Virus record (IMG/VR): IMGVR_UViG_3300034069_000660
Span: 1-64,000 of that record
DNA: 64,000 bases
Origin: a virus
Reading direction: 5' to 3' (one strand)
Shown here: in pieces, positions 1-64,000 of the stretch
How positions within the stretch are numbered: position 1 is the stretch's first letter
Layout: each line of letters starts with the position of its first letter
Position numbers and translations under genes: made by a program
Notes under the pieces: generated by a model
Seen by the model: the letters and a program-made list of their open reading frames with translations, nothing else
What the model was told of the DNA's origin: nothing
Databases searched by the model: none

Positions 1-51
1 CCAGCCGGCGGCCCCGATCGCGCTGCTACTGTTGAGGGAGTTCGTGGCGGG

Positions 52-351
52 ATGGCGGCCGGGGCAGCGGTCGTGACGGAGTTGTTGCTGGCGGCGCGTT
101 GCTGCGGTCAGTGCCTGACCAGCCGCGACCGCATTGTCTCCGGCGAGCGCGCGGCACAGATCGTCCGGGACTGCCGGCGCAGCGGCGCGCACTTCCGCTG
201 CCACAAGTTCGCTGACGACACGATCGTCCATTGTCGCGGCGTTCATGACGTCATGCTGCGGGATGGCGCAGGTTCCACCGCCTACCAGTTCGCAACCCGC
301 CTTGGCATTCCTGTCGTCGAGATCGATCCGGAGGTATCCCACCATGAATGA
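52..351 (+). CDS. Hypothetical Cys/His-rich protein (reading frame open to the left window edge, may be 5'-truncated)
   Basis: ORF track 99 aa. No in-frame stop from nt 1. Its stop overlaps the next start (ATGAATGA at 344-351). Confidence 0.4.
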   Translation: MAAGAAVVTELLLAARCCGQCLTSRDRIVSGERAAQIVRDCRRSGAHFRCHKFADDTIVHCRGVHDVMLRDGAGSTAYQFATRLGIPVVEIDPEVSHHE

Positions 352-661
352 TACCCGACAGCCGATTATGAAGCCTGAACAGCGTCGTGATTGGATCGAG
401 GCATTCATGCGCGGCAATAATCAGGCGCGGGGCGGGGTTGATATCTGCGATGCCGCGTTTGTCGATGCGTACACCGAAGCCACTAATGCACCCTATTCAG
501 TAACCATGTACGGCGCGAACAAATGCCGGATGCTTGGCCGTGATCTGTCCATCATGGCAGGGGCTGGCGTTCTTCGCCGTAGCCGGATTGGTTTGGACGG
601 GATGGCCGGGATGGGGTTTCCCCGGTGGGTATGGTCCTACAGGCTGACGCATTCGTCATGA
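344..661 (+). CDS. Hypothetical protein (105 aa)
   Basis: Internal ATG (M71) of ORF 134-661. Start overlaps the upstream stop and its own stop overlaps the next start (ATGA at 658-661). Confidence 0.45.
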   Translation: MNDTRQPIMKPEQRRDWIEAFMRGNNQARGGVDICDAAFVDAYTEATNAPYSVTMYGANKCRMLGRDLSIMAGAGVLRRSRIGLDGMAGMGFPRWVWSYRLTHSS

Positions 662-1185
662 TCACCTCGACCGACTTCGTCGCGATCCACTTCAAGGGAT
701 CACCGACACAGGGCGCGGCGATCGAGCGCGCCCGGGGGGAGGCTTGGATCGAGCGATGCCCATATCCGGAGCGGTGGGAATTGGTCCCGGTCGTGACCTG
801 CAGCTGCTGTGGCATCCCGGCATGGGATAACGGACGCTGCACCAAGCATCAGGGGCGGAACCCCTGTGCGGTCGAGGGTTGCACCCGGACGCGTGCTGTA
901 CCGGCTGGCGGGGCTCTGGCGAACGATCAGACCATATGCGGCGAGCATTGGAAGCGATACGTCCCACCCCGGAGCCGAACCCGCCGTGCCTATCACCTGT
1001 TCTTCCGACAGGCGAAACAGCACGGGTGGGGCTACAAGGGCAAGCGCGGCAAGAGTGCCCGGCTCGACTGGCGCTTCGATAGGTTCTGGGGAAAGCTGAT
1101 CCGCATGGTCAGGCGGCGTGCCGACGGTGGGCACCTAGACGAGGCAGCGATTAATCGCCTGATGGGATGGGATGACGGGGGCTGA
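658..1185 (+). CDS. Hypothetical Cys-rich protein (175 aa), last gene of a plus-strand operon
   Basis: Internal ATG (M12) of ORF 625-1185 coupled by ATGA overlap. Multiple CxxC/CxC motifs. Followed by an intrinsic terminator. Confidence 0.5.
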   Translation: MITSTDFVAIHFKGSPTQGAAIERARGEAWIERCPYPERWELVPVVTCSCCGIPAWDNGRCTKHQGRNPCAVEGCTRTRAVPAGGALANDQTICGEHWKRYVPPRSRTRRAYHLFFRQAKQHGWGYKGKRGKSARLDWRFDRFWGKLIRMVRRRADGGHLDEAAINRLMGWDDGG

Positions 1186-1247
1186 CAAGCCCGGCGCGTC
1201 CATCTATATGGCGTGACGCCGACCTATGGTGGGAAAGCATTCAAACT

Positions 1248-1278
1248 GGCTCCGGGGCGAACCTCCGGGGCCTTTTTT
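1248..1278 (+). terminator. Rho-independent terminator
   Basis: GGCTCCGGGG (1248-1257) pairs with CTCCGGGGCC (1263-1272): 10 bp including 2 G:U pairs, 5-nt loop, followed by TTTTTT (1273-1278). Confidence 0.75.
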
Positions 1279-1356
1279 ATGGCCCGGCCTATCCGGATAA
1301 GGCGGAAAGGCAGAAACGCCCTGATAGCGCGGCTGCGACGCGATCCGGGGCATCGG

Positions 1357-1398
1357 GCCGGACGATCCCATACCGACCCGGCACGGCGATCGTCCGGC
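1357..1398 (-). terminator. Possible hairpin at the end of the late (lysis) operon
   Basis: 11-bp inverted repeat GCCGGACGATC / GATCGTCCGGC with a ~20-nt loop, just downstream of the last minus-strand gene. No U-tract. Confidence 0.3.
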
Positions 1399-1408
1399 GA
1401 TATCGCGA

Positions 1409-1606
1409 TCAGATGCTCTGCGCGTCCAGATGGGCGGCTTCGGCGGCACCGACGGCCTGTTCATAGGCCTGTTTCAGATCGGCTTGCTTGTCGGGGTCAC
1501 CGTCGAACGCGTCGATGACCTGTTCGATAAGGGCCTTGTATGCCGGGAAGGTCGAGCCGACCAGCAGCGCGGTCTTCGCGATTTCGGCGACGTCCATGAT
1601 CTTCAT
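1409..1606 (-). CDS. Hypothetical small protein (65 aa), last gene of the late operon
   Basis: ORF track. Lies 9 nt downstream of the lipoprotein gene. Confidence 0.5.
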   Translation of the reverse strand: MKIMDVAEIAKTALLVGSTFPAYKALIEQVIDAFDGDPDKQADLKQAYEQAVGAAEAAHLDAQSI

Positions 1607-1615
1607 CGCAGTTTC

Positions 1616-2026
1616 CTACTTCGTGGGGGTCAGGGCGGACATTGCGGCGACTGCCGCATATGCCCGGTCGATCGCGTCGGCATACTTCGTCGCGTTCAGC
1701 GTCAGGTATGCGATCCGCAGTGCGCGGACCGCCTCGATCCCGCGCTGGTCGGCGGCCTTGAACTTGGCCTTGTCGATCAGGCCGGCGCGGGCCAGCGCCG
1801 CGCCCATGCGTGATGCGGCGGTGTAGGCGTTCGTGGCACCAATACCGACGGCTTCATCGATCGTGGTGCGGTCGGCGATCTCGACCGGCTTGATCGGGAC
1901 GGTGGTGTCCAGCACCGCGCCGGCCGCCACGACGGCGGCCGATCCCGGGCTGGTCGGGGCAGAGCCCTGCCCCATGCACCCGGCGAGGGGCAGGGAGAGG
2001 GCGGCGGCGATCAGGATCAGGCGCAT
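1616..2026 (-). CDS. Lipoprotein (136 aa) in the lysis cassette; possible outer-membrane spanin analogue
   Basis: Signal peptide plus lipobox LPLAG|C. Its start overlaps the stop of the upstream membrane protein. Confidence 0.65.
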   Translation of the reverse strand: MRLILIAAALSLPLAGCMGQGSAPTSPGSAAVVAAGAVLDTTVPIKPVEIADRTTIDEAVGIGATNAYTAASRMGAALARAGLIDKAKFKAADQRGIEAVRALRIAYLTLNATKYADAIDRAYAAVAAMSALTPTK

Positions 2027-2352
2027 CAGGTTTCCTTCGTGGCTGCGACGTGGGTCAGGACGGCGGGGTCTTCGCCGGTTGCGGCGGCGACCTTGGCGGT
2101 GATCGGGTCCGTCGCCATCGCTTGTTTCGCGACGTCCTTGACGGTGACCCCGGAGGTGACGCGGCTGGCGACCTCCGCACCAAGAATCGCAGTCAGCTGG
2201 CGAACGCCGCCCCAGAAGCCGACGGCATCATCCGGGATGCGCCGGCTGATGGCCCGGCTGGCGACGTTGATGACGACGATCCAGAAAACGAGGGTGCTGG
2301 GGGCGATCCCAAGGTGGGCGGCGATCTCGGGGATCATGGTGAACGGGTCCAT
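2026..2352 (-). CDS. Membrane protein (108 aa) in the lysis cassette (i-spanin or holin-like candidate)
   Basis: N-terminal hydrophobic helix (STLVFWIVVINVASRAI). Sits directly after the endolysin gene. Confidence 0.5.
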   Translation of the reverse strand: MDPFTMIPEIAAHLGIAPSTLVFWIVVINVASRAISRRIPDDAVGFWGGVRQLTAILGAEVASRVTSGVTVKDVAKQAMATDPITAKVAAATGEDPAVLTHVAATKET

Positions 2353-2361
2353 CGGCTTCTC

Positions 2362-3063
2362 CTATTTGCCACCGAAGGAAACGAAGGCGGCGGCCATCTT
2401 CTCATGATACCGGTTCAGCCGGTAGCCGGTGCCGTTGTACCGGCGCGCGACCTCTTCCCAGCTGGCGGCGGTTCGATCGACCTTGCGCAGATAGGGCACG
2501 ATTCCCGCCGACGTGACGAACGCCTCGAACGCCCGCAGCTGTGTGACTTCGTCTCGGGCCATCGATTCGGCGAATCGCATCGCGTCGGAGTAGCCACAGC
2601 GCGCGAAATTCTCGCCCATGATCTGCGGGGCACCATAGCTGGCGGCACCGAACCCCGCATCGACGTCCAGCCGGATCATCGCCAGCAGTTGATCATATCG
2701 AGCATCCTGCGACGACGGATAGGGTCGGGTGCCCCATGCCGGATAGCTGATCAGCGGATGGCTGCGATCGAACCGCCCGCCTGTCGCCTTCGAGAAGCGG
2801 TGCGGCTCCGGCAATATCTTCGGCCGCCCCTGCTGAAACCCGGCCCCGTTGGCCTCCACCTTCCAGAAGGCCCGGATCGCAGCGGTCTGCACACCCTGAC
2901 GTTTTGCCGATGCGTCGAAGTCGGGCAGCGCAAGTGCGGTGTCGGCACCATCGGTCACCATCAGCAGGACGCCGGCTTCGGTCAGACGTCCCCAGAGGCC
3001 GTCGACCGCGCCGCCATAGCGGCCCGTCGCTTTAAGGTGCCGTTGCAGGTCTTTCAGGTCCAT
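2362..3063 (-). CDS. Endolysin: N-acetylmuramidase (DUF3380-type) with N-terminal peptidoglycan-binding repeat
   Basis: Start is M130 of ORF 2362-3450. Motifs: LQRHLKATGRYGGAVDGLWG (PG_binding-like) and EANGAGF..PKILPEPHRF..YGAPQIMGENF (muramidase family). Confidence 0.85.
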   Translation of the reverse strand: MDLKDLQRHLKATGRYGGAVDGLWGRLTEAGVLLMVTDGADTALALPDFDASAKRQGVQTAAIRAFWKVEANGAGFQQGRPKILPEPHRFSKATGGRFDRSHPLISYPAWGTRPYPSSQDARYDQLLAMIRLDVDAGFGAASYGAPQIMGENFARCGYSDAMRFAESMARDEVTQLRAFEAFVTSAGIVPYLRKVDRTAASWEEVARRYNGTGYRLNRYHEKMAAAFVSFGGK

Positions 3064-3128
3064 TACGCGGTTCCGGTGCGGTGAAGTCGGGGACCTATCA
3101 CAGACCCCCGGGACTGTCACCGCGCCGG

Positions 3129-3533
3129 TCAGCTGTCGCCTTTGTGACCAGCGTCGAGCGCGCCCTTGCCGAAGAGCGAAAGGATGCGGTCGCGCAGCAG
3201 GTCGAACAGGATGATGCCCGAGGCACCGACGCCGATACCCCATGCGATTGCAACACCCGGGCCGGGTTGCCGCTCGACGACCAGCGCGAACAGGATCAGC
3301 ACAAGCACTCCGGTCAGGTAGCGGCCGCCCGGTGATGGACCTTCGCGCGCTGCGCTGACCCCGCGCGCCATCGCAAGTCCGATCATCGACAGCACCATCG
3401 ACGCGATCGGGATATTGATGCCGAATAGTTCGACGGCAGGCGGACCCCACGCCGGGATCGTCGCAGGTGCAACGGTCGGCAAGGCAACGGCAACGGCGTT
3501 GCCGGCGGTGCGGATGAAGCTAAGGCCGTCCAT
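3129..3533 (-). CDS. Holin-like membrane protein (134 aa)
   Basis: 3-4 predicted TM helices. Immediately upstream of the endolysin. Confidence 0.55.
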   Translation of the reverse strand: MDGLSFIRTAGNAVAVALPTVAPATIPAWGPPAVELFGINIPIASMVLSMIGLAMARGVSAAREGPSPGGRYLTGVLVLILFALVVERQPGPGVAIAWGIGVGASGIILFDLLRDRILSLFGKGALDAGHKGDS

Positions 3534-4113
3534 GTTCTAGCCATAGCCAATATTTGCCCACCGTGATCATGAAAGCGGCAATCGCGGCTTGCTGGCTTAG
3601 ACGGATCGGGATTTCCGTCGAGGTCCATGTCGCCCGCAGATCATTCACGACCCCGTTCAGCATCATCGACGGTGCGATTTTAAGGAAACCGATATCGCAC
3701 AACCATTTGACCCAGAAGGGCACGAACAGCGCCATCAGGAAGGGGAACAGGGTCAATCCGTCAAGGATTCGGGATACCAGCAGGACGGTTGCGGTAATCC
3801 CGATCGACACCTCCCCCCAGAACAAATAGGTCAGCACGTCGCTCAACGATCCTATGCCTGCGCCCCACAACAGGCATTGGGTGACGGCCCGATGATAATA
3901 GACTGGGTGGTTCGGGGCGATGCGTTCAGCGATGTTACGCCCCCGCAATCGAACCAGCGTCGAGGTTGACAGCAAAAGCACAAGCAATCGAGCGAATAGC
4001 GCCCACCCAAAGATCATTGGGTTATTATCAAAGCTGGGAGGATACGGGCTGTTGACCGCATTAAGAGCCTGACCGACGACTGTCCCGTGCTGCATTGCCA
4101 GTAGAGCGATCAT
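3520..4113 (-). CDS. Polytopic membrane protein (197 aa), unknown function
   Basis: About 5 hydrophobic helices. ATGA overlap with the upstream gene. GC visibly lower than the structural genes. Confidence 0.55.
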   Translation of the reverse strand: MIALLAMQHGTVVGQALNAVNSPYPPSFDNNPMIFGWALFARLLVLLLSTSTLVRLRGRNIAERIAPNHPVYYHRAVTQCLLWGAGIGSLSDVLTYLFWGEVSIGITATVLLVSRILDGLTLFPFLMALFVPFWVKWLCDIGFLKIAPSMMLNGVVNDLRATWTSTEIPIRLSQQAAIAAFMITVGKYWLWLEHGRP

Positions 4114-4607
4114 TGTTCGGGGCCCTGATCGTGCTGATCATTGAAAGAAAGGTGCGCGTTATCCAGACGCCGATAATTGGCGCGAGAATGGCGGCGACGT
4201 GCCAAGGCATCACGAACTCCCGGATATGCCACGCAACCGCACTGGACAGCAAAGACGCCATTGCTGAACCAGCCAAGGGCTACGCCCCGCCAGCCGTCGG
4301 AGATCGTGGAAATTGCGAGCGCCCCGCAGAACGCTACATCGAGCGCAGCAAACCCGGTGACGATCGCAGCTGGTGCGGCGGGAGCGGAACGAAACACCAC
4401 CTTCGCAATTACGGCGACAGCGCCGGCCTGCAGGATTTCAAGGGTCAGGCGAGTGTAAAAAGTCCCGCCGAAATAGGCCATGTTCGAAATCACCGAACAC
4501 AGGATCAGCATCAGGCCGATCAACACCACTGGATGCCGGCGTGATATCCGCGTCGCCCAAATCGCTAGGGCGGCATAGAATACGATCTCTACCGCCCACG
4601 CGATCAT
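4110..4607 (-). CDS. Polytopic membrane protein (165 aa), unknown function
   Basis: 4-5 hydrophobic helices. Tightly packed in the operon. Lower GC. Confidence 0.55.
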   Translation of the reverse strand: MIAWAVEIVFYAALAIWATRISRRHPVVLIGLMLILCSVISNMAYFGGTFYTRLTLEILQAGAVAVIAKVVFRSAPAAPAAIVTGFAALDVAFCGALAISTISDGWRGVALGWFSNGVFAVQCGCVAYPGVRDALARRRHSRANYRRLDNAHLSFNDQHDQGPEQ

Positions 4608-4610
4608 TGA

Positions 4611-4883
4611 TCAGGCTTCCGCTGCTGCGGGGGCGTCCTTGGCCCCGCCGCCGCGTGCGGCGACCTCGCCACCCCCGGGCTGGCCATTGCCGGCGACTTG
4701 ATCCCAGTCGAGGTCCATGCCCTGCACGTCGCGCAGATAGGCGAAGGCCTCCGTCAGGTGGCCGTGCTGTTCGACGGTCAGGCGAGCGGCGAGGGCGGTG
4801 TCACCGGACGCGATGGCGGCTTCGACGGCGCGCTGCGTCGCTCCGATCCTGTTCGCGATTTCCTGCGGGTCGGTCACGATCAT
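4611..4883 (-). CDS. Hypothetical protein (~90 aa; start uncertain, ATG 4883 or GTG 4877)
   Basis: Internal start of ORF 4611-4979, preceded by AGGAG. The longer form would overlap the upstream gene by 32 nt. Confidence 0.4.
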   Translation of the reverse strand: MIVTDPQEIANRIGATQRAVEAAIASGDTALAARLTVEQHGHLTEAFAYLRDVQGMDLDWDQVAGNGQPGGGEVAARGGGAKDAPAAAEA

Positions 4884-4947
4884 CTCCTGTATGTTGAAGA
4901 CAGCCAGATAGCAGGAGCCGGGCCCGGCGGACAGCCCCGCGTCAATC

Positions 4948-5580
4948 CTACATTGAGAAGTTCCAATTGATTGCGTCATAGGCGGCTCGCTTGGCCGTCG
5001 CGGTGGTCGCGGCCTTGATCGCCCGTATCCCGGCCTGTTCCACAGCCTCCCACGCAGCGATCCTGTCCTCGTCTACGTCGATCCGTTCCTCGATCTCGCC
5101 GACAACAATATCGACGCTGACCCCCCGCAACTTCGCCTCTGCCATAACATATCGAAATTTCTTTTTCTGTTGGTTGGCCGATAGGTTTGCCAGTCCCGGC
5201 AGAAATGACGACAACGGAGCGGTCAAGGCGTTTGGAACGACCACGCCGAGGGCACCAGATAGGGCCCGGAAGTCCAATATCTCCTGCTGCTTGCGACTGT
5301 ATTTCTTCTGTTTTCCGAAGTTTGTCGAATATATGCTGCGGACAAGGTCCTCATTTTTCGCCTTTACCTTAGCTATAAGTGAGGCCTGAACCTTGGACGG
5401 TATTTCGACCATCATTCGCGTCGTTGCATTCCAGCCGAAGGTTTCGTCGCTGTACCCGGCTGGCAAAGCCACAGATGATTGCCCATCCCTTAGCTTTGCT
5501 CCGGCGGGGGCGTTCGTGACGTGCGCCCCCGTTGCGGTGGTGAATATGGCTATTGCCGAAACGACTAGCTGATCTGCCAT
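4948..5580 (-). CDS. Hypothetical protein (210 aa), possible tail-fibre accessory or assembly protein
   Basis: Starts 3 nt after the gpJ-like stop. Low GC like the fibre C-terminus. No family recognised. Confidence 0.5.
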   Translation of the reverse strand: MADQLVVSAIAIFTTATGAHVTNAPAGAKLRDGQSSVALPAGYSDETFGWNATTRMMVEIPSKVQASLIAKVKAKNEDLVRSIYSTNFGKQKKYSRKQQEILDFRALSGALGVVVPNALTAPLSSFLPGLANLSANQQKKKFRYVMAEAKLRGVSVDIVVGEIEERIDVDEDRIAAWEAVEQAGIRAIKAATTATAKRAAYDAINWNFSM

Positions 5581-5583
5581 GTC

Positions 5584-8500
5584 TTATCCAATCACGTCGA
5601 TTGCTACACGTCCATCGACCAGCCTTAACACGCCGTATGTGGTTCGGAATGCCGCTGAATACTCGATAGACTTATCAGGGGAGGGGCTTGAAAAGGTGTA
5701 TGACGTCGATACCGATCCCGCAATATCATTGTAAATAGGATCGTTGGCACTGCCCTGATTGTAACGACTGGCCACAGAGCCACCCAATTCACCAAGAAAA
5801 TTCAGCGGCCCATTGTCTGTGAGATTGCGCCAGTAGAGCGCGAGAGTGCCCGCTCCCTCCTGATCGTTTGGGGCGCGATAGTTCGCATAGGCAGATACTC
5901 GGACCGTTCGCCCCCCCGGCACGGTGGTATTGGCAGCGCCGCTGGCCGCCCCGAAATTGCCTGTGAACGGGGTCGATGATGTGAACGCCGCTGACCCATC
6001 ATTTGCGCGAACTATTGTAATGCGCAGATCATAGTTCACACCTGCGCGGGTCGCACGCGCGGTGAACTCTCCACGGTCGCCAACGATATCAGTGAAGCTA
6101 ATCGTCTGCCCCGATATCGAGATCGAAGAGACGTTCGACACGGCGACATAGCTATAGCTGTCGGCCGCGATTTCCTGACCACCAAGATTCAGAGCAATGC
6201 GACAGGTCCCGCCGGCCCACGTCGGCTTCGAGGTCCCATTCGCGAACGACGGGATGACGAATGTGGCGGGGCTCGCGATCAGACCGATGCCAGCAGCACC
6301 GGCGAGGCCATTCGAACCATCCTTGATCTTCGTCACCGTCACCATATCGGAGACGCCCGACGCGCTGGCGACGATTGTCTCCGTGGCAGGTCCGAAATTG
6401 GCTTCATTGTACGCGAGAACATCGCGCATCCGTGCCGCGCTGATCGTCATGGTGTTACCGCTGAACGACACGCCCGGGGTGCTATAAATGCCATGGCCGA
6501 TCAGTGATCGCCACGACACCGGTCCCATCGCATTTTGTAGCGTCGCGGTGAAAACGACGTCACCGCTGATGATGTTGTTGTCGCGGTCATAGCGGATCGC
6601 CTGTGGGTTGGCGGCGACAGAGATCAGCGGCGGGTTGACGCCATCTGTTCCTCTGGGTCCGTTCTTCACCTTCGAAGCCGTCAGGCGGGACGTATAGGCT
6701 ACACCCTTATATGTCGCCACCAGATCAGAATATCCGGTGTCGTTGTATAGTCCGATGGCAAAATACGCACCTGCGGCGTCGATATAGCTGTCGAGATAGA
6801 ACGGGTTCTGCACAGTGAAGGTGCACTGACCGGTAACCTCGGTCAGACCTTCATAGACCCGCAGATGACCGCGACTGACGTCAGTCGGGAATGCGGGATA
6901 GTTGCCGTTGGCATCAGTCGGAACAGTGAATGTTTCATTGTCGGCAATGGCAACAATCGCGTTCTTCCCATCAGCCCCGTCCTGTTGCTTGCTGATCGTG
7001 ACGCGGCTGACCGGGGTGAAGCCGTTGACATAGGCTTCCATTGAGAACTTGCCGGCTGCGCCGCCATGCGCATTCATATTGTCGATGGCACCCTGCGGTG
7101 TCAGGTACAGGTTGTCAGGACCACTGCTACCCCACTGTGCCGGAAACTGTCTGGCGTATTCGGCAGCAGGTGCAGCGTAGATATTATTTCCATCGACATT
7201 GCGCAGGAAAAAATATGTCGTTCCCGGCATGTTTGTCCGTTGAACGTTGAAATCAATTCGTTGCCCAGCGAAGTAATTCCCGTCTTTGCCAACGCGCAGC
7301 GTGGTCGATGATGCACTAAGCTGTATTGACTGCGCTGCGGCTCCGACGGGTGTGAATTCAATATCCGTAGCCCTTGCGCCTTCGTCGAGGAAGCTGCTGT
7401 CCATGTATAGCGTTAGGTTCGGCGGTGCCGGAACCTCTCGATAGACGTCGCCGTTGTAAATGTACCGGATAACGTTGCCGTCATAGATTATCTGGAACAG
7501 GCCAAGGCCATATCCGACAATAAAATTACCGACGTATGATCCACTTTCATAGATACTGGCATTTCCGTCGCTTTGCGGATGCCACGCATAGTTCAACGGC
7601 TCCCAACTCGAACCCGCGTTGGGATCGTCGTTCAAACCGATCATGAAGCCCTTGTCGCCGGTTCCGCGAAAAGCCACGGCGGCACCGCCGCGAAACCCCG
7701 TGGTCGAATAGGCGTCGGCATTCCATGCGTAGCCCCCGGATTGCTTGATCAGCTGGTTGCCGGCCACCACGACGCCATTGCGCGAGGTCAGGCCGAACGG
7801 CGGCCCCTTGTATGCCGTCCACGAATAATAGATCGGGCTGTCCGGCTCCGTCGGAGACGTGCCGGTACCGAACCCGACATAGGCCCGTGTTCCCGCCTCA
7901 CCCGTGGTGAAGTCGATCTGACCATCGGGCGAATTCGCATAGGCATAATACGGATAATAGGTGATGCCGTTTCTGCCGGCTACACCGGGCAGACCATCGA
8001 CACCGTTGTTCCCGTTGGTAAAACTGTTCGGTACGCCTCCGACAATCTGGAATGTTGTCTGAATTAGCGCATCTGTTGGACCTTCGGGGTCATGCGGAAT
8101 AGTTCCGGCGACCCGTTCGAAGCCGCGCCCTTGCCCCCATCCCGCAACGCCAACAAGAGTATATGCGCCGCGATAGGCAAATGTCTTTCCGAAAACTTCT
8201 GGCGATGCGCCGCAACGATACATTGCTTGAAGCAAAGCGGGAAACGTATGGTTTTGATTTGGCTCGTCGGATGAATAGACGATGACAGGAGTTCCATCTG
8301 GAATTGCATTCAGAACGTTGAACATACCATCGATGCCTTGCGGTCTTCCATTTGCAAAGCCATCCGAAGGATATGTTATTTGGCCGTTTCCGAACACATC
8401 GAAATGCCTAACGCGCCATACATTTGCGGAAACACGCCAACAGACGGTGTAGCTTCGCGCATAGGTATCCGAAGAACTGCCGACTTCAGGATTAGGATCA

Positions 8501-11500
8501 ATGAATGGCTGTCCATCGGCATTCCGAAGTCCGTGCAAATATCCTGCCGGGCGGATCGTTCGAGCCCCTGAACTTGTAAGCGTATAGGTTTCGGCATCGG
8601 CTCCCTTCGCGCCGTCCTGAACCTTGTTTATCGACACCGCATCAGTCAGGCCGGTGCCCTCGATCGACGCGATCAGCGTCACGCGTCCGGTGGGGCCGCC
8701 ATGGTCGCGGATGACGGCCATGATACCAGCTTCCGTCAGCGTCATCGTGTCGACGTCCACCGCTGACCAGAATTGCGGGCCGTAGGCGGCAGCGAACTGA
8801 TCGGGGGGATATGCGGCAGTCACTGCCTGTCCGGCACTGTTCCGCAAGGTGAACAGGGTCCGGGCGTTTGTGTTCTGCCGCTTGGCCCCGAAGGTGATGG
8901 CCTGACCCGGGATCAGATTGCCGGCGGTGTCATAGCGCGCGGTCAGAGCGGATGCAGACAGGCTGATCAGGGCCGGTGATATTCCATTGTCGCCCGCGAT
9001 CGACTTGGCAAGGCTGAACACCTTGATCAGGCGCTTGCCCGCGTGTGCTGTTCCATCCTTGCCGATAAAACGGTACGTCGCGCGGGCAGACAGTTCGTCT
9101 GCATCAAACCCGGTGTTGATCACGTATCGTGGATATTCTGGCGCGGGAAATGGCCCGCCGTATCCTAGTCCTTGTGGGTTGTCCGTGCTGTCAAGACTGA
9201 AGCTTTCCGTGACGTCTTGTGTTCCGTAGAAGATGCTGACGGTAAATTCGGCCCCGGCATAGCTGATGACATTGCCGTTCGGATCGGCGGGCACAGTATG
9301 CATTTCGTTATCGAACTGAATGCTATACGCGCTTTCGCCATCCCTGACCGGCCGTGCCGTCAGAACGCTGCGATATTTAGACGTAGCGTCCAAGGCCTCA
9401 ACCCAGCGATCACGATATAGTGCCGGGTCCGGAATCGGAGTGACAACAGAAGTGTCATCCCATGACGATTGCGGCAGGAGGGCTTCGAGATAGGCGATCA
9501 GGCGATCGATCGCGGCATCAGCTGCGATCTTGAAGGGCTCGACGTCCTCTGGTTGCCCCAGCGCCTGATATCGATCATCAAGTGCCGACTGATCGCCGAT
9601 CAGTCCGCGATAATCGATGATCGCCTTGCTCTTTTCGCGTGGCGTCAGCTGGCCGTCAGACGTCACCGCGTCCAGCTGTTCGCGGATCAGGTATGCCGGC
9701 AGATCGGCGGAATCGACTTCGATATACGGCGGGTTCTCCGCCGTGACGCCAAGGAACGTGTTCCGGACGAAGTAGACGCCCGTCTCCGGCACGACGAAGA
9801 ATTCGGTCCTGACGTCGCCAAGCGACTGCGCATCGGCGATGTTCGTGGTCAGGCTATACAGAATTTCGGTTCGAAGTGGCCGGCGATCGTCGGGCTGTTC
9901 CCAGACCAGCGCCGCGACACCGGCATCATCGCTCGACGACAGCGACAGGTTGATGACGTTCGGGATTGAATCCACCTGACCGTCCAGATCAAATGTGCCC
10001 TCAACCCACCGCGTCTTCCTGCCCAAGCTGTCGAGCCCCCGGACCCGGAAAGACCATTGTCCGATGGCAACCCCCCTGACGGTCCTGCTGGTATCGGTGC
10101 TGTCGGCGAAGGCCTCCCAGCCCTGCCCGGGGGCCTTGAACTGCGCCTGATAGAACGTGATCCGGCTATCCGTCGAAGCGGTCCAGCTGACCTGCACCGA
10201 CGGGATCGCGGCGTCGCCATCGCGCAGCAGAAATTCGAACGCATCGATCCGTGTTGGCGGCAGCAGCGGCCCTGACGGCAGATCGATGAATTCGGGAGTC
10301 GAGATATCCCGCCCTAGTTCGACCCGGTCCCACTTGGTCGGATCGTGCAGCACGGCGCGGACCCCGAACGGAGGTTCGTCCGTGGTGATCGATCGCACCC
10401 GCCATTGACGATTGGCGATCTGGTCCGTCTCGATCGACCACACGGCACCGGGCATCGGTGGCGAAGGCCAGTCCGGGCCGGCGAGGTTGATCGTTGCCGT
10501 GGTGCCGGGGCCGTTGGTCACGACCCGCCGGCTGACGCTGCCGTTCCGGAGCATGACGCGCAGGCGATAGGTCTGCCCAGCCTCGATCTCAACCGGGGCG
10601 TCTAGCGTCATCTGCGACCCGGTTGCGGCACGCACCCGGCCGCCGCGCCGGCTTTCGGTGAACATCGGATCGGCAATCGCCGCGATACGGCCCGGCCCAA
10701 CGAATGAATGGTCGTCGCCGACGTCATAGGCTGCGGTGCTGTTCGATCCGGGCGCTTCGTCTTCAAGCCCCCACAGCGCCATGCGATGCGCCTGCCCCCG
10801 GTTGGTGACCCCGAAGGCAGTTACGGCATCATCGGCGCTGTCACCGCGCCGGCCGAACCGACGGATCAGGTCCGGGTCTTCGACGATCTCCGGTGTCAGC
10901 CGGAAACCGTCTTCCGGGTCGTTCCAGTAGACGACGCTGACACTGCGCCGCTTCTCGACGGGAGTGACGCGTCCATAGCTGATCCGACCTTCCACGACGT
11001 TGGACGGCGTGATCAGGATCGAAGGGTCTTCGGGACGGTCCTGTTCGGCGACGACAGTCCCGCTGCCCCAGTAGGCGAAGCCACGAAAATTCGAGGCGAT
11101 CGATGCGAGTACGTCATAGGCGGCGGCGGGGTTATTGATGACGCAGTTGATCGTATAGCGCGGCTGCATCCCGCCCCGGCCGTCCGGGACCATGCCGTCG
11201 CAGTGCTGCGCAATTGCATATAGCCCCCACTTGTCCACCGATTCAGGGGGGACCCTGCTGCCCAAACCGTACCGCCGCGCCACGACGATATCGCGGAAGA
11301 CCCATGCCGGGTTGTCGGTCCACGCCCGTTTGAAAGTGCCGTCCCAGACCGCGCCATAGGTGCGCGCCACCGGGTCATAATTTGATGGCACCTCGACGAT
11401 CAGACCCAGCAGGTCATAGCTGCGCGCCGGGATCGACGATCCGAATTGGCGGGCATCGACCGTCAATCCGATCAGCGCCGTGTCCGGATAGGACAGTTTT

Positions 11501-12756
11501 GCTTCGATCACCTCCGTCAGGAGGTCCCAGTGAGTTTCGTTGGCGAGCGTAGAGGACTGGCTATCCGGGGTCATCCGGGTCACCCGGATATCCCGCTGGT
11601 TACCGTTCGGGAGTCGAATGTCGGTTGACCACTGGTAGCCGCTGTTCGTGCGTCCGGTGAAGGTTTTGGACACGACGTCGGTGAACCCGCCACCGTCGCT
11701 CTGGACGCTGATCTTGATCTCGACGCTCGACGCTTTCAGATCACCGTTCGTCGTGTCCTGCATCTGCAACTGTGGCAGGCTGATGGTCACGCGCGCGACT
11801 GTCGCGTTCGGATTGCTGATCGAGCGTGTGACCGGGCCGGTCAGGACCCTGACCTCCGTGTTCACCTCGAAGCTATTTTCGGTCTGCGAGAAGCCCGGGA
11901 TAAAGTCCTGATCGGGCAGACCGACGCGCCGCTCGACCGCTACACCGGCGAAGTTGAACGATCCGTCCGCGTTCTGCAGCGGGGTGTCATCGAAATAGAT
12001 GGATCGCAGTCCGTCGAAGAGGCCGACGATCTCGCCCTCCGATACCAAGTCGAGGACCTTGGCTGTCGCCTGCGATTGCAAGCTGTTCGGGTCTTCCTGT
12101 GCCGCCCGGGTTGATCCCGCTGAACCGCCCTTGCCGCCACCCTTTTGCAGGCTGACCCATTCATCGCCGGCGGACGATCCACGAATGCCCGGTGTCGATC
12201 CGACATACCCGTCATAGACCGCGCCGCCTCCCGGATTTGTGGGATCGGCGCTGACAGAGGCCTCGTTGACGTCAGTGGTGCTGATCCCGGCGCTGACGAC
12301 AACCGATCCGGTCCTGAACCGACCATAGACAAGCGGGACAGGGTGTCCCTGTTCGGTGACATTCTCGGCTCCATCGAACACGAATGACGCCGTCTTCGTC
12401 GCCTCTTCCCGGCTGGCCGCCGTGGGTGCCTTCGGCATCGCCAGCACCGAAACAGATGCCACCGCCGCCAGCAGGAGCGTTGCCCCCAGCAGCACCTCCA
12501 CGACACCCCCGGCCGCGCCGGCCGGTGTGATATGGATATCACGCTGTCCACCAAGTTGGAGGTCGATCGCTTCCGCCGGCAGGACGGTGCCTTCCCCGAT
12601 GCTGACGACGTAGCCGCGATGCCTGATATATTCGCCAAAACCCGGCAGCTGGAAGACGAGCGCGCGGATGGCTTCCGTGGGTGACGCAACCGCCAGATCG
12701 AAGCGACGGCCGAAACGCTTACCTAGCCGTCCGTGAAGATGAATCGCGCGCAACAC
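5584..12756 (-). CDS. Tail-tip host-specificity protein (2390 aa from GTG 12756): lambda gpI-like domain fused in frame to a gpJ-like protein with a long modular C-terminal extension
   Basis: Single uninterrupted ORF 5584-12969. By-eye alignment to lambda I: IHLHGRLGKRFGRRFDL, PVPLVYGRFRTGSVVVS. By-eye alignment to lambda J: GGKGGSAGS, LVSEGEIVGL, RVTRMTPDS, YPDTALIGL, NPAWVFRDI, DKWGLYAIAQHCDG, NRGQAHR. GGAGA lies 7 nt upstream of GTG 12756. Confidence 0.9.
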   Translation of the reverse strand: MLRAIHLHGRLGKRFGRRFDLAVASPTEAIRALVFQLPGFGEYIRHRGYVVSIGEGTVLPAEAIDLQLGGQRDIHITPAGAAGGVVEVLLGATLLLAAVASVSVLAMPKAPTAASREEATKTASFVFDGAENVTEQGHPVPLVYGRFRTGSVVVSAGISTTDVNEASVSADPTNPGGGAVYDGYVGSTPGIRGSSAGDEWVSLQKGGGKGGSAGSTRAAQEDPNSLQSQATAKVLDLVSEGEIVGLFDGLRSIYFDDTPLQNADGSFNFAGVAVERRVGLPDQDFIPGFSQTENSFEVNTEVRVLTGPVTRSISNPNATVARVTISLPQLQMQDTTNGDLKASSVEIKISVQSDGGGFTDVVSKTFTGRTNSGYQWSTDIRLPNGNQRDIRVTRMTPDSQSSTLANETHWDLLTEVIEAKLSYPDTALIGLTVDARQFGSSIPARSYDLLGLIVEVPSNYDPVARTYGAVWDGTFKRAWTDNPAWVFRDIVVARRYGLGSRVPPESVDKWGLYAIAQHCDGMVPDGRGGMQPRYTINCVINNPAAAYDVLASIASNFRGFAYWGSGTVVAEQDRPEDPSILITPSNVVEGRISYGRVTPVEKRRSVSVVYWNDPEDGFRLTPEIVEDPDLIRRFGRRGDSADDAVTAFGVTNRGQAHRMALWGLEDEAPGSNSTAAYDVGDDHSFVGPGRIAAIADPMFTESRRGGRVRAATGSQMTLDAPVEIEAGQTYRLRVMLRNGSVSRRVVTNGPGTTATINLAGPDWPSPPMPGAVWSIETDQIANRQWRVRSITTDEPPFGVRAVLHDPTKWDRVELGRDISTPEFIDLPSGPLLPPTRIDAFEFLLRDGDAAIPSVQVSWTASTDSRITFYQAQFKAPGQGWEAFADSTDTSRTVRGVAIGQWSFRVRGLDSLGRKTRWVEGTFDLDGQVDSIPNVINLSLSSSDDAGVAALVWEQPDDRRPLRTEILYSLTTNIADAQSLGDVRTEFFVVPETGVYFVRNTFLGVTAENPPYIEVDSADLPAYLIREQLDAVTSDGQLTPREKSKAIIDYRGLIGDQSALDDRYQALGQPEDVEPFKIAADAAIDRLIAYLEALLPQSSWDDTSVVTPIPDPALYRDRWVEALDATSKYRSVLTARPVRDGESAYSIQFDNEMHTVPADPNGNVISYAGAEFTVSIFYGTQDVTESFSLDSTDNPQGLGYGGPFPAPEYPRYVINTGFDADELSARATYRFIGKDGTAHAGKRLIKVFSLAKSIAGDNGISPALISLSASALTARYDTAGNLIPGQAITFGAKRQNTNARTLFTLRNSAGQAVTAAYPPDQFAAAYGPQFWSAVDVDTMTLTEAGIMAVIRDHGGPTGRVTLIASIEGTGLTDAVSINKVQDGAKGADAETYTLTSSGARTIRPAGYLHGLRNADGQPFIDPNPEVGSSSDTYARSYTVCWRVSANVWRVRHFDVFGNGQITYPSDGFANGRPQGIDGMFNVLNAIPDGTPVIVYSSDEPNQNHTFPALLQAMYRCGASPEVFGKTFAYRGAYTLVGVAGWGQGRGFERVAGTIPHDPEGPTDALIQTTFQIVGGVPNSFTNGNNGVDGLPGVAGRNGITYYPYYAYANSPDGQIDFTTGEAGTRAYVGFGTGTSPTEPDSPIYYSWTAYKGPPFGLTSRNGVVVAGNQLIKQSGGYAWNADAYSTTGFRGGAAVAFRGTGDKGFMIGLNDDPNAGSSWEPLNYAWHPQSDGNASIYESGSYVGNFIVGYGLGLFQIIYDGNVIRYIYNGDVYREVPAPPNLTLYMDSSFLDEGARATDIEFTPVGAAAQSIQLSASSTTLRVGKDGNYFAGQRIDFNVQRTNMPGTTYFFLRNVDGNNIYAAPAAEYARQFPAQWGSSGPDNLYLTPQGAIDNMNAHGGAAGKFSMEAYVNGFTPVSRVTISKQQDGADGKNAIVAIADNETFTVPTDANGNYPAFPTDVSRGHLRVYEGLTEVTGQCTFTVQNPFYLDSYIDAAGAYFAIGLYNDTGYSDLVATYKGVAYTSRLTASKVKNGPRGTDGVNPPLISVAANPQAIRYDRDNNIISGDVVFTATLQNAMGPVSWRSLIGHGIYSTPGVSFSGNTMTISAARMRDVLAYNEANFGPATETIVASASGVSDMVTVTKIKDGSNGLAGAAGIGLIASPATFVIPSFANGTSKPTWAGGTCRIALNLGGQEIAADSYSYVAVSNVSSISISGQTISFTDIVGDRGEFTARATRAGVNYDLRITIVRANDGSAAFTSSTPFTGNFGAASGAANTTVPGGRTVRVSAYANYRAPNDQEGAGTLALYWRNLTDNGPLNFLGELGGSVASRYNQGSANDPIYNDIAGSVSTSYTFSSPSPDKSIEYSAAFRTTYGVLRLVDGRVAIDVIG
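5995..9333 (-). repeat. Protein-level module repeats inside the fibre gene (order B1-A1-insert-A2-B2-A3-B3); coordinates approximate
   Basis: A modules (~125 aa), each ending in a xK(V/Q/I)xDGxxG-type motif: approx 8605-8982, 6967-7341, 6307-6639. B modules (~105 aa): approx 8983-9333, 6640-6966, 5995-6306. Confidence 0.6.
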
Positions 12757-13534
12757 CGTCTGTTCTCCTGACCCAGTGCGTGATCCAAGGTGTCCATCGT
12801 GCGATGCTATCGCGTTTCGACAGGTGCCCGGGATCGCTTGGCAGACCAGATGACGGGTGATGCAGGGCAAGGCCTCCGTCAAGGTAGACCCCGGCGTGGT
12901 TCGGCACGTCAGAGCGGATCGCAGCGAGCCAGACGTCACCGTGCCGCACCGATCGTGCATCGATCTCAACGAAACCAGCGTCTGCGAAATATCGGCGATA
13001 GAGGTCCTTGTCGCCCGGCGTCTCCGCCTTCCACCACTCCCAGCTTCGCGGATAGTCCGGCAGATCGACCCCCGCCTCCCGGAGATACCACAGCCGGATC
13101 AGGGCATAACAGTCGGTCACGGCATGACGGAACGACCGTCCGACATAGGGTTCATCGTCACGTAGTTCGTCACCCCATGCGAACGGGATTTCGGTGGCCT
13201 GCCCGTTGGTCGATACGATGACGAAGGGCACGCACATTTCGATCTGCGATCGCATGTCCTGTTCGCTTGGGCAGTCCGGTCCCCCGGGATGACTGTGGCA
13301 CAAGGCGCGCAGGTCACCGGTCCTGATCAGCGCCGCCAGCACGCGACGATTGGCGAGGGCGGACAGTTTCGGCTCTGCCGCCACATTGACCAGCCTTTGA
13401 TATGCGCCCCGGCCGTCAATGTACCCCAGACATTCGGCCGGATATGCCTCGACGGCATGAATGCGAAGTGCCGCAACCGCTTCCGGGGTGCATAGCGCGG
13501 TACCGTCACACAGCTGCGCGCGGTCAGCACGCAT
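12719..13534 (-). CDS. Tail tip assembly protein, lambda gpK-like (JAB/MPN plus NlpC/P60 domains)
   Basis: Start is M70 of ORF 12719-13741, overlapping the gpL stop by 1 nt. Contains JAMM motif CHSHPGGPDCPSEQD. C-terminal Cys/His hydrolase region (TDCYALIRLWY..HAGVYL). Confidence 0.88.
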   Translation of the reverse strand: MRADRAQLCDGTALCTPEAVAALRIHAVEAYPAECLGYIDGRGAYQRLVNVAAEPKLSALANRRVLAALIRTGDLRALCHSHPGGPDCPSEQDMRSQIEMCVPFVIVSTNGQATEIPFAWGDELRDDEPYVGRSFRHAVTDCYALIRLWYLREAGVDLPDYPRSWEWWKAETPGDKDLYRRYFADAGFVEIDARSVRHGDVWLAAIRSDVPNHAGVYLDGGLALHHPSSGLPSDPGHLSKRDSIARWTPWITHWVRRTDGVARDSSSRTAR

Positions 13535-14265
13535 CAGCGGGATCGCAGACGCGCAACCCCGGGGAACGCCCGGGTCGGCAGGACCGCCGTCGTGCCGAAG
13601 CGGGCCTGACAGCAGGTCGAAAGTCGCTTGCTGAACACCTCCGCTTCCGGGCTGCAGGGTGCGCCATTCGCATCGCGCGGGCTCCCGGTATAGGGGCAGG
13701 TCACGTTCGAATAATCGAATTCGCCGCGCACCATGTCCCATCGCCGCGTCTCATGTCCGCAGTAATCGCGAACAATGGGCCTTGCCGGCAGCTGAACGCC
13801 TTCCTGATCCATCAGCGCAGCACAGTTCCACGATATCTCTTCGCGGGTGTGGGCGGTCTTCTGCGACAGGACATAGACGTCGATCGGCATATGTGAATTG
13901 CCGTCAGGTTCGTCACCGCTGTTAAGATACCTGCTATAGGTCCTGATCCGGCGCAGAATGCCGCCATGAAGATCGTCGTTCTGTTCGACTAACGATGTAA
14001 AGCTGTTGTCGAGATTTGAAATCGTAAACGTCGGACGTGGCAGCGTGCCAGAACCGTTCAGTTCAAAACCTTCGGCCGTGATAGGATGCGGTGCATAGAT
14101 GATTTCTTCGCCAAGCGGATCGATCCCGAAGCTGATCGCCGATCCACCGTCGTTCGTCGTGGGGGTGATCCGAACGATGCCCAAGTCGAACACCGTCAGG
14201 TCAAGTTCGAACAATGTGATCCTCGCACCTAGATCGAAGCCCTGCACATGGCTGCGGATCGTCAA
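13534..14265 (-). CDS. Minor tail protein, lambda gpL-like
   Basis: By-eye alignment to lambda L: LFELDL, GFELNGSGTLPRPTFTISNL, plus a C-terminal Cys cluster. Confidence 0.88.
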   Translation of the reverse strand: MTIRSHVQGFDLGARITLFELDLTVFDLGIVRITPTTNDGGSAISFGIDPLGEEIIYAPHPITAEGFELNGSGTLPRPTFTISNLDNSFTSLVEQNDDLHGGILRRIRTYSRYLNSGDEPDGNSHMPIDVYVLSQKTAHTREEISWNCAALMDQEGVQLPARPIVRDYCGHETRRWDMVRGEFDYSNVTCPYTGSPRDANGAPCSPEAEVFSKRLSTCCQARFGTTAVLPTRAFPGVARLRSR

Positions 14266-14630
14266 AGGTCGAACTCCTGCGTCAGCGTGATCGAACAGTC
14301 CTGTATCAGGTAGCCGCTAGGTTTGCCCGACCACCCCGCCGCTGTCCATTTCAGCGGTCGAGTCTGGTCCTGCCCATACGGTGCCCATTCGATGATGCCG
14401 ACCCCCGCCAGCCCCCGGAAGAACAGGCGCAGTTTCTCCGCATCAGCGTCGCTGATCCGTGTCCATGCCAAGCGCCAAACCTGCTGCACGGAGTTCAGGC
14501 CCTTCCGTGCGCGCTGGGAATAGCGGTCGCCGAAGTTGATACGCGACACCGCATAATCCTCGGTCATGTCGGTACCGAACGACAGGTCGAGGGTTTCGGG
14601 GTCCCCGTTGATCAAGGGTATGGTCGCCAT
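14262..14630 (-). CDS. Minor tail protein, lambda gpM-like
   Basis: 122 aa, located between the tape measure and gpL. Motif VWRLAWTRISDADAEKLRLFF is typical of Phage_min_tail. Confidence 0.8.
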   Translation of the reverse strand: MATIPLINGDPETLDLSFGTDMTEDYAVSRINFGDRYSQRARKGLNSVQQVWRLAWTRISDADAEKLRLFFRGLAGVGIIEWAPYGQDQTRPLKWTAAGWSGKPSGYLIQDCSITLTQEFDL

Positions 14631-17600
14631 CAGCGGTTCATAACCGATTGGCGAGTGTTGGTCAGCTGGCCTCCGGGGCGTTTCGCCGCTGCGATCTCTT
14701 CGCGGACGATCGAGGTCAGCGCCGCCTTGACGTCACGTCCGATCTGGCGGCCGTCCGACCCGGACGTTTCCGATCCGGTCTGAACGATAACGTCTCCGAA
14801 TGACATGGTGTAGCTATCGCCAACACCTCCGCCCGTGATCCGCGCCGTGGCAGCATTGTCGTTATTCGCACGTCGCAACCCTGCCGTGACGGCACCGCTG
14901 TTCATGGCTTCAAGCATGGCTTCGTTGCCCGGCCGCGCCACTGCAGCGGCATTCACCACGAATTCCCCGTCGGACAGGTTGGCCTTGATCGCGTCGTCAC
15001 GCGGACCGCCGGGACCCCTTACCTTGCCACCGTCGGCAAAGTTGAGGCTGATCGCTTGGATATTGGACACGATCGACGCGGCCTGTGCCGCTACGGTTGC
15101 GACCGCCGCGATGTTCGCCGGGAAGGGCAGCGACAACGCATTGGCGATGCCCTGCTGTATCTTGATCACGCTGTCGGCAATGGCGAACGCCTTCGACGTG
15201 ATGAACAGCCCCTTGTAGACCGCCGATTGCTTGCCGACGCTGTCTTCTGCGATCGACAGCAGACTTTCACTGGTCGATTGCGCTGCACCGATCGCGATAT
15301 CCCGACGGGCATAGTCGATGTTCCGCAGGGTGTCGGCGTGCTTGCGCTCGATCGCCTCCCGAACCGCCGCCGCTTCGGCATACAGGATCGTTCCCTGATC
15401 AAGGAACGTGGACAGCTGCCCCAGTTCATCGGCACGTTCGCGGTCCGCCTGTTCACGCGCGCCCTGATCAGCGAAGTTTCGACCTAGATTGTCATTGCCG
15501 GGCAGGCCGGCTTTGAACTGGCTGGCGGTGGTGCCAAGGCCTTGCACCGACCGATTGAACTGGTCCTGCGATATCGCGCCACGGGCCAACAGCGCCTGTA
15601 GCGCCGCGATCTGGTCGTGGTACTCCTGCACGGGCTGACGCACCGCTTCAAGGATGCCGACCTGCCGTGTCAGCGCGTCACCCTGACGGATCGATGACTC
15701 GATCATCTGCGCCTCGACAGGGGTCAGTTCACGTCCAAGCCGGGTCGTCTCTTCCAGCTTGGCATTCATGATGGCCCTGTCCTGCCCCGTGACGCCCTGT
15801 ATAGCCCGCAAACGCTGTAGCGGCTGAACATAGGCCTGATCGAAGCGATTGGCCGTCTCCCGGGCGTCTGCATCGGTCAGGGCCGACGTGATGCGGCGCG
15901 TTTCGTCTGGCCCGGCTTCGCGATCGAACCTGCGCTTGAACTCCGCCAGCTGCCGCGCGATGCGCGCGTCCAAGGTGTCGGCACGTCCGTCGATGCCGCG
16001 CGTGGCGGCTTGATCTTCGACCCCAGCGACGAAATCGCGTTCCTGTTCGGCCTTACGCGCCGCCTTCTCTGCCGCCGTTTCCTCCGTGCGCGCCGCGCGC
16101 ACCTCCGTTGCCGTTTCATCGGTCCGGAACCGGCCCTTGCGCGGATCGACGTAGCGACCACCGACCTTGACTCGATAATCCAGATGCGCGCCGGTGCTGA
16201 TACCGGTGTTGCCGACCCCGCCGATCTGCTGGCCCTGCCCGACCCGCTGCCCGCGCTGCACAAGCACCGACGACAGGTGGCCGTATTCGGTGATGGTGCC
16301 GCCGCCGTGGTCGACGATGATGGCGTTACCCAGACCACCCAGCTTGCCCGCGTGCACGATGACGCCGCCAGCCGCCGCCTTGACCGCAGTGCCAGCCGGC
16401 GCGGCGATATCGATGCCACGGTGAAACGTCGAAGCCCCGGCGGTGGGGGCCCGGCGGGGCCCGAACCCGGAAGTGACCCGTCCCTCTGTCGGGTTGATGA
16501 AGGTGGTCAGGGGACCAGCCTTGGCGTCCGACTTTTCGAGCCGTTCGGCGGCCTGCTGCGCCTCGATCGCGGCGTCGCGGCGCTGGCGCAGCTGTGTCAG
16601 CTGGCGCGTGGTCGCGGAATCAACGACCTTGCCGGCCTGAATCTGGATACGGATGGTCCGTTCAAGCGCGCTGATCTGGCGGTCATATTCGAGCGTGACG
16701 CGACCGACGGCGGTCGATTGCTTGTCCGAAAGTTCGAGCGCCAGATCTAGCCGGGTCTGCTGAACGCGCTTTTCCGCCTCCACGATCCCGGCTTGTTCGG
16801 CCTTGGCGCGCTTCGCCAGTTCCTCGACGCGACCTGCATATTGCGCTGCGACCAGTGACGCCGCACCGCCGGGACCGCCGCCGGTTGCACCCGGGCGGGC
16901 GTTCTCCGCCAGCACCTTCGCCTGTTCGAGTTCGGCAAGGGTGACCTTCCGGATGCTGATCTCGCGTTCGAGGTTCGTCTTCGCCGCGATGTTCGCCGCT
17001 TCCGCCGAAGTGCGGGTTGCGTCGATCGATTCCTTGGTCGCCTTGGTGCCTTCGCGGATCGCCGCCGCGACACCCTCCGAACTGCGCGCGTAGCGGACCT
17101 TGGCACGGTCCGCGACCTCCGTCTCTTTCGCATCCTCTTTCAGCTTCTTCACGGCTTCGTCGAGCGCACTGGTGGCCTGATAGGCCTTGTATGCGAACAT
17201 GCCGAGAACGGTCGTGCCGGCAAGGATCAGGGAGCCCCAAGGCCCGGCGATGAAAGTGGCGACCTTGCCGGCGGTGCCAGCGGTGCCAAGCGCCAGCGAC
17301 AGCGCCGACGCCGTCTGACCGCCCTGCTGCGCCAGCACGACAAGGGGGTTGATGCCAAGGGACAGCGTTTGCAGCGTGTCCTGCACCTGAAAACCCAGCT
17401 GGGTATAGCCGGCGCGCTGCTGACCTATCGACACCGTCGATTTGTCCACCCCATCGGCGACCAGCTTCTGCACCTGTGCGAGCCGGACGTCGTCGATGAT
17501 GCCAGCCTCTTTCAGCCGGTGCGCTTCCGCCAGCAGACTGTTTAGCTTCGCCATTTCGGCGGCCTCTTCGTCCACGGCCTGCAGCACGCGCCGAAGCGAC

Positions 17601-17965
17601 CCCGCCATTTTGTCGTTCCCGGCGGCAGCTGCCGCCGTTCCCTTGGCGACGCCGGCCGTGGCGTTCCCGGCCTTGCCGGCGGCCAACGTCATCGAGTCCA
17701 GCGACTTGATCAGGGAAGCGTTCGAGGTGGCGACGGCGGTGGAAGTGCGCGCCGTCTCCGTCATCGTCTTTTCGAGTGATTCGAACCGGGTGACCAGCGA
17801 ACCGATCGATTTGTCGAATTGGCCCTGATCGAACGCGGTGTTGATCGCCTTCTTCGTGGAGGCAGCGGCGTTATCGACGCCTTTCAGGTCCTGTTTGACC
17901 TTCTGCGCCCCGGTAGTGACGCCGGACGGGTCCAGCTTGCCGACGATCAGATATTCAGTCGACAC
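14630..17965 (-). CDS. Tape measure protein (1111 aa) with embedded M23 (LytM) peptidase domain
   Basis: Long Ala/Gln-rich helical protein downstream of the G/GT pair. FHRGIDIAAP..DHGGG..GNTGISTGAHLDY at about aa 490-610 (nt ~16136-16498). GTG start overlaps the end of the T frame. Confidence 0.9.
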   Translation of the reverse strand: MSTEYLIVGKLDPSGVTTGAQKVKQDLKGVDNAAASTKKAINTAFDQGQFDKSIGSLVTRFESLEKTMTETARTSTAVATSNASLIKSLDSMTLAAGKAGNATAGVAKGTAAAAAGNDKMAGSLRRVLQAVDEEAAEMAKLNSLLAEAHRLKEAGIIDDVRLAQVQKLVADGVDKSTVSIGQQRAGYTQLGFQVQDTLQTLSLGINPLVVLAQQGGQTASALSLALGTAGTAGKVATFIAGPWGSLILAGTTVLGMFAYKAYQATSALDEAVKKLKEDAKETEVADRAKVRYARSSEGVAAAIREGTKATKESIDATRTSAEAANIAAKTNLEREISIRKVTLAELEQAKVLAENARPGATGGGPGGAASLVAAQYAGRVEELAKRAKAEQAGIVEAEKRVQQTRLDLALELSDKQSTAVGRVTLEYDRQISALERTIRIQIQAGKVVDSATTRQLTQLRQRRDAAIEAQQAAERLEKSDAKAGPLTTFINPTEGRVTSGFGPRRAPTAGASTFHRGIDIAAPAGTAVKAAAGGVIVHAGKLGGLGNAIIVDHGGGTITEYGHLSSVLVQRGQRVGQGQQIGGVGNTGISTGAHLDYRVKVGGRYVDPRKGRFRTDETATEVRAARTEETAAEKAARKAEQERDFVAGVEDQAATRGIDGRADTLDARIARQLAEFKRRFDREAGPDETRRITSALTDADARETANRFDQAYVQPLQRLRAIQGVTGQDRAIMNAKLEETTRLGRELTPVEAQMIESSIRQGDALTRQVGILEAVRQPVQEYHDQIAALQALLARGAISQDQFNRSVQGLGTTASQFKAGLPGNDNLGRNFADQGAREQADRERADELGQLSTFLDQGTILYAEAAAVREAIERKHADTLRNIDYARRDIAIGAAQSTSESLLSIAEDSVGKQSAVYKGLFITSKAFAIADSVIKIQQGIANALSLPFPANIAAVATVAAQAASIVSNIQAISLNFADGGKVRGPGGPRDDAIKANLSDGEFVVNAAAVARPGNEAMLEAMNSGAVTAGLRRANNDNAATARITGGGVGDSYTMSFGDVIVQTGSETSGSDGRQIGRDVKAALTSIVREEIAAAKRPGGQLTNTRQSVMNR

Positions 17966-18308
17966 CGGCCGAGCCCTCCCTTTTCAGTTCCTCTAGCCGC
18001 CATTTGCGATCGGCAAGGTCGATCCGAAAGATCACCGCCCACAAGGCGTTCGTGAGGTCAGGGGCCAATCCCTGTCGGTCGCCATATGCCATAGCGGCAG
18101 ACCACGGGATAGGTCCGTCCGCGTTCCGTTCTGTTGTCAGATCACGGAACGCAACGTGGAAGAATTCGTCCCCCGGCACCCGGGGTGGTTCGTTCAGATA
18201 CCAGTGATCGGGAGGGAGTGGTCGCCGTTTCTTTTGCGCCGAACGGACCGAATAGCCGTCCCGTTCATAGCGCAGTTCCCACAGCCACCGCTCCGCTATC
18301 AGTTTCCC
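17955..18308 (-). CDS. -1 frameshift extension of the tail assembly chaperone (gpT-like part of the G-T fusion)
   Basis: This frame is -1 relative to ORF 18299-18775. It reads GKLIAERW... directly from the slippery site and ends overlapping the tape measure start. Confidence 0.75.
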   Translation of the reverse strand, partial: GKLIAERWLWELRYERDGYSVRSAQKKRRPLPPDHWYLNEPPRVPGDEFFHVAFRDLTTERNADGPIPWSAAMAYGDRQGLAPDLTNALWAVIFRIDLADRKWRLEELKREGSAGVD

Positions 18309-18775
18309 AACTGGCGGGCCTCGCCGTCGCTGATCGGGGGTCGGGTGACGAAATTGTAAAGGTTCTGCGCATAGTTGCGCAGCGGGTCGAACATATAGTC
18401 GGGCAGGGCGCGGAAGAACGACAGGCAGTTCTCTTCGCTGAACGGCGGTTCGCTGCCGTCTGCTGCCTTGGGGGTCCTGCCCCACCCCCTCGCACAGGTC
18501 TTCGCCAGCAGGCGACGATCGATATCCCGGTCTTCCTCGATCTGCGCCTTCATGGTGTCGATGTTCAACTTCTCCGCCCGCTTGCCGGTGGCGTCGCGCA
18601 CCGCCTTTTCCGATGCCTCGATCGACATGCGAAGGCGTTCGTCCAGATAGGCCGGGTTACTGTCGTGCGCCGGCGCAAGGATCAGCGACGGCTCCCCCGG
18701 AATCATGTCGAAGACATATTCCTTCGTCGTTTCCGGGGTCACCTTTTGAGCGGAGAAGTCGAACTTAACGGTCAT
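18299..18775 (-). CDS. Tail assembly chaperone (gpG-like, 158 aa)
   Basis: Position between the tube and tape measure genes. Ends with a slippery site leading into the -1 frame. Confidence 0.8.
   Translation of the reverse strand: MTVKFDFSAQKVTPETTKEYVFDMIPGEPSLILAPAHDSNPAYLDERLRMSIEASEKAVRDATGKRAEKLNIDTMKAQIEEDRDIDRRLLAKTCARGWGRTPKAADGSEPPFSEENCLSFFRALPDYMFDPLRNYAQNLYNFVTRPPISDGEARQLGN
18302..18308 (-). promoter_or_regulatory. Programmed -1 ribosomal frameshift slippery heptamer G GGA AAC
   Basis: X XXY YYZ heptamer in the zero frame, immediately before the chaperone stop codon. Lambda uses G GGA AAG at the equivalent G/T position. Confidence 0.8.
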
Positions 18776-18784
18776 GAGCGGTCC

Positions 18785-20302
18785 TTATGCGCAAGCGATG
18801 GTGGGGAGGATCGGGAAAAAGCTGATGCCACAGGTGAACCCCGGACCGCTATCCTCTTCGTGAGCGGCGAAGGTGTCGCTGATCAACACCGACTGGTTAG
18901 CGGGATATTCGCGGCCACCGCCGGACAGCGTCCCGGTCGGCAAGTCGAATGCGACGCCGCCGTCCCCGTTGCGCAGAACCCAGTCGAAGCCGACCGTTTT
19001 GTTGCAACGGATGCGTTCCAGCACGTCGGCGTTCGTGAACAGCATCTGGTTCTCGACGTCGCATTCGATGTTGCCGGCGTTCAGGTACTTCGGCCCGAGA
19101 ACACCAAGCACCTTCTCGCCTGCGACGTTGTTCGTCAGGGTGAAGGTCGCCGACTTGAAATCGGTGGTCAGGCCCTCTTCGTCCACGTCCTGCAATCGCA
19201 ACCGCGCGATATCGGACGCCGTGCCGAACGCCCCGGTCAGGCCGCCGGTCTTCGCTACGGTCGCGTTGGTCGCCCGCGCCGCGCCCGGCAGGGTGGTGTT
19301 CTGCCCGACGAACCCCAGCGTGATCGTGGCTTTGCCGGACAGGGGGATCGCCAGCGACAGGCTGTCGGCATAGTTGCCGATCGAATATTCCGCACCCGTC
19401 ACGCCACCGGGCAGCAGATTTGGCGAAGCCAGTTCGAACTGCGTCGACGCGATGTAGAAGTCGGGATGATCCGTCGGGACGTTGCGCACGAACTGCCCGA
19501 ACAGGATATCGATCGACACCCCGGTTCCGGCGTCGGCGACGAATGGCTGGTCGCGTTTCGCAAGCGTCAGCTTGCGCGGCGCGATGGCGCTGATCCGGGC
19601 GAAGCCGAAGTCATCGTCCTGCGCGAACTGATGCAGAACGTCGACACCCCCGATATGGATGACCTGCCCGCGCACAAGGCCAAGGACGGTGAAGTCCAGC
19701 GCGGCGGAGACAAGGTTGCCCTCGCCATCGATCGACAGATCACCCGGGGCACCCCGGACGCCCGCAATCGACACCTCGACCAGATCATCGACGGGCGGCA
19801 CCTCTGCGGCGCGGCCGGCGACAGGAACGGTGGTGCTGCCCGGGGCGGGGGCGGCGCTGATCTCCGACAGGCCGTTGTTCGTCGGATCGATGAAGCCGTG
19901 CGCGTGGACCAGCGTCTTCGCGCCACCGGCGCTATAGATCATCCGCCCGGCCTGCGCCGCCGACATGGCCGGCACGGTATAGCCGCCGCCGACCGCCGCG
20001 CTGGTCAGGTAGCTGTCACCCCCGGCACTGCGCGAGAACAGGAAGGCTTCGGCGAAGTCCCGGATATGAGTCATGGTCATGTCGGCTTCGAACTCGACCG
20101 CCGAGTCCAGATCGGTCACGACACCCTTGCGCCGTGCCCGCGCCTTGCTGATCGGGGACCTCGCCGTCTTCGCGATCGTGGCACCGAAGCTGCCGATGCT
20201 GTTCGGCTCGACCTCGAACCACTGCGGCGACACCGGCAGGACGCCTAGCGATGCCTCCCGGGTGAACGACAGCGACATTCCAGACGTGATAACGCGACCC
20301 AT
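18785..20302 (-). CDS. Major tail tube protein (505 aa)
   Basis: Position upstream of the chaperones. Strong SD (AGGAGG) after a long leader. Confidence 0.7.
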   Translation of the reverse strand: MGRVITSGMSLSFTREASLGVLPVSPQWFEVEPNSIGSFGATIAKTARSPISKARARRKGVVTDLDSAVEFEADMTMTHIRDFAEAFLFSRSAGGDSYLTSAAVGGGYTVPAMSAAQAGRMIYSAGGAKTLVHAHGFIDPTNNGLSEISAAPAPGSTTVPVAGRAAEVPPVDDLVEVSIAGVRGAPGDLSIDGEGNLVSAALDFTVLGLVRGQVIHIGGVDVLHQFAQDDDFGFARISAIAPRKLTLAKRDQPFVADAGTGVSIDILFGQFVRNVPTDHPDFYIASTQFELASPNLLPGGVTGAEYSIGNYADSLSLAIPLSGKATITLGFVGQNTTLPGAARATNATVAKTGGLTGAFGTASDIARLRLQDVDEEGLTTDFKSATFTLTNNVAGEKVLGVLGPKYLNAGNIECDVENQMLFTNADVLERIRCNKTVGFDWVLRNGDGGVAFDLPTGTLSGGGREYPANQSVLISDTFAAHEEDSGPGFTCGISFFPILPTIACA

Positions 20303-20389
20303 CGCGACCTCCTATGACCACCGGGGCACGATGCCCTTGACCCCGGGTGCATAGACTATCAGCGAACGCCCGCCAACGGCGCGACAAGC

Positions 20390-20842
20390 CTAGATGATCT
20401 GTTCATAGTCGAACCGCGCGTCGATCGTCAGGCCTCGCCACCGGCCGCCCTCGATCTCGCCAGAACCGCCAAGGGGCTCGACTTCGCCGAACCTGATATC
20501 GTGCGGTTTCAGGCGGCAGGCCTCGAATATGCGACAGGCGCGTTCGCCCAAGTCGGACAGGTTCCCGACCCCATTGCCCGGCGGTTCGCGTAGCAGGATG
20601 AACAGCTGTCCGCGTCGATCCATTTTGCGGTTGCCCGGCTTGCCGATCGTGCCGGCTCCGCCCGGGCGGCGCTGCGGCACCAAGCGCACCCACGGTGCGT
20701 CGGGCGGATCGAACGTTTCGTTGTCCAGCTGGATCGGCATCAGGGGTTTGCCATCCTGATCGACCCATGCCTCTATGAACCGGGCATAGAGGGCTTCCTG
20801 TACCTGTCGCCACACCGATTGTTCGTTCTGATCGGTCGTCAT
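20390..20842 (-). CDS. Tail terminator protein (DUF4128 / gpU-like)
   Basis: 150 aa directly upstream of the tube gene. Sequence style matches DUF4128. Confidence 0.55.
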   Translation of the reverse strand: MTTDQNEQSVWRQVQEALYARFIEAWVDQDGKPLMPIQLDNETFDPPDAPWVRLVPQRRPGGAGTIGKPGNRKMDRRGQLFILLREPPGNGVGNLSDLGERACRIFEACRLKPHDIRFGEVEPLGGSGEIEGGRWRGLTIDARFDYEQII

Positions 20843-21318
20843 TTCGGCCTCGCCTTGCTTGCCCGGCCTGCCGCTGCACGCCGTCCCCGCGCCGCCTTAT
20901 TGGCACCGGCGCTGTACGTCTCTTTGATCGCTTGCTCGATCGCGCGCCCGACGAAGCCCGGGGTCGCCTGTTGCGGGCTATGGCCGGCGTTCAGGGGCTC
21001 GATGTACGGGACGCTGTTGGTCGAGAACAGCGCGCCATCAGCAGGCTTCCACGCCAGTACGGCGTTACGCCCTTGTTCGGCCATCTGTGCCCGTTGCGCG
21101 ATATCAGCTGGCGTCGGCTCCGCCTTGTCGCTGTCAACGATCATCGGCTTTCCGACGCTTGGTAGCCAATTCGCGCTCGCCCACCCGGTGTCAACCGGCG
21201 TACCCAGCGGCGGGTTCTCCCGCAGGTTCGCATCGATATTCAGCATCAGCGCAACGACCTCGCCCCGCGTGAACAGGTCGAGGTCGGCGATGATGAAGGC
21301 GACCTGATCGTCCGCCAT
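20839..21318 (-). CDS. Head-tail joining / tail completion protein (HK97 gp10-like)
   Basis: Motif PVDTGWASANW resembles the gp10-family dTGxL motif. ATGA-coupled on both sides. Confidence 0.5.
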   Translation of the reverse strand: MADDQVAFIIADLDLFTRGEVVALMLNIDANLRENPPLGTPVDTGWASANWLPSVGKPMIVDSDKAEPTPADIAQRAQMAEQGRNAVLAWKPADGALFSTNSVPYIEPLNAGHSPQQATPGFVGRAIEQAIKETYSAGANKAARGRRAAAGRASKARPK

Positions 21319-21908
21319 TATTCGTCGGCATCATCCGACTTCGAAGCCGCGCCGCGCAATTCGGCGAGCCGGGCCTCCGCATTGGCGCGACCGCGCACGC
21401 GCTCCGGTTCGGTCAGGCCCGGCCCGGTGATATCGTAATAGCCGTTCGACCCGGCTTCGGTGATCACGAATCCGTCGCCGCCAAGGGCGTTCGCTGCCGC
21501 TGTCTCGCCGCTGATCTCCGCTGTGGTGCCGAACAGTTCGATGCCCTGCGCGATCACCGCATCCCGGCGCAGTGCCGTCGCTTCGGTGCCGGTGACGATC
21601 TCGCCTTCCCGCAGCCACGGCGCGCGGATCAGGTGCTTGTCGTCGCCAAGCGGCTCGACGACAGTCAGCCGACGTGCTGCCTGTTCGGGCTTCTCGACCG
21701 GGGTCGGGCGCGCGTCTTCGGCGTAGACGATACGACCAGCGGCCCACAGCCGGGCAGCGTCGTCGTGCAGCAGGTCACCGGGGGCGGCTGGTTCGTCGAC
21801 CACCTTCACCGGCGCAGCGGCGTGCAGGACGTGGCCGTTCAGGGTGCCGTGCCGGGCGATGGCAAGCGGACGGGTCGGGTCGAAGGCGGCGGGATCAAGG
21901 GAAGGCAT
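21318..21908 (-). CDS. Repeat-containing virion-module protein B (196 aa), paralogue of 21997-22659
   Basis: Start is M15 of ORF 21318-21950, preceded by AAAGGAG with a 6-nt spacer. Contains two copies of the ~42-aa motif. Confidence 0.6.
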   Translation of the reverse strand: MPSLDPAAFDPTRPLAIARHGTLNGHVLHAAAPVKVVDEPAAPGDLLHDDAARLWAAGRIVYAEDARPTPVEKPEQAARRLTVVEPLGDDKHLIRAPWLREGEIVTGTEATALRRDAVIAQGIELFGTTAEISGETAAANALGGDGFVITEAGSNGYYDITGPGLTEPERVRGRANAEARLAELRGAASKSDDADE

Positions 21909-21996
21909 GTCAGGCTCCTTTCGTGTCGTGTGGTCCAGATACACGAACACCCCGCCCTATGGATAGGACGGGGTGTCACGTCGATCGGATCGGTGT

Positions 21997-22659
21997 TCAG
22001 GCCGTCTGTTCGTCCTGCGGCGGCTCCCACCCTTCCGGGGGGCCAGCCAGCCGGAGTTCGGCTTGCCGCGCTTCGGCGGCCTCGGGGGTGCCGAACACCT
22101 CCGGGTCGGCAAGCCATGGTGCCGTCACCGTCCAGCTATTGTCGCCGACGCTGACGATGACGGAGGCGGCGGGCTGATCGACGCTGTCCAGCGGCTTGCC
22201 CTCCGACCGCAGCTGCGCCGCGCGTTCGCGGGCCGCCGCCTCGCCATGGACCTTTTCGGCTTCGTCCAGCCACGCCGCCTTGACCTCGAACCAGCCGTTG
22301 TCGCCCGCGATCAGGGCGACGTCATGATGGTCGTCGGGTTCACCGGCCTCGCGCAGCTGCTGCGCCGTCGCTTCGGCCTTCACCTTCCCCCGGGCGCGGA
22401 TCGGTTCGTCCAGCCAAGGGGCCGAGATATCGTAATAGCCGCCGCTGGTCTGTGTGATGACCACGGGATCGGCCGGCGCATCCTCGACCTTCGCCGGGGC
22501 GACATTGATGAAGCGCGCTTCATAGATGGTGGCGAGGCGGTGGGGTGCCGCCGTCGCCTTGTCGAAGGGTGCGCCGGCCGCGATGGCCTTGCCGGCGAAG
22601 GTGAAGCCCCGGGCAGCGACGAAGTCGTTCGAGGGATCGAAGCGGGGACGAACTGCCAC
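21997..22659 (-). CDS. Repeat-containing virion-module protein A (220 aa)
   Basis: GTG start preceded by AGGAGA. Three tandem ~42-aa repeats (GGYYDISAPWLDEP..AQQLREAG and two others). Confidence 0.6.
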   Translation of the reverse strand: MAVRPRFDPSNDFVAARGFTFAGKAIAAGAPFDKATAAPHRLATIYEARFINVAPAKVEDAPADPVVITQTSGGYYDISAPWLDEPIRARGKVKAEATAQQLREAGEPDDHHDVALIAGDNGWFEVKAAWLDEAEKVHGEAAARERAAQLRSEGKPLDSVDQPAASVIVSVGDNSWTVTAPWLADPEVFGTPEAAEARQAELRLAGPPEGWEPPQDEQTA

Positions 22660-22676
22660 GGGGCCTTCTCCTGTTG

Positions 22677-23705
22677 TTACGCCTTCGGCTTGACGGCGTT
22701 CTTGATGAACACGGCGAGGTCATCGCTGACCTTCTTCATGCCGAAGGCCTGCCGCGAATGGAAGTAATCGCTGTAGGCGCGGCCATCGCGGCCCCGGCTG
22801 ATGACGCCGCCCATATCGTTGGTCTGGCCCGGGACAAGGCTGTCCCACGCGAAGGTCGCGATGGCCGTGGGCGAGTTCAGCGACGGGTTCGGATCGATGT
22901 AGCCCAGCCACGCCGAGTCCGGATCGACGATGAAGGACAGGTCCTTGCCGCCCATCTTGTCGCCATCGGCCTTGTTCGGCACCTTCTCCGCCGCCGTGTT
23001 GTAGAGCGCCCGCGCGACCCGCAGGTTCTCGACCTCGAACAGCGCCGCCATGATCGCGTTCGTGATCGCCGCCGACGAAGTGTACTTCGTGCGGTCGATG
23101 AACTCCGGATGGTTCTTCAGCTTCTTCCGGACGTTCGAACCAAGGACCAGCGTGTTCGGCTCCATGCCGGTGGCGGCGCGGATCAGGTCCTTCCAGTCCT
23201 CGATATCGCTGATCGGCGTCGAGGCGGCATCGTCCCAGAACAGGAACTGATCGGGATCGTCGGTGTCCGGGTCCGCCGAACCGGCGATCTCCATGCCCCA
23301 GACCCCGGACTTGAAGAACGACGTCGCCCAGATGCGGTCGGCGCGGATCATCTGCTTGCCGGTCAGCAACCGGGTCGCATTTTCGTCGATGCGGCCCTGC
23401 TGGCGGCTGTTCTGCCGGGTACGGTCATCGACGACGTGTTCGAGCGCCCATTCTTCGGCGGTATAGGTGTCGTCGGTCAGACCATAGGTGACCTGCACCG
23501 GACGGCCGCCGAGCGGGCGCACCTGCGCTTCGTCGCGCCAGAAGTAACCGGGCGGGTAGACGTCGAACTTGCCGGCTTCGGCCGTGACCGTGATCCGCGA
23601 CGACGCCGCGCCGGCCACGAAGACCGTGTCGTCGGTCATCAGCGCGTAGCTGTAGTTCGTCAGATAGGCGTCGGGGTTCGTGTCCCCGGAGACTGCCTTT
23701 ACCAT
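22677..23705 (-). CDS. Major capsid protein, lambda gpE-like fold family
   Basis: 342 aa, located downstream of the decoration protein gene. Sequence style resembles the Phage_cap_E family. Confidence 0.8.
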   Translation of the reverse strand: MVKAVSGDTNPDAYLTNYSYALMTDDTVFVAGAASSRITVTAEAGKFDVYPPGYFWRDEAQVRPLGGRPVQVTYGLTDDTYTAEEWALEHVVDDRTRQNSRQQGRIDENATRLLTGKQMIRADRIWATSFFKSGVWGMEIAGSADPDTDDPDQFLFWDDAASTPISDIEDWKDLIRAATGMEPNTLVLGSNVRKKLKNHPEFIDRTKYTSSAAITNAIMAALFEVENLRVARALYNTAAEKVPNKADGDKMGGKDLSFIVDPDSAWLGYIDPNPSLNSPTAIATFAWDSLVPGQTNDMGGVISRGRDGRAYSDYFHSRQAFGMKKVSDDLAVFIKNAVKPKA

Positions 23706-23765
23706 GATCGTTTCCTTCTCCGTTACACACGGCCCCGACGGCCGGTGTGATTGCTTGGTGTGGCG

Positions 23766-24152
23766 TTATGCCGCCGTGCCGGCCCCGACCTTGGTCATGT
23801 CGAGTTCGAGCAATTCATCGCGCGCCGCGCGGTTGATGGCCTGACCGGCGATCACCTGACCGCTGGTCGCGACACGGGCGGCCCCATCGGCATCCGACGC
23901 GACGAACTGCCCCGGGTTGACCGCCGCGCCTGCGACGACCTTCAACTGGTTGCCGGTATCCACGGAGGTATGAAGACCAACGGCCTTCCCCTCCGAAATG
24001 ACACCGGCGACCTGTTCGCCGGCAGCGGCGAGCGAAAACTTCGACTCCCCGCCATCGTTGACCCGCTTGGCGAAGCGGAATTCCTTGCCGGTCAGATCGA
24101 CCGCCGAAGGCTTGGCGTCGGTCTGCGAACCGACCTGCCGGGTGACTGCCAT
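23766..24152 (-). CDS. Head decoration / capsid cement protein (DUF2190-like)
   Basis: 128-aa Gly/Ala/Val-rich beta protein immediately upstream of the capsid gene. Confidence 0.55.
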   Translation of the reverse strand: MAVTRQVGSQTDAKPSAVDLTGKEFRFAKRVNDGGESKFSLAAAGEQVAGVISEGKAVGLHTSVDTGNQLKVVAGAAVNPGQFVASDADGAARVATSGQVIAGQAINRAARDELLELDMTKVGAGTAA

Positions 24153-24194
24153 GATCGTAACTCCTGAACGATGAACTGAACGGGGCGGGGAGGC

Positions 24195-25448
24195 TTACGC
24201 CTCCGAATCCGCCGGGGCGGGATAGGCGGCGGCGTAGAGTTCGGGGGCCTCGTTACGCGCCTTCGACATGGCGTCCGACAGCGACGAATTGTCGCGCTTG
24301 CGGATTTCGGCCACCTTGCCCTCGAAGTCGCCGCGCGCCTTGGTGATATCACCCGACGGCCCGGTGCTGTCACCGCCATCGCCGGAGGTCGAGCCAAGGC
24401 TCTTGAAGATGCCCGCCGATCCCTTGTTCATCGCGTCGAGCGACTTGATCAGGTCCTTGCCCGCGTCGGTGTCCTCGCCGACCTGCACCGCCGATTTCAG
24501 GATCGTCACCGCCGTCGCCTTGGCGACGTTCGGATAGGCGGCGGCGCGCTTCTCGATCGTGTCGCCCTGCATCCCGGCGATCACCTTGTCCTGCGCGTCG
24601 AGGCGCTTCGCCATCATCAGCGCGGCGGTGCCGTCCGACTTCCGGATTTCGGTGCCGTCACCGCAGGTATAGACGATCGGGTCGCCCTTCTCGATCGCAT
24701 CGATCGTGGCCTGCTGATCGGCCGCCGACTTGGCGAGGAAGGCCTTCTGCCCGGCGGCGTCGAGCCCGTCATAGTGCTTGCGGATCGCGGGGGCCATCTT
24801 GAGGACCGCGACCTCCGCCTGCAATGCCTCGACCCGGGCGTCATCGGGGGCGGCCGGCGTCACGATCGCCAGAATGCCTTCCTTCGGCAGCGCATCCGTC
24901 TCGCCCAGATCGGTCGCGGCCTTCTGGATGATCGTGACGTGCGAGGCCGGCGACGTGGCCGGGTCGAACTTGGCGACAGCAGACAGCAGCTGCGCCTTGG
25001 TGGTGATGTTCATGGTCGTTTGCTCCTGCTGGGTAAGCCACTTCGAGATTGCGGTGCTGACCGCCGCCTCTAGGTCGGTGTCGGCGGTGCCGGTCGCGAC
25101 GCGCGCCGCTTCGGCGGCCATGCTCGCGATCTGTTGCATCGCTGCGGTAAAGTCGGCGACGGCAACAGTGCCGGTCCCGCCGTCCGCGATTTCGTCGGTC
25201 AGGGCGGTGCGGAACGCATCACGCACCGACCATTGATGTTCGAATGCCCGCCAGAACGTGTCGCTGATCTGTTCGCTGACCAACTGTCCATGCAAGGCCT
25301 CCTGAAAGGTCTTTTTCGCGATGGCTGGCGGTACCGGACCAGTCGGGGCGCGCTTCACGATCGCGACGGTCGCATGTTCCTGACATGGCCTGTCCACGAC
25401 GGCGATCTTGTCCAGCCGGATTGCGGTCAGCTTGCGTCGCACGGCCAT
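24195..25448 (-). CDS. Putative scaffolding protein (417 aa, Ala-rich helical)
   Basis: Located between the protease and the decoration/capsid genes. Start overlaps the protease stop (TGATG). Confidence 0.45.
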   Translation of the reverse strand: MAVRRKLTAIRLDKIAVVDRPCQEHATVAIVKRAPTGPVPPAIAKKTFQEALHGQLVSEQISDTFWRAFEHQWSVRDAFRTALTDEIADGGTGTVAVADFTAAMQQIASMAAEAARVATGTADTDLEAAVSTAISKWLTQQEQTTMNITTKAQLLSAVAKFDPATSPASHVTIIQKAATDLGETDALPKEGILAIVTPAAPDDARVEALQAEVAVLKMAPAIRKHYDGLDAAGQKAFLAKSAADQQATIDAIEKGDPIVYTCGDGTEIRKSDGTAALMMAKRLDAQDKVIAGMQGDTIEKRAAAYPNVAKATAVTILKSAVQVGEDTDAGKDLIKSLDAMNKGSAGIFKSLGSTSGDGGDSTGPSGDITKARGDFEGKVAEIRKRDNSSLSDAMSKARNEAPELYAAAYPAPADSEA

Positions 25449-25918
25449 CAGGAATCCTCCTCTTCGAAGGCGATCCGGCCGCCGGTCATTGAGAACCCGG
25501 TATAGGTGCCGTCCTGAAACTTTTTCAGCACGTCCGGCTCCGGTCGATAACCGACTAGAAGGCCCAGCTTCGGCGCATCGATGCCTAGTGCCTTGGCGAT
25601 ATCTTCGGTCAGTGGAAACATGAACGGATAATTTCCGGTATCCGGTCCGGCGTGCATTTCATCCCCGACAAGATGCGTTCCGGGTTCCGTTGCCTCGACA
25701 ACAGCTTTTAGGATGGCGTCATCGGTGATCGCCTCCGGAACCTTCTTTCCTTTATGGACGCCATCGACGTCGATATTCAGATCGTAATAATCTTCATACA
25801 CCCCGGCGTCATTCTTGACCTTCGAGACGATGGCAAAGCCGAAGACGATGCCGTGTGCAGCATCGACCTGCACGTCTTCCTGAACCTTGACGATCTGGGG
25901 GGCGGGCTTCGACGACAC
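25448..25918 (-). CDS. Prohead protease, XkdF-like (Peptidase_S78_2-type)
   Basis: GTG start (V63 of ORF 25448-26104) preceded by AGGAG with a 6-nt spacer. Motifs: HGIVFGFAIVS..DLNIDVDG..DEMH..GTYTGFSMTG. Confidence 0.65.
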   Translation of the reverse strand: MSSKPAPQIVKVQEDVQVDAAHGIVFGFAIVSKVKNDAGVYEDYYDLNIDVDGVHKGKKVPEAITDDAILKAVVEATEPGTHLVGDEMHAGPDTGNYPFMFPLTEDIAKALGIDAPKLGLLVGYRPEPDVLKKFQDGTYTGFSMTGGRIAFEEEDS

Positions 25919-26039
25919 AGCAAACTCCTGCGCCCGGGGCGGGCTTCCGTCGCTGTGGTGGGGGCAGGCCAGCGCCCTGAAAGGCGTCAATCCCTGTCGC
26001 GTCTCATATAACGACTCGGGTGGCCTGCATAGTGGGGCG

Positions 26040-27008
26040 TCAGCGTTGCTTGATCCGTGTTGCGATGGCGCACCGACACTGAATTGTCTCCGCCGCCGGG
26101 GCATCAGGGTCGCCGGGATAGCGCAGCACGCCGTTGACGGTGACCCATGTCTCGCCCCATGCCCGCTTCTCTTCGTTCAGCAGAAGATGCGTTTGCCGTT
26201 CGCGGCCATCGGTGCGAGTGACCCACTTTCGTTCGAGCCTATCCGCATCGATCGTACCGTCAGCGATGGCTTGACGATACATTTCTTCGTTGCCCTGATG
26301 CACAGCGCGCAGCGCCTCTGTGCGGCCGATCACTTCGGCCCGGTGCTTGACATATCGGGCGGTGTACCGCTCGACCAGCCAATCGATCTTCTGGGGGGAA
26401 AGCGCCTTGCCATCCCGCGCCGCGCGCTTGACCTGTGTGTCGCCGCGCCCGTCGCGCAGCGCCCGGCCTACGGCATCAGCGGCGGCATCAGCGTCGACAT
26501 GCACCCGGGTCAGCGCGGACCGATAGTTCGCAACGGCGGTCCACTGTTTCGTCGTCAGCCCGATACTGTCGCGGAAATTGCGCGCCTGCGCGATCGGGTT
26601 GATCGCGGCTTCAACGCCACTGACCAGCGCCAGCGACGTTGCGCGTCGCTGTTCGGCCGTGAACTCGCGGACCAGCGTCAGGCTGTTGCGCTGCATCGCC
26701 GCCACGGCACCTAAATTGACCTGATTGAAGACCAGCCGGCCGACGTTGGCACTGGTCAGGAATTCAGCCGTGGACTGCCCGGAGGTGACGAACGCGACGT
26801 TGCTGGCGGCTCCCAGCGCGTCGGCGGCGTGTTGGAGGCGATCGAGCGCGTCGGCGAGACGGCCTTGTTGGATCAGGTCTGCCAGTTCGTCGAGATCGAT
26901 CTCGTTTTTCAGGGCTTCAACAGCCGTCCTGAATATGGTCGCGATCCGCCGCTCCTGCAGGTCTAGCAGATCATTCAGACGCTGCGCCGGATCATAGGTA
27001 TCTGCCAT
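26040..27008 (-). CDS. Head morphogenesis protein, Mu F / SPP1 gp7-like
   Basis: Start is M23 of ORF 26040-27074. C-terminal ...TIQCRCAI motif is typical of Phage_Mu_F. Confidence 0.75.
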   Translation of the reverse strand: MADTYDPAQRLNDLLDLQERRIATIFRTAVEALKNEIDLDELADLIQQGRLADALDRLQHAADALGAASNVAFVTSGQSTAEFLTSANVGRLVFNQVNLGAVAAMQRNSLTLVREFTAEQRRATSLALVSGVEAAINPIAQARNFRDSIGLTTKQWTAVANYRSALTRVHVDADAAADAVGRALRDGRGDTQVKRAARDGKALSPQKIDWLVERYTARYVKHRAEVIGRTEALRAVHQGNEEMYRQAIADGTIDADRLERKWVTRTDGRERQTHLLLNEEKRAWGETWVTVNGVLRYPGDPDAPAAETIQCRCAIATRIKQR

Positions 27009-27009
27009 C

Positions 27010-27420
27010 CTACTTCCCGTCGGGCCCACGCCGGTCGCGGCACAGGAAGCCGTAGACCGCGCCGGCAGGATCACGCGATATCTGCTGCACGCAATACAAG
27101 GTCAGGTCCCCACCCTCTTCGTGCACGGTGCAGGCATCGTTCCGGAGAGGAAAACCATCGACCGGCACGGTGTCACCGATCAGGATCAGCTTGCGATCGT
27201 TCAGTTCGATCGTGATGCCGGCCGGCACGCTGTTAGGGTTGATATCCTCCCAGAACCCGACGCACTCGAACGTCACCGGCACGCTGGACCGGCCGCCGGT
27301 CAGATTGCCGGCTGTCCGGGGGCCGCGCACGTCGCGCGTGATCGTGACGGGCAAGAGCCCCTCTCCGAACACGTCTGCGATGATGCCGGCGATATCCGTG
27401 TCGAACAGGACGTTACCCAT
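27010..27420 (-). CDS. Hypothetical virion-module protein (136 aa)
   Basis: Start is M24 of ORF 27010-27489. ATGA overlap with the upstream gene. Confidence 0.5.
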   Translation of the reverse strand: MGNVLFDTDIAGIIADVFGEGLLPVTITRDVRGPRTAGNLTGGRSSVPVTFECVGFWEDINPNSVPAGITIELNDRKLILIGDTVPVDGFPLRNDACTVHEEGGDLTLYCVQQISRDPAGAVYGFLCRDRRGPDGK

Positions 27421-27968
27421 CAGTCCCGATCCTCCGCATAATAACCGTCGCGCCCATAATCGGACCAGCGCCCTTCGACCGGCCGGCACCCTGACGACGC
27501 ACCGCTGACGAATGCGCCAGCCATCGCCCCGTCATCGTCGGATGCGGTGGTCGCATCGCAGACCAACCCTGCGGCTTTCAGCATAAGCCACAAAGGCCCG
27601 GGGAGGGGGGCGTTGTCGGTTACGGCAGTGAAGAACTCGACCTGCGCCGAACCGGCCTTGGCGATCTTGACGTTGCTGTTGCCGCTGGCGTCGCCCATCA
27701 GTCGCGGCTTCGCGACCAGATCGGCCGCCAGCATGGCTGTTACCTCCTGCACAATCTCCGACTGTTCATCGGCAGTGGGGTCCGGTCGATCCGCGCACCA
27801 CGTCAGGGTCAGCAGCTTCCGGGTCGCCGATACGATACCCCGGCCCTTGGCCGCCTCCTGTAGCACTGCCCACCGGGCCGCCCGGGACACGTCGCCCGCA
27901 AGAAAGCGGTCCGCGCGATCGATCGTCGTCAGCGCGTCGAACTCATGATCACCGATCTTGACCTTCAC
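27420..27968 (-). CDS. Hypothetical protein (182 aa), possible head-tail adaptor with DnaT-like N-terminal domain
   Basis: ATGA-coupled to the portal gene. The N-terminus resembles a DnaT_2-type adaptor domain, but the match is weak. Confidence 0.45.
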   Translation of the reverse strand: MKVKIGDHEFDALTTIDRADRFLAGDVSRAARWAVLQEAAKGRGIVSATRKLLTLTWCADRPDPTADEQSEIVQEVTAMLAADLVAKPRLMGDASGNSNVKIAKAGSAQVEFFTAVTDNAPLPGPLWLMLKAAGLVCDATTASDDDGAMAGAFVSGASSGCRPVEGRWSDYGRDGYYAEDRD

Positions 27969-29533
27969 CGCCGCATCCTCCGCTTCGCCATGTTGCGTCG
28001 CGACCGCAGGACCTTGGCGATGCGACGATCTTCGGGATTATTAATAACAGGATCATCGGGATCGACCTGATCGGTCCGACCCGGGGTTAGGGACAGGTCC
28101 ATTTCGTCGACCCGCTCCGGCGGACGCGTCAGGCCCAGCAGGTCATAGACTTCGCCCACGGCGGGATCGTCGGGCATCAGCGGTGCCCCGGCCGTGGCGA
28201 GGTCCTTCAACGCGGTCAGGACCTGTTCGATATCGCGGTCGCTGATCTCATTGACGCCCATCTGCGGGCGGAGTTGTTCGGGCCAGCCGTTCAGATCGGC
28301 TATCGGGGTCAGCACGTCGCGATCTACGACCTCGACAAGGTCGAGCAATGTTGAAGTCACGGTCAGGAAGAACGTGCCGACCTTCGACCGCGCCAGTGCG
28401 AGCGATCCGGCACCGTCCGACCCTAGCAACAGATGCTCGACACCCAGCACCCGTGCCAGTTCTTCGTTCATTCGCTTCACGGCGTTTGCCATGGAGTCGA
28501 AGCTGGTCGATTCTCCGTTCAGTAGTTCGAGCGCCCATTTCGGGGTCGCGCTTGGCGTCTGGCCCTTTTCGGTGCTGTTGCTGGTGAACGGGTCTGACGG
28601 CAGCATCAGGCCGGTCTTCTTGTTGCGAACGTGCTTTTCGATGAAATCCCGCAAGGGGCGCAACATCATCGATCGACGGGCCTCCGCCTTTTTGCGTTCC
28701 GGACTGTCCGGTGCGCCCGCATCTTCAACCTCTTTCTTCATTTCCCCAAGCGGTGCCCGGGCAACGGGGATGCCACGCAAGTCGGTGGTGAAACCCGTTT
28801 CTTCCAAATCGAGGAACAGCTTCAACCGATCCGCTGTTTCGGCAAGGTGTCGGAATAACCCCATGCCCTCTGGATTGTCGGTCAGCAGATCGTCGACGGC
28901 GTAGACGATCTTTCCCCGGGGCAACTCCACCTCCGCAAGCCCGGTGACGCGCTGCACCACGGCCTCAATCGTTCCGGAGCGGTCGCGCTTCCACCGCACG
29001 ATGGAACGCTGTGGTCGATGCTCGATATCCAGCAGTCCGATCGAACCATCGTCCATCCGCTTCGCGGTCCATTCCATGACGGAGAAGCCTTGCAGCCGAA
29101 ACATCGCGATTTTCCGGATCACGCTTGACCAGCTGGTCGTCATTCCGAACAGCATGTCATAGGCAGCATCGGCATAGCCCTGCGCCACAGGGGCTTCGTT
29201 ACCGTTCAGGCCTTCTGGCGGGTTCACAGTCCAAACCGCGTTGGCGATCAGGTTCAGAAAGAGACGCACGCCGGCAGCAACGATCGTGACGTCACGAACC
29301 ATGCGGTCATATTCATCGAACCGGGCCTGCCCGATCAGATTCAATTTTCGCTCTGGCAGGCTGTATGAATAGCCCTGCAGATCGGCGGCGGAATTTAGAT
29401 TGCTGCCTAGCGTCTGCGTCGATCCGACGGCTTTCTGGATCACGTCATCCGCGTCTGCGGCGTCGGTTACGTCACGCTGACCGTCGCCCCGGAACCAGCC
29501 CCCTACGCGGTCGAAGATGCTTTCGTCGGCCAA
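27965..29533 (-). CDS. Portal protein (522 aa; TTG start)
   Basis: Size, position upstream of the MuF-like gene, and acidic/basic C-terminal tail. The start codon is TTG, with a GGGAG SD 7 nt upstream. Confidence 0.8.
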   Translation of the reverse strand: MADESIFDRVGGWFRGDGQRDVTDAADADDVIQKAVGSTQTLGSNLNSAADLQGYSYSLPERKLNLIGQARFDEYDRMVRDVTIVAAGVRLFLNLIANAVWTVNPPEGLNGNEAPVAQGYADAAYDMLFGMTTSWSSVIRKIAMFRLQGFSVMEWTAKRMDDGSIGLLDIEHRPQRSIVRWKRDRSGTIEAVVQRVTGLAEVELPRGKIVYAVDDLLTDNPEGMGLFRHLAETADRLKLFLDLEETGFTTDLRGIPVARAPLGEMKKEVEDAGAPDSPERKKAEARRSMMLRPLRDFIEKHVRNKKTGLMLPSDPFTSNSTEKGQTPSATPKWALELLNGESTSFDSMANAVKRMNEELARVLGVEHLLLGSDGAGSLALARSKVGTFFLTVTSTLLDLVEVVDRDVLTPIADLNGWPEQLRPQMGVNEISDRDIEQVLTALKDLATAGAPLMPDDPAVGEVYDLLGLTRPPERVDEMDLSLTPGRTDQVDPDDPVINNPEDRRIAKVLRSRRNMAKRRMRR

Positions 29534-29535
29534 GG

Positions 29536-29582
29536 CCCGGCTCCCTGATAGATTGCGGGCTGTCTTATATCAGGGAGCCGGG
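29536..29582 (-). promoter_or_regulatory. Perfect 15-bp hairpin that contains the portal Shine-Dalgarno sequence
   Basis: CCCGGCTCCCTGATA (29536-29550) pairs with TATCAGGGAGCCGGG (29568-29582), with a 17-nt loop. On the coding strand GGGAG lies in the 3' arm, 7 nt before TTG. Confidence 0.7.
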
Positions 29583-29597
29583 ACGGTCGAGTGATGG
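29573..29597. repeat. Direct repeat copy 1 flanking the 919-aa ORF
   Basis: GGGAGCC[GGGAC]GGTCGAGTGATGG. Matches 32384-32403 at 19 of 20 positions apart from the 5-nt insertion. Confidence 0.7.
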
Positions 29598-29612
29598 CCT
29601 GTGCCGTTTGTC

Positions 29613-32372
29613 TTAGACGGCGGCCATGGCTTCATACCATGCCTTCGCCAGCATGGACGGACGTTCCGGCGGGAATGTGGCCGTCTGACCGACGTGATGG
29701 GTAAGCCCCCATGCCGTCGGACGATAGTCGGTGTAGAAGGTCTGGTTGCCGCCGACGATCCGCTGATGTTCGGTGATCATGTATTTCAGCAGATCGTAGC
29801 CCTCTTGAGACGCAAGCAGGTTATGCCAGAGTTGCCCGTTTCCGATATCCTCAAACCCACCTTCATATTCAAAGAACGCCCATCCCTTCGACACGGCGTA
29901 ATCACGGTTTTGTGCCGCCCGCCCGTAAACGATGGGAACATCATTCTTGATCCGTGTTACCAAGGTGGCAAGATCATTAGCCGACAAGTCAATGCCCTTG
30001 TATCCGCCGATATAAGGGGCCGTCGAAATCGACTGAATATATGGAGCAATTCCCGGCTCCGCTTCGCATACCTGCGGAGCCAGCGCGACCCCATCATTGT
30101 GAAGATCGACATTGCAAACCAGCAGGTCCGCCACGCCTTCGGCAATGAATTCCTCCATCACCCACGTCATGACCTCCTTATGTCGGAAGGACCAATACCT
30201 TAGCACCTTGTCATGCTGGCTTCCGCCGGTGTCGACGTATTTGCCGGCGGCTACCGCCCGCGCCGCAAGACCATCGGAGCCGCCCAGTTCGTCGGACCCT
30301 GCAACCGCTCGCCACGCCGGCTGTCCCGAGTTCCAAATCTCGTTCGCCAGCGTCCACATGACAAACATCATGTGCAGCTTCGCCCACTTCGCCGTTCGCC
30401 GCGCCTCCGTCCGCACCCATGCTTCCGTCGCCTGCAACGGAATATGGAAACGACCGGTGTTCCCCGTGGCCGTCAAAAGGCCCAGCAAATCCGGGGTGCT
30501 GTGGCGGATTGTCTGCCCGATATCTCCCGCCTGCGTAATACGCGGATTAGGATCAAATGCGGTGTCGACCGTCGATTGCATATCCATCAAACGCGATCCG
30601 AACTGAAATTTAGCATATCTCGAATTGATCGCGATATGATCTACGTCCCAATAGCCGGGGCTTCGACGGCTACCGTCATCGTTGATCTCGTAAATACGGC
30701 AGTTTGTGTATGCGGTGGCACCAAGCGGCTGGATTTGCATCAGGAACACATCAAGCGACTGGCCGGGAACCTGCCATTCACCTCGATAATACCGTACCTG
30801 ATCCCAGTTGAACGTAAAGTCGACAAACGACTCACCATTTGCAGAACTGACCCCACTAACGTCCGTTATCGAAGCGCCGCCGCCGTTGTTTCTGGTGTCG
30901 AGGCCCGTCATATCGCTGTCAATCTGCAACCGCATACGCTGGCTTGGTGCCGCCATACCGCCAATGTAAGCCACCGGCCGACCACCATTTGCGAACGCAG
31001 ATGCAACCGGAGTGCCTGCCGTGTTGATAGGGGGAATGGTATCATTGCCGCCGTCAATTCTACCTCGCCAGCTGCCGACGTTCTTGTTGGCCGTCGGCGC
31101 GTTCAGATAGTAATAGTTGGACGCATTGGGATTTGTCGCGAATGACGGAGCCGCTGCCCACACCACTCCACTTTGGGTGGCAGTCTCTCCGCTGGTGGCT
31201 TGCGTGATCCGGATGCGCGTCGGGAAACCACGCTTGGCCGCCGATAGTGCCGACTTGGACCGCAGCCGCACGCGGCCCGCTTGCGGATACTCGACCACCT
31301 CGGCATTGACCTTGTCGATCAGCGTACCGGCACCATCACCGGTCAACACCTCGATTGTCAGGAAGTCATTGATCGGCATGTAATAGTCGATGACGGCATC
31401 GACGAACCCAAGGCTGTCATAGGTCACCGATGCGAAAGAAACCGGTTTGTAGAGAACCGCATAGGCCCCGCCGGTTACATTAGTAAATTCCGCATCCGAT
31501 CGGAACCTGATGCTGGTCCGATCTGCATTATAGGCGTCAGGGTTTGCCGCGATGATTGTTGCCTTGCTGATAAGACTCTTGCGGACCCCATCCTGCAAAA
31601 CCTCGAAGTCGCCATTCGGCAGAAGCGAAGCACGGATTTTCCCATTCGCGGGATCGCTAACAGGATCGACATGAATGTCTTCGCCGATTTTGGCGTATTG
31701 ATTTCCGGGTACACCGCCAAGGAATAGATATTCATCATTTGCGATGGTTAGAAATAGCGGCGCGCCCGTTTCGCCGATGCAGAAATATGCGAAGAAACCG
31801 ACATTCTGCGGCTGAAATTCCCAGAACTGCGCATTGGAATCGGTGTCAGCAACATCCGTGTCCGACGTCGTGAGATTGTCAAAATTGGGTGGTGTCGTCG
31901 CTGGCGCGGGGAAGGCGACGACCTTTGCATCGACTGGCGGCGGGGGCGGCGGCGGGGGCGGGGGTGCCGGCGGCGACACGTCGATGATCGAGGCGGTCAG
32001 GACGAACCTCTTCTCGATTGCGAAACCGGATGGTCCTTCGACGCGCACGGTCAGCGTGACGGTCTGGTTCAGCGGGATCGCTGCCGTCGTCGCGATCAGG
32101 CCCTCCGGGCTGACCTGAATAGTGGCGGGACCGGACACCTTGTAGAAGGTCGCATCGGGAATGGTCGATCGCAGCTGCGATACGGTTCCGGTGACACCCG
32201 CCACGATCTCCGTGTTCAGCAGGGTCAGCACCGCCGCACCGCCAGTTTCGAACAATTCGCGGAACATACGGTCCACCGCTGCCCAGCGGCGCGGACCGGC
32301 GAAGAGGGGGGTCTTTACGGGTTCATAACCTTCGGCCACGGCGGTCACTCCTATCGGGTTCCCGGCCTGCAT
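29613..32372 (-). CDS. Large accessory protein (919 aa): Ig-like N-terminus, Pro10 linker, beta-rich middle, C-terminal glycoside-hydrolase-like region (candidate polysaccharide depolymerase)
   Basis: ORF track. GC visibly lower than flanking genes. PPAPPPPPPPPPP at aa 134-146. LANEIWN (E678) and FFEYEGG (E835/E837) are reminiscent of clan GH-A catalytic motifs; that is inference only. Confidence 0.7.
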   Translation of the reverse strand: MQAGNPIGVTAVAEGYEPVKTPLFAGPRRWAAVDRMFRELFETGGAAVLTLLNTEIVAGVTGTVSQLRSTIPDATFYKVSGPATIQVSPEGLIATTAAIPLNQTVTLTVRVEGPSGFAIEKRFVLTASIIDVSPPAPPPPPPPPPPVDAKVVAFPAPATTPPNFDNLTTSDTDVADTDSNAQFWEFQPQNVGFFAYFCIGETGAPLFLTIANDEYLFLGGVPGNQYAKIGEDIHVDPVSDPANGKIRASLLPNGDFEVLQDGVRKSLISKATIIAANPDAYNADRTSIRFRSDAEFTNVTGGAYAVLYKPVSFASVTYDSLGFVDAVIDYYMPINDFLTIEVLTGDGAGTLIDKVNAEVVEYPQAGRVRLRSKSALSAAKRGFPTRIRITQATSGETATQSGVVWAAAPSFATNPNASNYYYLNAPTANKNVGSWRGRIDGGNDTIPPINTAGTPVASAFANGGRPVAYIGGMAAPSQRMRLQIDSDMTGLDTRNNGGGASITDVSGVSSANGESFVDFTFNWDQVRYYRGEWQVPGQSLDVFLMQIQPLGATAYTNCRIYEINDDGSRRSPGYWDVDHIAINSRYAKFQFGSRLMDMQSTVDTAFDPNPRITQAGDIGQTIRHSTPDLLGLLTATGNTGRFHIPLQATEAWVRTEARRTAKWAKLHMMFVMWTLANEIWNSGQPAWRAVAGSDELGGSDGLAARAVAAGKYVDTGGSQHDKVLRYWSFRHKEVMTWVMEEFIAEGVADLLVCNVDLHNDGVALAPQVCEAEPGIAPYIQSISTAPYIGGYKGIDLSANDLATLVTRIKNDVPIVYGRAAQNRDYAVSKGWAFFEYEGGFEDIGNGQLWHNLLASQEGYDLLKYMITEHQRIVGGNQTFYTDYRPTAWGLTHHVGQTATFPPERPSMLAKAWYEAMAAV

Positions 32373-32383
32373 ATCGCAGTGCC

Positions 32384-32403
32384 GGGAGCCGGTCGAGTGA
32401 CGG
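32384..32403. repeat. Direct repeat copy 2, immediately 3' of the tRNA
   Basis: GGGAGCCGGTCGAGTGACGG. See 29573-29597. Confidence 0.7.
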
Positions 32404-32408
32404 GGCTA

Positions 32409-32485
32409 TGGTTGCGGGGACCGGATTTGAACCGGCGACCTTCGGTTTATGAGACTGACGCGCTACCAGACTGCGCTACCCCGCG
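32409..32485 (-). tRNA. tRNA-Met (anticodon CAT), 77 nt with encoded CCA; initiator-like acceptor stem but non-canonical anticodon stem
   Basis: Sequence CGCGGGGTAGCGCAGTCTGGTAGCGCGTCAGTCTCATAAACCGAAGGTCGCCGGTTCAAATCCGGTCCCCGCAACCA folds as a cloverleaf. It closely resembles E. coli tRNA-fMet as recalled from memory. Confidence 0.9.
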
Positions 32486-32557
32486 CTGCCGGAATGACAA
32501 ACGGCCCGCCCCGGGTCAAGGGACAGGCCGTCAGACTTCGTGCTTTCGCGGATCAAT

Positions 32558-32725
32558 TCAGGGGCATTTGACGTCCGGGCTGGTCACCGTGCCATCGCGG
32601 CACTCGCCGTTCGTGTTCGGCGACGCCGTCGGAGCGGGGGAGGGCGTGGCGATGACGCGGGTGTCGTCGCAGCCGGACAGTGAGGCCGCAACGGCAAGGG
32701 CGGCGATGACAGAGAACTGACGCAT
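32558..32725 (-). CDS. Small lipoprotein (55 aa)
   Basis: Not in the ORF track (under 60 aa). Translation: MRQFSVIAALAVAASLSG|CDDTRV...VKCP. AAGGAG lies 8 nt upstream of the ATG. Lipobox LSGC. Confidence 0.7.
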   Translation of the reverse strand: MRQFSVIAALAVAASLSGCDDTRVIATPSPAPTASPNTNGECRDGTVTSPDVKCP

Positions 32726-32784
32726 GGGATCGACTCCTTTGGTGGAGCCGCGACGCTATGGCAGGTCGCCGGCTTCGTCCAGCG

Positions 32785-33012
32785 TCAGGACATGCCCTGT
32801 TGATTGTACCGAAACGTGAGCCGGGCGATTGCCCCGATCAGTAGACCGGCGAGGGGTGCCTTCGACCACATCGATCCTGTGGTGCCATCGCGATAGACGA
32901 TTGCAATGGCGACCGACGACACGGAGCCGGCACGGGCTTCGGTCAACACGGCTTCAAGCGCCTCGACCACGGAAGCGTCCGGAACGGGCGATAGGGGAAC
33001 AATCTCTGCCAT
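32785..33012 (-). CDS. Hypothetical protein (75 aa; start uncertain)
   Basis: M70 of ORF 32785-33219. The upstream part of that ORF looks non-coding (R/P/S-rich). No clear SD. Confidence 0.35.
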   Translation of the reverse strand: MAEIVPLSPVPDASVVEALEAVLTEARAGSVSSVAIAIVYRDGTTGSMWSKAPLAGLLIGAIARLTFRYNQQGMS

Positions 33013-33344
33013 GCGGCTGGATACGCGAACGGCCCCGCCGGTTGCAATCCCGGCGGGGCCGTGAGGTGACGCCAGCCAGTAGGGTCCCGGCGTGGCTGGC
33101 GTCTGGATCGGGCGGCCGAACCGTGACCTTGTCCACCTGTCCGGGTACTTCGGTGAACTGACCCTTACCATCAAACTTGCCGTGTGCGGTTTCTGGCTTT
33201 CGCCTCCCGCTCGGGTCACGGCCCCCTGTGATAGGCGAACCCATCATCTGTGCCGGCTGTCTCCTGACCGGCCTCCGCCGGCCAATCCCGGGGATGGACC
33301 GCCATTGCGCCGACGATCGGCGATTCGCAAGCCCGAAACGCAAA

Positions 33345-33366
33345 CGGCCTGCCGGTTAAGGCAGGC
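33345..33366 (-). terminator. Probable intrinsic terminator after the 89-aa exported-protein gene
   Basis: GGCCTGCC / GGCAGGCC 8-bp stem with a 6-nt loop. On the minus strand it is followed by GTTTGCGTTTCGGG. Confidence 0.55.
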
Positions 33367-33447
33367 CGCAGGGGCTGGGGCTATCGAGGCACCCCGCCTA
33401 CTTCCGGCGCGTGCGGGCGGGGGAACCCGGGCGCGCTGGCTATTCGA

Positions 33448-33717
33448 TCAGGTGTTGCGCGCGGCGGCGCGGCGGCTGACGCCGGCTTCGTGCCGGCGCG
33501 AATGCAGCAGCGCGCCGTCGACCGGGGTGCCGCCGATCGCGCGCGGCAGGACCGGGCCGTCGGTGGCGAGGCGGAACGGTTCGGGTGCGAACAGGTCGAT
33601 CAGCTGGCGGAGCATGACGACGGTCGAGGCCATGACGCGGTCGAACGCGGCGAAGGTTGCGGATGCGGCGAGCATGGGGACGGCGATCAGGAAGCCGAAA
33701 AGGGAACGATGACGCAT
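33448..33717 (-). CDS. Small secreted protein (89 aa)
   Basis: AGGAGA lies 6 nt upstream of the ATG. N-terminal signal peptide MRHRSLFGFLIAVPMLAASATFA. Confidence 0.6.
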   Translation of the reverse strand: MRHRSLFGFLIAVPMLAASATFAAFDRVMASTVVMLRQLIDLFAPEPFRLATDGPVLPRAIGGTPVDGALLHSRRHEAGVSRRAAARNT

Positions 33718-33775
33718 GACGATCTCCTATGGAGGGGTGTCGAGGTCTGAAACCTGCCGTGATCTGGCCCGGCGG

Positions 33776-35434
33776 TCAATATGCACCCCATGGGTCTTCG
33801 ACGTCCTCGCCGGCCGCCTGCATTGCCGCAAGACGCTCTTCGTCGCTGCCCGGCTCGACGATCTCTGGACCCGCGTTGGTGCCGCCCCGATCGGTCGGAA
33901 CCAGCTTGCCGAAGGCGCGGCTGCTGGCATCGACCTGATCCTTATATGATCCGGCGGGGAAGTTCCGCAATTCCTCCCTGTATGCACTGTTCCAATCGCC
34001 CTTCACCATGAAGACGCGGCCGGCTCCCACCATCGCGGCGAAAGGCTCCGCACGCGTTTCCTTGTCGCCGCTTTCTGGCGTAATTTCGAAGTCGAGCCCC
34101 GCCAGCAGTTCCGCCCAGTTCCACTTCACAACCTTGCCGGTCGCTCCGGGGTCCTGCGGCAGGCTGTGGAGCGTCCTTGGACCATAGTCGCGGGTGTCCT
34201 GACGGGTGACGACCTCGACCATCTTGTTCAGTTCGGTCGGGTTGGTGCGGCGGCGATCGACGTGCAGGATATAGTAATCCCCGCCGACGCGCTTCATCAG
34301 GGTCCGGACGGTAAACGGGCTGTTCTTCCGCTTGGACCCGGCGATATCCCACCCGGCGACTATCTTGCCGCCGCCCGGCGCGACCGGGACCGTCTCGATC
34401 AGATCGACCTTGAACATGCCGCCTTCGCGCGGTGCCGGGCTCTGCTGATACTGGCCTGCCCAGACATAGTCGCCGGCTTTCTTCTGGCGGGCGATGGCGG
34501 TCGGCGGCATCCGGACCGGGTCCATCAACTCGCCTTCATACGATCGTGGATCGCACCAGTTCTTTTTGCCGCCGCCCGGGACGTCGACGCGCAGCGGGGT
34601 TTCACACTTCCGCTCGACCTCGAACTCCATCGGGATCATCAGATGAACGAACCCGAAGTCACGCGCCAGCAACGCCCCTGTGAGATCGTCCTGATGGATA
34701 CGCTGCATCACGATCACCATCGCCGACGTTTCTGCGTCGTTCGACCGGTTCAGGCCACCTTCGATGAACTTGCGGACGGTGCCGGTGCGCTCTGTCTCAC
34801 TCTCGGCACCGTCGACGCTGTGCGGATCGTCGATGATCACGACGTCGCCGCGCTTGCCGGTGATCGCCGCGAAGGCGACGCCCTGACGGAACCCGAAATC
34901 GTGGTTTTCGAACGACGTCTCGCCGGCACGCTTCAACTTGCCGGACCGGTCGAACACCTCCGGCCATAGTTCGCGGTACCAGTCCGACAGGATCAGATCG
35001 CGGGTCTTCCGGGTGTCGCGGGTGACGTTGGCAAGATCGAACGATGACGATACCCAGCGGCTTGCGGCATTGCCGAACGGTCCCCAGACCCATGCCTGCC
35101 ACATCACCGACACGATCATCGACTTCGACGAACCCGGGGGGACGTTGATGATCAGCCACGGCGTCATCTGGCCCCGGGTGATCGCTTCCAGATGGTCGCA
35201 CATGGCTTGGAGGTGCCATGACCATTTCAGGGGGTTGCGCGGTTCGAGGACGTGCCACGCTTCCTTCACGAAGCCGGCGAGGGTGCGACACCGCCCCCGG
35301 ATTGCGTCGGCGTTCGCCCGGGTCTGTTCGAGGTCTGACTCGGCGAGTTCGCGCGCCAGCTGCGCCCGCAGGCTCCGAAGCGCGCCGCGATCCAGCGTCG
35401 CGACGTCGGGCAGATCAACCGTCAGCGCCGCCAT
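33776..35434 (-). CDS. terL: Terminase large subunit
   Basis: Walker A-like NVPPGSSKS and VVIIDDPHS. C-terminal nuclease-region motifs (GWDIAGS..., KDQVDAS). Confidence 0.9.
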   Translation of the reverse strand: MAALTVDLPDVATLDRGALRSLRAQLARELAESDLEQTRANADAIRGRCRTLAGFVKEAWHVLEPRNPLKWSWHLQAMCDHLEAITRGQMTPWLIINVPPGSSKSMIVSVMWQAWVWGPFGNAASRWVSSSFDLANVTRDTRKTRDLILSDWYRELWPEVFDRSGKLKRAGETSFENHDFGFRQGVAFAAITGKRGDVVIIDDPHSVDGAESETERTGTVRKFIEGGLNRSNDAETSAMVIVMQRIHQDDLTGALLARDFGFVHLMIPMEFEVERKCETPLRVDVPGGGKKNWCDPRSYEGELMDPVRMPPTAIARQKKAGDYVWAGQYQQSPAPREGGMFKVDLIETVPVAPGGGKIVAGWDIAGSKRKNSPFTVRTLMKRVGGDYYILHVDRRRTNPTELNKMVEVVTRQDTRDYGPRTLHSLPQDPGATGKVVKWNWAELLAGLDFEITPESGDKETRAEPFAAMVGAGRVFMVKGDWNSAYREELRNFPAGSYKDQVDASSRAFGKLVPTDRGGTNAGPEIVEPGSDEERLAAMQAAGEDVEDPWGAY

Positions 35435-35972
35435 CGGCCTCTCCGCTGTCGATCAGCTTGTCCAGCACGGGCAGCAGGGCGCGCTTCTCTTCGTCCGACA
35501 GCTTGGTCAGGTCGAAGTTCGCGTGGCGGATCGGTCCACCATCCCGGCCGGTCATTTCGACCTTCGTGGACCAGCCGCCAAGCCGCGCCAGCGTGAATTT
35601 CAGCGCGTCGAGGTTGCCCTTGGCCTTGTCCGTGGTGCCGTTGCGAGCATGTTCCATCATCTGCGACCCGAGATCGAACATCACCTGTGCACGGCCCATT
35701 TCCATGTCATCGGCGAAGTGCCGGCGCAGCGTGTCGCGGCTGAAACCCATGAGCCGCGCGATGAAGTGTTCGCCTTGGATCGGGAAGACCTTCGCCATTT
35801 CCCGGACCTTCTCGCGCTGTTCGTCGGTCGGGACGAAGGGCGGGTTGCCGATGCGACCACCGTTCTTTCCTTCTCGCGTCCCTGCACCGGGCGGGGTGCC
35901 CCGGGCATCGTCGTCTCTGATCTTCGCGCCCTTCCTGCGCAGTGGTTTTTCGTCGGACATGGGCGGCGTCAT
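35415..35972 (-). CDS. terS: Terminase small subunit (HTH-containing, 185 aa; alternative start 35960)
   Basis: Immediately upstream of terL and overlapping it. Basic N-terminus and a helix-turn-helix-like segment. Confidence 0.65.
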   Translation of the reverse strand: MTPPMSDEKPLRRKGAKIRDDDARGTPPGAGTREGKNGGRIGNPPFVPTDEQREKVREMAKVFPIQGEHFIARLMGFSRDTLRRHFADDMEMGRAQVMFDLGSQMMEHARNGTTDKAKGNLDALKFTLARLGGWSTKVEMTGRDGGPIRHANFDLTKLSDEEKRALLPVLDKLIDSGEADGGADG

Positions 35973-36003
35973 AATCCTGTGCAGGGGTGGGGTCGAGTCC
36001 GGG

Positions 36004-37284
36004 TCAGTCGAACAGGGTCAGGCCCTTGGCGGGCGCGGCGCGGGCGGCTTTGCGGCGCAGGTGCTGTTCCATCACGCGGCCTCCTTCGCCGCGCAGATGC
36101 GCCAGCTTGCGCGTGATATCGGCGACATGTTCCGGGACCAGATCGATCAGTTCCGCGTTCATCCGCTCCGCCAGTGCCGCGATCCCGGTGGTGCCTGATC
36201 CGGCAAACGGGTCCAGCAGCAGGCCGCCCGGCGGACAAATCAGGCGGATCAGCCACCGCATCACGTCCACCGGCTTTACAGTTGGGTGTTCGGACCCAAG
36301 TCGATCGAGCGGGCCAGCCTTGGCACTGTAGAAGAACCGGGAGGCGTTGCCCGACGATCCACCGATGCCGTGTTCAGCTGCGCCACCCTCAAATCCGCCG
36401 AATATCTCGCCGAACTTGTTGCTGCGCCGGCTGGCCGGGGTGCCGCCCCCGGACTGTTCCGGGAACAGCGCCACGACCTCGTCGCTGCCGTCATGGATCA
36501 GATTGGCGGGGAAGCGGCCGGCTGGCGTGGTGTCGATAAGCGCGCGGGGCGACGCGACGCGGGGCACGGCTGGATCGTGACGGCAGGGTATCGCCCCCGC
36601 CCCCTCGCGCAGCACTTCGTCATGAGGCACCCGACAGGCATCGATATTCAGCCCGCCGACGCCGTGGGTCAGCACGTTCGAGGCGACGGTCGGTTTATTA
36701 AACGGCTTTCGCGCCAGACATATCGGCTCCCAAGCCGGTTTCAGGGCAGTGCCCCACCCGTTCCATTCCTGCGCGGCGGCGGTGGCAGGGACAGTGATGG
36801 TCCCCGGATGCCCGGCATAGTCCCCAAAGGCGTTGGTATTCAGGGAAGGGGTTTGACGCTGCGCCACGGCGGCATCGTAACCAACCACTTCACGAACGGC
36901 CCCAGCTTCCCGATCGATTGCCTTCGACACGTCCAACGACTTCGGGAATCCAGACCCATAGGTCCACGCCAGCTGATCCCTGATCTCGAACCCGGCGTCT
37001 TCAATCGCGACCGCCATCCGGTGATAGGTCCTCGTACCGCTGAACGCGACAAGGTGCGCGCCGGGCTTCATCTGGTCGAAGATCGCGCGCCACGTCTCCG
37101 GGTTGAAGGCGACACCGCTGCGATCCCAGCCGCGACCCATGAATCCGAGTTCATACGGGGGGTCTGTCACCACCGCGTCGAACAGCGGTCCGGTCCGTGC
37201 GCGCAGCACCGCGACGCAATCGCCTTCGGTGACGTTGATTCTGACGGGACTGGGGGGTAGCTGGGTCATGCGGTCTGTGTCCAT
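36004..37284 (-). CDS. Orphan DNA methyltransferase (N6-A/N4-C, beta class; alternative start 37269)
   Basis: DPPY motif (VVTDPPYELG) precedes the SAM motif (LLDPFAGSGTTGIAA). No adjacent endonuclease. Confidence 0.85.
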   Translation of the reverse strand: MDTDRMTQLPPSPVRINVTEGDCVAVLRARTGPLFDAVVTDPPYELGFMGRGWDRSGVAFNPETWRAIFDQMKPGAHLVAFSGTRTYHRMAVAIEDAGFEIRDQLAWTYGSGFPKSLDVSKAIDREAGAVREVVGYDAAVAQRQTPSLNTNAFGDYAGHPGTITVPATAAAQEWNGWGTALKPAWEPICLARKPFNKPTVASNVLTHGVGGLNIDACRVPHDEVLREGAGAIPCRHDPAVPRVASPRALIDTTPAGRFPANLIHDGSDEVVALFPEQSGGGTPASRRSNKFGEIFGGFEGGAAEHGIGGSSGNASRFFYSAKAGPLDRLGSEHPTVKPVDVMRWLIRLICPPGGLLLDPFAGSGTTGIAALAERMNAELIDLVPEHVADITRKLAHLRGEGGRVMEQHLRRKAARAAPAKGLTLFD

Positions 37285-37351
37285 GCAGGTTGCCGGGGCC
37301 GGGGTGTTGACGCACCGCCGGCCCCACCCATGAACCGCCCCCGGGTGATGG

Positions 37352-37654
37352 TCAACGGCGGCGGGGTTTCCGCCTCCCGCGCAGATGGCGTGGAATCGAA
37401 CAGGTGATGACCTCGCCTGTGCCGGCGGTCATGGTCAGGGTGTCGGGGATTGGTCCGATACCGGCCTGCCACCCGATGCGTTCGAGCCGGGCGGCTTCGG
37501 CTTGGTCGGCGAGGTGCTTGGCCTGATGGCAGGGGCCGCAGAAGTCGCCGGGCTTCCATCGTGGTCCGACGCGGTGCCCGACGTCACAGACCTTAGCGGG
37601 CGGGTGGGGAACAGTTCGAGGCTTAGGGCCTGTCGGTTTCCGGGGGGTCTTCAT
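37352..37654 (-). CDS. Hypothetical basic protein (100 aa; start uncertain)
   Basis: ORF track only. Overlaps the upstream ORF by 32 nt. Confidence 0.3.
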   Translation of the reverse strand: MKTPRKPTGPKPRTVPHPPAKVCDVGHRVGPRWKPGDFCGPCHQAKHLADQAEAARLERIGWQAGIGPIPDTLTMTAGTGEVITCSIPRHLRGRRKPRRR

Positions 37655-37826
37655 CCCCGGACAGAATCACAAGGGGCTCGATCGCGTCAATGGCGGCCTC
37701 GATCCAGACGTTCGAGTAGCCGGCACGGACGGAAGCGGCGGTGTTCGCCCATGCCGGCCCGGTGCGTTCGAGCGCCAGCGCATAGGCCTTGCGGGCTTCG
37801 ATGCGGGCGGCTGATGTTCTTGCCAT
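37623..37826 (-). CDS. Hypothetical protein (67 aa)
   Basis: Start is M6 of ORF 37623-37841. Confidence 0.35.
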   Translation of the reverse strand: MARTSAARIEARKAYALALERTGPAWANTAASVRAGYSNVWIEAAIDAIEPLVILSGDEDPPETDRP

Positions 37827-37850
37827 GTCGCCGCCTATCACCGTCCCGGG

Positions 37851-38189
37851 TCAGCGTCGAGATATGCGAGTCATCTTCCCGCAATGATCGCATTTGGTGC
37901 GGCTCCGTTCGTCAAGGCGTGCCTGCGCTTCCTTCGCTGCTTTCTGACTTTCGGCATAGCGGCGATCTTCCGTCGCCAGCTGACCTAACACCCACATGGG
38001 GTTCAGCTTGGTTTGGCAGCGACTGCACGTCACCTCCGCTTCCGACGGATCAATGTAATATTGAACCATCGTGTGCGTGCAGCCACGGGGGCCCGGGACC
38101 TCATACGGTCCCAGCAGGGTCCGTTCTTTGGCAGGCGGCTCCCGGTATCGGACCGGCAGGCGGGTGACCTTGTCGTCATCGTCGGACAT
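37851..38189 (-). CDS. Zinc-ribbon-like protein (112 aa)
   Basis: Start is M37 of ORF 37851-38297. Contains CSRC...CDHC pairs. Confidence 0.5.
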   Translation of the reverse strand: MSDDDDKVTRLPVRYREPPAKERTLLGPYEVPGPRGCTHTMVQYYIDPSEAEVTCSRCQTKLNPMWVLGQLATEDRRYAESQKAAKEAQARLDERSRTKCDHCGKMTRISRR

Positions 38190-38333
38190 TCGGCATTCTT
38201 CCGGGCCAATAGGGGAAGAGGGCCAGCTGATAGCCCTCCCCGGGGTGAAGGCGATCGAGGGACAGGCACGTCGGACAGGTGCAGCGCATTGCCGCAACAG
38301 CCGGGGCCTGCCGCACGATCGCGACAGGCGGCT

Positions 38334-38540
38334 TCACAGGAGCGCGCCCTGACGGTCATCGGCCGGAGGCGGGGTGTTGTCGGGCTTCGGGAGCGGTTGT
38401 GCCGTGGCGTCGCATCCTGCGCAGCGCCACGGCGTATCCTTGGCCCCACCGTCCCGGTTGAAAGACGGGAAGCGCGCCCCGCAGTCGTGACACCGCGCCG
38501 GCTTCCATGACGGCGCGACGGTGGGCCGACCCCATGTCAC
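38334..38540 (-). CDS. Zinc-ribbon-like protein (68 aa, GTG start)
   Basis: GTGA start/stop overlap with the upstream gene. Contains CHDC...CAGC. Confidence 0.45.
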   Translation of the reverse strand: MTWGRPTVAPSWKPARCHDCGARFPSFNRDGGAKDTPWRCAGCDATAQPLPKPDNTPPPADDRQGALL

Positions 38541-38797
38541 CCCTTGGTCGCTCCGCAGGCGGTGCAGATTCGACCGGGCATCGCACGGTGATCGATCGTG
38601 CAGCGGTGCCCGGCGGCGGTCGCGGTCGCCTCTGCCGCGATCTCGCCCATCAGCTGATCGGCGGCGGCGTGATGCGCGTCCCCCATCAGGCACAGCAGTT
38701 CGGAGTTCTCGGGACGATCGGTGGCGTTCTCGCCTTCGTTGCGAAGCGCGTCACCAAGGGCGCGCAGCGCGCGGGCGTGGTCCATCAGATGACTCAC
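38537..38797 (-). CDS. Hypothetical protein (86 aa) with C-terminal CxxC
   Basis: ORF track. ATGA-type coupling with its neighbours. Confidence 0.5.
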   Translation of the reverse strand: MSHLMDHARALRALGDALRNEGENATDRPENSELLCLMGDAHHAAADQLMGEIAAEATATAAGHRCTIDHRAMPGRICTACGATKG

Positions 38798-39012
38798 AGC
38801 GACAGTCCCGCCATGTCGATCTCCACGGTGCCGACGTGTTCGCCGCCCCGGTACAGCTGCCAGATCGTCGCGATGACGTGGAAGCCTTGCGTGACCCTAT
38901 CGGTCAGGACCGCACCGTCGACGCAATCGAGATAGGGGCGCAGGTAGCGCGGGGCCTTGGACATGGCACGGCCTGTGAAGCTGAATTGGCGAGACGGGGT
39001 AGGGCCGGGCAT
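38794..39012 (-). CDS. Hypothetical protein (72 aa)
   Basis: ORF track. 1-nt start/stop overlap with the upstream gene and 4-nt overlap with the downstream gene. Confidence 0.5.
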   Translation of the reverse strand: MPGPTPSRQFSFTGRAMSKAPRYLRPYLDCVDGAVLTDRVTQGFHVIATIWQLYRGGEHVGTVEIDMAGLSL

Positions 39013-39497
39013 CAGTTTTCCTCCCGTGCATCGTTGACGCCCCGATTGTAGCCCACTTCCTCCGCTGTCCTGACCGCGTTTTCATGCCGGGTCAGATGCG
39101 CTCGATAGGCCGCAAGGCCGTCTGCGCTTTCAGCGTGCAGCCGGGCCGTCGCCTCGAACAGGGCTTCCTCTGCCTGCCGAAGGGCTTTGACCAGACCACC
39201 CTCGCTGCCCCTGATCTGGCACGCCGGGACTTGTTCTTCGGTGATCCCGAAGTGCTGCCGGGCGCAGGCGGCATCGGTGAAGACCTCGTCGCAATGGTAG
39301 CAGCGCCATTCCTTCGGCTTGTCCATGTCGATCAGGGCCTGCGCGATCTTGTTCAGGTCGAACGCACCGTCGAGCGTGACGCTATCGGTGCCAAGGTCGC
39401 CAGCGACCCAGCCGATGCTGCCCTTGTTGTCGTCGCTGTCCAGCTGTGCGCGGCATTCGATCAGGATCGCGTCGGCGATCTGCTGCTGCATCGTCAT
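39012..39497 (-). CDS. Hypothetical protein (161 aa) with CxxC...C motif and C-terminal coiled coil
   Basis: ORF track. Coupled overlaps on both sides. Confidence 0.55.
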   Translation of the reverse strand: MTMQQQIADAILIECRAQLDSDDNKGSIGWVAGDLGTDSVTLDGAFDLNKIAQALIDMDKPKEWRCYHCDEVFTDAACARQHFGITEEQVPACQIRGSEGGLVKALRQAEEALFEATARLHAESADGLAAYRAHLTRHENAVRTAEEVGYNRGVNDAREEN

Positions 39498-39664
39498 TCG
39501 TCATCCCCTTGTTCGTCATCATCGTCATCATCTGCGCCGGCCATGCTCCATTCGTCATATTCGGCGCACCCGCCGCAATAGAAAGGCGCGGTATCGCCCG
39601 GCGGGGCCTCGACGCGGTTGCAGCCATAGCACCGGTTCGGCTTCGGCTTTTCGGCGTCGGTCAT
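39494..39664 (-). CDS. Small zinc-ribbon protein with poly-Asp tail (56 aa)
   Basis: Translation MTDAEKPKPNRCYGCN...YCGGCAEY...DDDDDDEQGDDE. ATGA overlap with the upstream stop. Confidence 0.5.
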   Translation of the reverse strand: MTDAEKPKPNRCYGCNRVEAPPGDTAPFYCGGCAEYDEWSMAGADDDDDDEQGDDE

Positions 39665-40488
39665 GGACAGCACCGGGGCGATCCGCCGCAGACGTTGGCA
39701 TAGTGCCCCAGTTCGAAGTCCGACGGGTCGCCCTCCCATTCGGTGTCCCGTTCGCAGCCACGGCACTCGAAATAGAGCCGGCCGTCGCATTCCCATAACC
39801 CGTCGGGCAGATCGTCGTCCGGTGGCACGTTTTCGGCACAGTCGGGCATATGCCCATCCGTGGTTCCGCAGGTGGCGCAGCGATGACTCATGGACACCGG
39901 GTGCGCGTTCCTCGCCAATAACAGCAGGCGTTCGATCGTGTCGGCCTCCGTCTCGCCGGGCAGGGCAAGGGGGCTTGCATTGTGAGGCACGACATAATCG
40001 CCGCGACAATTGAAGCGACCAAGGTTCCGGGGCGGGGCGAGGTTGTCCCAGAACGGATCGTCGAGCGCGGGGACAGCATCGTGAAACGGACGTGCGCGCT
40101 GATCGAGCGCAGTTTCCCACCGGATAAACCGGGGCTGGACGGGCCAAGGGGCAGCGGTGACCCGGCCGCGCATCGGCGGGGGCGGGACGGTGACGTCCGC
40201 CGGCCACCGACCAAGGGTCGAGCAACGCGGGCAGCGTGCCTTGGTCAGCGCTTCACCCTCGCCGGTCCAGCCGTGCCGCGTGAACACCGTAGCGGCGTCA
40301 GCGGTTGAGATATCCGGCCACGGCTGCACCGCCGATCCGACGATGACATGAGACACCGGACACCGGCTGCATTCAAGCCAGATGCCCCGGGGGCCGCCGA
40401 AGGCGTTGCCGGCGGTTGCGATCCCATAGGACTGCCGCGCCAGCGTGGCAGCGGCGAGGGTCGCCGCCCTTTCGAGGTCAGAGATCAT
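39661..40488 (-). CDS. Cys-rich protein (275 aa), unknown function
   Basis: Start is M40 of ORF 39661-40605 (ATGA overlap with the upstream gene). At least 6 CxxC/CxC pairs. Confidence 0.55.
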   Translation of the reverse strand: MISDLERAATLAAATLARQSYGIATAGNAFGGPRGIWLECSRCPVSHVIVGSAVQPWPDISTADAATVFTRHGWTGEGEALTKARCPRCSTLGRWPADVTVPPPPMRGRVTAAPWPVQPRFIRWETALDQRARPFHDAVPALDDPFWDNLAPPRNLGRFNCRGDYVVPHNASPLALPGETEADTIERLLLLARNAHPVSMSHRCATCGTTDGHMPDCAENVPPDDDLPDGLWECDGRLYFECRGCERDTEWEGDPSDFELGHYANVCGGSPRCCP

Positions 40489-40643
40489 CGGTTCATCATC
40501 CGGATCAGAGCGAGGGAAGCCCGACGGCGCAGGAAGCGGATCACGGGGGTTGCGACCCCCTTTCCGACGTTCCAGCCAAAGGACAGGGCGAACATGATCA
40601 GCCACAGGTTGAAGAACTGATGCGGGGACAGGTGGTCGATCAT
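40485..40643 (-). CDS. Small membrane protein (52 aa)
   Basis: Start is M14 of ORF 40485-40682. ATGA coupling on both sides. One TM helix. Confidence 0.45.
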   Translation of the reverse strand: MIDHLSPHQFFNLWLIMFALSFGWNVGKGVATPVIRFLRRRASLALIRMMNR

Positions 40644-40930
40644 CGTATCCCCACCAGATAGAGCGGGCGTGCCGACCGCCACGCCACGCCGTTGACGAAT
40701 TCGCAGACCTCGACTTCCCCAGCTGCGACCAGCTTGATCAGCTGGCCCCGGGTCGCTTCCTTGTCAGCGGCGCGGGCACCGCCAGCGATCTGCCGGATCG
40801 CGCCGATCCCGTGCCAGAGCGCACCGTGGGGACCTTCGTCGCGTTCTTCACGACGTCGCCAGCGGCGCAGCCCCTGAACGATCCGGTCACGATCGGCGGA
40901 GACGTGCGGCTTGTCGGGCATCGGCATCAT
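40640..40930 (-). CDS. Hypothetical protein (96 aa)
   Basis: ORF track. ATGA overlap with the upstream gene. Confidence 0.5.
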   Translation of the reverse strand: MMPMPDKPHVSADRDRIVQGLRRWRRREERDEGPHGALWHGIGAIRQIAGGARAADKEATRGQLIKLVAAGEVEVCEFVNGVAWRSARPLYLVGIR

Positions 40931-41526
40931 GCGTCCCCTTTGATGCGGTCGATGTTGCCGTGCGCAACGGTGAAGGTCAGGGCGACCACCTCCGGGTCAT
41001 CACTCCACCGTTCGCCTTCCTTGGTGTGAAGGCTCCCCCACAGATCACCGAAGGCGTCGTCAGGCCATATCCGCCAGTCGAGGTCAGTCGACCCGCGATA
41101 TGACGGCAGCAGGCCGCCGATGTAGCTGGTTTCGAGCCCTTCGGCCTTGGCATCCTGTTCGCTGATCGACCGCAACCGCTCGACGCGGACGTCTGTCACC
41201 GTCAGCGTCAGCCGCGACGCCCACCGGGGCATATGGATCGACGGGCGATACTTCGGATAGGCGGGGAGGGGCTTGCCGGGCGTGACCGCCCCGATCGGCA
41301 CCTGTTCAACGAATTCGGTGTGGCTGGCGTTCTGATGCGCGCGGTACCTGACGTCGATCACGTCCGAGAAGGTGCCACCGCTGCAGATCGCCTCCCGGAC
41401 GTACAGACGATCGCCGACGGCGACGCGCGCCAGCGGCGAGGTCGCCAGCCGGCGGGTCTGGGTCTTCCTGCCGGCGTGCAGGGCGCGGACCATCGGGGCG
41501 GAGAAGATGATGGGATGGTCGGTCAC
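40927..41526 (-). CDS. ASCH/PUA-like domain protein
   Basis: IIFSAPMVRALHAGRKTQTRR and MPRWASRLTLTVTDVRVERL..ISEQDAKAEG are typical of the phage ASCH family. Confidence 0.7.
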   Translation of the reverse strand: MTDHPIIFSAPMVRALHAGRKTQTRRLATSPLARVAVGDRLYVREAICSGGTFSDVIDVRYRAHQNASHTEFVEQVPIGAVTPGKPLPAYPKYRPSIHMPRWASRLTLTVTDVRVERLRSISEQDAKAEGLETSYIGGLLPSYRGSTDLDWRIWPDDAFGDLWGSLHTKEGERWSDDPEVVALTFTVAHGNIDRIKGDA

Positions 41527-41999
41527 CGGCCCTTCCTTTCGAACATAGCCTGTTCGTGCGTGCGCCGCGCTACCGCATCAGGGGTAAAGTCGGTCGCGCC
41601 CGGGTCGGGCAGCTGCATCAGGGCATCAGCCAGCGCGTCGGGGCCGGCATTCCAGTTGCGCTCGATCACCTCGATCAGCATCGGCCGCTCAACGTGCCGT
41701 TCGACCGCCATGATAGCGTCGGCGATCCATCTGCCCATCGTGCGCTCGCCTTTATAGCCGGCGAACGCCCCGGGGTCAGATGCCACGCGCGCCAGCATCA
41801 TGCGGCGCGGCGGATAGGCGGCCGGGTTGTCGACGACATGGGCGGAGCGTGCCTTAACGTCCAGCAAAGCATGATCGATCAGCAGATCGTGCAGATCACG
41901 GGCGCGAATGGTGACCATTGCCTTGCCCGATCCCTCCTTTGCACGTTCGAGCGCGTCAGTGAGACGGCGCATTGTCAAGTCGAACGTCACAGCTTCCAC
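41523..41999 (-). CDS. Hypothetical protein (158 aa)
   Basis: ORF track. Coupled to the downstream gene. Confidence 0.55.
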   Translation of the reverse strand: MEAVTFDLTMRRLTDALERAKEGSGKAMVTIRARDLHDLLIDHALLDVKARSAHVVDNPAAYPPRRMMLARVASDPGAFAGYKGERTMGRWIADAIMAVERHVERPMLIEVIERNWNAGPDALADALMQLPDPGATDFTPDAVARRTHEQAMFERKGR

Positions 42000-42289
42000 C
42001 CTCCCGCGATCAGCTTAGCCCCGGCCGCGAACACCCGTTCGGGGTGGGGGCTGTCCATCAGGCGGTTGCGGGCATCGGTGCAGGCGTGCCCGTACATGCC
42101 ATAGCATTCCGTGACCGGGCACGTCGTCTGCTGCACTTCACTGACGGTCAGCGTTTCCCCGGCATATTCCTCCGCCACCTTCCACCGGGACAGGCGCTGG
42201 TTCCAGTCGGGGTTTCGCCCACCGTGGGCGGGGGTCTGTTCGGTCCGGCGGAGGCGCTTGCCTGCCGTGGACCAATCCGTTTTTGCCAT
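41987..42289 (-). CDS. Hypothetical protein (100 aa)
   Basis: ORF track. AAAGGA SD. Preceded by one of the few intergenic gaps, which carries the palindrome. Confidence 0.5.
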   Translation of the reverse strand: MAKTDWSTAGKRLRRTEQTPAHGGRNPDWNQRLSRWKVAEEYAGETLTVSEVQQTTCPVTECYGMYGHACTDARNRLMDSPHPERVFAAGAKLIAGGWKL

Positions 42290-42350
42290 GTCGTGTCCTT
42301 TGGTGGGTGCCGCTCCGGTATCGGAGTCGACGGGGTCTGCATAGCGCGAC

Positions 42351-42365
42351 GCTGCGACGGTCGCA
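42351..42365 (-). promoter_or_regulatory. Palindromic operator/promoter element copy 1 (TGCGAC-N-GTCGCA)
   Basis: The minus strand reads ATTGCGACCGTCGCAGCGTCGCGCTATGCAG. The palindrome overlaps a TTGCGA(-35)-N16-CTATGC(-10)-like arrangement. Confidence 0.5.
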
Positions 42366-42371
42366 ATCCCG

Positions 42372-42716
42372 TCAGAAGCGTCCGGTGCCGTTCATGATCC
42401 AATCTTTCCAGCGTTGAATGTCAGCGACCGGGTCCGCATCGCCGTCGTTCCAGCGGGACACATCGAATCCGAGAACTTCCGCCAGCTGTCCGCCGCTCTG
42501 CCGGAGAAACAGCACCGGCGGCCGGGGCAGTGAGGCTGCGATAGCGAAGGCGCTGCATCCGGTCATCAGGTTCCCGGACAGAGACGGTGCGCAGGCCAGC
42601 GCGTATCCGCTGCACCACAGTTCGTTAGGATCGGCCCACGGATCATCGACAATGATGCGGTCGCCGCGCGTGCCAGACAGGTGAATGTTGCCACGATGAT
42701 GCCGGGGCCGCGTCAT
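42372..42716 (-). CDS. Hypothetical protein (114 aa)
   Basis: Start is M45 of ORF 42372-42848. ATGA overlap with the upstream gene. Confidence 0.5.
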   Translation of the reverse strand: MTRPRHHRGNIHLSGTRGDRIIVDDPWADPNELWCSGYALACAPSLSGNLMTGCSAFAIAASLPRPPVLFLRQSGGQLAEVLGFDVSRWNDGDADPVADIQRWKDWIMNGTGRF

Positions 42717-43021
42717 CGGTTGATCGTCCTGTCCAGCGTGTCGGTGACCAGCACGATCGCGTTGTCGAGGATGACGGGCTGGCGGATGAACTCCTGCCAC
42801 GTCACGATCTGGCTGGCCCTGACTTCGTCCTTCTGGCTGGTATCCCATCCCCGGACCATCAGGCCATCGTCCAGCAGCACGATCGCAACCCCGCGCGATC
42901 CGCCGATGGGCATCGATGCGAGCCGGGCCGCTTTGGCGGCGCGCTGCAGGTATTCAATCGTCATCGTCGTTGCATTTCCAAGGCGCTGTGAGGGGTCCGG
43001 GTGCGCCAGCGCCCAACGCAT
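42713..43021 (-). CDS. Hypothetical protein (102 aa; alternative start 42964 gives 83 aa)
   Basis: ORF track. Confidence 0.45.
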   Translation of the reverse strand: MRWALAHPDPSQRLGNATTMTIEYLQRAAKAARLASMPIGGSRGVAIVLLDDGLMVRGWDTSQKDEVRASQIVTWQEFIRQPVILDNAIVLVTDTLDRTINR

Positions 43022-43033
43022 CCCGGGAAACGA

Positions 43034-43246
43034 TCAGATCGATGCGATCAGGACCCGCGCACCATACCAGAGCGCGACGACGGCAACCGGCAGATAGACG
43101 AACCGCAGAACGACGCGCTCAACGGGATCGGGAGAATCCGCTCCGCTGTCGTGCATCGGTTGCACATAGCGGCCAATCACGATGACCGTGACGGCGGCGA
43201 TGCCCAACACAACAGCCGCCAGCAACGGGACCGTCGGATCAGCCAT
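43034..43246 (-). CDS. Small membrane protein (70 aa)
   Basis: Start MADPTV overlaps the stop of the 47-aa ORF (ATGGCTGA). Two hydrophobic helices. Confidence 0.45.
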   Translation of the reverse strand: MADPTVPLLAAVVLGIAAVTVIVIGRYVQPMHDSGADSPDPVERVVLRFVYLPVAVVALWYGARVLIASI

Positions 43247-43382
43247 AATGACGGTCATAGAACGCGGTGTCGCGGGCTTCCTGTTCGGTTGCGAACGGCC
43301 CGACGGGCGCACCGGCGAACTGATAGAACCAACCGCTCTTGCGCAGGAAGCGGCGGCGGAAAAAGACATTGGCTTCGGTCAT
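43239..43382 (-). CDS. Small protein (47 aa), DUF6316-like
   Basis: Not in the ORF track. Translation MTEANVFFRRRFLRKSGWFYQFAGAPVGPFATEQEARDTAFYDRHYG. GGAG lies 5 nt upstream of the ATG. Confidence 0.45.
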   Translation of the reverse strand: MTEANVFFRRRFLRKSGWFYQFAGAPVGPFATEQEARDTAFYDRHYG

Positions 43383-43443
43383 GACGAACTCCGTGGTGGG
43401 CGGGCCGTCCGTTTCCCGAATCAGCCCGCCACCCCTATGCGCC

Positions 43444-43460
43444 GCTGCGACGGTCGCAGC
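43444..43460 (-). promoter_or_regulatory. Palindromic operator/promoter element copy 2 (17-bp perfect palindrome GCTGCGAC-G-GTCGCAGC)
   Basis: The minus strand reads CTTGCTGCGACCGTCGCAGCGGCGCATAGGGG. Lies in an 83-nt gap. Confidence 0.5.
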
Positions 43461-43465
43461 AAGCC

Positions 43466-43786
43466 TTATTGTCGCACAGCCTGATCCGCCCGGTCAGCGA
43501 TAGCCTGTGCCTCAATCATCGCGTCGGCGATGCACTCCATTATGGTCGTCGCGTCTCCGGCGTTCAGCACGCCGCCAAGTGACGTGCCGTCGGGATGCTT
43601 GACCTGCAGGATTAGACGCGGTTGGCCTGTCGGCAGTGTCACCACACCCACACCGATCAGGCCGCTTTCGCTGGTGTGCGGCTTACCCGACTGGACGTTG
43701 TGCTGAACCTCGCAACTGATGCCTTCGAGCGTTGGATGCTCGAATATGACGCTGCCGCCGCCGGGCTGGATCACGCCGTCAGTCAT
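43466..43786 (-). CDS. Hypothetical protein (106 aa)
   Basis: ORF track. ATGA overlap with the upstream gene. Confidence 0.5.
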   Translation of the reverse strand: MTDGVIQPGGGSVIFEHPTLEGISCEVQHNVQSGKPHTSESGLIGVGVVTLPTGQPRLILQVKHPDGTSLGGVLNAGDATTIMECIADAMIEAQAIADRADQAVRQ

Positions 43787-44127
43787 GACCGCCTCTTCGC
43801 TTCGGCGACAGCCGTGTGCAACGTAGCGACCGGCCCGGCCGTACGGACCGCCGTGCCCCGCTCGATCTCGACCGTCTCGCCGAACCGGGCGATCGTTTCG
43901 GCAAGGACCTGCTGGTAGTTCTCCACCGTGGCCTCGACCGGGAAGCCGGGCAGCTGTGTGGGGATGACGGCGCGGGCGCGGTCCATCGCGATTCCCAGTT
44001 CGTGCGTCCAGACCGGGTGACCGACGATGGTTTCGGCGGCTTCATAGACCCCGGCCATGCCCTTCACCATGACTGTCCCCGTGGTCAGGGTGGCGAGGGC
44101 GGCGGTGCTGACGGTGGCCTTCGTCAT
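43783..44127 (-). CDS. Hypothetical protein (114 aa)
   Basis: Start is M6 of ORF 43783-44142. ATGA overlap with the upstream gene. Confidence 0.5.
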   Translation of the reverse strand: MTKATVSTAALATLTTGTVMVKGMAGVYEAAETIVGHPVWTHELGIAMDRARAVIPTQLPGFPVEATVENYQQVLAETIARFGETVEIERGTAVRTAGPVATLHTAVAEAKRRS

Positions 44128-44366
44128 GATACCTTCTCCCAAGTTCCCGCCGCGAATTTGATTCGACCGGCACGTCGTTCCCTCTGCAACAGGCGGTCAG
44201 CCGCCCTGCCGACGGTGTACGACTGTCCCGGCAGGTCTTTGACCCCAGCCTTGGCCATGGCGCGACCCACTTCGTTTGCAGTGAAGTTGCCAACCATCAC
44301 AGCCATCCCCGCTTCAACATGGACGGTAGTGACGTCGAAGCCTTGGACCTTGAATACGGCAGTCAT
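44124..44366 (-). CDS. Hypothetical protein (80 aa)
   Basis: ORF track. AAAGGA SD. Confidence 0.5.
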   Translation of the reverse strand: MTAVFKVQGFDVTTVHVEAGMAVMVGNFTANEVGRAMAKAGVKDLPGQSYTVGRAADRLLQRERRAGRIKFAAGTWEKVS

Positions 44367-44402
44367 CAGATCAATCCTTTCACTTCATCAACGTGACGCG
44401 TG

Positions 44403-44606
44403 TTACGAATTATTATTCCGTTCTGTCTTTCGCCCTCCATCGCCGGGCTGGGTGGCGGACCACAGGACGCGACGTGGCTGCCCTGCCCTCCGCTGTCCTA
44501 CGCTATACTGGCCCTTGCGTCCGCAATGGACGCAGACAACGTGACCTGCAAAGTCGGCCAGCGGATGACCGGTTGTCGATGGCTGATGACGCCTGCACGC
44601 TACCAT
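44403..44606 (-). CDS. Hypothetical small Cys/His protein (67 aa)
   Basis: Start is M16 of ORF 44403-44651, overlapping the upstream stop (TAATG). Confidence 0.35.
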   Translation of the reverse strand: MVACRRHQPSTTGHPLADFAGHVVCVHCGRKGQYSVGQRRAGQPRRVLWSATQPGDGGRKTERNNNS

Positions 44607-45280
44607 TACGATTTCCCCTGATAGTACCAGTCGGCATAGGCATCGCACCAATCGCCGCTCGGATTGGCTACCGGCTCGGGCGGCGATCCGAAGCGGTGAC
44701 CCCGCTCCCCCGCCCCATCGCTGCCGATCCCCGCATCCGGTGGCGTCGGGGTGGCGTCTATTTCGTGAGGGACATACGGAGCCGTGGTGCGAATTTCTAA
44801 GTCATTTGCTTCCAGCCACTCCGACATTTGCACCGCCCCCGCCTGTTCGGGCGGTCGCTGGGTGAGGGCTTCACCGTAGCTGGCGAGGAATGCGCCATCC
44901 TGCCACAGCACGCCGATGCCGCCACATTCACGACACCCGCCGCCCGGCTGGCATTTGAAGGTGGCGCTGTACGGATAGTCCTTCGTGGACACATACCCGT
45001 CGACGCCCTCCTGACAGCCGGAGCATGGCGACCAGCATCCGCCATCCTCGTCCATTACTTCGGCGATGCGCGCGGTAAGCCCATCCCCCTCGCGCGACTG
45101 GCTGGCCGCTTCGGTGTCCGCAAAGGCGAGCATGGCGCGGATGGCGGGTTCGGCCCCTACGGCAGGCCAATTGCCTTTGCGCAGATGACCGGAAGACGCG
45201 CGCAACCCCGCGTCTTCGCACGCTTTCGCCAGCACCTCGCGCGCCCTCGCCTCCCTCGCGGCGTCCGTTGCGGGGGTCAT
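44606..45280 (-). CDS. Hypothetical Cys-rich protein (224 aa)
   Basis: ORF track. CSGC and CRECGG motifs. ATGA coupling. Confidence 0.55.
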   Translation of the reverse strand: MTPATDAAREARAREVLAKACEDAGLRASSGHLRKGNWPAVGAEPAIRAMLAFADTEAASQSREGDGLTARIAEVMDEDGGCWSPCSGCQEGVDGYVSTKDYPYSATFKCQPGGGCRECGGIGVLWQDGAFLASYGEALTQRPPEQAGAVQMSEWLEANDLEIRTTAPYVPHEIDATPTPPDAGIGSDGAGERGHRFGSPPEPVANPSGDWCDAYADWYYQGKS

Positions 45281-45819
45281 CGTGCCGACTCCTGTAGGGC
45301 GGCGTGCGCATCCTCGATCAATGGCGGTTCATGTCCAGTCAACCTGACATAGAGGGCATGAGCGCGGCGATAGTCCGACGCCAGCAGGCGAAACTTCGCC
45401 CATTCGCCGTCGGGGACACTCGCTTCGTTCAAATCGCGGGCACAGGCCGCGAACACCATCAAGGCGCGCTCGACCTCGCTGGTACTGGACTCGGGCGTGA
45501 TGCCCTGCGCGATCTCCCGCACCCGGGCTTTGTGTGCGCCTTCCGCCTCGACGCGGGCCAAGTTAGAAGCGTCATAGGCTGCTTGCAGCTGCTGATACGC
45601 TTCGCCGGGCTCGACTTCGGGCGACACCACCGCGACCACGGCATTTCTGTCGCGGGCGGAGTGGGCGCTTTCCCACTCCCCTGCCCGGCGATCCCATTGC
45701 TGGACTTTGATCCGTGCTGGGGTCGGGGTCCCGTATATGCGCCCCATGACATAGCGGTGGAGGAACGTACCGCTGGTCATGATCACGACCTGCCCTGCCT
45801 TCAACTCGATCGCCATCAC
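45277..45819 (-). CDS. Hypothetical protein (180 aa)
   Basis: ORF track. ATGA coupling on both sides. Confidence 0.55.
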   Translation of the reverse strand: MMAIELKAGQVVIMTSGTFLHRYVMGRIYGTPTPARIKVQQWDRRAGEWESAHSARDRNAVVAVVSPEVEPGEAYQQLQAAYDASNLARVEAEGAHKARVREIAQGITPESSTSEVERALMVFAACARDLNEASVPDGEWAKFRLLASDYRRAHALYVRLTGHEPPLIEDAHAALQESAR

Positions 45820-46298
45820 TTCGGTCCTTCCAATTCGGCGGCGTCATGGCCGGCATAGGACGGGGTCCATGCCAGCCATTCGGCGCGGGTCATCAGTCGG
45901 GGGGAACCGGGTTCGAACGGGACGATCGCCAGCCATTCTGCAACCGTGGGGAAGCGTTCCTTGAAACCGGCGTCGTTGTTCTCGATCGCCTTGGCCTCGA
46001 ACGCGGCATAGCGGTCCCGCTGCATCGCCTCCCACGCCGGGCGGTCATAGTCCGCCCAGACGAACGTCGCATCATCGGGCAGGATGGCACTGAACGCCGG
46101 GGCGTAGCCCCTCATGGCGTGGCGATATTCCTTGCCGTCGTGGCTGGTCCCGTAGGGGGTAACCCCGTCGCGGCTGTTCCAGATCATCAGGACAGGATCA
46201 CCCCCCGCTTCGGTCCCGTACTGCATCAACTGGAAGGCCTCGACATGCGCGACGGGGACGGCCCGCGTTGCCCGGTGCAGATCAGCGTGCCGCATCAT
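45816..46298 (-). CDS. Hypothetical protein (160 aa)
   Basis: ORF track. ATGA coupling on both sides. Confidence 0.55.
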   Translation of the reverse strand: MMRHADLHRATRAVPVAHVEAFQLMQYGTEAGGDPVLMIWNSRDGVTPYGTSHDGKEYRHAMRGYAPAFSAILPDDATFVWADYDRPAWEAMQRDRYAAFEAKAIENNDAGFKERFPTVAEWLAIVPFEPGSPRLMTRAEWLAWTPSYAGHDAAELEGPK

Positions 46299-47161
46299 GC
46301 CTCCCCTTCGCCATCTTCTGCTGCAGACACAGCGGAGACGACAGCATCGACTATTTCCCCCAAGCGATGATCGGTGACAAATTCCCCGAGAGGCATCACC
46401 CCGTTTTCATTGCCGAACCCGCCCCATGAACCCGTTCTGACGGCCAACGGCTTGATCGCAGCGATTGCCTTTTTGCGTCGTTCATCGTCCTGACCAAAGG
46501 CAGCGACCGCATAATGCGTCGTGCCCCGATCGAACGCCGCCGACATGGCGCGGATTGCGGTCATGCGGTCGACGGCCATAACGTTGGTCCCGCCGCTGAT
46601 CTGGTCGAGCAACGCCCCCATGTTGCGCTCCCGCTGTTCGGCGATCGGCACGACGCTGCGCGGGTCCGGGGCCTGCGGATCGGGCATGTCGATGGGGGCC
46701 ATGACGCCGCCGGGCCGCAGGGAGACGTATTGCGGATTGGTCGGGGTCGGCTGGAAGCCCCAGCTGCGCAGAAGCTGTTCGATCGCCGGCAGACGCCCGG
46801 GCCAGATCATCGGCTTGCCAAGTGGGCCGTGCACCCGATGCGTCCCGTCGATGTAATCGCGCAGCCAGTCCATCGCGGCCGGCGTCTCCGGGATGATGAC
46901 GGCACCAAGGACCATGATGCGGAAGAACCGGGCGACCAGCTTGGTCAAAACCAATTCGTCGCTGTATTGGCGGGCGTCGGCGAGGACCTGACGGACTGGG
47001 GGGATACCGGGCATATACCAGCCGTCGCGTTCCAGAGCGGCGAGGATATCATCGACCATATCGGGGCCGTACCCATGATCACCGTTGTCGATGAAGTGCA
47101 GCAGGGTCTTCCGCAGATCGGCGGTCTGGACCTCCGGGGCGGGTGCAGGAGTGTCGGGCAT
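46295..47161 (-). CDS. Hypothetical protein (288 aa)
   Basis: Start is M23 of ORF 46295-47227, located 1 nt after the stop of a 49-aa ORF. Confidence 0.55.
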   Translation of the reverse strand: MPDTPAPAPEVQTADLRKTLLHFIDNGDHGYGPDMVDDILAALERDGWYMPGIPPVRQVLADARQYSDELVLTKLVARFFRIMVLGAVIIPETPAAMDWLRDYIDGTHRVHGPLGKPMIWPGRLPAIEQLLRSWGFQPTPTNPQYVSLRPGGVMAPIDMPDPQAPDPRSVVPIAEQRERNMGALLDQISGGTNVMAVDRMTAIRAMSAAFDRGTTHYAVAAFGQDDERRKKAIAAIKPLAVRTGSWGGFGNENGVMPLGEFVTDHRLGEIVDAVVSAVSAAEDGEGEA

Positions 47162-47162
47162 G

Positions 47163-47312
47163 TCAGTCTCCGTGGTGGGTTGCCTGACGATCCCGCCAAT
47201 TCCGTTGCCTGATGCGGGAGAGGACACGACGGCGAAGGGTTTTGCCCTCCGCTATCATGTCCTCTGCCTGTTTCAGGTCTGCCTTGTCGCGGTCCGTCAT
47301 AACGCTGCCCAT
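47163..47312 (-). CDS. Possible small basic protein (49 aa)
   Basis: Not in the ORF track. Translation MGSVMTDRDKADLKQAEDMIAEGKTLRRRVLSRIRQRNWRDRQATHHGD. Confidence 0.3.
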   Translation of the reverse strand: MGSVMTDRDKADLKQAEDMIAEGKTLRRRVLSRIRQRNWRDRQATHHGD

Positions 47313-47340
47313 AGACACCGTTATGTCACGCCGCAATGCG

Positions 47341-47526
47341 TTATTTGGGGAGGGGGGCCAGCGCGCGGCGCGCGGTGTCGCGTTCCTCGACCAGCCGGGC
47401 GATCATCGCCTTCGCCTTCCGATGCCGGCGGCGGAGGTCCAGATGCAGCACGGTCAGCAGGATCGCGGTGCCAAACGAACCAACAATGATCAGCGACACG
47501 ACGATCGCCATGGGGGTGTCGAACAT
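47341..47526 (-). CDS. Small single-pass membrane protein (61 aa)
   Basis: Start is M23 of ORF 47341-47592. One TM helix followed by a basic tail. Confidence 0.45.
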   Translation of the reverse strand: MFDTPMAIVVSLIIVGSFGTAILLTVLHLDLRRRHRKAKAMIARLVEERDTARRALAPLPK

Positions 47527-47539
47527 GGTGGGGTGTCCT

Positions 47540-47707
47540 CTATGGGCGGGCGTAGCAGTCGGCGGTTCCCCATGGGGGCGAAGTCCGGGCACAATCCGGG
47601 GGCGGGGGCATGTAGTGAGGTACGGCCGGGCAGGTGGTCCGGATGCACAGGGCGACCAGCAGGGCGAAGACCATGCCGATCGCGATGCCGATGATGGCTT
47701 CGCGCAT
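47540..47707 (-). CDS. Small single-pass membrane protein (55 aa)
   Basis: Not in the ORF track. Translation MREAIIGIAIGMVFALLVALCIRTTC.... Start overlaps the stop of the 441-aa gene (TGATG). Confidence 0.45.
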   Translation of the reverse strand: MREAIIGIAIGMVFALLVALCIRTTCPAVPHYMPPPPDCARTSPPWGTADCYARP

Positions 47708-49032
47708 CAAATACGATCCTGATCAGTGCGGACGTCGCGATAGGTCAGCCCCAGCGTCGTCGCGATCAGGTCGATCACTGCACCCCGGGCGATCTGATGC
47801 TCCCGGCTGGTTGCGGTCGAACAGCCGTCGAACGACTGCATCAGCACCCGGATCGCTTCGTCGCGCTCTACCTGCCCATAGACCGGGACAGATGCCCAAG
47901 CGTCGAGCCCCTTCCGCGCTACGTCCAGCGGCGTGTCCTTGGCGGTCATCCCCAGCCTTGCCCCGATCCGCATCAGGGACAGGTCATCGGCGGTGACACC
48001 CGGGATCAGGTCTGCGGCAACCGCCGTCTCAATCGTCCTGACGAAGGCGACGGGATCATCGATCCGGTTTTCATCGATATTGATACCGCCGCAGGCACAG
48101 TTCCGACGAACACTTTCGCGGGTTTTGGTCAGCGTCACCGTATCTGACACACGAAGCGCCGCGTCATTACTTGGCAGGCTGGTCGCGACCGCGACGGTGA
48201 CCGGCAGCTGATCAACCTCTGTCAAGCATCGGATCGGGACATGGAGACGTCGGCCGGTGGTGTACGTGGTGCCACCTATCGTCCATTCGACCTGATCGAA
48301 GCCCTCGCCCTGTACCGTCAGGGTGATCCGCCCGTCGAGATCATAGGGGATACCGTTGGCGTCCGCACGGACCATCATCGTCGAGGGACTGACGCACAGC
48401 CAAAGGGGCGGCCTCGTCTTAACCGCCAGCGGCTTTGTCTTCGCCGGCTCCGGCGTTAGGCGCGTCTCCGCCATCCCGGCCGCGTCGAGCCCGGCCCGCA
48501 TCGCGTCCAGCGCCTTCAACCATGCCTCGAACTCGCCGCCTTCCAGCAAGGTATCCCACGGGGCCAGATCGCCATTACGGTGCAGCCCGGCGACGCCTTC
48601 GCTGCTGCCGATCAAATCATCGAGCGACCGGACCAGATCGGACGCCAGTTCGATGACGGTGTCGCGCGGGATATCTTCTCCGGCAAGGAAGTCGGTGATC
48701 CCCCGCGCCATGGCTCTGTTCCGATCCGCCTTGTTGTGCCTTTCCTCCCGTTCCTCTGTCGTCGCGGTCAGGTCACGGGCCTTGGCACGATGACTGTCCT
48801 CATAGGCCCGAAACGTGGCCGTCGCGTCCCGCAGCAGTCGGACCGCCGTCACCGCCCACAGCGGCCCGCCATATTGCGACGCCCCCTTGATCTGCCCGGC
48901 ACCGAATGCCCGCAACACAGTATCGAGGCTGAACACCTCCGGGGTTTGCCCGCCCTGATCGTCTCGAACCCATGCCAATGCAGCCGGGTCGGCTTCGGCG
49001 ATCGTGCGCGCCTGCGCGTGAATGTTGCTCAT
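47707..49032 (-). CDS. Hypothetical protein (441 aa)
   Basis: ORF track. GGAGAA SD upstream. No family recognised. Confidence 0.6.
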   Translation of the reverse strand: MSNIHAQARTIAEADPAALAWVRDDQGGQTPEVFSLDTVLRAFGAGQIKGASQYGGPLWAVTAVRLLRDATATFRAYEDSHRAKARDLTATTEEREERHNKADRNRAMARGITDFLAGEDIPRDTVIELASDLVRSLDDLIGSSEGVAGLHRNGDLAPWDTLLEGGEFEAWLKALDAMRAGLDAAGMAETRLTPEPAKTKPLAVKTRPPLWLCVSPSTMMVRADANGIPYDLDGRITLTVQGEGFDQVEWTIGGTTYTTGRRLHVPIRCLTEVDQLPVTVAVATSLPSNDAALRVSDTVTLTKTRESVRRNCACGGINIDENRIDDPVAFVRTIETAVAADLIPGVTADDLSLMRIGARLGMTAKDTPLDVARKGLDAWASVPVYGQVERDEAIRVLMQSFDGCSTATSREHQIARGAVIDLIATTLGLTYRDVRTDQDRI

Positions 49033-49103
49033 GACGTCGTGTTCTCCTGTCGGATGCCGGCCTTTTTCGCCCGCACGTTGATGATAATTCCCGATCCAGA
49101 GGG

Positions 49104-49592
49104 CTATCGCCCCTTGGGGTATGCCTGCTGTTCGGTGGCACGGGCCGCTAGGCGCTTACCCAGACCTGCCATCAGGTCACGGACTTCTAGACGCTCCTGC
49201 CGTTCCTCTTCCGTTTCATCGGGACGGGGCAGGGGCAGGGGGCGCGGTGCTATGCCTGCCTCCCTCCTACGGCGTTCAAGATCGGGCTCGATGGTCCGAT
49301 AGATCGTGGCGACGATCTTGCTGGGGTGATCTGCCAGTTTCAGCGCGGCGTCGCAGCCCTTGCGGAGAAGGTCGAGCGGGATGCCGTCGAGGGCACGGGC
49401 GGCGGCGTGAAGCCAGAGGGTGCGCTCCCCCTTGGTCATGCCGGCGGGGGCGACCAGCGTCAGACACGGGGTCAGTTCGGTGGCGAGGTCTTCGTCACGC
49501 GCCGGGGCTTGGTCGAAGGGCACGACGCTGTGAGAGGAAGTCGGAAGCGGCGTCAACGGTTGTGGACCTGTCCTGACGATCTGGTTGTCCAT
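49104..49592 (-). CDS. Hypothetical protein (162 aa; overlaps the upstream gene by 98 nt, alternative start 49439)
   Basis: ORF track. Confidence 0.4.
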   Translation of the reverse strand: MDNQIVRTGPQPLTPLPTSSHSVVPFDQAPARDEDLATELTPCLTLVAPAGMTKGERTLWLHAAARALDGIPLDLLRKGCDAALKLADHPSKIVATIYRTIEPDLERRRREAGIAPRPLPLPRPDETEEERQERLEVRDLMAGLGKRLAARATEQQAYPKGR

Positions 49593-50334
49593 TCGATTTT
49601 GCCTCTCTTCGGGCCAGAATGCCGGCCATGGTGGGGGTGTAGTATTTCAGGCTGTGCCGGGGCTTCCGGCGTGACGCGGCGTCCGCTTCCAGCGCCGGGA
49701 TGATCTCTGTGTCGGGATCGAGCCCCATGGTGATCCATTCGCGGACCGCGTCGAGTTGATCCGGGAACCGGGTTGTGTTCGGCATGACGGCAACTCCTGC
49801 GGCACGGGCGAGCCGGGCTGTGAGTTCGCCGATCTGGCCGAACGGGTCCGACACCTGCTTAGGCACGCTTACGCGTTCTTCGTCGTCTATATCTGACTCT
49901 GCTTCTGTATCTGTCGCGCCCGCGTACAGCGGCAACGGCGAAGCATTTGCTTCGTCACTGGCATTGATATCATTGAGCTTTTTCCGTTTCTCGCCGGATT
50001 TATAACCCCCGGTCGAACCGTTTTCGGCGCGTTTCCGCGACGTTTCCGCCGACTTTTCGCGCTCAATCCGGTATCGGGGATTGGAGATCAGGCCGTCGAT
50101 GATATCGATTTTGCCAGCGTCGATCAGCGATTGGCGAAGCTTGTTCCAGAGGCGCACCGACACGTTCAGATGCCCCGCGATCCAGCGTTCGCGATCCGGA
50201 ATGCCGGCATCGCCATCGGTGTCGTACATGAGGTCCAGAAGGGTGGTATAGGCACCGCGTTCTTCAAGGGTCAGCCCCATGTACCCGTTCAGGGCGTCGC
50301 CGTGGTATCGCTTGTGCCAGACGTTGCGTGTCAC
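49495..50334 (-). CDS. DUF1376 (YdaU-like) replication-associated protein
   Basis: N-terminal WHKRYHGDALNGYMGLTLEERGAYTTLLDLMY is typical of DUF1376. Confidence 0.65.
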   Translation of the reverse strand: MTRNVWHKRYHGDALNGYMGLTLEERGAYTTLLDLMYDTDGDAGIPDRERWIAGHLNVSVRLWNKLRQSLIDAGKIDIIDGLISNPRYRIEREKSAETSRKRAENGSTGGYKSGEKRKKLNDINASDEANASPLPLYAGATDTEAESDIDDEERVSVPKQVSDPFGQIGELTARLARAAGVAVMPNTTRFPDQLDAVREWITMGLDPDTEIIPALEADAASRRKPRHSLKYYTPTMAGILARREAKSNGQPDRQDRSTTVDAASDFLSQRRALRPSPGA

Positions 50335-50954
50335 CGCGCACCGTCCCTTTCGAGGGCGGCGTCGATCGCGGCGCGAAGGGCCGGCGGATACTTCGATTTG
50401 GTTTCAGGCTTAGTCTGTTTCACGGGACGGGCCTTCTGCGGCTTTGGCTGCGGTGGCAGCAGCTGTGCGGCCTCTGCGCGCTTCTGCCCCGGAGTAGCCG
50501 GGACGTCGGGTTGCTCGATCGCCTCAATCGTGATTTCGATGCGGGCGGGGTGGCCGTATCTCTTGACGCCGCCACCCTGCACCTGTGCGTCATCGACCCA
50601 TGCCAAGGTATTGAGGGCATCGACGATCAGCTTCTCGATGTTGTCCTTGTCCGGTTTCGAGGTGTGATAGAGGGTGCCGCGCTTGGCGGCCTCTTTCATA
50701 TACTTCGGCCAACTGGACGGAACGGCGAAGACCGCGACGAATTTCAGCATGACGGCGCGGGTGTATGGCTGATGCTTCGGGAACATCGCCTTGAACGTGG
50801 TCGCGACGACCTTCTCCGCTGCCAGCGTATCGGCGGGGGTGTGGACCGACGATATCGCCGTCGGGGTGCCATCGACCTCGACGACCCGCGCGCTGAAACG
50901 CGGGCGGCCCTTGCCCCGGGGTTCGCCGGCTACGGAGAAGGTCAGCCGGTTCAC
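50331..50954 (-). CDS. rusA: RusA-family Holliday junction resolvase with extended basic C-terminus
   Basis: GKGRPRF and KPDKDNIEKLIVDALN..WVDDAQV motifs. Confidence 0.8.
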   Translation of the reverse strand: MNRLTFSVAGEPRGKGRPRFSARVVEVDGTPTAISSVHTPADTLAAEKVVATTFKAMFPKHQPYTRAVMLKFVAVFAVPSSWPKYMKEAAKRGTLYHTSKPDKDNIEKLIVDALNTLAWVDDAQVQGGGVKRYGHPARIEITIEAIEQPDVPATPGQKRAEAAQLLPPQPKPQKARPVKQTKPETKSKYPPALRAAIDAALERDGAR

Positions 50955-51193
50955 GCGGTCTTCGTCTCGACCAGCTTGATCCAGTCGCCGACGATCGTTG
51001 CGTCATTGGCTTCGGCATCGCTGATCTTGATCGCGAACGCATCCTCGATCGCGATGGTGACCTCAACGACGTCGAGGCTATCCGCCCCCAGATCGTCGAT
51101 CAGGCTGGCGGTGTCCGTCACCGTGTCGGCATCCGCAGACAGGTGATCCCTGATGATTTCGCGGACCTGTGCCGCCTTGACGTCGTCTGCCAC
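50951..51193 (-). CDS. Acyl carrier protein (80 aa, GTG start)
   Basis: [22 protein letters not shown] aligns with E. coli AcpP [27 protein letters not shown] SD lies 5 nt upstream of GTG 51193. Confidence 0.85.
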   Translation of the reverse strand: [80 protein letters not shown]

Positions 51194-51255
51194 TGTTCTC
51201 TCCGTGTTGGCCTGATGCCATCCTCGCCGCCGATCGCACCGGCGGTCCGGGGGCA

Positions 51256-51672
51256 TCAGGCCGGGGTTGCCGGCTTGCGGCCCAAGCCGATCGACAGGGC
51301 CAGTTGGCGACGCGTCGCGGCGTAATTCTTCGCCACCATCGGATAATCGGAGTTCAGACCGTACCGCCGCCGGTATTCCTCCGGGGTCAGACCATTGGCG
51401 TTCAGGTGCCGCCGCAACGTCTTGTAGGGCTTGCCGTCGATCATGCTGACGATGAAGTCGTCGTTCGCGAGCGACTTGCGAACCGTCACCGCTGGAATGA
51501 ACGCCTCCGGGTTGGTGGGTTCTTCGACGTCGGGGGAAGGCTGATCGGTGGCAGCAAGCGCCGCATAGGTCGAGGCGACCAGCTGCGGGATATCTTCGGA
51601 CCGGGCGGCGGTGGAGAGGGCTGCGACGACGATCGAGGTGGTCGATATCAGCAGTTCTTTGGGATCGTGCAT
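51256..51672 (-). CDS. MucR/Ros-family DNA-binding protein lacking three of the four canonical zinc ligands
   Basis: IVSMIDGKPYKTLRRHLNANGLTPEEYRRRYGLNSDYPMVAKNYAATRRQLALSIGLG aligns with Ros [66 protein letters not shown] SD. Confidence 0.85.
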   Translation of the reverse strand: MHDPKELLISTTSIVVAALSTAARSEDIPQLVASTYAALAATDQPSPDVEEPTNPEAFIPAVTVRKSLANDDFIVSMIDGKPYKTLRRHLNANGLTPEEYRRRYGLNSDYPMVAKNYAATRRQLALSIGLGRKPATPA

Positions 51673-51755
51673 GGTGGGTCCTTCCGTGGTGGCGACATGC
51701 CAGCGTCGGGGCCGCCCGCGATCTGACGTCGCGGTTCAGGCCCTCCCGTGGCAGG

Positions 51756-52451
51756 TCAGTCGGGGTCGCTGCCGGCTTCGAATTCGAGCGGGTTCTGATC
51801 CGGGTCGGTTGCGGCTTCCCGGTTCTCGCCTTCGAAGTCGGAGACGCTGGCGACGGTCAGCATGACGTGCTTGCCGCGCGCCTTGTGCAGGACGTCGACG
51901 GCACGATTTTCTTCCGACTCCTCGTTGGTCTTCACCTTGCCGGCGATGACGATATCGTCGCCGATGGTGACCTTGGTCAGCAGCACCCGAACCGGGTCCT
52001 GTTGACCGCGCGCCGCGATGGCCTCGACGATCTTGCGGATCAGTTCGCGCCCGGCGTGTTCGCACGCGGCGGCGACATCGCGCTGTTCCGCGTTCGAGGT
52101 GCCGGACCATGGCTTCGGCCGCGACTTGATCTGGTCCAGCAGGAAGTCCCGGGCATCATAGACCAGCGCCTTGTCGGACAGGATCGCGTCGGTCGCCATG
52201 GCTTCCATCCGATCGATCGCGGTGGCGTGTGCACCTTCGGACAGGTCATAGCCATCCGTTCCGGCCCCGGGCTGTGCGTCGATCGCGGCACCCAAGCTGG
52301 CAACGGCATCGGTCAGGGTGCCATCCTGTTGATCACCCGTCGCCGGGGTTTCGGTCGCTGCGGTCCCTTTCTTGCCGCCACGCCGCCGCGCAGCCTTGGC
52401 ATCTTCGTTCAGACCGACGGCGAGCGCCGCGATTCCATCATCATCCGCCAT
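51756..52451 (-). CDS. Hypothetical acidic protein (231 aa)
   Basis: ORF track. Confidence 0.55.
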   Translation of the reverse strand: MADDDGIAALAVGLNEDAKAARRRGGKKGTAATETPATGDQQDGTLTDAVASLGAAIDAQPGAGTDGYDLSEGAHATAIDRMEAMATDAILSDKALVYDARDFLLDQIKSRPKPWSGTSNAEQRDVAAACEHAGRELIRKIVEAIAARGQQDPVRVLLTKVTIGDDIVIAGKVKTNEESEENRAVDVLHKARGKHVMLTVASVSDFEGENREAATDPDQNPLEFEAGSDPD

Positions 52452-53118
52452 TTTCTTCTCCGGTGTTGCCGCGCCTCTGTGGCGGGGTGGGGTGATGACC
52501 CGGCGGGAGCCAGATCAGTTCGGTGCGATGCCGATGGGGCCGGGTGAAGACGATGGCGCAGTAATCCGCCATGCCGCCTTCATAAGGGCGGTCCATCTGA
52601 TCGATCAGGTGACCCGGGGGCATGGTGTGCCGCTCCCGGTAGATACAGACCTGCGAGGGTCGCCAGCGCAGCAGGCGATCCCGGCCCCAGCGGTCCTGCG
52701 ATGCCAGAAACGCGATCGGCAGGATGAAGGCTGCGCGGCGCACCGCGAAAGTGTCCACGACCTTGGTGATGATCCGTTCCGCGATCTCCGCCTCGTAGCT
52801 ATATGGCGGGTTGCAGATCACCGACGTCGCCCTGCCTTCGGCACGCGGCGGCCCCTTGATCTGGGTCAGAATATTGCCGCGCTGGAACCTGTGGCGCGGG
52901 TTGCGGTCCACGATATCGGACCCGAAGGTCGGGTGTCCGTACCGCTTCGCGACGTCGAGGACGTTGCCGCCGCCACAGCACGGGTCCCAGATCAGGTCAT
53001 TGCCGAAATCGACACCGTGCATCAGCTGTTCGACGACGCGGGGGCTTTCCCGGTACCAGTCATAGGGGGCGCGCTCCCACTTTTTCGACCGGTCACCGCC
53101 GGCGGGCCGGTTCGACAT
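52441..53118 (-). CDS. Orphan DNA N6-adenine methyltransferase-like protein (SAM motif precedes NPPY)
   Basis: DPCCGGGNVLD (motif I) and VICNPPYSY (motif IV). No adjacent nuclease. Confidence 0.75.
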   Translation of the reverse strand: MSNRPAGGDRSKKWERAPYDWYRESPRVVEQLMHGVDFGNDLIWDPCCGGGNVLDVAKRYGHPTFGSDIVDRNPRHRFQRGNILTQIKGPPRAEGRATSVICNPPYSYEAEIAERIITKVVDTFAVRRAAFILPIAFLASQDRWGRDRLLRWRPSQVCIYRERHTMPPGHLIDQMDRPYEGGMADYCAIVFTRPHRHRTELIWLPPGHHPTPPQRRGNTGEENGG

Positions 53119-53324
53119 TATGCGTCACCCTGCGCGGCCTGTGCCTCGATTCGATCAAGCTGTTCTTCCAGCCTGCGGACGAAGCTGACCCGGGCGCGGC
53201 CACGGCGCTTTGCGCGCGACCACGACGCGTGATGAATGCTCGCAAGTTCGCACAGTTCGCCCATCAGGACCCGGGCAGCAGCGGCGCGCTTCTCGATCGC
53301 GGCAATTTCGTCAGGACCAATCAT
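53118..53324 (-). CDS. Small HTH regulator (68 aa), first gene of the leftward operon
   Basis: HTH-like segment MGELCELASIHHASWSRAKRRG. Borders the divergent intergenic region. No SD. Confidence 0.5.
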   Translation of the reverse strand: MIGPDEIAAIEKRAAAARVLMGELCELASIHHASWSRAKRRGRARVSFVRRLEEQLDRIEAQAAQGDA

Positions 53325-53454
53325 GGAGGCGCTGATACGCCGGCCCTAAATGTTAAGCAACGGGAAAATATGTGCTTGCCATCGTCGCAGCATCGGCCCA
53401 AATGGCGTGACCTGATCGACCGGGAACCGGCGGTCGCCCACCACGGAGGCATCA
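53325..53454. promoter_or_regulatory. Divergent early promoter/operator (switch) region
   Basis: Only divergent gap in the window, with a locally AT-rich core (AAATGTTAAGCAACGGGAAAATATGTGCTTGCC). TTGCCA-N17-CAAATG lies on the plus strand (53376-53404) and carries the half-site GTCGCAGC. Confidence 0.55.
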
Positions 53455-53757
53455 ATGCCGCAGAAGAAACAGGCCCCACCGAAGGCGCTGCCCGGTGACG
53501 TTGTTCAGATCACCGCGACGACGCATGATCTGCGCGGCACGCTGGCGATCGTGTCAGAAGTCGGTCGTCGCCATGTCGGGGTCAATGTCGGTGCCATCGG
53601 CGGCGATGGCCGCGTCGTCACCGCGTACCAGCGGCTTCGACACGATGCCTTCGCGATCATTGGTGCCGCTGCGCTGCTGACCCCGGAGGTGCAGAAGGCG
53701 CGGGTCAATGCCGTCGAGACGGCGCGGCTGGTGGCGGAGGAAGCCCGCAATGGCTGA
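53455..53757 (+). CDS. Hypothetical protein (100 aa), first gene of the rightward operon
   Basis: GGAGG lies 5 nt upstream of the ATG. Confidence 0.5.
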   Translation: MPQKKQAPPKALPGDVVQITATTHDLRGTLAIVSEVGRRHVGVNVGAIGGDGRVVTAYQRLRHDAFAIIGAAALLTPEVQKARVNAVETARLVAEEARNG

Positions 53758-53914
53758 TGCGCGCAGCTACAGGGACTTCATCCCGTACCGATACCGCGAC
53801 GAGAAGCCCGCGATCCTGACGCCCGCCCCGGGTGCGATCGTGATCACGTCTCGCGGTGCTTTCGTCGTCGGTGACGATGGCAAGCACTATCCCCGGCCGC
53901 CGCGCCGGTCATGA
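53750..53914 (+). CDS. Hypothetical protein (54 aa)
   Basis: Start is M15 of ORF 53708-53914, overlapping the upstream stop (ATGGCTGA). Confidence 0.4.
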   Translation: MADARSYRDFIPYRYRDEKPAILTPAPGAIVITSRGAFVVGDDGKHYPRPPRRS

Positions 53915-54237
53915 GGTTCGCGGCGATCCAGCCGCGCACAGAAGAGGACGAACAGATGGCAATCTTCAAGGTAGGGATCGCAGGGCGAAAGTCGCCGGTG
54001 TTGATCAAGGCGGAGGGCAAGCGCGAAGCCTATGCCCGCATCATCACTTCCTGCGACGCCCTGACGGCAGAGGAAATGGAGGTGGCCCTGACGTCGGGCG
54101 ACAAGGTCTGGGCGGCGGGCGAGCCGTTCCCGGTCGAGGCCCCGGAGGTCAAGGGCGTCGACGACGGCCTGATCAAGGACGGCATGATCGATCCGGTCGG
54201 CGAAATGCGCAAGGCCGGCGAAGGCCTGCCCGAATAA
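53911..54237 (+). CDS. Hypothetical protein (108 aa; alternative start 53956 with GAGGA SD)
   Basis: ORF track. ATGA overlap at 53911. Confidence 0.5.
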   Translation: MRFAAIQPRTEEDEQMAIFKVGIAGRKSPVLIKAEGKREAYARIITSCDALTAEEMEVALTSGDKVWAAGEPFPVEAPEVKGVDDGLIKDGMIDPVGEMRKAGEGLPE

Positions 54238-54284
54238 CAACCCGGGCCGGCACCCTGCCGGCCCATCCCACCACAGGAGTATGT

Positions 54285-55727
54285 ATGCGCGTCGTTTCAC
54301 TGGTCGCACAGAATTTCAAGCGGCTACAGGCCGTCGAGATCGTCCCCACCGGCAACGTCGTCACGATCGGCGGGAAGAACGGACACGGCAAGTCCAGCGT
54401 CCTCGACGCCATCTATGTCGCGTTGAAGGGTCGCGCCGCGAATGCCCCGGTTCCGATCCATGCCGGGGCGGAGAAGTGCCTTATCAGGCTCGACATGGGC
54501 GATCTGGTCATCACGCGGACCTTCACCCGCAAGGGCGACACCGAATACACCGACACGTTGAAGGTCGAGAACGCCGAAGGATTCCGCGCCAGCAACCCAC
54601 AGGCGACCTTGAACGCCCTGCTGGGCGAGATCGGGTTCGACCCGTTCGAGTTCGCGCAGAAGGACCCGAAGAAACAGGCCGCCACCATCCTCGAAATGGT
54701 GCCCCTGTCGGTCGACCTCGACGAATTGGCGGAACAGGACAAGTCCGACTATGCGAACCGGCGCGATATCAACCGCGACGGGACCGCACTGGCGGCGCAG
54801 CTGGATGCGATCCCTGTCGAAGAGGTCCCGGAGAACGCCCCGGACCGGGACGCCCTTACCGAACGGCTGGCGTCGGCATCGGAGACGAACATCGCGATCG
54901 AGCGGGAACGCACGCGTCGCGTACAGCTGACGGCGACCGTCAATCGGCAGCGCCAGACCGCCGCGTCGGACCGTGAACGGGCGGCGGAATTGCGGGCAGA
55001 GGCGACCCGCCTGAACGAAGCCGCTGCACAGAAGGCCGCCGATGCTGCCAAAATGGACAAGGAAGCGGACACCGCCGCGCAGGCTATCGCCGAACTGCCG
55101 GAACTCGACACGCCTGTCGATGCCGCCGCGATCCAGCTGGAACTCCGGCAGGCAGACGCGACCCTTGCCCTGATCGATCGCCAGAAGCGGCGGGCCGAAC
55201 TGGCGACGCGGGTCGATGCGATGCGGGCCAAGTCGGAGGGGTTCACGAAGAACCTGCAGGACCGGGCCAAGCTGCGCACCGACGCACTGGCGAAGGCGCG
55301 GATGCCGGTCGAGGGCTTGGGCATCGGGATCGATGCGAAGGGGGAAGCCTATCTGACGTGGGAAGGCCTGCCCTTCGACAAGGACCAGATCAGCACCGCG
55401 ATCCAGCTGCGCGTCTCCACGGCGATCGGCATGGCAGCGAACCCGCAACTGCGCGTCCTGCGAATCAAGGATGGATCGCTGCTGGACGAGGACAGCATGG
55501 CGATGCTGTCGCAGATGGCGGTCGACGAGGATTTCCAGCTGTGGGTTGAGGTCGTCGGCAACGGCGGGACCGGGATCATCATGGAGAACGGCGCGGTCCG
55601 GGGCGACGAACCTGCCGACGATGACCCCAAGGGCCCGACCAGCGATGACGCCGCCCCGGATGCGCCGGCCGCCCCGAAGGCTCGCAAGGGCAAGGCGTCT
55701 GCCAAGGCACAGGGGGGCTTGCTGTGA
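54285..55727 (+). CDS. SMC/RecF/Rad50-like AAA ATPase (480 aa) with central coiled coil
   Basis: Start is M144 of ORF 53856-55727 (GGAG 5 nt upstream). Walker A GGKNGHGKSSVLDAI. Long Ala/Glu/Arg coiled coil. C-terminal LRVLRIKDGSLLDEDS (Walker B-like). Confidence 0.75.
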   Translation: MRVVSLVAQNFKRLQAVEIVPTGNVVTIGGKNGHGKSSVLDAIYVALKGRAANAPVPIHAGAEKCLIRLDMGDLVITRTFTRKGDTEYTDTLKVENAEGFRASNPQATLNALLGEIGFDPFEFAQKDPKKQAATILEMVPLSVDLDELAEQDKSDYANRRDINRDGTALAAQLDAIPVEEVPENAPDRDALTERLASASETNIAIERERTRRVQLTATVNRQRQTAASDRERAAELRAEATRLNEAAAQKAADAAKMDKEADTAAQAIAELPELDTPVDAAAIQLELRQADATLALIDRQKRRAELATRVDAMRAKSEGFTKNLQDRAKLRTDALAKARMPVEGLGIGIDAKGEAYLTWEGLPFDKDQISTAIQLRVSTAIGMAANPQLRVLRIKDGSLLDEDSMAMLSQMAVDEDFQLWVEVVGNGGTGIIMENGAVRGDEPADDDPKGPTSDDAAPDAPAAPKARKGKASAKAQGGLL

Positions 55728-55969
55728 CGTGTTGGGTCTATCTGGGGCAGGTCAATCGTGGTGATCCGTTTACCGTCGGGTTCTATAAGCCCGACGGTGA
55801 ATGGGAGCCGGAGAGCGATCACGCGACGGCGGACGCGGCGGCGAAGCGGGTGCACTACCTGAACGGTGGGATCGACCTGACGGCACCGCTGAACGCCTAC
55901 GGCGAGGGGATCGGCGAGGCGATCCAAGGTCAACACGAACGCGGGCTGCGCGGCATCCCCAACCCCTGA
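55724..55969 (+). CDS. Hypothetical protein (81 aa, GTG start overlapping the upstream stop)
   Basis: ORF track. Confidence 0.45.
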   Translation: MTCWVYLGQVNRGDPFTVGFYKPDGEWEPESDHATADAAAKRVHYLNGGIDLTAPLNAYGEGIGEAIQGQHERGLRGIPNP

Positions 55970-55983
55970 TCGGAGAATCACAG

Positions 55984-57654
55984 ATGACGCGCAAGGATTT
56001 GGAAACGGCGATCCGCAAGGAAGTCGAGAACTGGCCCGGGGTCACCGTCGAGTTCGTGGACGGTGGCAAGCACCCGAAGGCCAAGCTGACCTATACCCCC
56101 GCCGAAGGCGACGCCCTGAACCTGTCCCGGCCCTATGCCGGGACACCTAGCGACGCCGCCCACGGTATCCATCGCACCCTCGGCGACATGCGGCGGGTCA
56201 TGAAACAGCTTGGGGCGACGCGCGCCACCCCGGCCCCCTCGAAAGAGGAAGACGAAGCCCCATACCGCAAGCCGAACGATGGCCGGGAAAAGCGGCCGGA
56301 CCCGGTCGAGGGGGAACCCCCTGCCCCCAAAAAGGACGCGGTCGATCAGCTGGTCGATGCCGGCGCTGTGACCCCAGAGGCAGGCGAGGCGGTCCGGGCA
56401 TCGCTCGACGACACGATCGCCGACAATCGCAGCAAGGCCCGCGCGATCATCGGCCAGAGCGAGGCAGAGGCTTCGCGGGTGGCGCGTGACGTCATACTGG
56501 CGGAGGCTAAGGCGCTGGTCGCCTCGATCACCGATGGCGTCTATTTCGACCTTGCCGATGACGTCTATCACGCGGTCCCGCGTCTTTCCGCGTCCGGTAT
56601 CCAGAAGATATGCGTCAGCCCCGGCACGTTCTGGCGGAATAGCTGGCTGGACCCCGAACGTCCGGAACTCGACGAGGAACAGACGCTGGCGCAGATGCTG
56701 GGCAAGGCTTACCACAAGGCCCGGCTCGAACCCGAACTGTTCCCGCAGACCTATTTCCGGGGGCTCGACAAGTCGGAATTCCCGGATGCGCTGTTTACCG
56801 CTGACCAGATGAAGGCCGTCTGCGAGGATATCGGGCTGTCGAAAACCGGGACCAAGGACGTTCTCGCCGATCGTCTGGTCGATCACGGCTACAGCGAACG
56901 CCCGATCTGGACCGTGATGGAACGTCAGTGGGAGATCGACCGCGCCGGCCGTATCCCTCTGCCCGCCAAGCACTATGATCAGATGACGATCGACATGGAT
57001 CGTATCCATCAGAATGGCGAGGTCGCGGAGCTGTTGACCGGCGGCTTCGCCGAGGTGTCGATATTCTGGACTGATAAACACGGTATCAAGATGAAGTCGC
57101 GCGTCGATTATCTGGCGGCGAAGCATTGGGCGGACTTTAAGACCTTCGACAACAGCCGGGGAAAACAGCTGGACGAGTGTCTGGCCGACGCCTTCCGATA
57201 CAACCGATACTATGTGCAAGGCACCGTCTATCGCGAAGCGGTCGAGGCGATCCGAACCGGCGGCCTCGACATCATCGGCGACGCCACCGATGAACAACGG
57301 GCATTCATCGCAGCGATGCGGATCAATCCCGTCGAACTGGATTGTCACTATGTCTTTCAGGAGAAGGGCGGCATCCCTAACCTGATCGCGTATGAATTCC
57401 CGTTCTACATGGTGCCGTTCACCACGATCTTTCACGAAGCCCTTACCGATGATGAAGAACGGAAACAGGCTGTCCGGGAACTGACCCGGAACCGGACCCG
57501 GTTGTTCATGAAGGGTCAGCATGAAGTGATCGAGGCTAAAAAGCTGTTCATGCTCTATAGTCAGATTTACCCGCCCGGGACCCCGTGGTTTCCGATCCAT
57601 GCCCGCCGGACGTTCACCGACGAACAATTCAGCGCCTATTGGCTCGAACCATGA
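55984..57654 (+). CDS. RecE/YqaJ-like PD-(D/E)XK exonuclease (556 aa) with SAP motif
   Basis: Start is M62 of ORF 55801-57654 (GGAGA 7 nt upstream). Nuclease motifs YHAVPRLSASG, LGKAYHKARLE, AEVSIFW..KMKSRVDYL..ADFKT. SAP-like segment MKAVCEDIGLSKTGTKDVLADRLVDHG. Confidence 0.7.
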   Translation: MTRKDLETAIRKEVENWPGVTVEFVDGGKHPKAKLTYTPAEGDALNLSRPYAGTPSDAAHGIHRTLGDMRRVMKQLGATRATPAPSKEEDEAPYRKPNDGREKRPDPVEGEPPAPKKDAVDQLVDAGAVTPEAGEAVRASLDDTIADNRSKARAIIGQSEAEASRVARDVILAEAKALVASITDGVYFDLADDVYHAVPRLSASGIQKICVSPGTFWRNSWLDPERPELDEEQTLAQMLGKAYHKARLEPELFPQTYFRGLDKSEFPDALFTADQMKAVCEDIGLSKTGTKDVLADRLVDHGYSERPIWTVMERQWEIDRAGRIPLPAKHYDQMTIDMDRIHQNGEVAELLTGGFAEVSIFWTDKHGIKMKSRVDYLAAKHWADFKTFDNSRGKQLDECLADAFRYNRYYVQGTVYREAVEAIRTGGLDIIGDATDEQRAFIAAMRINPVELDCHYVFQEKGGIPNLIAYEFPFYMVPFTTIFHEALTDDEERKQAVRELTRNRTRLFMKGQHEVIEAKKLFMLYSQIYPPGTPWFPIHARRTFTDEQFSAYWLEP

Positions 57655-58352
57655 TCCGGATCATCGATTATGAAGCCACCACGGGCGAACCCGGCGGCAG
57701 GGTGATCGAGGTCGGATGGTGCGACTTCGATCCGGCGACCGGCGCGATCGGTGCGAGCGATGGGCACCTGTGCGGGATCGATGCGGAGACTCCGATGCCG
57801 CCGGATGCCCGCGCTGTCCATCATATCCGCCGCGAACAGCTGGCGGGCCTGCCACGGTATGATGCGCGCCTGACCTATGAACACGCGATGCGAGCCGGGG
57901 TGGTGTGTTTCGCCGCGCACAGCGCTGATTTCGAGGGGACGCACCTGATGGGGTCTATACCCCTGATCTGCACCTACAAGGCCGCGCTCCGGGTCTGGCC
58001 CGATGCCCCGAAACACTCGAACTTCGCGTTGCTCTACTGGTTGGAAGATCAGGGCATCATCTTCGACCGTGACCGTGCATGGCCGCCGCACCGTGCCACA
58101 TCGGACGCCTATGCCACAGCGGTCCTGTTGCGGGAGATCATGGCAACCGGGGCGACAGGTGCCGATCTGTTCGAATGGACGCGCCGGCCCGCGATGCTGC
58201 CGCGCTGTCCCTTGGGGCAATGGCGCGGCCGGCGATGGGAAGAGGTCGATACCGGCTTCCTGCACTGGATACTAAACAAAATCATGGACCGCGACGACGT
58301 CAGATACTGCGCCGCCGTGGAACTGGACAGACGAGAAGGAACAGACGAATGA
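57651..58352 (+). CDS. DnaQ-like 3'-5' exonuclease (DEDDh) with DUF3820-like C-terminus
   Basis: Start is M23 of ORF 57585-58352 (ATGA overlap). Motifs IIDYEAT, AAHSADFE, HRATSDAYA. Confidence 0.75.
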   Translation: MIRIIDYEATTGEPGGRVIEVGWCDFDPATGAIGASDGHLCGIDAETPMPPDARAVHHIRREQLAGLPRYDARLTYEHAMRAGVVCFAAHSADFEGTHLMGSIPLICTYKAALRVWPDAPKHSNFALLYWLEDQGIIFDRDRAWPPHRATSDAYATAVLLREIMATGATGADLFEWTRRPAMLPRCPLGQWRGRRWEEVDTGFLHWILNKIMDRDDVRYCAAVELDRREGTDE

Positions 58353-59365
58353 CCGACAACACCGAAATTGCCACCTATCAGGAGGCGGCCCCACCGGCTC
58401 CGTTCAGGTCCGAAAGCGGCAACATCATCGCTATGCTGATCGACGCTGCGCGCGATCCCGCGCTCGACGCCGATAAAATGCGGACCATGAAGGACCTCGC
58501 CACCGAACTGCAGGTCAGCGAACGGCAGGCCCGGTTCAACAGCGACTTCAACGCCGCCCTGATGGACATGCCGGTCATCACGAAGGCCGGGATCATCACC
58601 ATTCCCGCCAAGGATGGAAAGCCGGAGCGGACGCAAGGGCGGTTCGCTCGATTCGAGGATATCGATCGCGTCGTGCGCCCGATCCTTCGCCGGCATCATC
58701 TGGCGATCCGGTTCGAGGTCGGCGAACTCAACCAGACCGTCAGTGTCAGGCCGATCCTGTCCCATGCCAACGGCCACACCGAACGCGGCGAAGCGATGCG
58801 GGTGCCGCTCGACACGTCCGGGTCGAAGAACAACACCCAAGGGGCCGGGTCGGCGGTGACCTATGGCAAGCGCTATACCATGTGCGCCTTCCTGAACATC
58901 GTCACCGAAGGCACCGACGACGACGGGAGCCTCGGCAAGTTCGCGATCGACATGCCGCACGAACGGGAGGTGACCGTTCTGGAACAGGCCGAAGCCGCCT
59001 TCGCCGATGGCACCTACACCGCATGGTTCGCGACCCAGTCGCCGAAGGATCGGGCATGGCTGATCAGCAGCGGGCATCACACCCGCATGGGCGGTGCCCC
59101 GGCGCTGCCGGATGCGTCGCGGTCCACCGGCAATAACGGCGATGCACCGCGTCAGCAGCAGGTCGGCCCGGAAACAGCGCAGGGCTGGACCGATCAGTAT
59201 GTCGAGGACTGCCGCGCCGCGCCCGACCTGATGACGCTTCAGACCGTCCAGACCAAGGGCAAGCGGGCGCTCGACAAGCTGCGGGCCGGTCATCCCGATC
59301 TGCACACCAAGGCGATCGAGGCGGGGCAGAAGGCGTTCGAACGCCTGTCGGGGAGTGAAGGCTGA
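58349..59365 (+). CDS. erf: Erf-family single-strand annealing protein
   Basis: Start is M91 of ORF 58079-59365 (ATGA overlap). [20 protein letters not shown] is typical of the ERF family. Confidence 0.75.
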
Positions 59366-59904
59366 TGGCTGGTTCGCTGAACAAGGTCTGCCTGATCGGG
59401 ATGCTGGGGCGCGATCCCGAATCGAAGTCGTTTCAGAACGGCGGCAAGGTCGTGAACCTGCGCATCGCGACTTCTGAATCGTGGAAGGATCGCCAGTCCG
59501 GGGAGCGCAAAGAGAAGACCGAATGGCATTCGGTCGCGATCTTCGCATCGGGCAACGGTGATGGCCTCGCCGGCATCGCGGAAAGGTTTCTGCGCAAGGG
59601 ATCGCAGGTCTACATCGAAGGCAAGTTGCAGACGCGGAAGTGGCAGGATCAAGCCGGGAACGACCGCTACGCCACAGAGATCGTCCTTCAGGGGTACGGT
59701 GCCGTTCTGACCATGCTGAACAAGGCCCCCGGCGGTGACAGCGGCGGCGGATCGCGCGGCGGTGACGACTGGGGCGGTGAAGACAGCCGGGGCCGCTCCG
59801 GGTCGAGCGGCGGCACGAACAACTTCAACGGCGGTGGCGGGCGCAGCGGCGGGTTCGGGGGCGGCGGCTTCGCCGATGATCTCGACGACGACGTGCCGTT
59901 TTGA
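59365..59904 (+). CDS. ssb: Single-stranded DNA-binding protein
   Basis: OB-fold N-terminus ([23 protein letters not shown]), Gly-rich linker and acidic DDDVPF tail. Confidence 0.92.
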
Positions 59905-59957
59905 CTCCGGGCGGCTCCGGCCGCCCACTCCCACCTCCCACCATCGACGAGGCCACG

Positions 59958-60875
59958 ATGCCACCATTCCCCGACAGCCCCAAATTCGACGCGATCCGCG
60001 CCCTTCTCAAACGGGAGGGGACCGGGATCAGCTGGACCCACCTGACCTTCAACCCGTGGATCGGTTGCCAAAAGGTCAGCCCCGCGTGCGACAACTGCTA
60101 TGCCGAGGTGGTCGGTAGGAACCGCCTGAACGTCGAGTGGGGGCCGGGGGCGGAACGTCGCCGCACCAAGCCCGCGACGTGGGCGAAGGTGATGAAGTGG
60201 CAGCGGATCGCGGCGGAAGCCGGGGTCTATCTCCACGTCTTCTGCGCCAGCCTTGCCGATTGGGCAGATAATGCAGTCCCGGATCAGTGGCGCGACGAAC
60301 TTGCCGAGACGATCATGCAGACCCCTAATCTGATCTGGAAGCTGCTGACGAAGCGGATCGGCAATGCCCGGGCCTATCTCGAACGCATGTTCCCCGACGG
60401 GGTGCCGCGTAACGTCTGGTTGGGCGTTACGATCGCTAATCAGGCGGAGGCGGACCGCGACCTGCCCAAGGCGTTATCGGTGAAGACCGGGCTTGGTATT
60501 CGCCGCCTGTTCCTGTCGTGCGAACCGCTGCTAGGACCTCTTGACCTGACGCGATGGCTGACGGTGCCGGGTGCGATCGATCAGGTCATCGTAGGCGGCG
60601 AAAGCGGGCAGGGCGCACGGCCGATGCCCGGGGAGTGGCCGGACAATATCCAGATGGATTGCGAGGACGCCGGGGTCGCGTTTCACTTCAAGCAATGGGG
60701 CGAGTGGTTGCCGTGGTATCCGGGTCGCGGAATGCCTGACGCCTATGTCACGCTCGCCGACGGAACGGTCACCCCGGACAATCGCGTAGGATCACGGCCG
60801 ATGGCGAAGGTCGGGGTCAGGCGAGCGGGCCGCACGCTGCGCGGCAAGGAATTTCAGGAAATGCCATCATGCTGA
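59958..60875 (+). CDS. Phage Gp37/Gp68 family protein (DUF5131); alternative TTG start at 59901
   Basis: ISWTHLTFNPWIGCQKVSPACDNCYAE is typical of DUF5131. GAGG lies 5 nt upstream of ATG 59958. Confidence 0.75.
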   Translation: MPPFPDSPKFDAIRALLKREGTGISWTHLTFNPWIGCQKVSPACDNCYAEVVGRNRLNVEWGPGAERRRTKPATWAKVMKWQRIAAEAGVYLHVFCASLADWADNAVPDQWRDELAETIMQTPNLIWKLLTKRIGNARAYLERMFPDGVPRNVWLGVTIANQAEADRDLPKALSVKTGLGIRRLFLSCEPLLGPLDLTRWLTVPGAIDQVIVGGESGQGARPMPGEWPDNIQMDCEDAGVAFHFKQWGEWLPWYPGRGMPDAYVTLADGTVTPDNRVGSRPMAKVGVRRAGRTLRGKEFQEMPSC

Positions 60876-61507
60876 ACAACTGTCCGAAGAATGCCGCCGA
60901 AGCTGCGAAACACGTCTCCGGCGCGACGATCGCGTGGGGTGGGGGCAATTATTTCGACTTCGAGAACCCCGAGGCGACCACGATGACGATCGAGGACTAC
61001 GCCTACGCGCTGGCATATACCGTGAGATGGCGCGGTCAGGCCCGATCCGGGGGGCGTCGGGTCTTCTACGGCGTCGGCGAGCATTGTGTGAGGGGTGCTG
61101 AAGCTATGCTGGTCGATGGTCACAGCCCCGTCGACGCGCTGGCGTTCCTGATGCACGAGTCCGGCGAGGTGCCGTTCGGTGATACGCCCGGCCCGGTGAA
61201 GCCGCTCATGGGCGATGGCTTCCGGGCTGTGATCAAGCGCTGTGGTGCCGCGATTGATGCCCGGTTTGGGGTGATCTGTCCGGACCCGGCCTTGATCAAG
61301 CGCTGGGATATCCGGATGCTGGTCACGGAGAAGCGCGACCTGCTGGCTGGTCATGAAGGCGAGGTCTGGGACAATGGTGGTTCGAATCAGACCTCGACGG
61401 ACGGATATGCACCGCTGCCGGGCCGCATCGTGCCGTTCGACCATCCGGACGAGGCCGCCGAACGGTTCCTGCTGATCGAACGAATGCTGCGGAGACAGAT
61501 CGGATGA
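60869..61507 (+). CDS. HD-superfamily-like phosphohydrolase homologue (HD motif reads HE)
   Basis: IEDYAYALAYTVRWRGQ..YGVGEHC..FLMHESGEVPFGD resembles phage HD-domain proteins. The resemblance is weak. Confidence 0.45.
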   Translation: MLNNCPKNAAEAAKHVSGATIAWGGGNYFDFENPEATTMTIEDYAYALAYTVRWRGQARSGGRRVFYGVGEHCVRGAEAMLVDGHSPVDALAFLMHESGEVPFGDTPGPVKPLMGDGFRAVIKRCGAAIDARFGVICPDPALIKRWDIRMLVTEKRDLLAGHEGEVWDNGGSNQTSTDGYAPLPGRIVPFDHPDEAAERFLLIERMLRRQIG

Positions 61508-61713
61508 CACAGAACGAACAGTTGCTGACGCGCCTGCGCGTCGGTCCCGTCGAGCCCCTGACCGCCTTGCACGAACTAGGCATCTATCGCCTCGGTGCCC
61601 GCATCTTCGAATTGAAGGCCGCCGGGCACGTCATTGAAGCCGAACGGGTGACCGTGAAGAACCGCAACGGTGGCACGACCAGCTATGCCCGATACACCTT
61701 GAAGGAAGCCTGA
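61504..61713 (+). CDS. Winged-helix DNA-binding protein (HTH_39-like, 69 aa)
   Basis: PLTALHELGIYRLGARIFELKAAGHVI pattern. Confidence 0.55.
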   Translation: MTQNEQLLTRLRVGPVEPLTALHELGIYRLGARIFELKAAGHVIEAERVTVKNRNGGTTSYARYTLKEA

Positions 61714-61883
61714 TGGTCCCGGCGACGTACATCATCCGCCGCAACAGCCGGCAGGGCGGCGTCACGCTCTCCCTGTTGGGCAGCTGGGGTAACCTGCCCT
61801 ATCCCTGTCCGGATAGGGCGCGCGACGCCGCCGTGAAGGATGCCGCCGGGGCACCGCACCTGATCGAGCGGCAAGGCTGCTGA
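61713..61883 (+). CDS. Possible small protein (56 aa)
   Basis: Not in the ORF track. ATG overlaps the upstream TGA (TGATG). Translation MVPATYIIRRNSRQGG...ERQGC. Confidence 0.35.
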   Translation: MVPATYIIRRNSRQGGVTLSLLGSWGNLPYPCPDRARDAAVKDAAGAPHLIERQGC

Positions 61884-61885
61884 CG

Positions 61886-62074
61886 ATGATCAGCGTCGAT
61901 CCTGTCGGCAACCGCTGGACGTGGCGGATGATCGGTGCCTGCGGCGCGACGCTGGTCTATACCGACCAGACATGGGCGAGCGACCTTGACGCTTTCGCCG
62001 CCGGGCGGGCCTATCGCGCCGCGTTCTGGGCAATGGCTGGTCGGATCGATCACAGGATGGGTGCCTGCATATGA
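61886..62074 (+). CDS. Hypothetical protein (62 aa)
   Basis: ORF track. ATGA overlap with the next gene. Confidence 0.4.
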   Translation: MISVDPVGNRWTWRMIGACGATLVYTDQTWASDLDAFAAGRAYRAAFWAMAGRIDHRMGACI

Positions 62075-62838
62075 CTGACCTGTTCAGCACCGAAGCGGAG
62101 TTGGTGGCGTCGTGGCTGCGCCACGAATTCGGCAGGTGTGGCAATCGCTCCGGCGACTGGCTGGTCTATCCGGAATCGTCGGGATGGGACCTGCTGCTGG
62201 TCCACCGCGACGGCTATCAGATCGGGATCGAAGCGAAGCTGTCGCTGAACGCCAAGGTGATCGATCAGGCGCTGATCGGCCAGCATGGCAAATACGGCGT
62301 CGACGGTCCCGACTATCGCGCTGTGCTGGTTCCGGAAGGCAAGGTGCAGCTGCACCTCGGCAATATCTGCGAAGCGATCGGCATCCGCGTCCTGACGGCG
62401 CGCAAGCCCGAGAGTGACAGCTGGCACCACCTCGCCCTTCCCGACGAAGATAGCGCCTATGGACAGTGGCCGAACTGGCTTCCGTCGATCCGGTGCCCGG
62501 TGCCGGAGTATGTCCCCGACGTCGAGGCCGGCGTCGCGGCCCCGGTCCAGCTTACGCCGTGGAAGATCAAGGCGATCCGTCTCATGATCGTGCTGGAACG
62601 GCGTGGCTATGTCACCCGGGCGGACATGCGCGCGATCGGGATCAGTCCGTCGCGGTGGTGCGACGGCTTCGACAGCTTCCTTGATCGCGGCGACAAAGGC
62701 TATGTCCGGAGCAAGCGCACCCGGGACCTGAAGGCGCAGCATCCGGTCAACTGGGGTGAGATCGAAGCCGACTGGGACCAGTGGGCTATTCCGGCAGGGA
62801 TTATCGTGGATACACCGCCGACGCTGCCCGGCCTGTAG
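62071..62838 (+). CDS. Hypothetical protein (255 aa) with possible D...ExK nuclease-fold N-terminus and wHTH-like C-terminus
   Basis: The segment WDLLLVHRDGYQIGIEAKLS suggests a PD-(D/E)XK core. Inference only. Confidence 0.5.
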   Translation: MTDLFSTEAELVASWLRHEFGRCGNRSGDWLVYPESSGWDLLLVHRDGYQIGIEAKLSLNAKVIDQALIGQHGKYGVDGPDYRAVLVPEGKVQLHLGNICEAIGIRVLTARKPESDSWHHLALPDEDSAYGQWPNWLPSIRCPVPEYVPDVEAGVAAPVQLTPWKIKAIRLMIVLERRGYVTRADMRAIGISPSRWCDGFDSFLDRGDKGYVRSKRTRDLKAQHPVNWGEIEADWDQWAIPAGIIVDTPPTLPGL

Positions 62839-62876
62839 CGACGCGCTATTTTTCCTGACTAACGCGAAAACTCTTG

Positions 62877-62892
62877 CTGCGACGGTCGCAGT
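62877..62892 (+). promoter_or_regulatory. Palindromic operator/promoter element copy 3 (CTGCGAC-G-GTCGCAG)
   Basis: The plus strand reads CTTGCTGCGACGGTCGCAGTTTCCTACATGGG: TTGCTG-N17-TACATG. Lies in a 115-nt gap upstream of 62954. Confidence 0.5.
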
Positions 62893-62953
62893 TTCCTACA
62901 TGGGTGTCACAGGCCGACTCGGATACCGGGCGGCCCCCACCAAGGAAGCGACC

Positions 62954-63448
62954 ATGACTAAGATCAAGCACACTGCCACCGGTCCGAACGGCGAAGTCTT
63001 CACCCGCACCAGCAAGACCCGCGCATACTCGCATATGGCCTGTGGTCGCCCCTCCCTCGAATACGCGATGAAGACCGCGACCAGCGACAGCCAGCGCGCG
63101 GCCGATCTCCGCAACTTCGACCACTGGTTCAAGCTGTCGAACGGGACGTCGCGCTTTCTGGTTCGCAAAGCATGGGAGAAGGACGACGCCCAGTATGCAG
63201 ACCGCGTCGCAGGCGAGAGGGCGCGGGCCGATGAAGTTCTGAACGGCTCTGCAACCGCCGATGATTATGCCGCTTCGCAGCTGGCCGGTCGCATCGCGCG
63301 GATCGAGGCCGCCAAGGTCGCCGGCTACTATGACCGCTTCATCGACCTTGGTTGGTCGTCGCGTCTGGACCTTGCGCAGAAGGTCGCCGCCAGTGCCGGT
63401 GCCATGTACGCGGAAACCCGCGTAATCGAAGCGGTCCAGCAGGCCTAA
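62954..63448 (+). CDS. Hypothetical protein (164 aa)
   Basis: Start is M67 of ORF 62756-63448. AAGGAAG SD. Confidence 0.55.
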   Translation: MTKIKHTATGPNGEVFTRTSKTRAYSHMACGRPSLEYAMKTATSDSQRAADLRNFDHWFKLSNGTSRFLVRKAWEKDDAQYADRVAGERARADEVLNGSATADDYAASQLAGRIARIEAAKVAGYYDRFIDLGWSSRLDLAQKVAASAGAMYAETRVIEAVQQA

Positions 63449-63500
63449 CAACCCCGGGGGCTCCGGCCCCCACAGTCCTACCGCGTCACAAGGCAAAGCC

Positions 63501-63986
63501 ATGACCACCCCCGCCCCCACCAAGTCGCCCCGTGCCAAGGCTCCGAAGCCGACCATCAGCGAGCGCGCCCGCGAACGCATCTGTCCAGAGTGCAGCGGCC
63601 CGGTTGTGCGGCGCAATGCGAAGGGCCCGATGCCGACGTTCTGCGACGCGCAGGGGCCGGGGGTCTGCAAAAAGGCGCACGCGAACCGGCATATCGTCGA
63701 GGGGCGCGCGGTCATCGCTCTGTTGAAGGCGTGGCGCATCGATCGCGGTTCTGGTCCGATCGCGCAGGCCGCCTTCGCGCAGGTCTGCCAGATCGTTGAC
63801 CAGTTCAATGCACAGGACCTCGCCCACGTCGGGCCGAATGGCGAGCGCCGGCCCCGCGCCGATCTCTATGCCGCCAAGCTGCTGGCAGACGGTTCGCTCT
63901 TTCAGGATCGGCAGCGGCAGGCCGCCCTTGCCCGGGGGCTGGAAGCTACCGCTGCGATGGAGGCGAAGCGCGCCGCCGCAATCTAG
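63501..63986 (+). CDS. Hypothetical protein (161 aa) with N-terminal CPEC zinc-ribbon-like motif
   Basis: ORF track. Confidence 0.5.
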   Translation: MTTPAPTKSPRAKAPKPTISERARERICPECSGPVVRRNAKGPMPTFCDAQGPGVCKKAHANRHIVEGRAVIALLKAWRIDRGSGPIAQAAFAQVCQIVDQFNAQDLAHVGPNGERRPRADLYAAKLLADGSLFQDRQRQAALARGLEATAAMEAKRAAAI

Positions 63987-64000
63987 CCCTTGCTGCAACC

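Follow-up and report, generated by a model that had tools for sequence, protein, structure and literature searches.

A predicted clan GH-A glycosidase gene between the tRNA-Met and portal genes of a siphovirus genome

In the genome of a siphovirus related to Erythrobacter phages, a large gene that close relatives lack lies between the tRNA-Met and the portal gene and encodes a predicted glycosidase of clan GH-A from a very rare protein family. The repeats that bracket it are, judged by sequence, two copies of an element of about 50–65 nt that precedes the portal gene in every relative examined. The explanation that in our view best accounts for the locus as a whole, and that we consider rather probable, is that a depolymerase-type GH-A enzyme occupies the slot as cargo and is preceded by a duplicate of the portal control element.

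Results

The window, by which we mean the whole stretch of 64,000 nt analysed (positions 1 to 64,000 of IMG/VR record IMGVR_UViG_3300034069_000660), is a near-complete siphovirus genome of about 64 kb, of the Erythrobacter phage R6L/ZS04 type, and the host is probably a member of Sphingomonadales. It encodes terS, terL, portal, adaptor, head morphogenesis, major capsid, tape measure and J-like tail proteins, as well as an Erf-like annealing protein and an exonuclease; no integrase was found among the window genes examined. The terL and portal genes have about 71% nucleotide identity to those of phages ZS04 and R6L. The genome type and gene order are those of vB_EliS_R6L, ZS04 and IMG/VR UViG 3300048858_000017, whose terL and portal are 70–79% identical to those of the window and likewise enclose a tRNA-Met, but which, unlike the window phage, have no gene for the enzyme. 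All features described here lie on the minus strand. The large terminase subunit gene (33776–35434; Pfam Terminase_6C and PHROG 38, E 5e-70) sets the upstream limit of the variable interval, tRNA-Met (CAT) (32409–32485; ARAGORN, Rfam tRNA 63 bits) is the left anchor of the cargo slot, and the Mu-type portal gene (27965–29533; Pfam Portal_Mu and PHROG 113), whose product is 58–79% identical to the portals of relatives, is the right anchor. This tRNA keeps its position in most relatives: terL and portal also enclose a tRNA-Met in L001, L002, L007, L009, L010, L016, L018, L019 and L025.

The glycosidase-like ORF (29613–32372), seen in the translation and with homologues elsewhere, has the coordinates and the length, 919 aa counted from ATG, assigned to it in a preliminary description of this DNA. 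The product is probably 908 aa long, with GTG 32339 as the likely true start: an AGGAG ribosome-binding site (RBS) at 32352–32348 sits 8 nt 5' of this codon (32339–32337; RBS and start together, 32337–32352), Prodigal picks the same GTG on an identical contig from Logan (P0001, 908 aa), and the distance from start to RW[AS]AVD motif then equals that in the homologue from the relative L019. ATG 32372 falls inside a −10-like box, and the earlier statement that the gene has no Shine-Dalgarno sequence is true of this codon only, not of the likely GTG. The GC content of the ORF (0.578, with GC3 0.66) is indeed lower than that of the terL, head and tail genes (0.64–0.65, GC3 0.73–0.90), as had been noticed, but it does not form a discrete block: residues 1–180 have a backbone-like GC (0.62–0.69), and beyond about residue 180 the GC is low in patches, whose edges do not coincide with the repeats. 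The portal gene (GC 0.605) is itself somewhat low.

The conserved module of about 610 aa was modelled with AlphaFold2 (model mcf2f03dac8d6; pLDDT 83.7, pTM 0.84), with strands assigned by DSSP. Two predicted β-sandwich domains (30645–31472; about residues 312–414 and 468–563) are followed by a predicted (β/α)8 barrel of clan GH-A type (29616–30644), identified from the model, Foldseek and invariant residues, in which eight strands alternate with helices over residues ~555–919. Foldseek matched GH2, GH51 and GH26 structures with a probability of 1.00 (E 2e-6 to 1e-4), and its top matches, GH2 beta-glucuronidases, a GH51 arabinofuranosidase and GH26 mannanases, all belong to clan GH-A; TM-scores are modest (0.25–0.45), partly because the query has several domains. 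Matches to phage 'cellulase/GH5' and tail proteins were also obtained (BFVD, E 1e-6 to 1e-4). The clan GH-A character proposed for the C-terminus is thus borne out at the level of predicted fold, and the two motifs on which that proposal was built contain residues that fit the active site of such enzymes. The N677-E678 pair of LANEIWN (30339–30344) lies 2–3 residues past the predicted strand 371–375 of the model, which is barrel strand 4 when the strands are numbered backwards from strand 8, and E837 of FFEYEGG (29862–29864) comes immediately after the predicted strand 532–535, the seventh. By their positions after predicted strands 4 and 7, E678 is the putative acid/base and E837 the putative nucleophile. 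As in GH2, GH51, GH26 and GH5 enzymes, the barrel thus combines a strand-4 Asn-Glu with a strand-7 Glu about 160 residues away, and, as in GH2, accessory β-sandwiches are N-terminal to it; unlike these families, the window enzyme has no match at the sequence level in Pfam or PDB, even with a profile. The N-terminal ~290 residues (31473–32339) comprise an RWAAVD motif, a possible Ig-like stretch, a Pro10 linker (residues ~136–146) and a beta-rich region. They gave no Pfam or PHROG match and no tblastn match in phage records, and pLDDT is below 50 over the N-terminal 300 residues, so the Ig-like assignment made earlier finds no support in Pfam or in the model.

Residues 301–919 define a very rare family, with 15 representatives among 1.84 billion proteins (1.84e9), the closest homologue being 64–68% identical at the protein level. 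Aside from unrelated accessory domains, none of 14 members had a Pfam match at E values up to 10; no PHROG, NCBIfam or PDB sequence match was found for the family (PDB was searched with the family profile), and tblastn of the enzyme against 50,697 phage records returned nothing. Membership in GH2, GH5, GH26 or GH51 was considered and rejected, there being no sequence match to the Pfam GH families or to PDB chains. In an alignment of 14 sequences that are 20–64% identical, N677-E678 and E837 are invariant, and so are R594, D597, E650, R654, N681, E741, Y787, Y836 and E841; E835, next to E837 and named with it in the preliminary description, is not conserved. The N-termini differ among family members, some of them resembling fibre anchors, and one member carries a sugar-binding domain of F5/8 type C. 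One member is encoded in the late region of a Sphingomonas metalli prophage, after the lysis genes, and another directly after terL in a T5-like contig.

Comparison with relatives shows that the gene is an extra cassette between tRNA and portal, as had been proposed. In L007, the closest relative (an IMG/VR contig with a portal 77–79% identical), tRNA-Met is followed by 64 nt and then by the portal gene, and BLASTN breakpoints define a segment of 2,769 nt (29595–32363) that is missing there, consisting of the RBS, the ORF and an 18-nt tail; this empty site breaks exactly at the repeat, as the preliminary description anticipated. The same slot is occupied by a 64-nt spacer in IMG/VR UViG 3300048858_000017, by about 150 nt in L018, by about 350 nt in L025, by a terminator and an 87-aa ORF in ZS04 and R6L, and by about 3 kb with a TROVE/vWA (Ro60-like) protein in L009, L010 and L016. 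In L019, the most distant relative sampled, it holds a gene for a 1458-aa protein that is a distant homologue of the window enzyme (hhalign probability 98%, E 2e-13 across 558 columns). This protein has the shared motifs LSNEVWN, YEAG and TAPYFGG, and, like the window protein, it has the RW[AS]AVD motif, there present three times; the enzyme modules of the two phages are about 17% identical and their portals 58%. The same arrangement as in the window was found in one other assembly only, Logan contig L006, which is 100% identical and thus not independent.

The repeats lie where they had been reported, GGGAGCCGGTCGAGTGACGG at 32384–32403 and GGGAGCCGGGACGGTCGAGTGATGG at 29573–29597. The local alignment score of the two flanks (69 versus 79 nt) is 31, compared with 14.4 +/- 2.6 under the null, and is reached by none of 5000 dinucleotide shuffles and by random segments of the window at a rate of 2e-4. 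The direct repeat is therefore real, but its length of about 20 bp was an underestimate: the 38 nt at L007 7939–7976 match, in BLASTN, both window 32401–32364 and window 29594–29557. Nor is it an anonymous recombination scar: the repeats correspond to a conserved promoter-like/RBS element that is single-copy before the portal gene in all relatives. A sequence model of the element (R2), built from 12 portal-upstream elements with copy A excluded, has exactly two matches in the 64-kb window, copy B before the portal gene (29531–29593, 44.4 bits) and copy A before the glycosidase gene (32349–32401, 22.2 bits, E 9e-6); in relatives the element is found once each, at the portal. An alignment of copy B with 11 relatives reveals the conserved blocks GACCG, CTGCGATATGA and AGGAGGCCGGGCG-TTG. 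In copy A, a −35-like TCGACCG (32396–32390) is followed, after a 12-nt spacer, by the −10-like GCGATATG (32377–32370), which contains the ATG at 32372. Copy B has the same −35-like heptamer (29590–29584), a shorter spacer, a weaker −10-like box (CTGATATA, 29573–29566), and then the portal RBS AGGGAG (29546–29541) and TTG start (29533–29531). The two copies have diverged by indels and substitutions, and copy A agrees with the single-copy L007 spacer at 31 of 38 positions (BLASTN identity 80%).

The element contains a −35/−10-like pair that fits the alphaproteobacterial RpoD consensus TTGaCgS/GCtANAWC (PMC8144410), followed by an RBS. Two features, its conservation and its likeness to the consensus, suggest a role as promoter; a generic scan for E. 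coli-type promoters did not call it. Copy B also overlaps a perfect 15-bp hairpin (29536–29582, arms 29568–29582 and 29536–29550; inverted-repeat search), with an RNAfold energy of −39.2 kcal/mol and a z of −4.8, whose 3' arm includes the portal RBS and whose 5' arm is upstream of the −10-like box. The hairpin is peculiar to this phage: relatives do not conserve it and the empty site of L007 lacks it, which leaves the tRNA-hairpin-portal order expected from deletion between the repeats without support. No intrinsic terminator was found 3' of the enzyme gene, the hairpin there having no U-tract.

Discussion

The order tRNA, element, enzyme, element, portal most probably arose when a cassette recombined into the phage genome at the element and duplicated it. 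Insertion could have used the phage Erf-type annealing protein, which is tolerant of short and diverged homology, and the same repeats would permit clean loss of the cassette. As the gene has its own copy of the element, the 'direct repeats' would be one regulatory element present twice, copy A serving the enzyme and copy B the portal. Both the direction, gain here rather than loss in L007, and the mechanism are what we infer from sequence comparison. That the capture was recent, as first suggested, finds no support: the copies have diverged, the closest homologue is only 64–68% identical, and L019, with a portal just 58% identical, has its very distant homologue in this slot too. Because of that homologue, occupancy of the slot may be old, and an ancient residence with loss in relatives is possible. 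In its full form, which we hold to be rather unlikely, the phage group would have inherited both the enzyme gene and the doubled element from its ancestor; deletion between the two direct copies would have emptied the sites of L007 and L018, other cargo would have taken the place of the gene afterwards, and the lineage of the window phage would have captured nothing. The large homologous gene in the L019 slot, with the same motif at its extreme N-terminus, speaks for such a history, as does the fact that deletion between 38-nt direct repeats yields exactly the single-copy junction of L007; the divergence of the copies is also what an old duplication predicts. It would nonetheless require several independent losses, and CCGGCTCCC, common to copies A and B and lacking in L007, points to a duplication, or to gene conversion, at a time when L007 had already split off. 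Simple co-inheritance with L019 is unlikely, barring very fast evolution or allele replacement, because the enzymes are only ~17% identical against 58% for the portals; the held-out element model, moreover, detects no second element upstream of the L019 gene, and the GC3 of the window gene is below that of the backbone.

That several types of cargo share one tRNA-adjacent slot might also suggest that the repeats are attachment sites of a site-specific recombinase and the gene an integron-like or att-like mobile cassette. We regard this as highly improbable: no recombinase gene is adjacent, the repeat is the portal's own upstream element and single in cargo-free phages, it does not consistently border the other types of cargo, and the copies differ by indels, without the identical core typical of att sites. 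A more elaborate scheme would make the tRNA-Met/portal junction a dedicated cassette-exchange site, with the portal promoter and leader as a portable adaptor giving both short homology for insertion or loss through the annealing protein and expression signals for the cargo. In this phage both RBSs would be sequestered by a stem whose 5' arm is upstream of the −10 box, such that translation would be limited to transcripts initiated at the promoter, to the exclusion of read-through from terL and the tRNA, and the cargo would found a new clan GH-A family specific for a sphingomonad surface glycan; that this scheme is correct we consider improbable. The arrangement that we favour, cargo with a copy of the portal control element, recalls the morons of lambdoid and HK97-type phages (Hendrix and colleagues), which are additional genes inserted between conserved ones and made autonomous by a promoter or terminator of their own. 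Like them, the window gene is extra compared with close relatives, lies between conserved genes, deviates in base composition and has a promoter-like element upstream. It differs in that this element is not foreign, being a duplicate of the portal control region, in that no terminator follows the gene, and in that a distant homologue occupies the same slot of another phage.

The enzyme would be a retaining glycosidase, a phage polysaccharide depolymerase directed at a glycan of the host surface, for example capsule, exopolysaccharide or the sugar of a glycolipid. It might ride on the virion by way of its lineage-specific N-terminal part, an attachment that is a guess on our side, or be released at lysis. 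A benefit to the host instead of the virion, with the enzyme as lysogenic-conversion cargo that would remodel or trim the exopolysaccharide of the lysogen and not assist the virion in reaching the cell surface, is conceivable but unlikely. The homologues P0004, P0005 and P0002 are encoded either where a prophage late region ends or in contigs of bacterial appearance, and a gene for a PEP-CTERM (exosortase-sorted) protein follows each of them; PEP-CTERM proteins are a hallmark of EPS-producing bacteria. The window gene, however, lies within the packaging/head operon, on the same strand and behind a copy of the portal element, which indicates late lytic expression; there is no PEP-CTERM partner within the window and no signal peptide in the protein as judged by reading its sequence, no integrase was seen in the set of genes examined, and the closest relatives in culture are isolated phages. 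The multi-domain build with β-sandwiches, the location among structural genes and the variable, partly fibre-anchor-like N-termini of the family could also fit a protein that has a structural or receptor-binding role and no catalytic one, for instance a side fibre or a decoration protein, in which a glycosidase-like fold is kept for sugar binding. Against this quite improbable alternative, all 14 members, down to 20% identity, keep the Asn-Glu pair and the second Glu unchanged, and likewise R, D, Y and E residues that are characteristic of active sites in clan GH-A; as such conservation is expected for catalysis, catalysis is favoured over binding alone.

As an instance of a phage that acquires or swaps a gene for a predicted host-surface-degrading activity, the locus appears solid but rather ordinary. 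It breaks no new biological ground: depolymerases of phages, morons and tRNA-adjacent variable slots are well known. It does offer a clean natural example of gain or loss of a host-range-type gene, with breakpoints exactly in a duplicated regulatory element, and it can be compared with an empty site, with several other kinds of cargo and with a distant allele. The enzyme would represent a new family within clan GH-A, distinct from GH2, GH5, GH26 and GH51, and, if active, would define a new and very rare GH-A-fold glycoside hydrolase family of sphingomonad phages and prophages. In sphingomonads, glycosphingolipids replace LPS, and these bacteria make commercially used sphingan gums; a specific sphingomonad depolymerase, if active, could be useful and would indicate the phage receptor. 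Structurally similar phage polysaccharide depolymerases with barrels of GH5 type are exemplified by proteins so annotated in Erwinia phage phiEaP8 ('cellulase/glycoside hydrolase') and in Pseudomonas phages POR1 and Skulduggery ('GH5 domain-containing'); like the window enzyme they are large multi-domain phage proteins with a GH-A barrel, but they have no sequence similarity to it detectable by tblastn in the 50,697 phage records. Most characterised depolymerases are beta-helix tailspikes, and, in contrast to these GH5-type phage proteins, the window enzyme is encoded not in the tail-fibre region but between tRNA and portal, within the packaging/head module.

Genomic setting and an empty site in a close relative

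The gene for the glycosidase-like protein (32372 to 29613, minus strand; 919 aa) is bordered on one side by a tRNA-Met gene (32485-32409, minus strand) and on the other by a Mu-type portal gene with a TTG start (29533-27965, minus strand). Upstream lie terL (35434-33776) and terS, and the portal gene is followed by genes for an adaptor, a head-morphogenesis protein, the major capsid protein, the tape-measure protein and a 2461-aa J-like tail protein. Given this set of packaging, head and tail genes, the window is essentially a complete siphovirus genome. Erythrobacter phages ZS04 and vB_EliS_R6L have terL and portal genes with about 71% nucleotide identity to these. Over 22.7 kb, Logan contig L006 agrees with the window at 100% identity and thus is not independent evidence. 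Literature searches on R6L, on phage GH5/TIM-barrel depolymerases and on morons at terL-portal junctions yielded nothing informative. Two DNA methyltransferase genes, both found in ZS04 as well, are located inside or beside the packaging/head module (36004-37284 and 25448-26104, minus strand), one just upstream of terS and the other separating the head-morphogenesis gene from a 417-aa ORF. The tape-measure protein (14630-17965, minus strand) contains an internal M23-type metallo-endopeptidase/endolysin-like domain (residues ~444-640) that probably provides a cell-wall-digesting ejection function.

The preliminary description proposed that the enzyme gene is a captured cassette bracketed by direct repeats of about 20 bp, and both copies were confirmed at the positions reported. 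When the segment between the tRNA end and the gene start was aligned to that between the gene stop and the portal start, the local score was 31, compared with 14.4 ± 2.6 for dinucleotide shuffles; this score was reached by none of 5000 shuffles and by random segments of the window at a rate of 2e-4, so the repeat is not due to chance. The preliminary description called for empty sites with breakpoints precisely in the repeat, and one exists in the closest relative detected, IMG/VR contig L007/L008 (portal 77-79% identical), where the gene order is terL, an 84-aa ORF, tRNA-Met, 64 nt and portal. In BLASTN alignments, 38 nt of L007 (7939-7976) match both window 32401-32364 and window 29594-29557, and the 2,769 nt at window 29595-32363 are missing.

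A second insert relative to L007, of about 800 nt (32532-33330), is located just upstream of tRNA-Met and has a copy of a 45-nt terminator-like hairpin on each side (33331-33375 and 32488-32531); L007 has this hairpin once. It encodes a 74-aa ORF with a weak match to PHROG 796 (32787-33011, minus strand) and a 55-aa lipoprotein-like ORF (32557-32724, minus strand) that begins MRQFSVIAALAVAASLSGC and could be a candidate for superinfection exclusion. Since both inserts are edged by duplicated local elements, the terL-portal interval seems to grow through duplication of its own punctuation. A further stretch of the second insert (33015-33330, minus strand; 316 nt) has no convincing ORF and folds at -154.6 kcal/mol (z -3.55), with none of 100 shuffles as stable; it has no Rfam match and may be an unknown structured RNA.

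The flanking repeat as a putative control element of the portal gene

To characterize the repeat, the ~70 nt located 5' of the portal start were aligned for twelve distinct relatives. All twelve leaders contain GACCG, then, after ~12 nt, CTGCGATATGA and, after ~20 nt, AGGAGGCCGGGCG, followed by a TTG or GTG start. The first two blocks match, at the correct spacing, the Caulobacter RpoD consensus, TTGaCgS and GCtANAWC (PMC8144410), and the third is a ribosome-binding site. A sequence-only model trained on the twelve leaders, with the copy upstream of the enzyme gene held out, produced just two matches in the 64-kb window, the portal leader itself (44.4 bits) and 32349-32401 (22.2 bits, E 9e-6), and one match in each relative, located at the portal. 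Since the held-out model finds only those places, the direct repeats are best read as two copies of the portal gene's own putative control element, one (32349-32401) that would serve the enzyme gene and one (29531-29593) that would serve the portal gene.

A broader role as a general late promoter acting throughout the genome was considered, and the loose pattern CGAC-N14-18-GATAT is indeed enriched in the window (12 found, 2.75 expected). Most of its matches are intragenic, however, and the enrichment was therefore not relied on; the sequence models recover the two copies and no others in the window, and the general-promoter reading was rejected. The idea that the repeat is a conserved RNA structure fared no better as a general explanation: RNAalifold detected neither a shared structure nor covariation among 10 portal leaders, and the only Rfam match was the tRNA. 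In this phage alone, the ribosome-binding site of each copy pairs with a segment 5' of the -10-like box, as a perfect 15-bp stem in the portal copy (z -4.8) and as a 7-bp outer stem plus an inner hairpin in the enzyme copy (z -3.35); one might hypothesize that these stems would gate translation of read-through transcripts. The duplication of the flanking element is established for this phage only. Some likeness to the element can be seen by eye upstream of the genes that occupy the corresponding position in relative L019 and in ZS04, but a model built without those sequences misses them, and the proposal that they are also bracketed was dropped. The second half of the enzyme copy, past CAGGCC, shows no significant similarity to the L007 spacer when tested alone (P 0.12).

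The duplicated element also bears on the start of the enzyme. The ATG at 32372 is part of the -10-like GCGATATG box and lacks a ribosome-binding site, and the gene had been described as devoid of a Shine-Dalgarno sequence. That description does not hold for the GTG at 32339, eleven codons 3' of the ATG, which is preceded by AGGAG at 8-nt spacing and was chosen by the gene caller in the identical Logan contig (P0001, 908 aa). Counted from this GTG, the position of the N-terminal motif F-x-G-P-x-R-W-A-A-V-D agrees with that in the L019 homologue discussed below. Transcription of the enzyme gene would probably be late and driven by the copy of the putative portal promoter in front of it.

A variable slot and the direction of the event

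The position between tRNA-Met and portal differs among related phages. It measures 64 nt in L007, about 150 nt in L018 and about 350 nt in L025; in ZS04 and R6L it holds a terminator hairpin and an 87-aa ORF, and in L009, L010 and L016 about 3 kb, including extra tRNAs and a 438-aa TROVE/vWA (Ro60-like) protein (3355-4671, 3319-4671 and 2953-4269, respectively). L014 and L021 have no tRNA. The Ro60-like gene of L009 adjoins extra tRNA genes (Thr, Gly); Y-like RNAs usually accompany phage-borne Ro60 systems. The genome collection gave no matches when scanned with the portal protein and with its profile, and just two further loci came from the metagenome scan. Variable slots next to phage tRNA genes that hold moron-like cargo are a known genomic situation, and the present well-documented case will not surprise a specialist.

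In L019, whose portal is 58% identical, the slot is occupied by a 1458-aa ORF, the product of which is a very distant homologue of the window enzyme (hhalign probability 98%, E 2e-13, 558 columns). Its LSNEVWN, YEAG and TAPYFGG motifs align in register with those of the enzyme, and the enzyme's N-terminal motif is present three times. A homologue in the same slot weakens the proposal that the gene was recently captured, and implies either an old resident lost by relatives or alleles exchanged at the site. Two observations argue for gain or conversion after the split from L007: both copies of the element share CCGGCTCCC, which is absent from L007, and the enzyme modules of the window and L019 have diverged far more (~17% identity) than the portals. 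The event may have been either a gain in this phage or a loss in L007. The preliminary observation is confirmed, and its interpretation is partly supported.

In either case, the cassette could have been gained, or could be lost, through recombination inside the duplicated control element. Annealing proteins of the Erf-like type are able to recombine short, diverged homologies, and the phage encodes an exonuclease VIII-like protein (55801-57654, plus strand) and an Erf-like single-strand annealing protein (58079-59365, plus strand); this module could carry out the exchanges between short homologies that are proposed for the terL-portal interval.

A rare protein family with a predicted clan GH-A fold

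The enzyme has no match in Pfam, PHROG, NCBIfam or PDB sequences; single-sequence and profile searches of the PDB returned noise only, and no GH family was found in Pfam at E up to 10 for any family member. When 1.84 billion cluster representatives were scanned exhaustively with HMMER, 15 proteins matched. Word-index searches recovered a total of four: the full-length query found only itself, probably because the proline run swamped the candidates, and a C-terminal query followed by a profile gave three more. No homologue was detected by tblastn in 50,697 phage records. The homology spans residues ~300-919, and the N-terminal parts vary among members, some of which start like fibre anchors and one of which has an F5/8-type-C domain. 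In 14 sequences that are 20-64% identical, R594, D597, E650, R654, N677, E678, N681, E741, Y787, Y836, E837 and E841 are invariant.

The AlphaFold2 model of residues 301-919, based on the 14-sequence alignment (pLDDT 83.7, pTM 0.84), consists of two beta-sandwiches and an eight-stranded beta/alpha barrel, with N677-E678 after the fourth strand, Y787 after the sixth and E837 after the seventh. Among PDB structures, the top Foldseek matches belong without exception to clan GH-A: GH2 beta-glucuronidases, a GH51 arabinofuranosidase and GH26 mannanases (E 2e-6 to 1e-4, probability 1.00). Matches in the viral library include a tail protein and phage proteins annotated as cellulase/GH5. The glycosidase fold guessed from motifs is thus borne out at the level of structure prediction. 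The proposed catalytic residues E678 and E837 are invariant and suitably placed in the model, whereas E835, the third glutamate named, is not conserved. As no existing GH family model matched even at E 10, the enzyme would be the founder of a new family within the clan; what is new is a rare sequence family, the fold being known. The N-terminal 300 residues have no family match and a pLDDT below 50 in the full-length model, so the Ig-like fold suggested for the N-terminus is not supported.

Other members provide a biological context. P0004 is encoded in a Sphingomonas metalli prophage, 3' of genes for tail proteins, a GH19 lysin, a holin and a Calx-beta protein, and P0005 at the end of a prophage-like block. 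The genes for P0002, P0004 and P0005 are each followed by one for a PEP-CTERM (exosortase-sorted) protein (L003 2228-2851, L005 12473-12997, L027 12747-13475), so that the two may form a conserved cargo pair in sphingomonad prophages; the window has no PEP-CTERM gene. Two of these three PEP-CTERM proteins end in a near-identical tail, PEP[TS]TWALMLAGF...RRRR. The gene for P0008 (1915 aa, with the F5/8-type-C domain; L030 4481-10228) occurs on a T5-like contig, where it immediately follows terS, terL and three small ORFs, which makes this a second phage type with the enzyme adjoining terminase genes. The family is therefore phage-borne, associated with exopolysaccharide-making bacteria and, more than once, found beside terminase genes. 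Most probably the protein is a retaining glycosidase that would break down a surface polysaccharide of the host in the course of infection, whether carried on the virion by way of its lineage-specific N-terminus or set free at lysis.

Base composition

The low GC attributed to the cassette was recovered for the ORF as a whole (GC 0.578, GC3 0.66; neighbouring genes 0.64-0.65 and 0.73-0.90), but it is patchy and its start does not coincide with the repeat: values for codons 1-180 resemble the backbone (0.62-0.69), and those for codons 181-330, 480-600 and 750-900 are low (0.49-0.55). Values below those of the surroundings are likewise seen in the homologues from L019 (GC3 0.54 vs 0.82) and Sphingomonas metalli (GC 0.60 vs 0.66), as well as in the C-terminal half of the J-like tail protein (5584-12969, minus strand; GC 0.53-0.60 vs 0.62-0.66 in the first 1000 codons). 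Low GC may be a trait of host-interaction modules and not a date stamp. Around residue 1395 of the same J-like central tail fibre protein, GPxFWSAVD weakly resembles the N-terminal GPRRWAAVD of the enzyme (BLASTP E 0.1).

Follow-up and report, generated by a model that had tools for sequence, protein, structure and literature searches.

The question raised by this locus is what a phage-encoded tRNA with a CAU anticodon might do when its acceptor end is that of an initiator and its anticodon stem is so only in part. The gene lies in a 64,000-nt stretch of viral DNA (hereafter, the window). We address in turn what the tRNA derives from, which of its departures from cellular initiators belong to the lineage of the probable host, and whether it is likely to work in translation.

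Identity and setting of the tRNA gene

The only tRNA that ARAGORN calls in the 64-kb window is a 77-nt gene with anticodon CAU, in agreement with the preliminary description; its strand, which that description did not give, is the minus strand, as for the late genes (Table 1). In RNA sense the sequence is CGCGGGGUAGCGCAGUCUGGUAGCGCGUCAGUCUCAUAAACCGAAGGUCGCCGGUUCAAAUCCGGUCCCCGCAACCA, and the same 77 nt, including an A·C mismatch in the anticodon stem, recur in a Logan contig that was assembled independently (run SRR23972086). In the alignment to the Rfam tRNA model, 1:72 and 29:41 come out as non-standard pairs. The acceptor comprises C1·A72, the paired positions G2-G7:C66-C71 (among them G2:C71, C3:G70, and G4:C69), A73, and a CCA encoded in the gene. 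The D stem (G10-C13:G22-C25) contains C11:G24, and the anticodon stem reads U27:A43, C28:G42, A29·C41, G30:C40, and U31:A39. The anticodon loop is a standard 7-nt CUCAUAA, the T-loop is UUCAAAU, and all of the nucleotides of the tertiary fold are there (U8, A14, G15, G18, G19, G26, A44, and C48, as well as those of the T-loop). The preliminary description had read the A29·C41 mismatch, G30:C40, U31:A39, and the replacement of A11:U24 by C11:G24 correctly; the near-collinearity with Escherichia coli tRNAfMet that it claimed amounts to 68 identical positions out of 77, and C1·A72, the G2-G7:C66-C71 pairing, the T-loop UUCAAAU, and the encoded CCA are shared with that tRNA as it stated.

In E. 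coli tRNAfMet, the 1:72 mismatch, G2:C71, C3:G70, G4:C69, and A73 direct formylation and exclude EF-Tu, and C1·A72 is the mismatch that keeps initiators off EF-Tu and promotes their formylation. A purine at position 11 opposite a pyrimidine at position 24 is a further initiator hallmark; C11:G24 takes away a minor formylation determinant of E. coli tRNAfMet. The three G:C pairs of the initiator anticodon stem rank among the most conserved features in biology. Compared with this set of features, the phage tRNA has no Watson-Crick pair at 1:72 (C1·A72), all of the acceptor determinants for formyltransferase and methionyl-tRNA synthetase (MetRS) (G2:C71, C3:G70, G4:C69, and A73), the same anticodon loop as the Sphingobium and E. 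coli initiators, and the middle stem pair G30:C40, and it is nearer to initiators than to elongator tRNAMet. It has C11:G24 where initiators have A11:U24, and its A29·C41/G30:C40/U31:A39 stem is neither the run of three G:C pairs at 29-31:39-41 nor one of the stems listed in PMC5389676 as occurring naturally in cells (au/GC/GC, GC/GC/gu, and au/GC/gu, with pairs given in the order 29:41/30:40/31:39). Of the three classical hallmarks of an initiator it lacks two, the full three-G:C run and purine 11:pyrimidine 24.

Identity to E. coli tRNAfMet is 88.3% (measured on the tRNAfMet1 sequence, a value that BLAST against E. coli records reproduces), and identity to three Sphingomonadales initiators is 83-86%, vs. 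66% to the E. coli elongator metT. The Sphingomonadales references are Sphingobium and Sphingomonas genes from a plasmid collection; three of the four tRNAs taken for this comparison sit directly 3' of 23S-5S rRNA. On these identities, we infer that the phage tRNA has its origin in an initiator tRNA. Two other assignments, to elongator tRNAMet and to tRNA-Ile2 (in which CAU is modified to lysidine), were ruled out by overall similarity and by the acceptor-stem features.

Table 1. Features of the window around the tRNA gene, in order of transcription.
Feature	Coordinates	Strand	Evidence or remarks
DNA methylase	36004-37284	-	
terS-like	35415-35972	-	
terL, terminase large subunit	33776..35434	-	Upstream neighbour; PHROG 38, E = 5e-70; Pfam Terminase_6C
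Small ORFs (one with a signal peptide, one the 55-aa ORF of the next row) and a terminator-like hairpin	between terL and tRNA	-	
55-aa ORF with lipoprotein-type signal (…SLSGC…) and GGAG ribosome-binding site	32558..32725	-	Last ORF before the tRNA; also called in the Logan contig
Promoter-like element: TTGACC (32519-32514), 17-nt spacer, CATTCC (32496-32491), 5 nt to tRNA position 1	32491..32519	-	Conservation
tRNA(CAU), initiator-derived, encoded CCA	32409..32485	-	ARAGORN; Rfam tRNA model, 63.2 bits (gathering score 29, E = 2e-11); identities; covariation
Inserted gene, 908 aa (919 aa from ATG at 32372)	29613..32339	-	Starts 70 nt past the tRNA
Portal	27965..29533	-	Downstream neighbour; Pfam Portal_Mu, PHROG 113; 77% identical to L003 portal
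MuF-like head morphogenesis	26040-27074	-	
Major capsid	22677-23705	-	
Tail genes and muramidase	beyond capsid, downstream	-	

The window is a tailed-phage genome, and its nearest cultured relatives are the Erythrobacter phages ZS04 and vB_EliS_R6L (R6L); this relatedness points to an alphaproteobacterial (Sphingomonadales) host. A tRNA(CAU) gene lies in the terL-portal gap of ZS04, of R6L, and of L003, which is one of a set of relatives drawn from IMG/VR and metagenomes and has a terL 83% identical to that of the window. In both of the Erythrobacter phages the gene is unannotated in the GenBank record. In three further relatives (L005, L304, and L311), whose portal genes were not located, a tRNA(CAU) comes shortly after terL, and L007 has one upstream of terL. 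No tRNA(CAU) was found in L004 or L006, so the gene is dispensable.

A prophage attachment site was considered and rejected, since phage genes flank the tRNA on both sides, a scan of 30 of the larger ORFs gave no integrase domain, and terL has no relatives in a genome collection in which 185,579 species are represented by a single genome each. Relatives share the position of the gene as well, and the description of the tRNA as phage cargo holds.

Besides the tRNA, the terL-portal gap contains three small ORFs and the inserted 908-aa gene. The 908-aa protein has no match in Pfam, PHROG, or the PDB, and none of its 14 remote homologues has an informative domain. The G+C content of this gene is 0.57-0.60, vs. 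~0.65 elsewhere, and a diverged copy of the portal leader flanks the insert on each side; L003 lacks the insert, its portal following directly after the tRNA. A functional link between the tRNA and the 908-aa gene was rejected, because the protein has no informative match and the gene is absent from the nearest relative.

The promoter-like element upstream of the tRNA keeps its layout in L003 (TTGACC-N17-CATTCA-5 nt), and ZS04 and R6L show a comparable arrangement (TTGCCA-N17-CAGTCC/CAGATC-7 nt). Between the window and L003, ~90% of the ~45 nt upstream of the tRNA match (counted by eye), vs. ~53-66% of the third codon positions of terL and portal, so that the element appears conserved well above the level of synonymous sites. 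A sigma-70 consensus scan of positions 32000-34000 called no promoter; the element is therefore only a putative promoter, with conservation as its sole support.

Anticodon-stem variation in cellular and viral lineages

The Sphingomonadales initiators compared have the stem U27:A43, C28:G42, A29:U41, G30:C40, and G31:C39. A first-pair A:U is natural in all alphaproteobacteria, and the ribosomes of rhizobia appear to have co-evolved with it (PMC5389676). The Sphingomonadales-type arm with A29:U41 was found in well over 100 genomes, mostly alphaproteobacterial, with some from Verrucomicrobiota and other groups. Because alphaproteobacterial initiators already carry A29:U41, the A29 of the phage tRNA can be regarded as inherited and typical of the lineage. 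The preliminary description had allowed that the stem might simply be that of the host initiators; on the account of alphaproteobacterial initiators in PMC5389676, this applies to A29, but not to U31:A39, C41 (the source of the mismatch), or C11:G24, which by sequence comparison are not typical of the lineage. Its statement that the initiator anticodon-stem signature is absent likewise needs to be narrowed: pairs 29:41 and 31:39 of the signature are lost, but G30:C40, the sole pair that E. coli needs according to the same source, is kept.

The 31:39 change has a distribution of its own. A pattern search that required an initiator-type D-arm together with G30:C40 and U31:A39 returned 22 IMG/VR contigs, vs. 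only four contigs in the 185,579-species genome collection. All four of the latter have phage genes adjoining the tRNA (a terminase; a Sak4-like protein; phage methylase and ATPase families; and an exonuclease beside an array of 32 tRNAs), and one of the four tRNAs is identical to the tRNA of a viral contig. With positions 31 and 39 masked, the nearest neighbour of 17 of the 22 distinct U31:A39 tRNAs is a G31:C39 tRNA, and thus U31:A39 sits on many tRNA backbones. The exact D-arm of the family, GCGCAGUCUGGUAGCGC, combined with the CAU loop, was found in 11 viral contigs and in four contigs of the genome collection, each of which belongs to a metagenome-assembled genome. U31:A39, and possibly the C11:G24 D-arm, are initiator-type features found here only in viral contexts.

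As a background sample we took 81 other viral tRNA(CAU) sequences with an initiator-type D-arm from among the matches listed. Among these matches the commonest stem is au/GC/GC (43%), followed by GC/GC/GC (28%) and ua/GC/GC (14%), with all remaining combinations making up 15%. G30:C40 is retained in 79 of the 81 listed matches (98%) and G31:C39 in 71 (88%); U31:A39 occurs once, G24 occurs in eight, and none has an internal stem mismatch at 28:42 or 29:41. Among the matches listed, the pattern of a near-invariant G30:C40 with variable flanking pairs agrees with the E. coli genetics of PMC5389676. In the R6L-like family, by comparison with this sample, three of five lineages have an internal stem mismatch: A29·C41 in the window, A28·A42 in ZS04 and R6L, and C29·U41 in L003.

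Variant stems are also found in cultured phages (ua/GC/GC in CcrSC, ua/GC/cg in phiM12, and gc/GC/au in V1VFA-S), and copies with such stems from alphaproteobacterial phages are already in GenBank, annotated as tRNA-Met or tRNA-fMet. The literature searched yielded no published study of how the anticodon stem varies among phage initiators. Initiator-type phage tRNAs with a degenerate three-G:C run are a known kind, although little discussed. The window copy has the most reduced stem found in this analysis, and neither the tRNA nor its anticodon arm has an exact match in the genome, viral, or metagenome contig collections; none of the close relatives has the same stem.

Fold, divergence, and candidate functions

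In an alignment of 13 sequences (11 phage copies and 2 cellular initiators), 94% of cells are paired, vs. 77% after shuffling and ~40% with the partners slid. Twelve pairs change on both sides, and the D and T stems are 100% paired. G30:C40 is present in all 13 sequences and G31:C39 in 12, the window being the exception; G2:C71 and C3:G70 are invariant across the family, and 1:72 is unpaired in 11 sequences and U:A in two. Between the window and the Sphingobium initiator there are 11 differences, of which six make up three compensatory pairs (11:24, 31:39, and 51:63) and one turns a G:C pair into G49:U65. This compensatory pattern argues for selection on a folded tRNA rather than free decay.

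The anticodon arm is the part of the molecule for which decay would have to be considered. Taken alone, it is predicted not to fold (0.0 kcal/mol, vs. -5.3 kcal/mol for the host type), and the minimum free energy structure is 1.7 kcal/mol more stable than the cloverleaf. The stem mismatch and the missing G31:C39 could be disabling what was a working initiator in an ancestor of the family, the event being too young for the gene to have been erased. The combination of changes is unique, as an exact search for the arm in the viral, metagenome, and genome collections found nothing; the tRNA is missing from L004 and L006, whether through loss or original absence; and the 908-aa insertion is a recent rearrangement adjoining the gene, all of which would suit such a course. 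Against it, a check for pseudogene features showed a single internal mismatch and an anticodon stem of marginal thermodynamic stability, but the damage stops at that stem: acceptor pairs 2-7 and both the D and T stems are fully paired, none of the conserved tertiary nucleotides is lost, and the changes are mostly compensatory, including that at 31:39, as selection for pairing would yield. Outside the anticodon stem, only 6 of 67 tRNA positions differ between the window and L003, vs. a neutral divergence of ~40%, and the upstream promoter-like element is conserved. Decay is therefore a quite improbable explanation in our estimate.

The anticodon stem itself differs between the window and L003 at 8 of 10 positions, whereas the other stems differ at 3-6 of 30. 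Positive selection on the stem was entertained and dropped: synonymous sites of terL and portal are already ~35-47% diverged between these two genomes, and 8 of 10 fits a synonymous divergence of ~40% with pairing maintained, so that positive selection is not required.

With moderate confidence, and from features of the sequence, we lean towards a working accessory initiator tRNA (tRNAfMet type) that is encoded by the phage and whose anticodon stem is under relaxed constraint. Transcription of such a tRNA would start at the conserved promoter-like element in front of it, within the late gene block, or else run on from terL; host RNase P would mature the transcript, to which no CCA would have to be added because the gene encodes it. 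Host MetRS could charge it via anticodon CAU and A73, and host formyltransferase could formylate it via C1·A72, G2:C71, C3:G70, and G4:C69. IF2 would then bring the charged tRNA to the P site, with G30:C40 as the minimum anticodon-stem determinant, and the tRNA would top up the initiator pool during synthesis of virion proteins. The rest of the three-G:C signature would be under relaxed constraint in phage copies, in a host lineage that already has A29:U41, since the host copy bears the burden of fidelity and an extra copy need not sustain growth in all conditions. Of the copies seen, that of the window would have drifted furthest, to U31:A39 and A29·C41.

In E. coli, the middle pair G30:C40 is essential, and initiators with cg/GC/cg or au/GC/gu stems sustain growth, although cells kept cold or grown in minimal medium pay a fitness cost (PMC5389676). 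By analogy with that work, function with G30:C40 alone is plausible. Several model-based and comparative points would nevertheless count against full function: the arm that is predicted not to fold, the 1.7 kcal/mol gap, C11:G24, the dispensability of the gene, and the absence of internal mismatches from the 81 viral tRNAs among the matches listed. Relaxed constraint is sufficient to explain the observations.

An elongator-like role, in which the lost stem signature and the lost purine 11:pyrimidine 24 would let the tRNA elongate as well as, or instead of, initiating, we consider very improbable. There is precedent (PMC6265465) in mutants of E. coli tRNAfMet that can both initiate and elongate and in natural initiators whose 1:72 is paired, and both the U1:A72 pair of L003 and L007 and the elongator-type arrangement C11:G24 could be read in this sense. 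However, the dual role in that study (PMC6265465) needed changes that make the tRNA deficient in formylation, which are absent from the phage copy; the phage tRNA is just 66% identical to elongator tRNAMet; and the window copy keeps C1·A72, which would block EF-Tu binding and promote formylation. The related proposal in the preliminary description, that a hybrid of initiator and elongator might favour GTG or TTG starts, also loses its footing, as the anticodon and its loop are unchanged and C1·A72 is kept.

A further reading would have the stem changes selected because they make the tRNA a poor substrate for an anticodon nuclease that cuts initiator tRNA, such as a VapC-type PIN toxin, so that initiation goes on after the initiator tRNA of the host has been destroyed. 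We know of no initiator-cutting nuclease in the inferred host. Winther and Gerdes are said to have placed, in 2011, a cleavage site in initiator tRNA at A38/C39. In the phage copy, position 39, at the junction of stem and loop, is changed from C to A, and the anticodon loop is as in the host type. VapC toxins that cut initiator tRNA in the anticodon stem-loop, where stem and loop join, do exist, and one from Bosea, an alphaproteobacterium, does so in E. coli (PMC8522696); moreover, changes in phage tRNAs near nuclease cleavage sites have already been hypothesised to serve evasion (PMC10264068). The distribution of U31:A39 fits this reading, both in the excess of IMG/VR contigs (22) over genome contigs (4, all beside phage genes) and in the many backbones on which the pair occurs (17 of 22 nearest neighbours having G31:C39), as does the internal mismatch in three of five family lineages, vs. 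none of the 81 background tRNAs among the matches listed. However, the published escape mutations are in the anticodon loop (PMC10264068), and the loop of the phage copy is that of the host; the stem divergence between the window and L003 is accounted for by the synonymous divergence, as above; and U31:A39 is rare among viruses too (1 of 81 among the matches listed). In Shigella flexneri, the nuclease cuts within the anticodon, and the phages of this host generally avoid encoding tRNA-fMet (PMC10264068), which also argues against escape by means of an initiator copy. On balance, we regard nuclease escape as unlikely. Extended to phage initiators in general, the same reasoning would make them a virus-only class, in which U31:A39, the C11:G24 D-arm, and the stem mismatches are adaptive against host toxins or defence nucleases that stop translation by cleaving the anticodon stem-loop of the initiator, and P-site competence is retained via G30:C40; this too seems doubtful to us.

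Implications and comparison with known systems

The phage copies amount to an apparent natural experiment that agrees with the need of E. coli for the middle pair alone (PMC5389676). If, as an accessory initiator, the tRNA of the window is charged, formylated, and used, it would set a natural lower bound for a bacterial initiator, and it would also be a handy substrate for tests of discrimination by IF3 and 16S rRNA in an alphaproteobacterial system. Should the virus-only changes prove protective, the idea of counter-defence by phage tRNAs would extend to the initiation step, and if the adaptive-class reading were true, phages would carry a private, defence-proof tRNA for the start of translation. 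The homologues in ZS04 and R6L constitute an annotation gap in published Erythrobacter phages.

Relative to the Sphingobium and Sphingomonas initiator, which is of the au/GC/GC type, the phage copy has in common the loop CUCAUAA, C1·A72, G2:C71, C3:G70, G4:C69, A73, A29, G30:C40, the T-loop, and the encoded CCA. It differs in having U31:A39 rather than G31:C39, C41 rather than U41 (which creates the A·C mismatch), and C11:G24 where the host type has A11:U24. The D-loop is AGUCUGGUA in the phage copy and AGCCCGGUA in the Sphingobium and Sphingomonas initiator, and the gene is encoded by a phage, outside any rRNA operon.

Among phage tRNAs, those of Caulobacter phage CcrSC (annotated as tRNA-fMet), Komagataeibacter phage phiKX1, Rhizobium phage V1VFA-S, ZS04, and R6L likewise have an initiator-type acceptor, with a 1:72 mismatch or a weak U:A. 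In these five GenBank phage copies and in that of Sinorhizobium phage phiM12, G30:C40 is kept, whereas 29:41 and sometimes 31:39 vary. ZS04 and R6L, with C29:G41/GC/GC and A28·A42, have the same C11:G24 D-arm as the window. In comparison with the GenBank phage copies, U31:A39 and an internal 29:41 mismatch are combined only in the window copy.

The initiators studied by the Varshney laboratory (PMC5389676) offer a functional parallel, since variants that keep only G30:C40 sustain E. coli, and the same pair is invariant in the phage family. The phage copy has both U31:A39 and a 29:41 mismatch, neither of which is mentioned in the cited part of that study; the variants described there were engineered or came from Mycoplasma or alphaproteobacterial cells, whereas the present copy comes from a phage. 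The phage tRNAs of PMC10264068 likewise correspond to host tRNAs and depart from them within the anticodon stem-loop, but their changes are in the loop and match known resistance mutations, whereas those of the present copy are in the stem only.

A gene inserted between the tRNA and the portal gene

The 908-aa gene of the window is an insertion between the initiator-derived tRNA(CAU) and the portal gene (see table). The closest relative, L003, has the portal gene directly after the tRNA, with no gene between them. In the window, a portal leader of ~70 nt is present in two diverged copies, one behind the tRNA and one ahead of the portal gene, with the pattern CACTCGACCG…CTG(C)GATAT…GGGAGCCGGGC-TTGGCCGAC. 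The G+C content of the insert is 0.57-0.60, vs. about 0.65. The encoded protein has no match in Pfam, PHROG or PDB; its 14 homologues are all remote, and an F5/8 type C domain occurs in one of them.

Flanking elements and the tail region

The promoter-like element TTGACC-N17-CATTCC ends 5 nt upstream of the window tRNA. With regard to conservation, it is common to the window and L003, and a looser form occurs in the published Erythrobacter phages ZS04 and vB_EliS_R6L (R6L); the window element departs from the -10 consensus of sigma-70. Additionally, the interval between terL and the tRNA encodes two small ORFs of secreted type. The long ORF of the tail region lies in a stretch of lower G+C content (0.57-0.59 across window 4001-10000).

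Coordinates of features in the window, related phages and other contigs
Feature	Location	Strand	Context
908-aa gene (919 aa counted from upstream ATG)	window 29613-32372	(-)	tRNA-portal gap
Region with portal-leader copy	window 32320-32412		after tRNA
Region with portal-leader copy	window 29510-29602		before portal
Promoter-like element	window 32491-32519	(-)	
55-aa ORF	window 32558-32725	(-)	LSGC lipobox
Terminator-like hairpin	window 33369-33344	(-)	between 55-aa and 89-aa ORFs
89-aa ORF	window 33448-33717	(-)	signal-peptide-like N-terminus; L003 counterpart present
2461-aa ORF	window 5584-12969	(-)	tail region; TTG start
ZS04 initiator-type tRNA(CAU)	L001 6001-6077 = PV416405.1 8406-8482		
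vB_EliS_R6L initiator-type tRNA(CAU)	L002 4045-4121 = KY006853.1 61555-61631		
L007 tRNA	L007 4738-4814 = L305 2738-2814		loop CCCAUAA
L304 tRNA	L304 2663-2737		loop UUCAUAU (U32, U38); G31·U39 wobble
tRNA clusters with CUA and 4-nt-anticodon tRNAs	L163 108-432; L177 2976-3519		
32-tRNA-gene array	L153 2009-5944		adjoins phage-type exonuclease

Similar tRNAs on other contigs

On the viral contigs L163 and L177, a U31:A39 initiator-type tRNA is directly adjoined by a tRNA with the anticodon CUA, an amber suppressor that ARAGORN labels Pyl, and a neighbouring tRNA is given a 4-nt anticodon call (atca); this arrangement may point to stop-codon recoding. The tRNA array on L153, an Anaerolineales MAG contig, includes a tRNA(CAU) with a fully paired G1:C72, C11:G24, and U31:A39. 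The exact D-arm of the family together with the CAU loop has four matches in the genome collection (L013-L016). Because all four are on MAG contigs and their phyla are unrelated (Dehalococcoidia, Rhodocyclaceae, Bacteroidota, and Woesearchaeota), these matches suggest putative phage DNA binned into MAGs.

tRNA(CAU) in related and published phages

Anticodon loops are unusual in the tRNAs of two related phages, L007 and L304; in the former, C33 replaces U33, which is near-universal in tRNA anticodon loops. The published genomes of ZS04 and vB_EliS_R6L each encode one initiator-type tRNA(CAU) between terL and portal, for which annotation is absent from both GenBank records. Both of these tRNAs have an A28·A42 mismatch within the anticodon stem.

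Follow-up and report, generated by a model that had tools for sequence, protein, structure and literature searches.

The ACP gene and its expression signals

The gene considered here lies on the minus strand at positions 50951–51193 of the window, that is, the whole stretch of 64,000 nucleotides analysed (positions 1 to 64,000 of the IMG/VR virus record IMGVR_UViG_3300034069_000660), and encodes an acyl carrier protein (ACP) of 80 residues, reading from a GTG start codon at 51193–51191 to a TGA stop codon at 50953–50951. A Shine-Dalgarno-like GGAGAG (51198–51203, minus strand), identified by direct reading of the sequence, stands 4 nt 5' of the GTG. A preliminary description of this DNA, in which the strand was not stated, had given the same 80-residue frame, start codon and Shine-Dalgarno sequence.

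An alternative ATG at 51256, which overlaps the stop codon of the preceding mucR gene as TGATG, would yield a product of 101 residues. This ATG falls within a strong RNA hairpin between MucR and ACP (51209–51262, minus strand) that also spans the MucR stop codon; when positions 51180–51270 were folded, the energy was -42 kcal/mol (z = -2.75), and 1 of 200 shuffled sequences folded equally well. Since the N-termini of the homologues in relatives align with the GTG position and the ATG is buried in the hairpin, the 80-residue form initiated at GTG is favoured over the 101-residue form. The hairpin was also considered as an intrinsic terminator separating MucR from ACP and was rejected, as it lacks a U-tail and a terminator scan made no call.

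Genes surrounding the ACP gene

Directly 3' of the ACP gene is that for a RusA-type Holliday junction resolvase of 207 residues (50331–50954, minus strand; PF05866, 9.4e-25; PHROG 140, 4.8e-32), whose GTG start codon overlaps the ACP stop codon as GTGA and whose C-terminus carries a basic Pro/Lys-rich extension with a conserved terminal helix. It is followed by the gene for a DUF1376 or primosomal/replication-initiator-like protein (49495–50334, minus strand; PF07120, 3e-08; PHROG 34432 and 9327, 'primosomal protein'). On the 5' side are, in turn, the genes for a MucR/Ros zinc-finger regulator of 138 residues (51256–51672, minus strand; PF05443, 1.8e-35), a conserved hypothetical protein of 231 residues belonging to PHROG 6576 (51756–52451, minus strand) and a DNA methyltransferase (52441–53118, minus strand; PHROG 799, 5.6e-37). 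The last of these belongs to the early genes of this operon and is syntenic with gp34 of phage R6L and ZS04_79 of phage ZS04, the two cultured relatives described below. The profile matches of MucR and RusA agree with the earlier placement of the ACP gene between these two in an early operon of DNA metabolism.

Pfam scans of the ~76 open reading frames (ORFs) of the window, about half of which gave no Pfam match at all, detected no gene for a phosphopantetheinyl transferase (PPTase), fatty-acid synthase (FAS), polyketide synthase (PKS) or lipid A synthesis, in line with the earlier remark that no such gene is near the ACP. A PADLOC search, whose library consists of defence rather than anti-defence proteins, returned nothing for the ACP or its neighbours and only P-loop-level matches for an SbcC-like ATPase encoded on the divergent arm.

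The window also encodes portal, capsid, tape-measure, tail-tip and terminase proteins, and phage-like genes are found at both of its ends. A 100%-identical version of a neighbour protein is recorded on a contig of 65.5 kb, and a megablast search with positions 44–58 kb of the window against GenBank phages gave no match. Overall, the window looks like a near-complete siphovirus genome with Erythrobacter phage vB_EliS_R6L as a relative, and the likely hosts of this phage family are probably Sphingomonadales. The preliminary description had treated the element as a prophage, with the ACP acting after induction. This framing was not supported: no integrase family occurs among the ~76 ORFs, no bacterial flank was detected, and a search of 185,579 species-representative genomes turned up no close copy of the ACP. 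In R6L, too, integrase and repressor genes are missing (PMC5463345).

The gene product is a type II acyl carrier protein

The window ACP matched PF00550 (PP-binding) with an E-value of 1.7e-10 and a score of 41.4 bits against a cut-off of 20.8, residues 9–72 aligning with profile positions 2–64 of 67, and matched PHROG 5934 'acyl carrier protein' over residues 7–78 (1.1e-15). It passed the NCBIfam AcpP subfamily model NF002148 (75.1 bits versus a cut-off of 71) and the subfamily model NF002150 (68 versus 66), and scored below all the equivalog models (TIGR00517, 67.7 versus 70.45; NF002151, 71.4 versus 92; NF002149, 63 versus 106). The nearest solved relative is the ACP of Brucella melitensis (2n57, 4e-16). 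The AlphaFold (AF2) model is a four-helix structure (pLDDT 85.5; helices 2–18, 39–53, 59–64 and 68–79) in which Ser39, the predicted phosphopantetheine attachment site (codon 51079–51077), is the first residue of helix II; Foldseek superimposed it on solved type II FAS ACPs with TM scores of 0.85–0.92. Thus, both the PF00550 score and the predicted fold, which the preliminary description had proposed as checks, bear out its reading of a full-length AcpP-like protein with a DSL serine at position 39 and an acidic helix II.

Similarity to E. coli AcpP and to 2n57 extends over the fold (TM ~0.85–0.9, rmsd ~1 Å), length, pI and DSLD motif. The window ACP, with a pI of 4.05 and a net charge of -13, has the acidic pI and the acidic recognition helix of a housekeeping AcpP (D38, D41, E44 and E50), and the E. 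coli residues D35, D38, E41, E47 and D56 of helices II and III are all kept. Other acidic residues of E. coli AcpP, namely E49, D51, E53, E57 and E60, are presumably replaced by A, A, K, A and N, respectively, and Ala68 presumably by Trp71; overall identity to cellular AcpPs is 37–50%. The cellular relatives closest to the phage ACP are housekeeping AcpPs, one of which (P0013) sits in a plsX-fabH-fabD-fabG-acpP-fabF cluster. Unlike cellular acpP, the window gene lies outside any fab cluster, its neighbours being those for MucR, RusA, the methyltransferase and the DUF1376 protein, and its product does not reach the equivalog thresholds of TIGR00517 and NF002151. These results show that its product is a genuine acyl carrier protein of type II, similar to AcpP.

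Specialised ACPs of alpha-proteobacteria, such as NodF, AcpXL, RkpF and a sphingolipid-linked ACP, are divergent paralogues that each serve one dedicated pathway and use the host PPTase, and the probable hosts, Sphingomonadales, make sphingolipids. However, ACPs of the NodF/AcpXL/RkpF type adjoin their dedicated enzymes, and the window ACP has no such neighbours. Among the profile models, those of AcpP give it its best scores.

The ACP is a fixed core gene of R6L-like siphoviruses

Relatives of the locus were sought with the adjacent hypothetical gene as the query, so that the ACP played no part in their selection. The order hypothetical protein, ACP, RusA was found in every locus with enough downstream DNA, and the same order occurs in R6L, in ZS04 and in three further loci (L006, L015 and L017). 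The ACP stop codon and the RusA start codon usually overlap; one locus has an insertion of 540 nt between the two genes. In all relatives the ACP ORF is intact. Within R6L-like siphoviruses, the ACP is a core gene of the early replication/recombination operon, fixed and syntenic, and almost always abuts or overlaps the start of RusA.

The family has two cultured members, R6L and ZS04, each of which was grown on Erythrobacter litoralis DSM 8509; their genes gp32 and gp81 (ZS04_81), respectively, are annotated 'acyl carrier protein' and lie in a locus orthologous to that of the window. As in the window, genes for a methyltransferase, a hypothetical protein, the ACP, RusA and a replication protein occur in this order, with an SbcC-like ATPase and a DUF3799 exonuclease encoded divergently; the ACP and RusA genes overlap by 4 nt, and the genomes are ~65 kb long. 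The two ACPs differ from that of the window in having APGADSLD in place of DLGADSLD and longer N- and C-termini. The window shares the early-module synteny of the family (methyltransferase, PHROG 6576 protein, ACP and RusA, with the divergent ATPase and exonuclease) and departs from it by the insertion of MucR between the PHROG 6576 protein and the ACP. At this position, a scan of family loci revealed no MucR gene, and the Pfam annotations of the remaining loci show none either; in R6L and ZS04, MucR is not next to the ACP, and the homologues (48.5% identical) are encoded elsewhere in the genomes. Of the conserved ACP-RusA-MucR neighbourhood for which the preliminary description proposed a survey, the ACP-RusA part holds for the whole family and the MucR part for the window only.

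Relative to R6L and ZS04, the window ACP is distant (37–40% identity) and the window RusA close (59–60%), whereas relative to L006, L015 and L017 the ACP is 64–72% identical and RusA only 35–36%. The locus is thus a mosaic, and ACP and RusA alleles reassort within the family. Pairwise identities of the two proteins were uncorrelated (Spearman 0.08, a rough value because a few gene coordinates are approximate and the RusA of L102 was read in the wrong frame). Co-evolution of ACP with RusA was accordingly rejected.

The ACPs of the family (n = 16, R6L-like phages) share 28–90% pairwise identity, with a median of 43% among themselves versus 42% to cellular AcpP, and have net charges of -10 to -16. 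Seven positions were unvarying in 16 of 16 (D38, S39, L40, D41, E44, E50 and D59), which comprise the Asp-Ser-Leu-Asp motif and three further acidic residues and correspond to D35, S36, L37, D38, E41, E47 and D56 of E. coli AcpP; G36, D38 and S39 were also unvarying across a wider set of phage and cellular ACPs. Synonymous sites were saturated at the divergences of the family ACPs, and the two near-identical sequences are uninformative as to dN/dS. The invariance of Asp-Ser-Leu-Asp in 16 such divergent proteins argues that the phosphopantetheine site is needed. Flanking proteins are better conserved (hypothetical protein, 48–89%; methyltransferase, 72–80% between the window and five relatives), and this relaxed constraint on the ACP is easier to reconcile with a carrier that has few partners than with one serving a whole FAS. 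Jointly, the identity of the protein as an ACP, the need for its pantetheine site and its status as a core gene are well supported, and we regard all three together as highly probable.

The ACP gene as such was already known: orthologues are annotated in R6L and ZS04, and phage acpP has been discussed in the literature (PMC5463345, PMC8224337, PMC11705849), so that its novelty was overrated in the preliminary description. What is new is that every family genome sampled keeps the ACP directly 5' of RusA, that Asp-Ser-Leu-Asp and three acidic positions do not vary in spite of the low identities, that ACP and RusA alleles reassort, and that among 85 phage ACP loci RusA follows the ACP in this family only.

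ACPs of other phages

It is common for phages to encode a stand-alone ACP. Relatives of the window ACP are present on at least 403 IMG/VR contigs, and two PHROG families (5934 and 4154) carry the label; reported cases include Rhodobacteraceae prophages, Alteromonas phage R22Y, Ralstonia phage phiRSL1, Brevundimonas phage Bajun and Olleya phage Harreka_1. Like the window ACP, the members of these PHROG families and the proteins named 'acpP' in phages stand alone, usually among early or small function-unassigned genes, with no PPTase nearby. Unlike the ACP of the window family, a syntenic core gene directly 5' of RusA, they have neighbours related neither to one another nor to RusA. Thus, RusA was directly 3' of the ACP in 5 of 85 phage ACP loci, all five belonging to the R6L-like family, and in 0 of ~80 loci outside it; in Harreka_1 and MW202777, for example, the gene after the ACP is not that for RusA. 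A general functional pairing of ACP with RusA was rejected on this ground. A search for any conserved partner gene, in which the ORFs flanking the ACP on both sides at 96 loci were compared with one another by BLAST, recovered only lineage-specific clusters. Moreover, none of the window proteins recurred in the 4 kb to either side of the ACP at 84 unrelated loci, where a RusA-like ORF and an SbcC-like ORF were each found once.

Some other phage ACPs do adjoin lipid genes, namely those for fatty-acid desaturases (3 of 85 loci) or ketoacyl synthases (3 of 85). Linked lipid genes are nevertheless missing from the window and from the majority of phage ACP loci; fabG-acpP-fabF is present in a few of the published 'prophage' cases (PMC8224337). 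Phage acpP has been treated as an auxiliary metabolic gene (PMC8224337, PMC11705849), its function has been noted as unclear (PMC5463345), and our literature searches found no experimental work on the function of a phage ACP.

The default annotation of such a protein is 'auxiliary metabolic gene for fatty-acid synthesis'. The present analysis adds a constraint, namely that in a widespread family of siphoviruses of 60–70 kb the ACP is a core early gene and not a sporadic extra, in which constancy is confined to the pantetheine site and the docking helix and for which a host PPTase is needed. If its role lies outside lipid metabolism, a large class of auxiliary metabolic gene annotations would need revising; if it is merely an extra AcpP, the finding is ordinary. 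With R6L and ZS04 in culture, the function of a phage ACP is directly testable in this family.

Possible roles of the phage ACP

As neither a PPTase nor an enzyme that uses acyl-ACP was detected in the window, the PPTase of the host should be required, and the reading we prefer starts from this point. The ACP would be an early product, translated from its own GTG behind its own Shine-Dalgarno sequence, with ribosomes that end on it reinitiating at the overlapping RusA start codon. Host AcpS would convert it into holo-ACP at Ser39, and holo-ACP may then dock on ACP-dependent enzymes of the host through the conserved acidic helix II. While infection proceeds, the phage ACP would thus form an extra carrier pool within the acyl-ACP and fatty-acid/lipid network of the host, either supplementing or diverting acyl flux, rather than act as the carrier of a phage-encoded pathway. 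To this chain as a whole, a host-PPTase-dependent extra carrier acting in the host acyl-ACP network, we assign a probability of about 0.4, and the specific physiological role of the phage ACP is weakly supported. In its favour are the identity and fold of the protein, its unvarying positions and core-gene status, the lack of partner genes in the window, the housekeeping AcpPs as nearest cellular relatives, the desaturases and ketoacyl synthases beside some other phage ACPs, and the treatment of phage acpP in the literature as an auxiliary metabolic gene. Several considerations disfavour an extra carrier pool. Host AcpP is among the most abundant and stable bacterial proteins, so that it is not evident what a further copy would add; genes of auxiliary metabolism tend to occur sporadically, whereas here the ACP belongs to the core of a module for DNA metabolism; the relaxed constraint noted above suits a carrier with few partners better; and neither the window nor most phage ACP loci contain a linked lipid gene.

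The first alternative, among the possibilities named in the preliminary description, is a regulator or decoy directed at the host. The apo or holo form of the phage ACP would then compete with the AcpP of the host for a single ACP-binding host protein or a small set of them, and host lipid synthesis or stress signalling would be rewired or shut down. There are precedents in the inhibition of PlsB by apo-ACP and in the complexes of E. coli AcpP with SpoT, IscS and MukB, and the early-operon position of the gene, the strong negative charge of its product (-13) and the lack of a phage-encoded acyl enzyme are all in keeping with such a function. Fast divergence outside the recognition helix around seven fixed residues, from D38 to D59, is likewise the pattern to be predicted where AcpS and one docking partner, or a few of them, are all that matters; however, these residues are equally needed for ordinary docking in FAS, so that the pattern does not discriminate. 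The MukB and SpoT interactions are known from gamma-proteobacteria, whereas the hosts are probably Sphingomonadales. We therefore consider a decoy rather unlikely, if still deserving of attention.

Returning to the operon itself, the ACP might be an acyl-pantetheine-dependent subunit of a phage DNA-processing protein, either RusA with its basic tail or the SMC/SbcC-like ATPase, by which phage recombination or replication would be coupled to the metabolic state of the host. The analogy is with E. coli AcpP-MukB and mitochondrial ACP-LYRM, in which an ACP serves as a non-catalytic subunit and the pantetheine arm is needed to bind a non-lipid partner. It is a functional analogy only: the window has an SMC-like ATPase on the divergent arm, and neither MukB nor an LYR-motif protein was identified in it. 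The ACP adjoins RusA in every family genome examined, usually with overlapping codons; the RusA tails in the family alignment have net charges of +5 to +15 and a conserved terminal helix, opposite the acidic ACPs; the AAA_23/SMC_N ATPase is kept in all family loci that cover its arm; and the unvarying serine would suit a pantetheine arm that flips into a partner. On the other hand, adjacency within a conserved gene order is weak evidence by itself, the uncorrelated identities and the reassortment of ACP and RusA alleles speak against a dedicated pair, and outside the family neither RusA-like nor SbcC-like ORFs accompany ACPs beyond the single cases given above. This kind of partnership is accordingly unlikely. 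Its strictest form, an obligatory pantetheine-dependent subunit or switch that would sense host acyl-CoA or fatty-acid status before DNA is processed, seems to us quite improbable.

Another candidate partner is the 231-residue protein encoded directly 5' of the ACP in every relative. If it were an unrecognised phage enzyme, the ACP could, in keeping with another suggestion of the preliminary description, serve it as carrier in a covalent modification peculiar to the phage, whether of DNA, of protein or of a small molecule. The protein has at least 189 homologues and is strongly constrained (41 unvarying columns among 27 homologues), and about half of the window ORFs are without a known function. 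However, it gave no match to Pfam or PDB profiles, its AF2 model is mostly helical and of low confidence (pLDDT 61.8), and acyltransferase, adenylation or KS features are not recognisable in it. In the window MucR separates its gene from the ACP, and no partner family recurs beside the ACPs of other phages. We hold a modification carrier to be a distant prospect.

Least probable is that the protein is an acidic DNA mimic or anti-restriction protein of ACP descent, or a functionless decaying remnant: although it is small, has a pI of ~4 and would be expressed with methyltransferases in the early region, and acidic proteins of similar size such as Ocr and ArdA can mimic DNA, the invariance of Asp-Ser-Leu-Asp in all 16 family ACPs is accounted for neither by a mimic nor by a remnant and weakens a pure acidic-decoy reading, the ORFs are intact in all relatives, the ACP fold is confidently predicted, and the 50 best Foldseek matches to the model were almost all ACPs or ACP-containing complexes.

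Identity and translation start of the ACP

By all tests at hand, the gene at 50951–51193 (minus strand) encodes an AcpP-like carrier protein. The product scored 41.4 bits against the Pfam PP-binding model (PF00550; cut-off, 20.8) and matched the PHROG 5934 'acyl carrier protein' family at 1.1e-15, and its closest solved structure by sequence was the Brucella melitensis ACP (2n57; E = 4e-16). The AlphaFold2 model (pLDDT, 85.5), built on an alignment of 32 sequences, comprised four helices (residues 2–18, 39–53, 59–64, and 68–79), of which helix II opens with Ser39 (codon, 51079–51077), and the 50 best PDB hits by Foldseek (TM, 0.79–0.92; rmsd, about 1 Å) were nearly all ACPs, chiefly from type II fatty-acid synthesis, or ACP-containing complexes. 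The ACP assignment and the position of Ser39 in the preliminary description agree with these results. Among the NCBIfam models, the cut-offs of the AcpP subfamily (NF002148 and NF002150) were exceeded, and those of the equivalogs TIGR00517, NF002151, and NF002149 were not reached; the protein is distinct from the housekeeping AcpP equivalog and is encoded outside any fab cluster.

The coding sequence of 80 codons runs from GTG (51193–51191) to TGA (50953–50951), with a Shine-Dalgarno-like GGAGAG (51203–51198, minus strand) four bases 5' of the GTG. An alternative ATG at 51256, overlapping the MucR stop as TGATG, would give a 101-residue protein. We favour the 80-residue form, because the 21 additional residues, which are Arg-rich, are not conserved, the homologues of relatives start where the GTG aligns, and the ATG is buried in a 54-nt GC-rich hairpin (51209–51262, minus strand; −42 kcal/mol in a 91-nt context; z = −2.75). 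This hairpin, which lacks a U-tract, also spans the MucR stop codon; it may act in mRNA processing or stability, impede translation, or be a scar left when MucR was inserted.

Organization of the early operon

The ACP gene lies in one arm of a divergent operon pair with its origin at about 53.3–53.45 kb. The minus-strand arm encodes, in order, a 68-residue ORF, a DNA methyltransferase (52441–53118), a conserved 231-residue protein (PHROG 6576; 51756–52451), MucR/Ros (51256–51672), the ACP, RusA (50331–50954), whose GTG start overlaps the ACP stop as GTGA, and a DUF1376 protein (49495–50334), followed by more genes without assigned function; the ACP thus stands between MucR and RusA, as first described. 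The plus-strand arm encodes small ORFs, an SbcC/SMC-like ATPase, a DUF3799 exonuclease, ERF, SSB, and DUF5131. The mechanically called ATPase ORF (53856–55727) is over-extended at its 5' end; since the proteins of relatives have 460–480 residues, translation probably begins at an internal ATG near 54.29 kb (MRVVSLVAQNF), which leaves space for small ORFs at 53455–53757 and 53911–54237. PADLOC gave P-loop-level matches of this ATPase to the LmuB, PtuA, GajA, and JetC models.

The ACP as a core gene of R6L-like phages

Phage ACPs are an already recognised class. Two PHROG families carry the label 'acyl carrier protein', relatives of the present ACP are encoded on at least 403 IMG/VR contigs, and tblastn recovered genes annotated as ACPs from phages of Brevundimonas, Erythrobacter, Olleya, Burkholderia, Ralstonia, Xanthomonas, and others. 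In Erythrobacter phage vB_EliS_R6L (R6L), Lu et al. annotated ORF32 as an ACP and auxiliary metabolic gene, stating that what phage ACP homologues do 'remains unclear' (PMC5463345), and later papers speculate on fatty-acid synthesis and membrane fluidity (PMC8224337, PMC11705849); we found no experimental work on phage ACPs in the literature. The present analysis adds that the whole family keeps the gene as a core gene, that its conservation follows a highly specific pattern, and that the connection with RusA reflects synteny rather than a general rule.

In R6L and Erythrobacter phage ZS04, the methyltransferase, hypothetical protein, ACP, and RusA genes follow the order of the window, the last two overlapping by 4 nt. 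The same arrangement was found at the loci of the nearest ACP relatives (58–70% identity) with recoverable context (L006 and L015/L016) and at L017, an IMG/VR locus from a separate scan (64% identity). To avoid circularity, the family was also surveyed independently of the ACP, by using the 231-residue neighbour as query and reading the genes downstream. This protein marks a widespread family of 60–70 kb phages; its homologues number at least 189, and many lie on contigs of that size. Every locus with sufficient downstream DNA (L099, L100, L102/L105, L103/L108, L107, L109, L110, L112 to L114, L115/L116, and L117/L118) had the hypothetical protein, ACP, and RusA in this order, with about 540 nt inserted between ACP and RusA in L100; the contig of L104 stops right after the ACP. 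Thus the ACP belongs to the core genes of the family and is not a sporadic addition. Of the ACP–RusA–MucR neighbourhood proposed earlier, the ACP–RusA part is general to these loci, whereas MucR occupies its position only in the window among the family genomes compared. Since MucR is missing there from R6L and ZS04, and their homologue (48.5% identical) lies about 16 kb from their ACP (see also PMC7710501), MucR has moved or been separately acquired within the family.

Conservation within the ACP

The 16 family ACPs compared share 28–90% pairwise identity (median, 43%) and are as distant from cellular AcpPs (median, 42%) as from each other. Their neighbours are better conserved, the hypothetical protein being 48–89% identical across the family and the methyltransferase 72–80% between the window and five relatives. 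Nevertheless, D38, S39, L40, D41, E44, E50, and D59 are invariant in all 16 ACPs. We take these to be equivalent to D35, S36, L37, D38, E41, E47, and D56 of E. coli AcpP; in AcpP, these positions form the pantetheine site, the acidic 'recognition helix', and the helix III contacts for AcpS and ACP-dependent enzymes. Given this invariance amid such divergence, modification and docking appear to be under selection, with the remaining sequence apparently free to drift. Three ACPs (L110, 4791–5081; L115, 4233–4529; L117, 4243–4527) form a subtype with a 13–16-residue insertion, rich in His/Asp/Gly/Trp, in the loop just before the LGADSLD motif, and that of L117 matched PF00550 weakly.

Possible roles and the linkage to RusA

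Consistent with the earlier remark that no such gene is nearby, no phosphopantetheinyl transferase, FAS, PKS, or lipid A gene was detected when about 76 window ORFs were scanned against Pfam and PHROG. The reading we prefer, at a probability of roughly 0.4, is that host AcpS would convert the protein to holo-ACP, which would dock on host ACP-dependent enzymes via the conserved helix and thereby provide an extra or diverting acyl carrier pool in the host network during infection. The main rival, somewhat doubtful by comparison, is a regulator or decoy binding a single host ACP partner or a few of them; a general FAS helper would fit the rapid divergence off the docking surface somewhat less well.

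It is unlikely that RusA or the SbcC-like ATPase uses the ACP as a pantetheine-dependent subunit. ACP–RusA adjacency is universal within the family, and the family RusAs carry a basic Pro/Lys-rich C-terminal extension of 70–110 residues (in the window, within 50331–50800, RusA residues about 145–207) with a conserved helix, (Y/W)(P/S)Pxx(R)xxI(D/E)xA(L/M)xRD, at its end. Three observations, however, speak against a specific ACP–RusA complex. The window ACP is 64–72% identical to those of L006, L015, and L017 and 37–40% to those of R6L and ZS04, whereas for RusA the relation is reversed (35–36% and 59–60%, respectively), which marks the junction as a mosaic breakpoint with reassorting alleles (L001, L003, L006, L015, and L017). 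Moreover, ACP and RusA identities over 14 genomes, some with approximate gene coordinates, were uncorrelated (Spearman, 0.08), and among 85 phage loci encoding ACPs, drawn from diverse viral contigs, RusA followed the ACP in only 5, all of them R6L-like. No recurring neighbour family or window protein was found around other phage ACPs. The linkage resembles synteny within the family, combined with translational coupling, and does not indicate a common function.

Less likely still is that the ACP acts as carrier in an unrecognised phage pathway that includes the 231-residue protein, which has 41 invariant columns among 27 homologues, including an RPKPWSxTS motif, no Pfam or PDB similarity, and a low-confidence AlphaFold2 model. 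That the acidic ACP (net charge, −13; pI, 4.05) is a DNA mimic or decaying remnant is highly improbable, being disfavoured by the invariant serine.

The window as a phage genome

The window is essentially a whole phage genome, because a contig of 65,524 bp encodes a protein 100% identical to the 231-residue product of the gene upstream of MucR. Structural and lysis matches comprised a Mu-type portal, F-like protein, E-type major capsid protein, tail tube, tape measure, lambda J/L/I/K-like tail-tip proteins (the J-like match coming from the Pfam container scan and not tied to one member ORF), muramidase, M23 peptidase, and terminase; DNA-metabolism matches comprised ERF, SSB, DUF5131, several DNA methyltransferases, the SbcC/SMC-like ATPase, DUF3799 exonuclease, RusA, a DUF1376 primosomal-like protein, and MucR. 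By gene order and protein similarity, the window groups with R6L (65.7 kb) and ZS04, from which it is too diverged for a megablast match. The preliminary description was correct and well read as an observation; its interpretation is supported in part only, and its framing of a prophage acting after induction is not, as the scans of about 76 ORFs found no integrase, no close ACP copy occurred in 185,579 species-representative genomes, and R6L lacks both integrase and repressor (PMC5463345).

A tRNA-Met (CAT) gene is present at 32409–32485 (minus strand); tRNA genes are reported absent from R6L (PMC5463345). Two very large ORFs encode 919 residues (29613–32372; flanked by the portal and tRNA genes, without a Pfam match) and 2461 residues (5584–12969, minus strand), the latter of which may be a tail-tip or host-specificity protein. 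Their G+C content (57–59%, against about 64–65% in the rest of the window) suggests that both were acquired or exchanged. Finally, L118 (GCA_037721595.1, JBBJOO010000001.1; 64,605 bp) is a whole R6L-like genome; it was deposited as contig 1 of a Nocardioides sp. MAG, an assignment that is probably a binning artefact and no evidence for an actinobacterial host.
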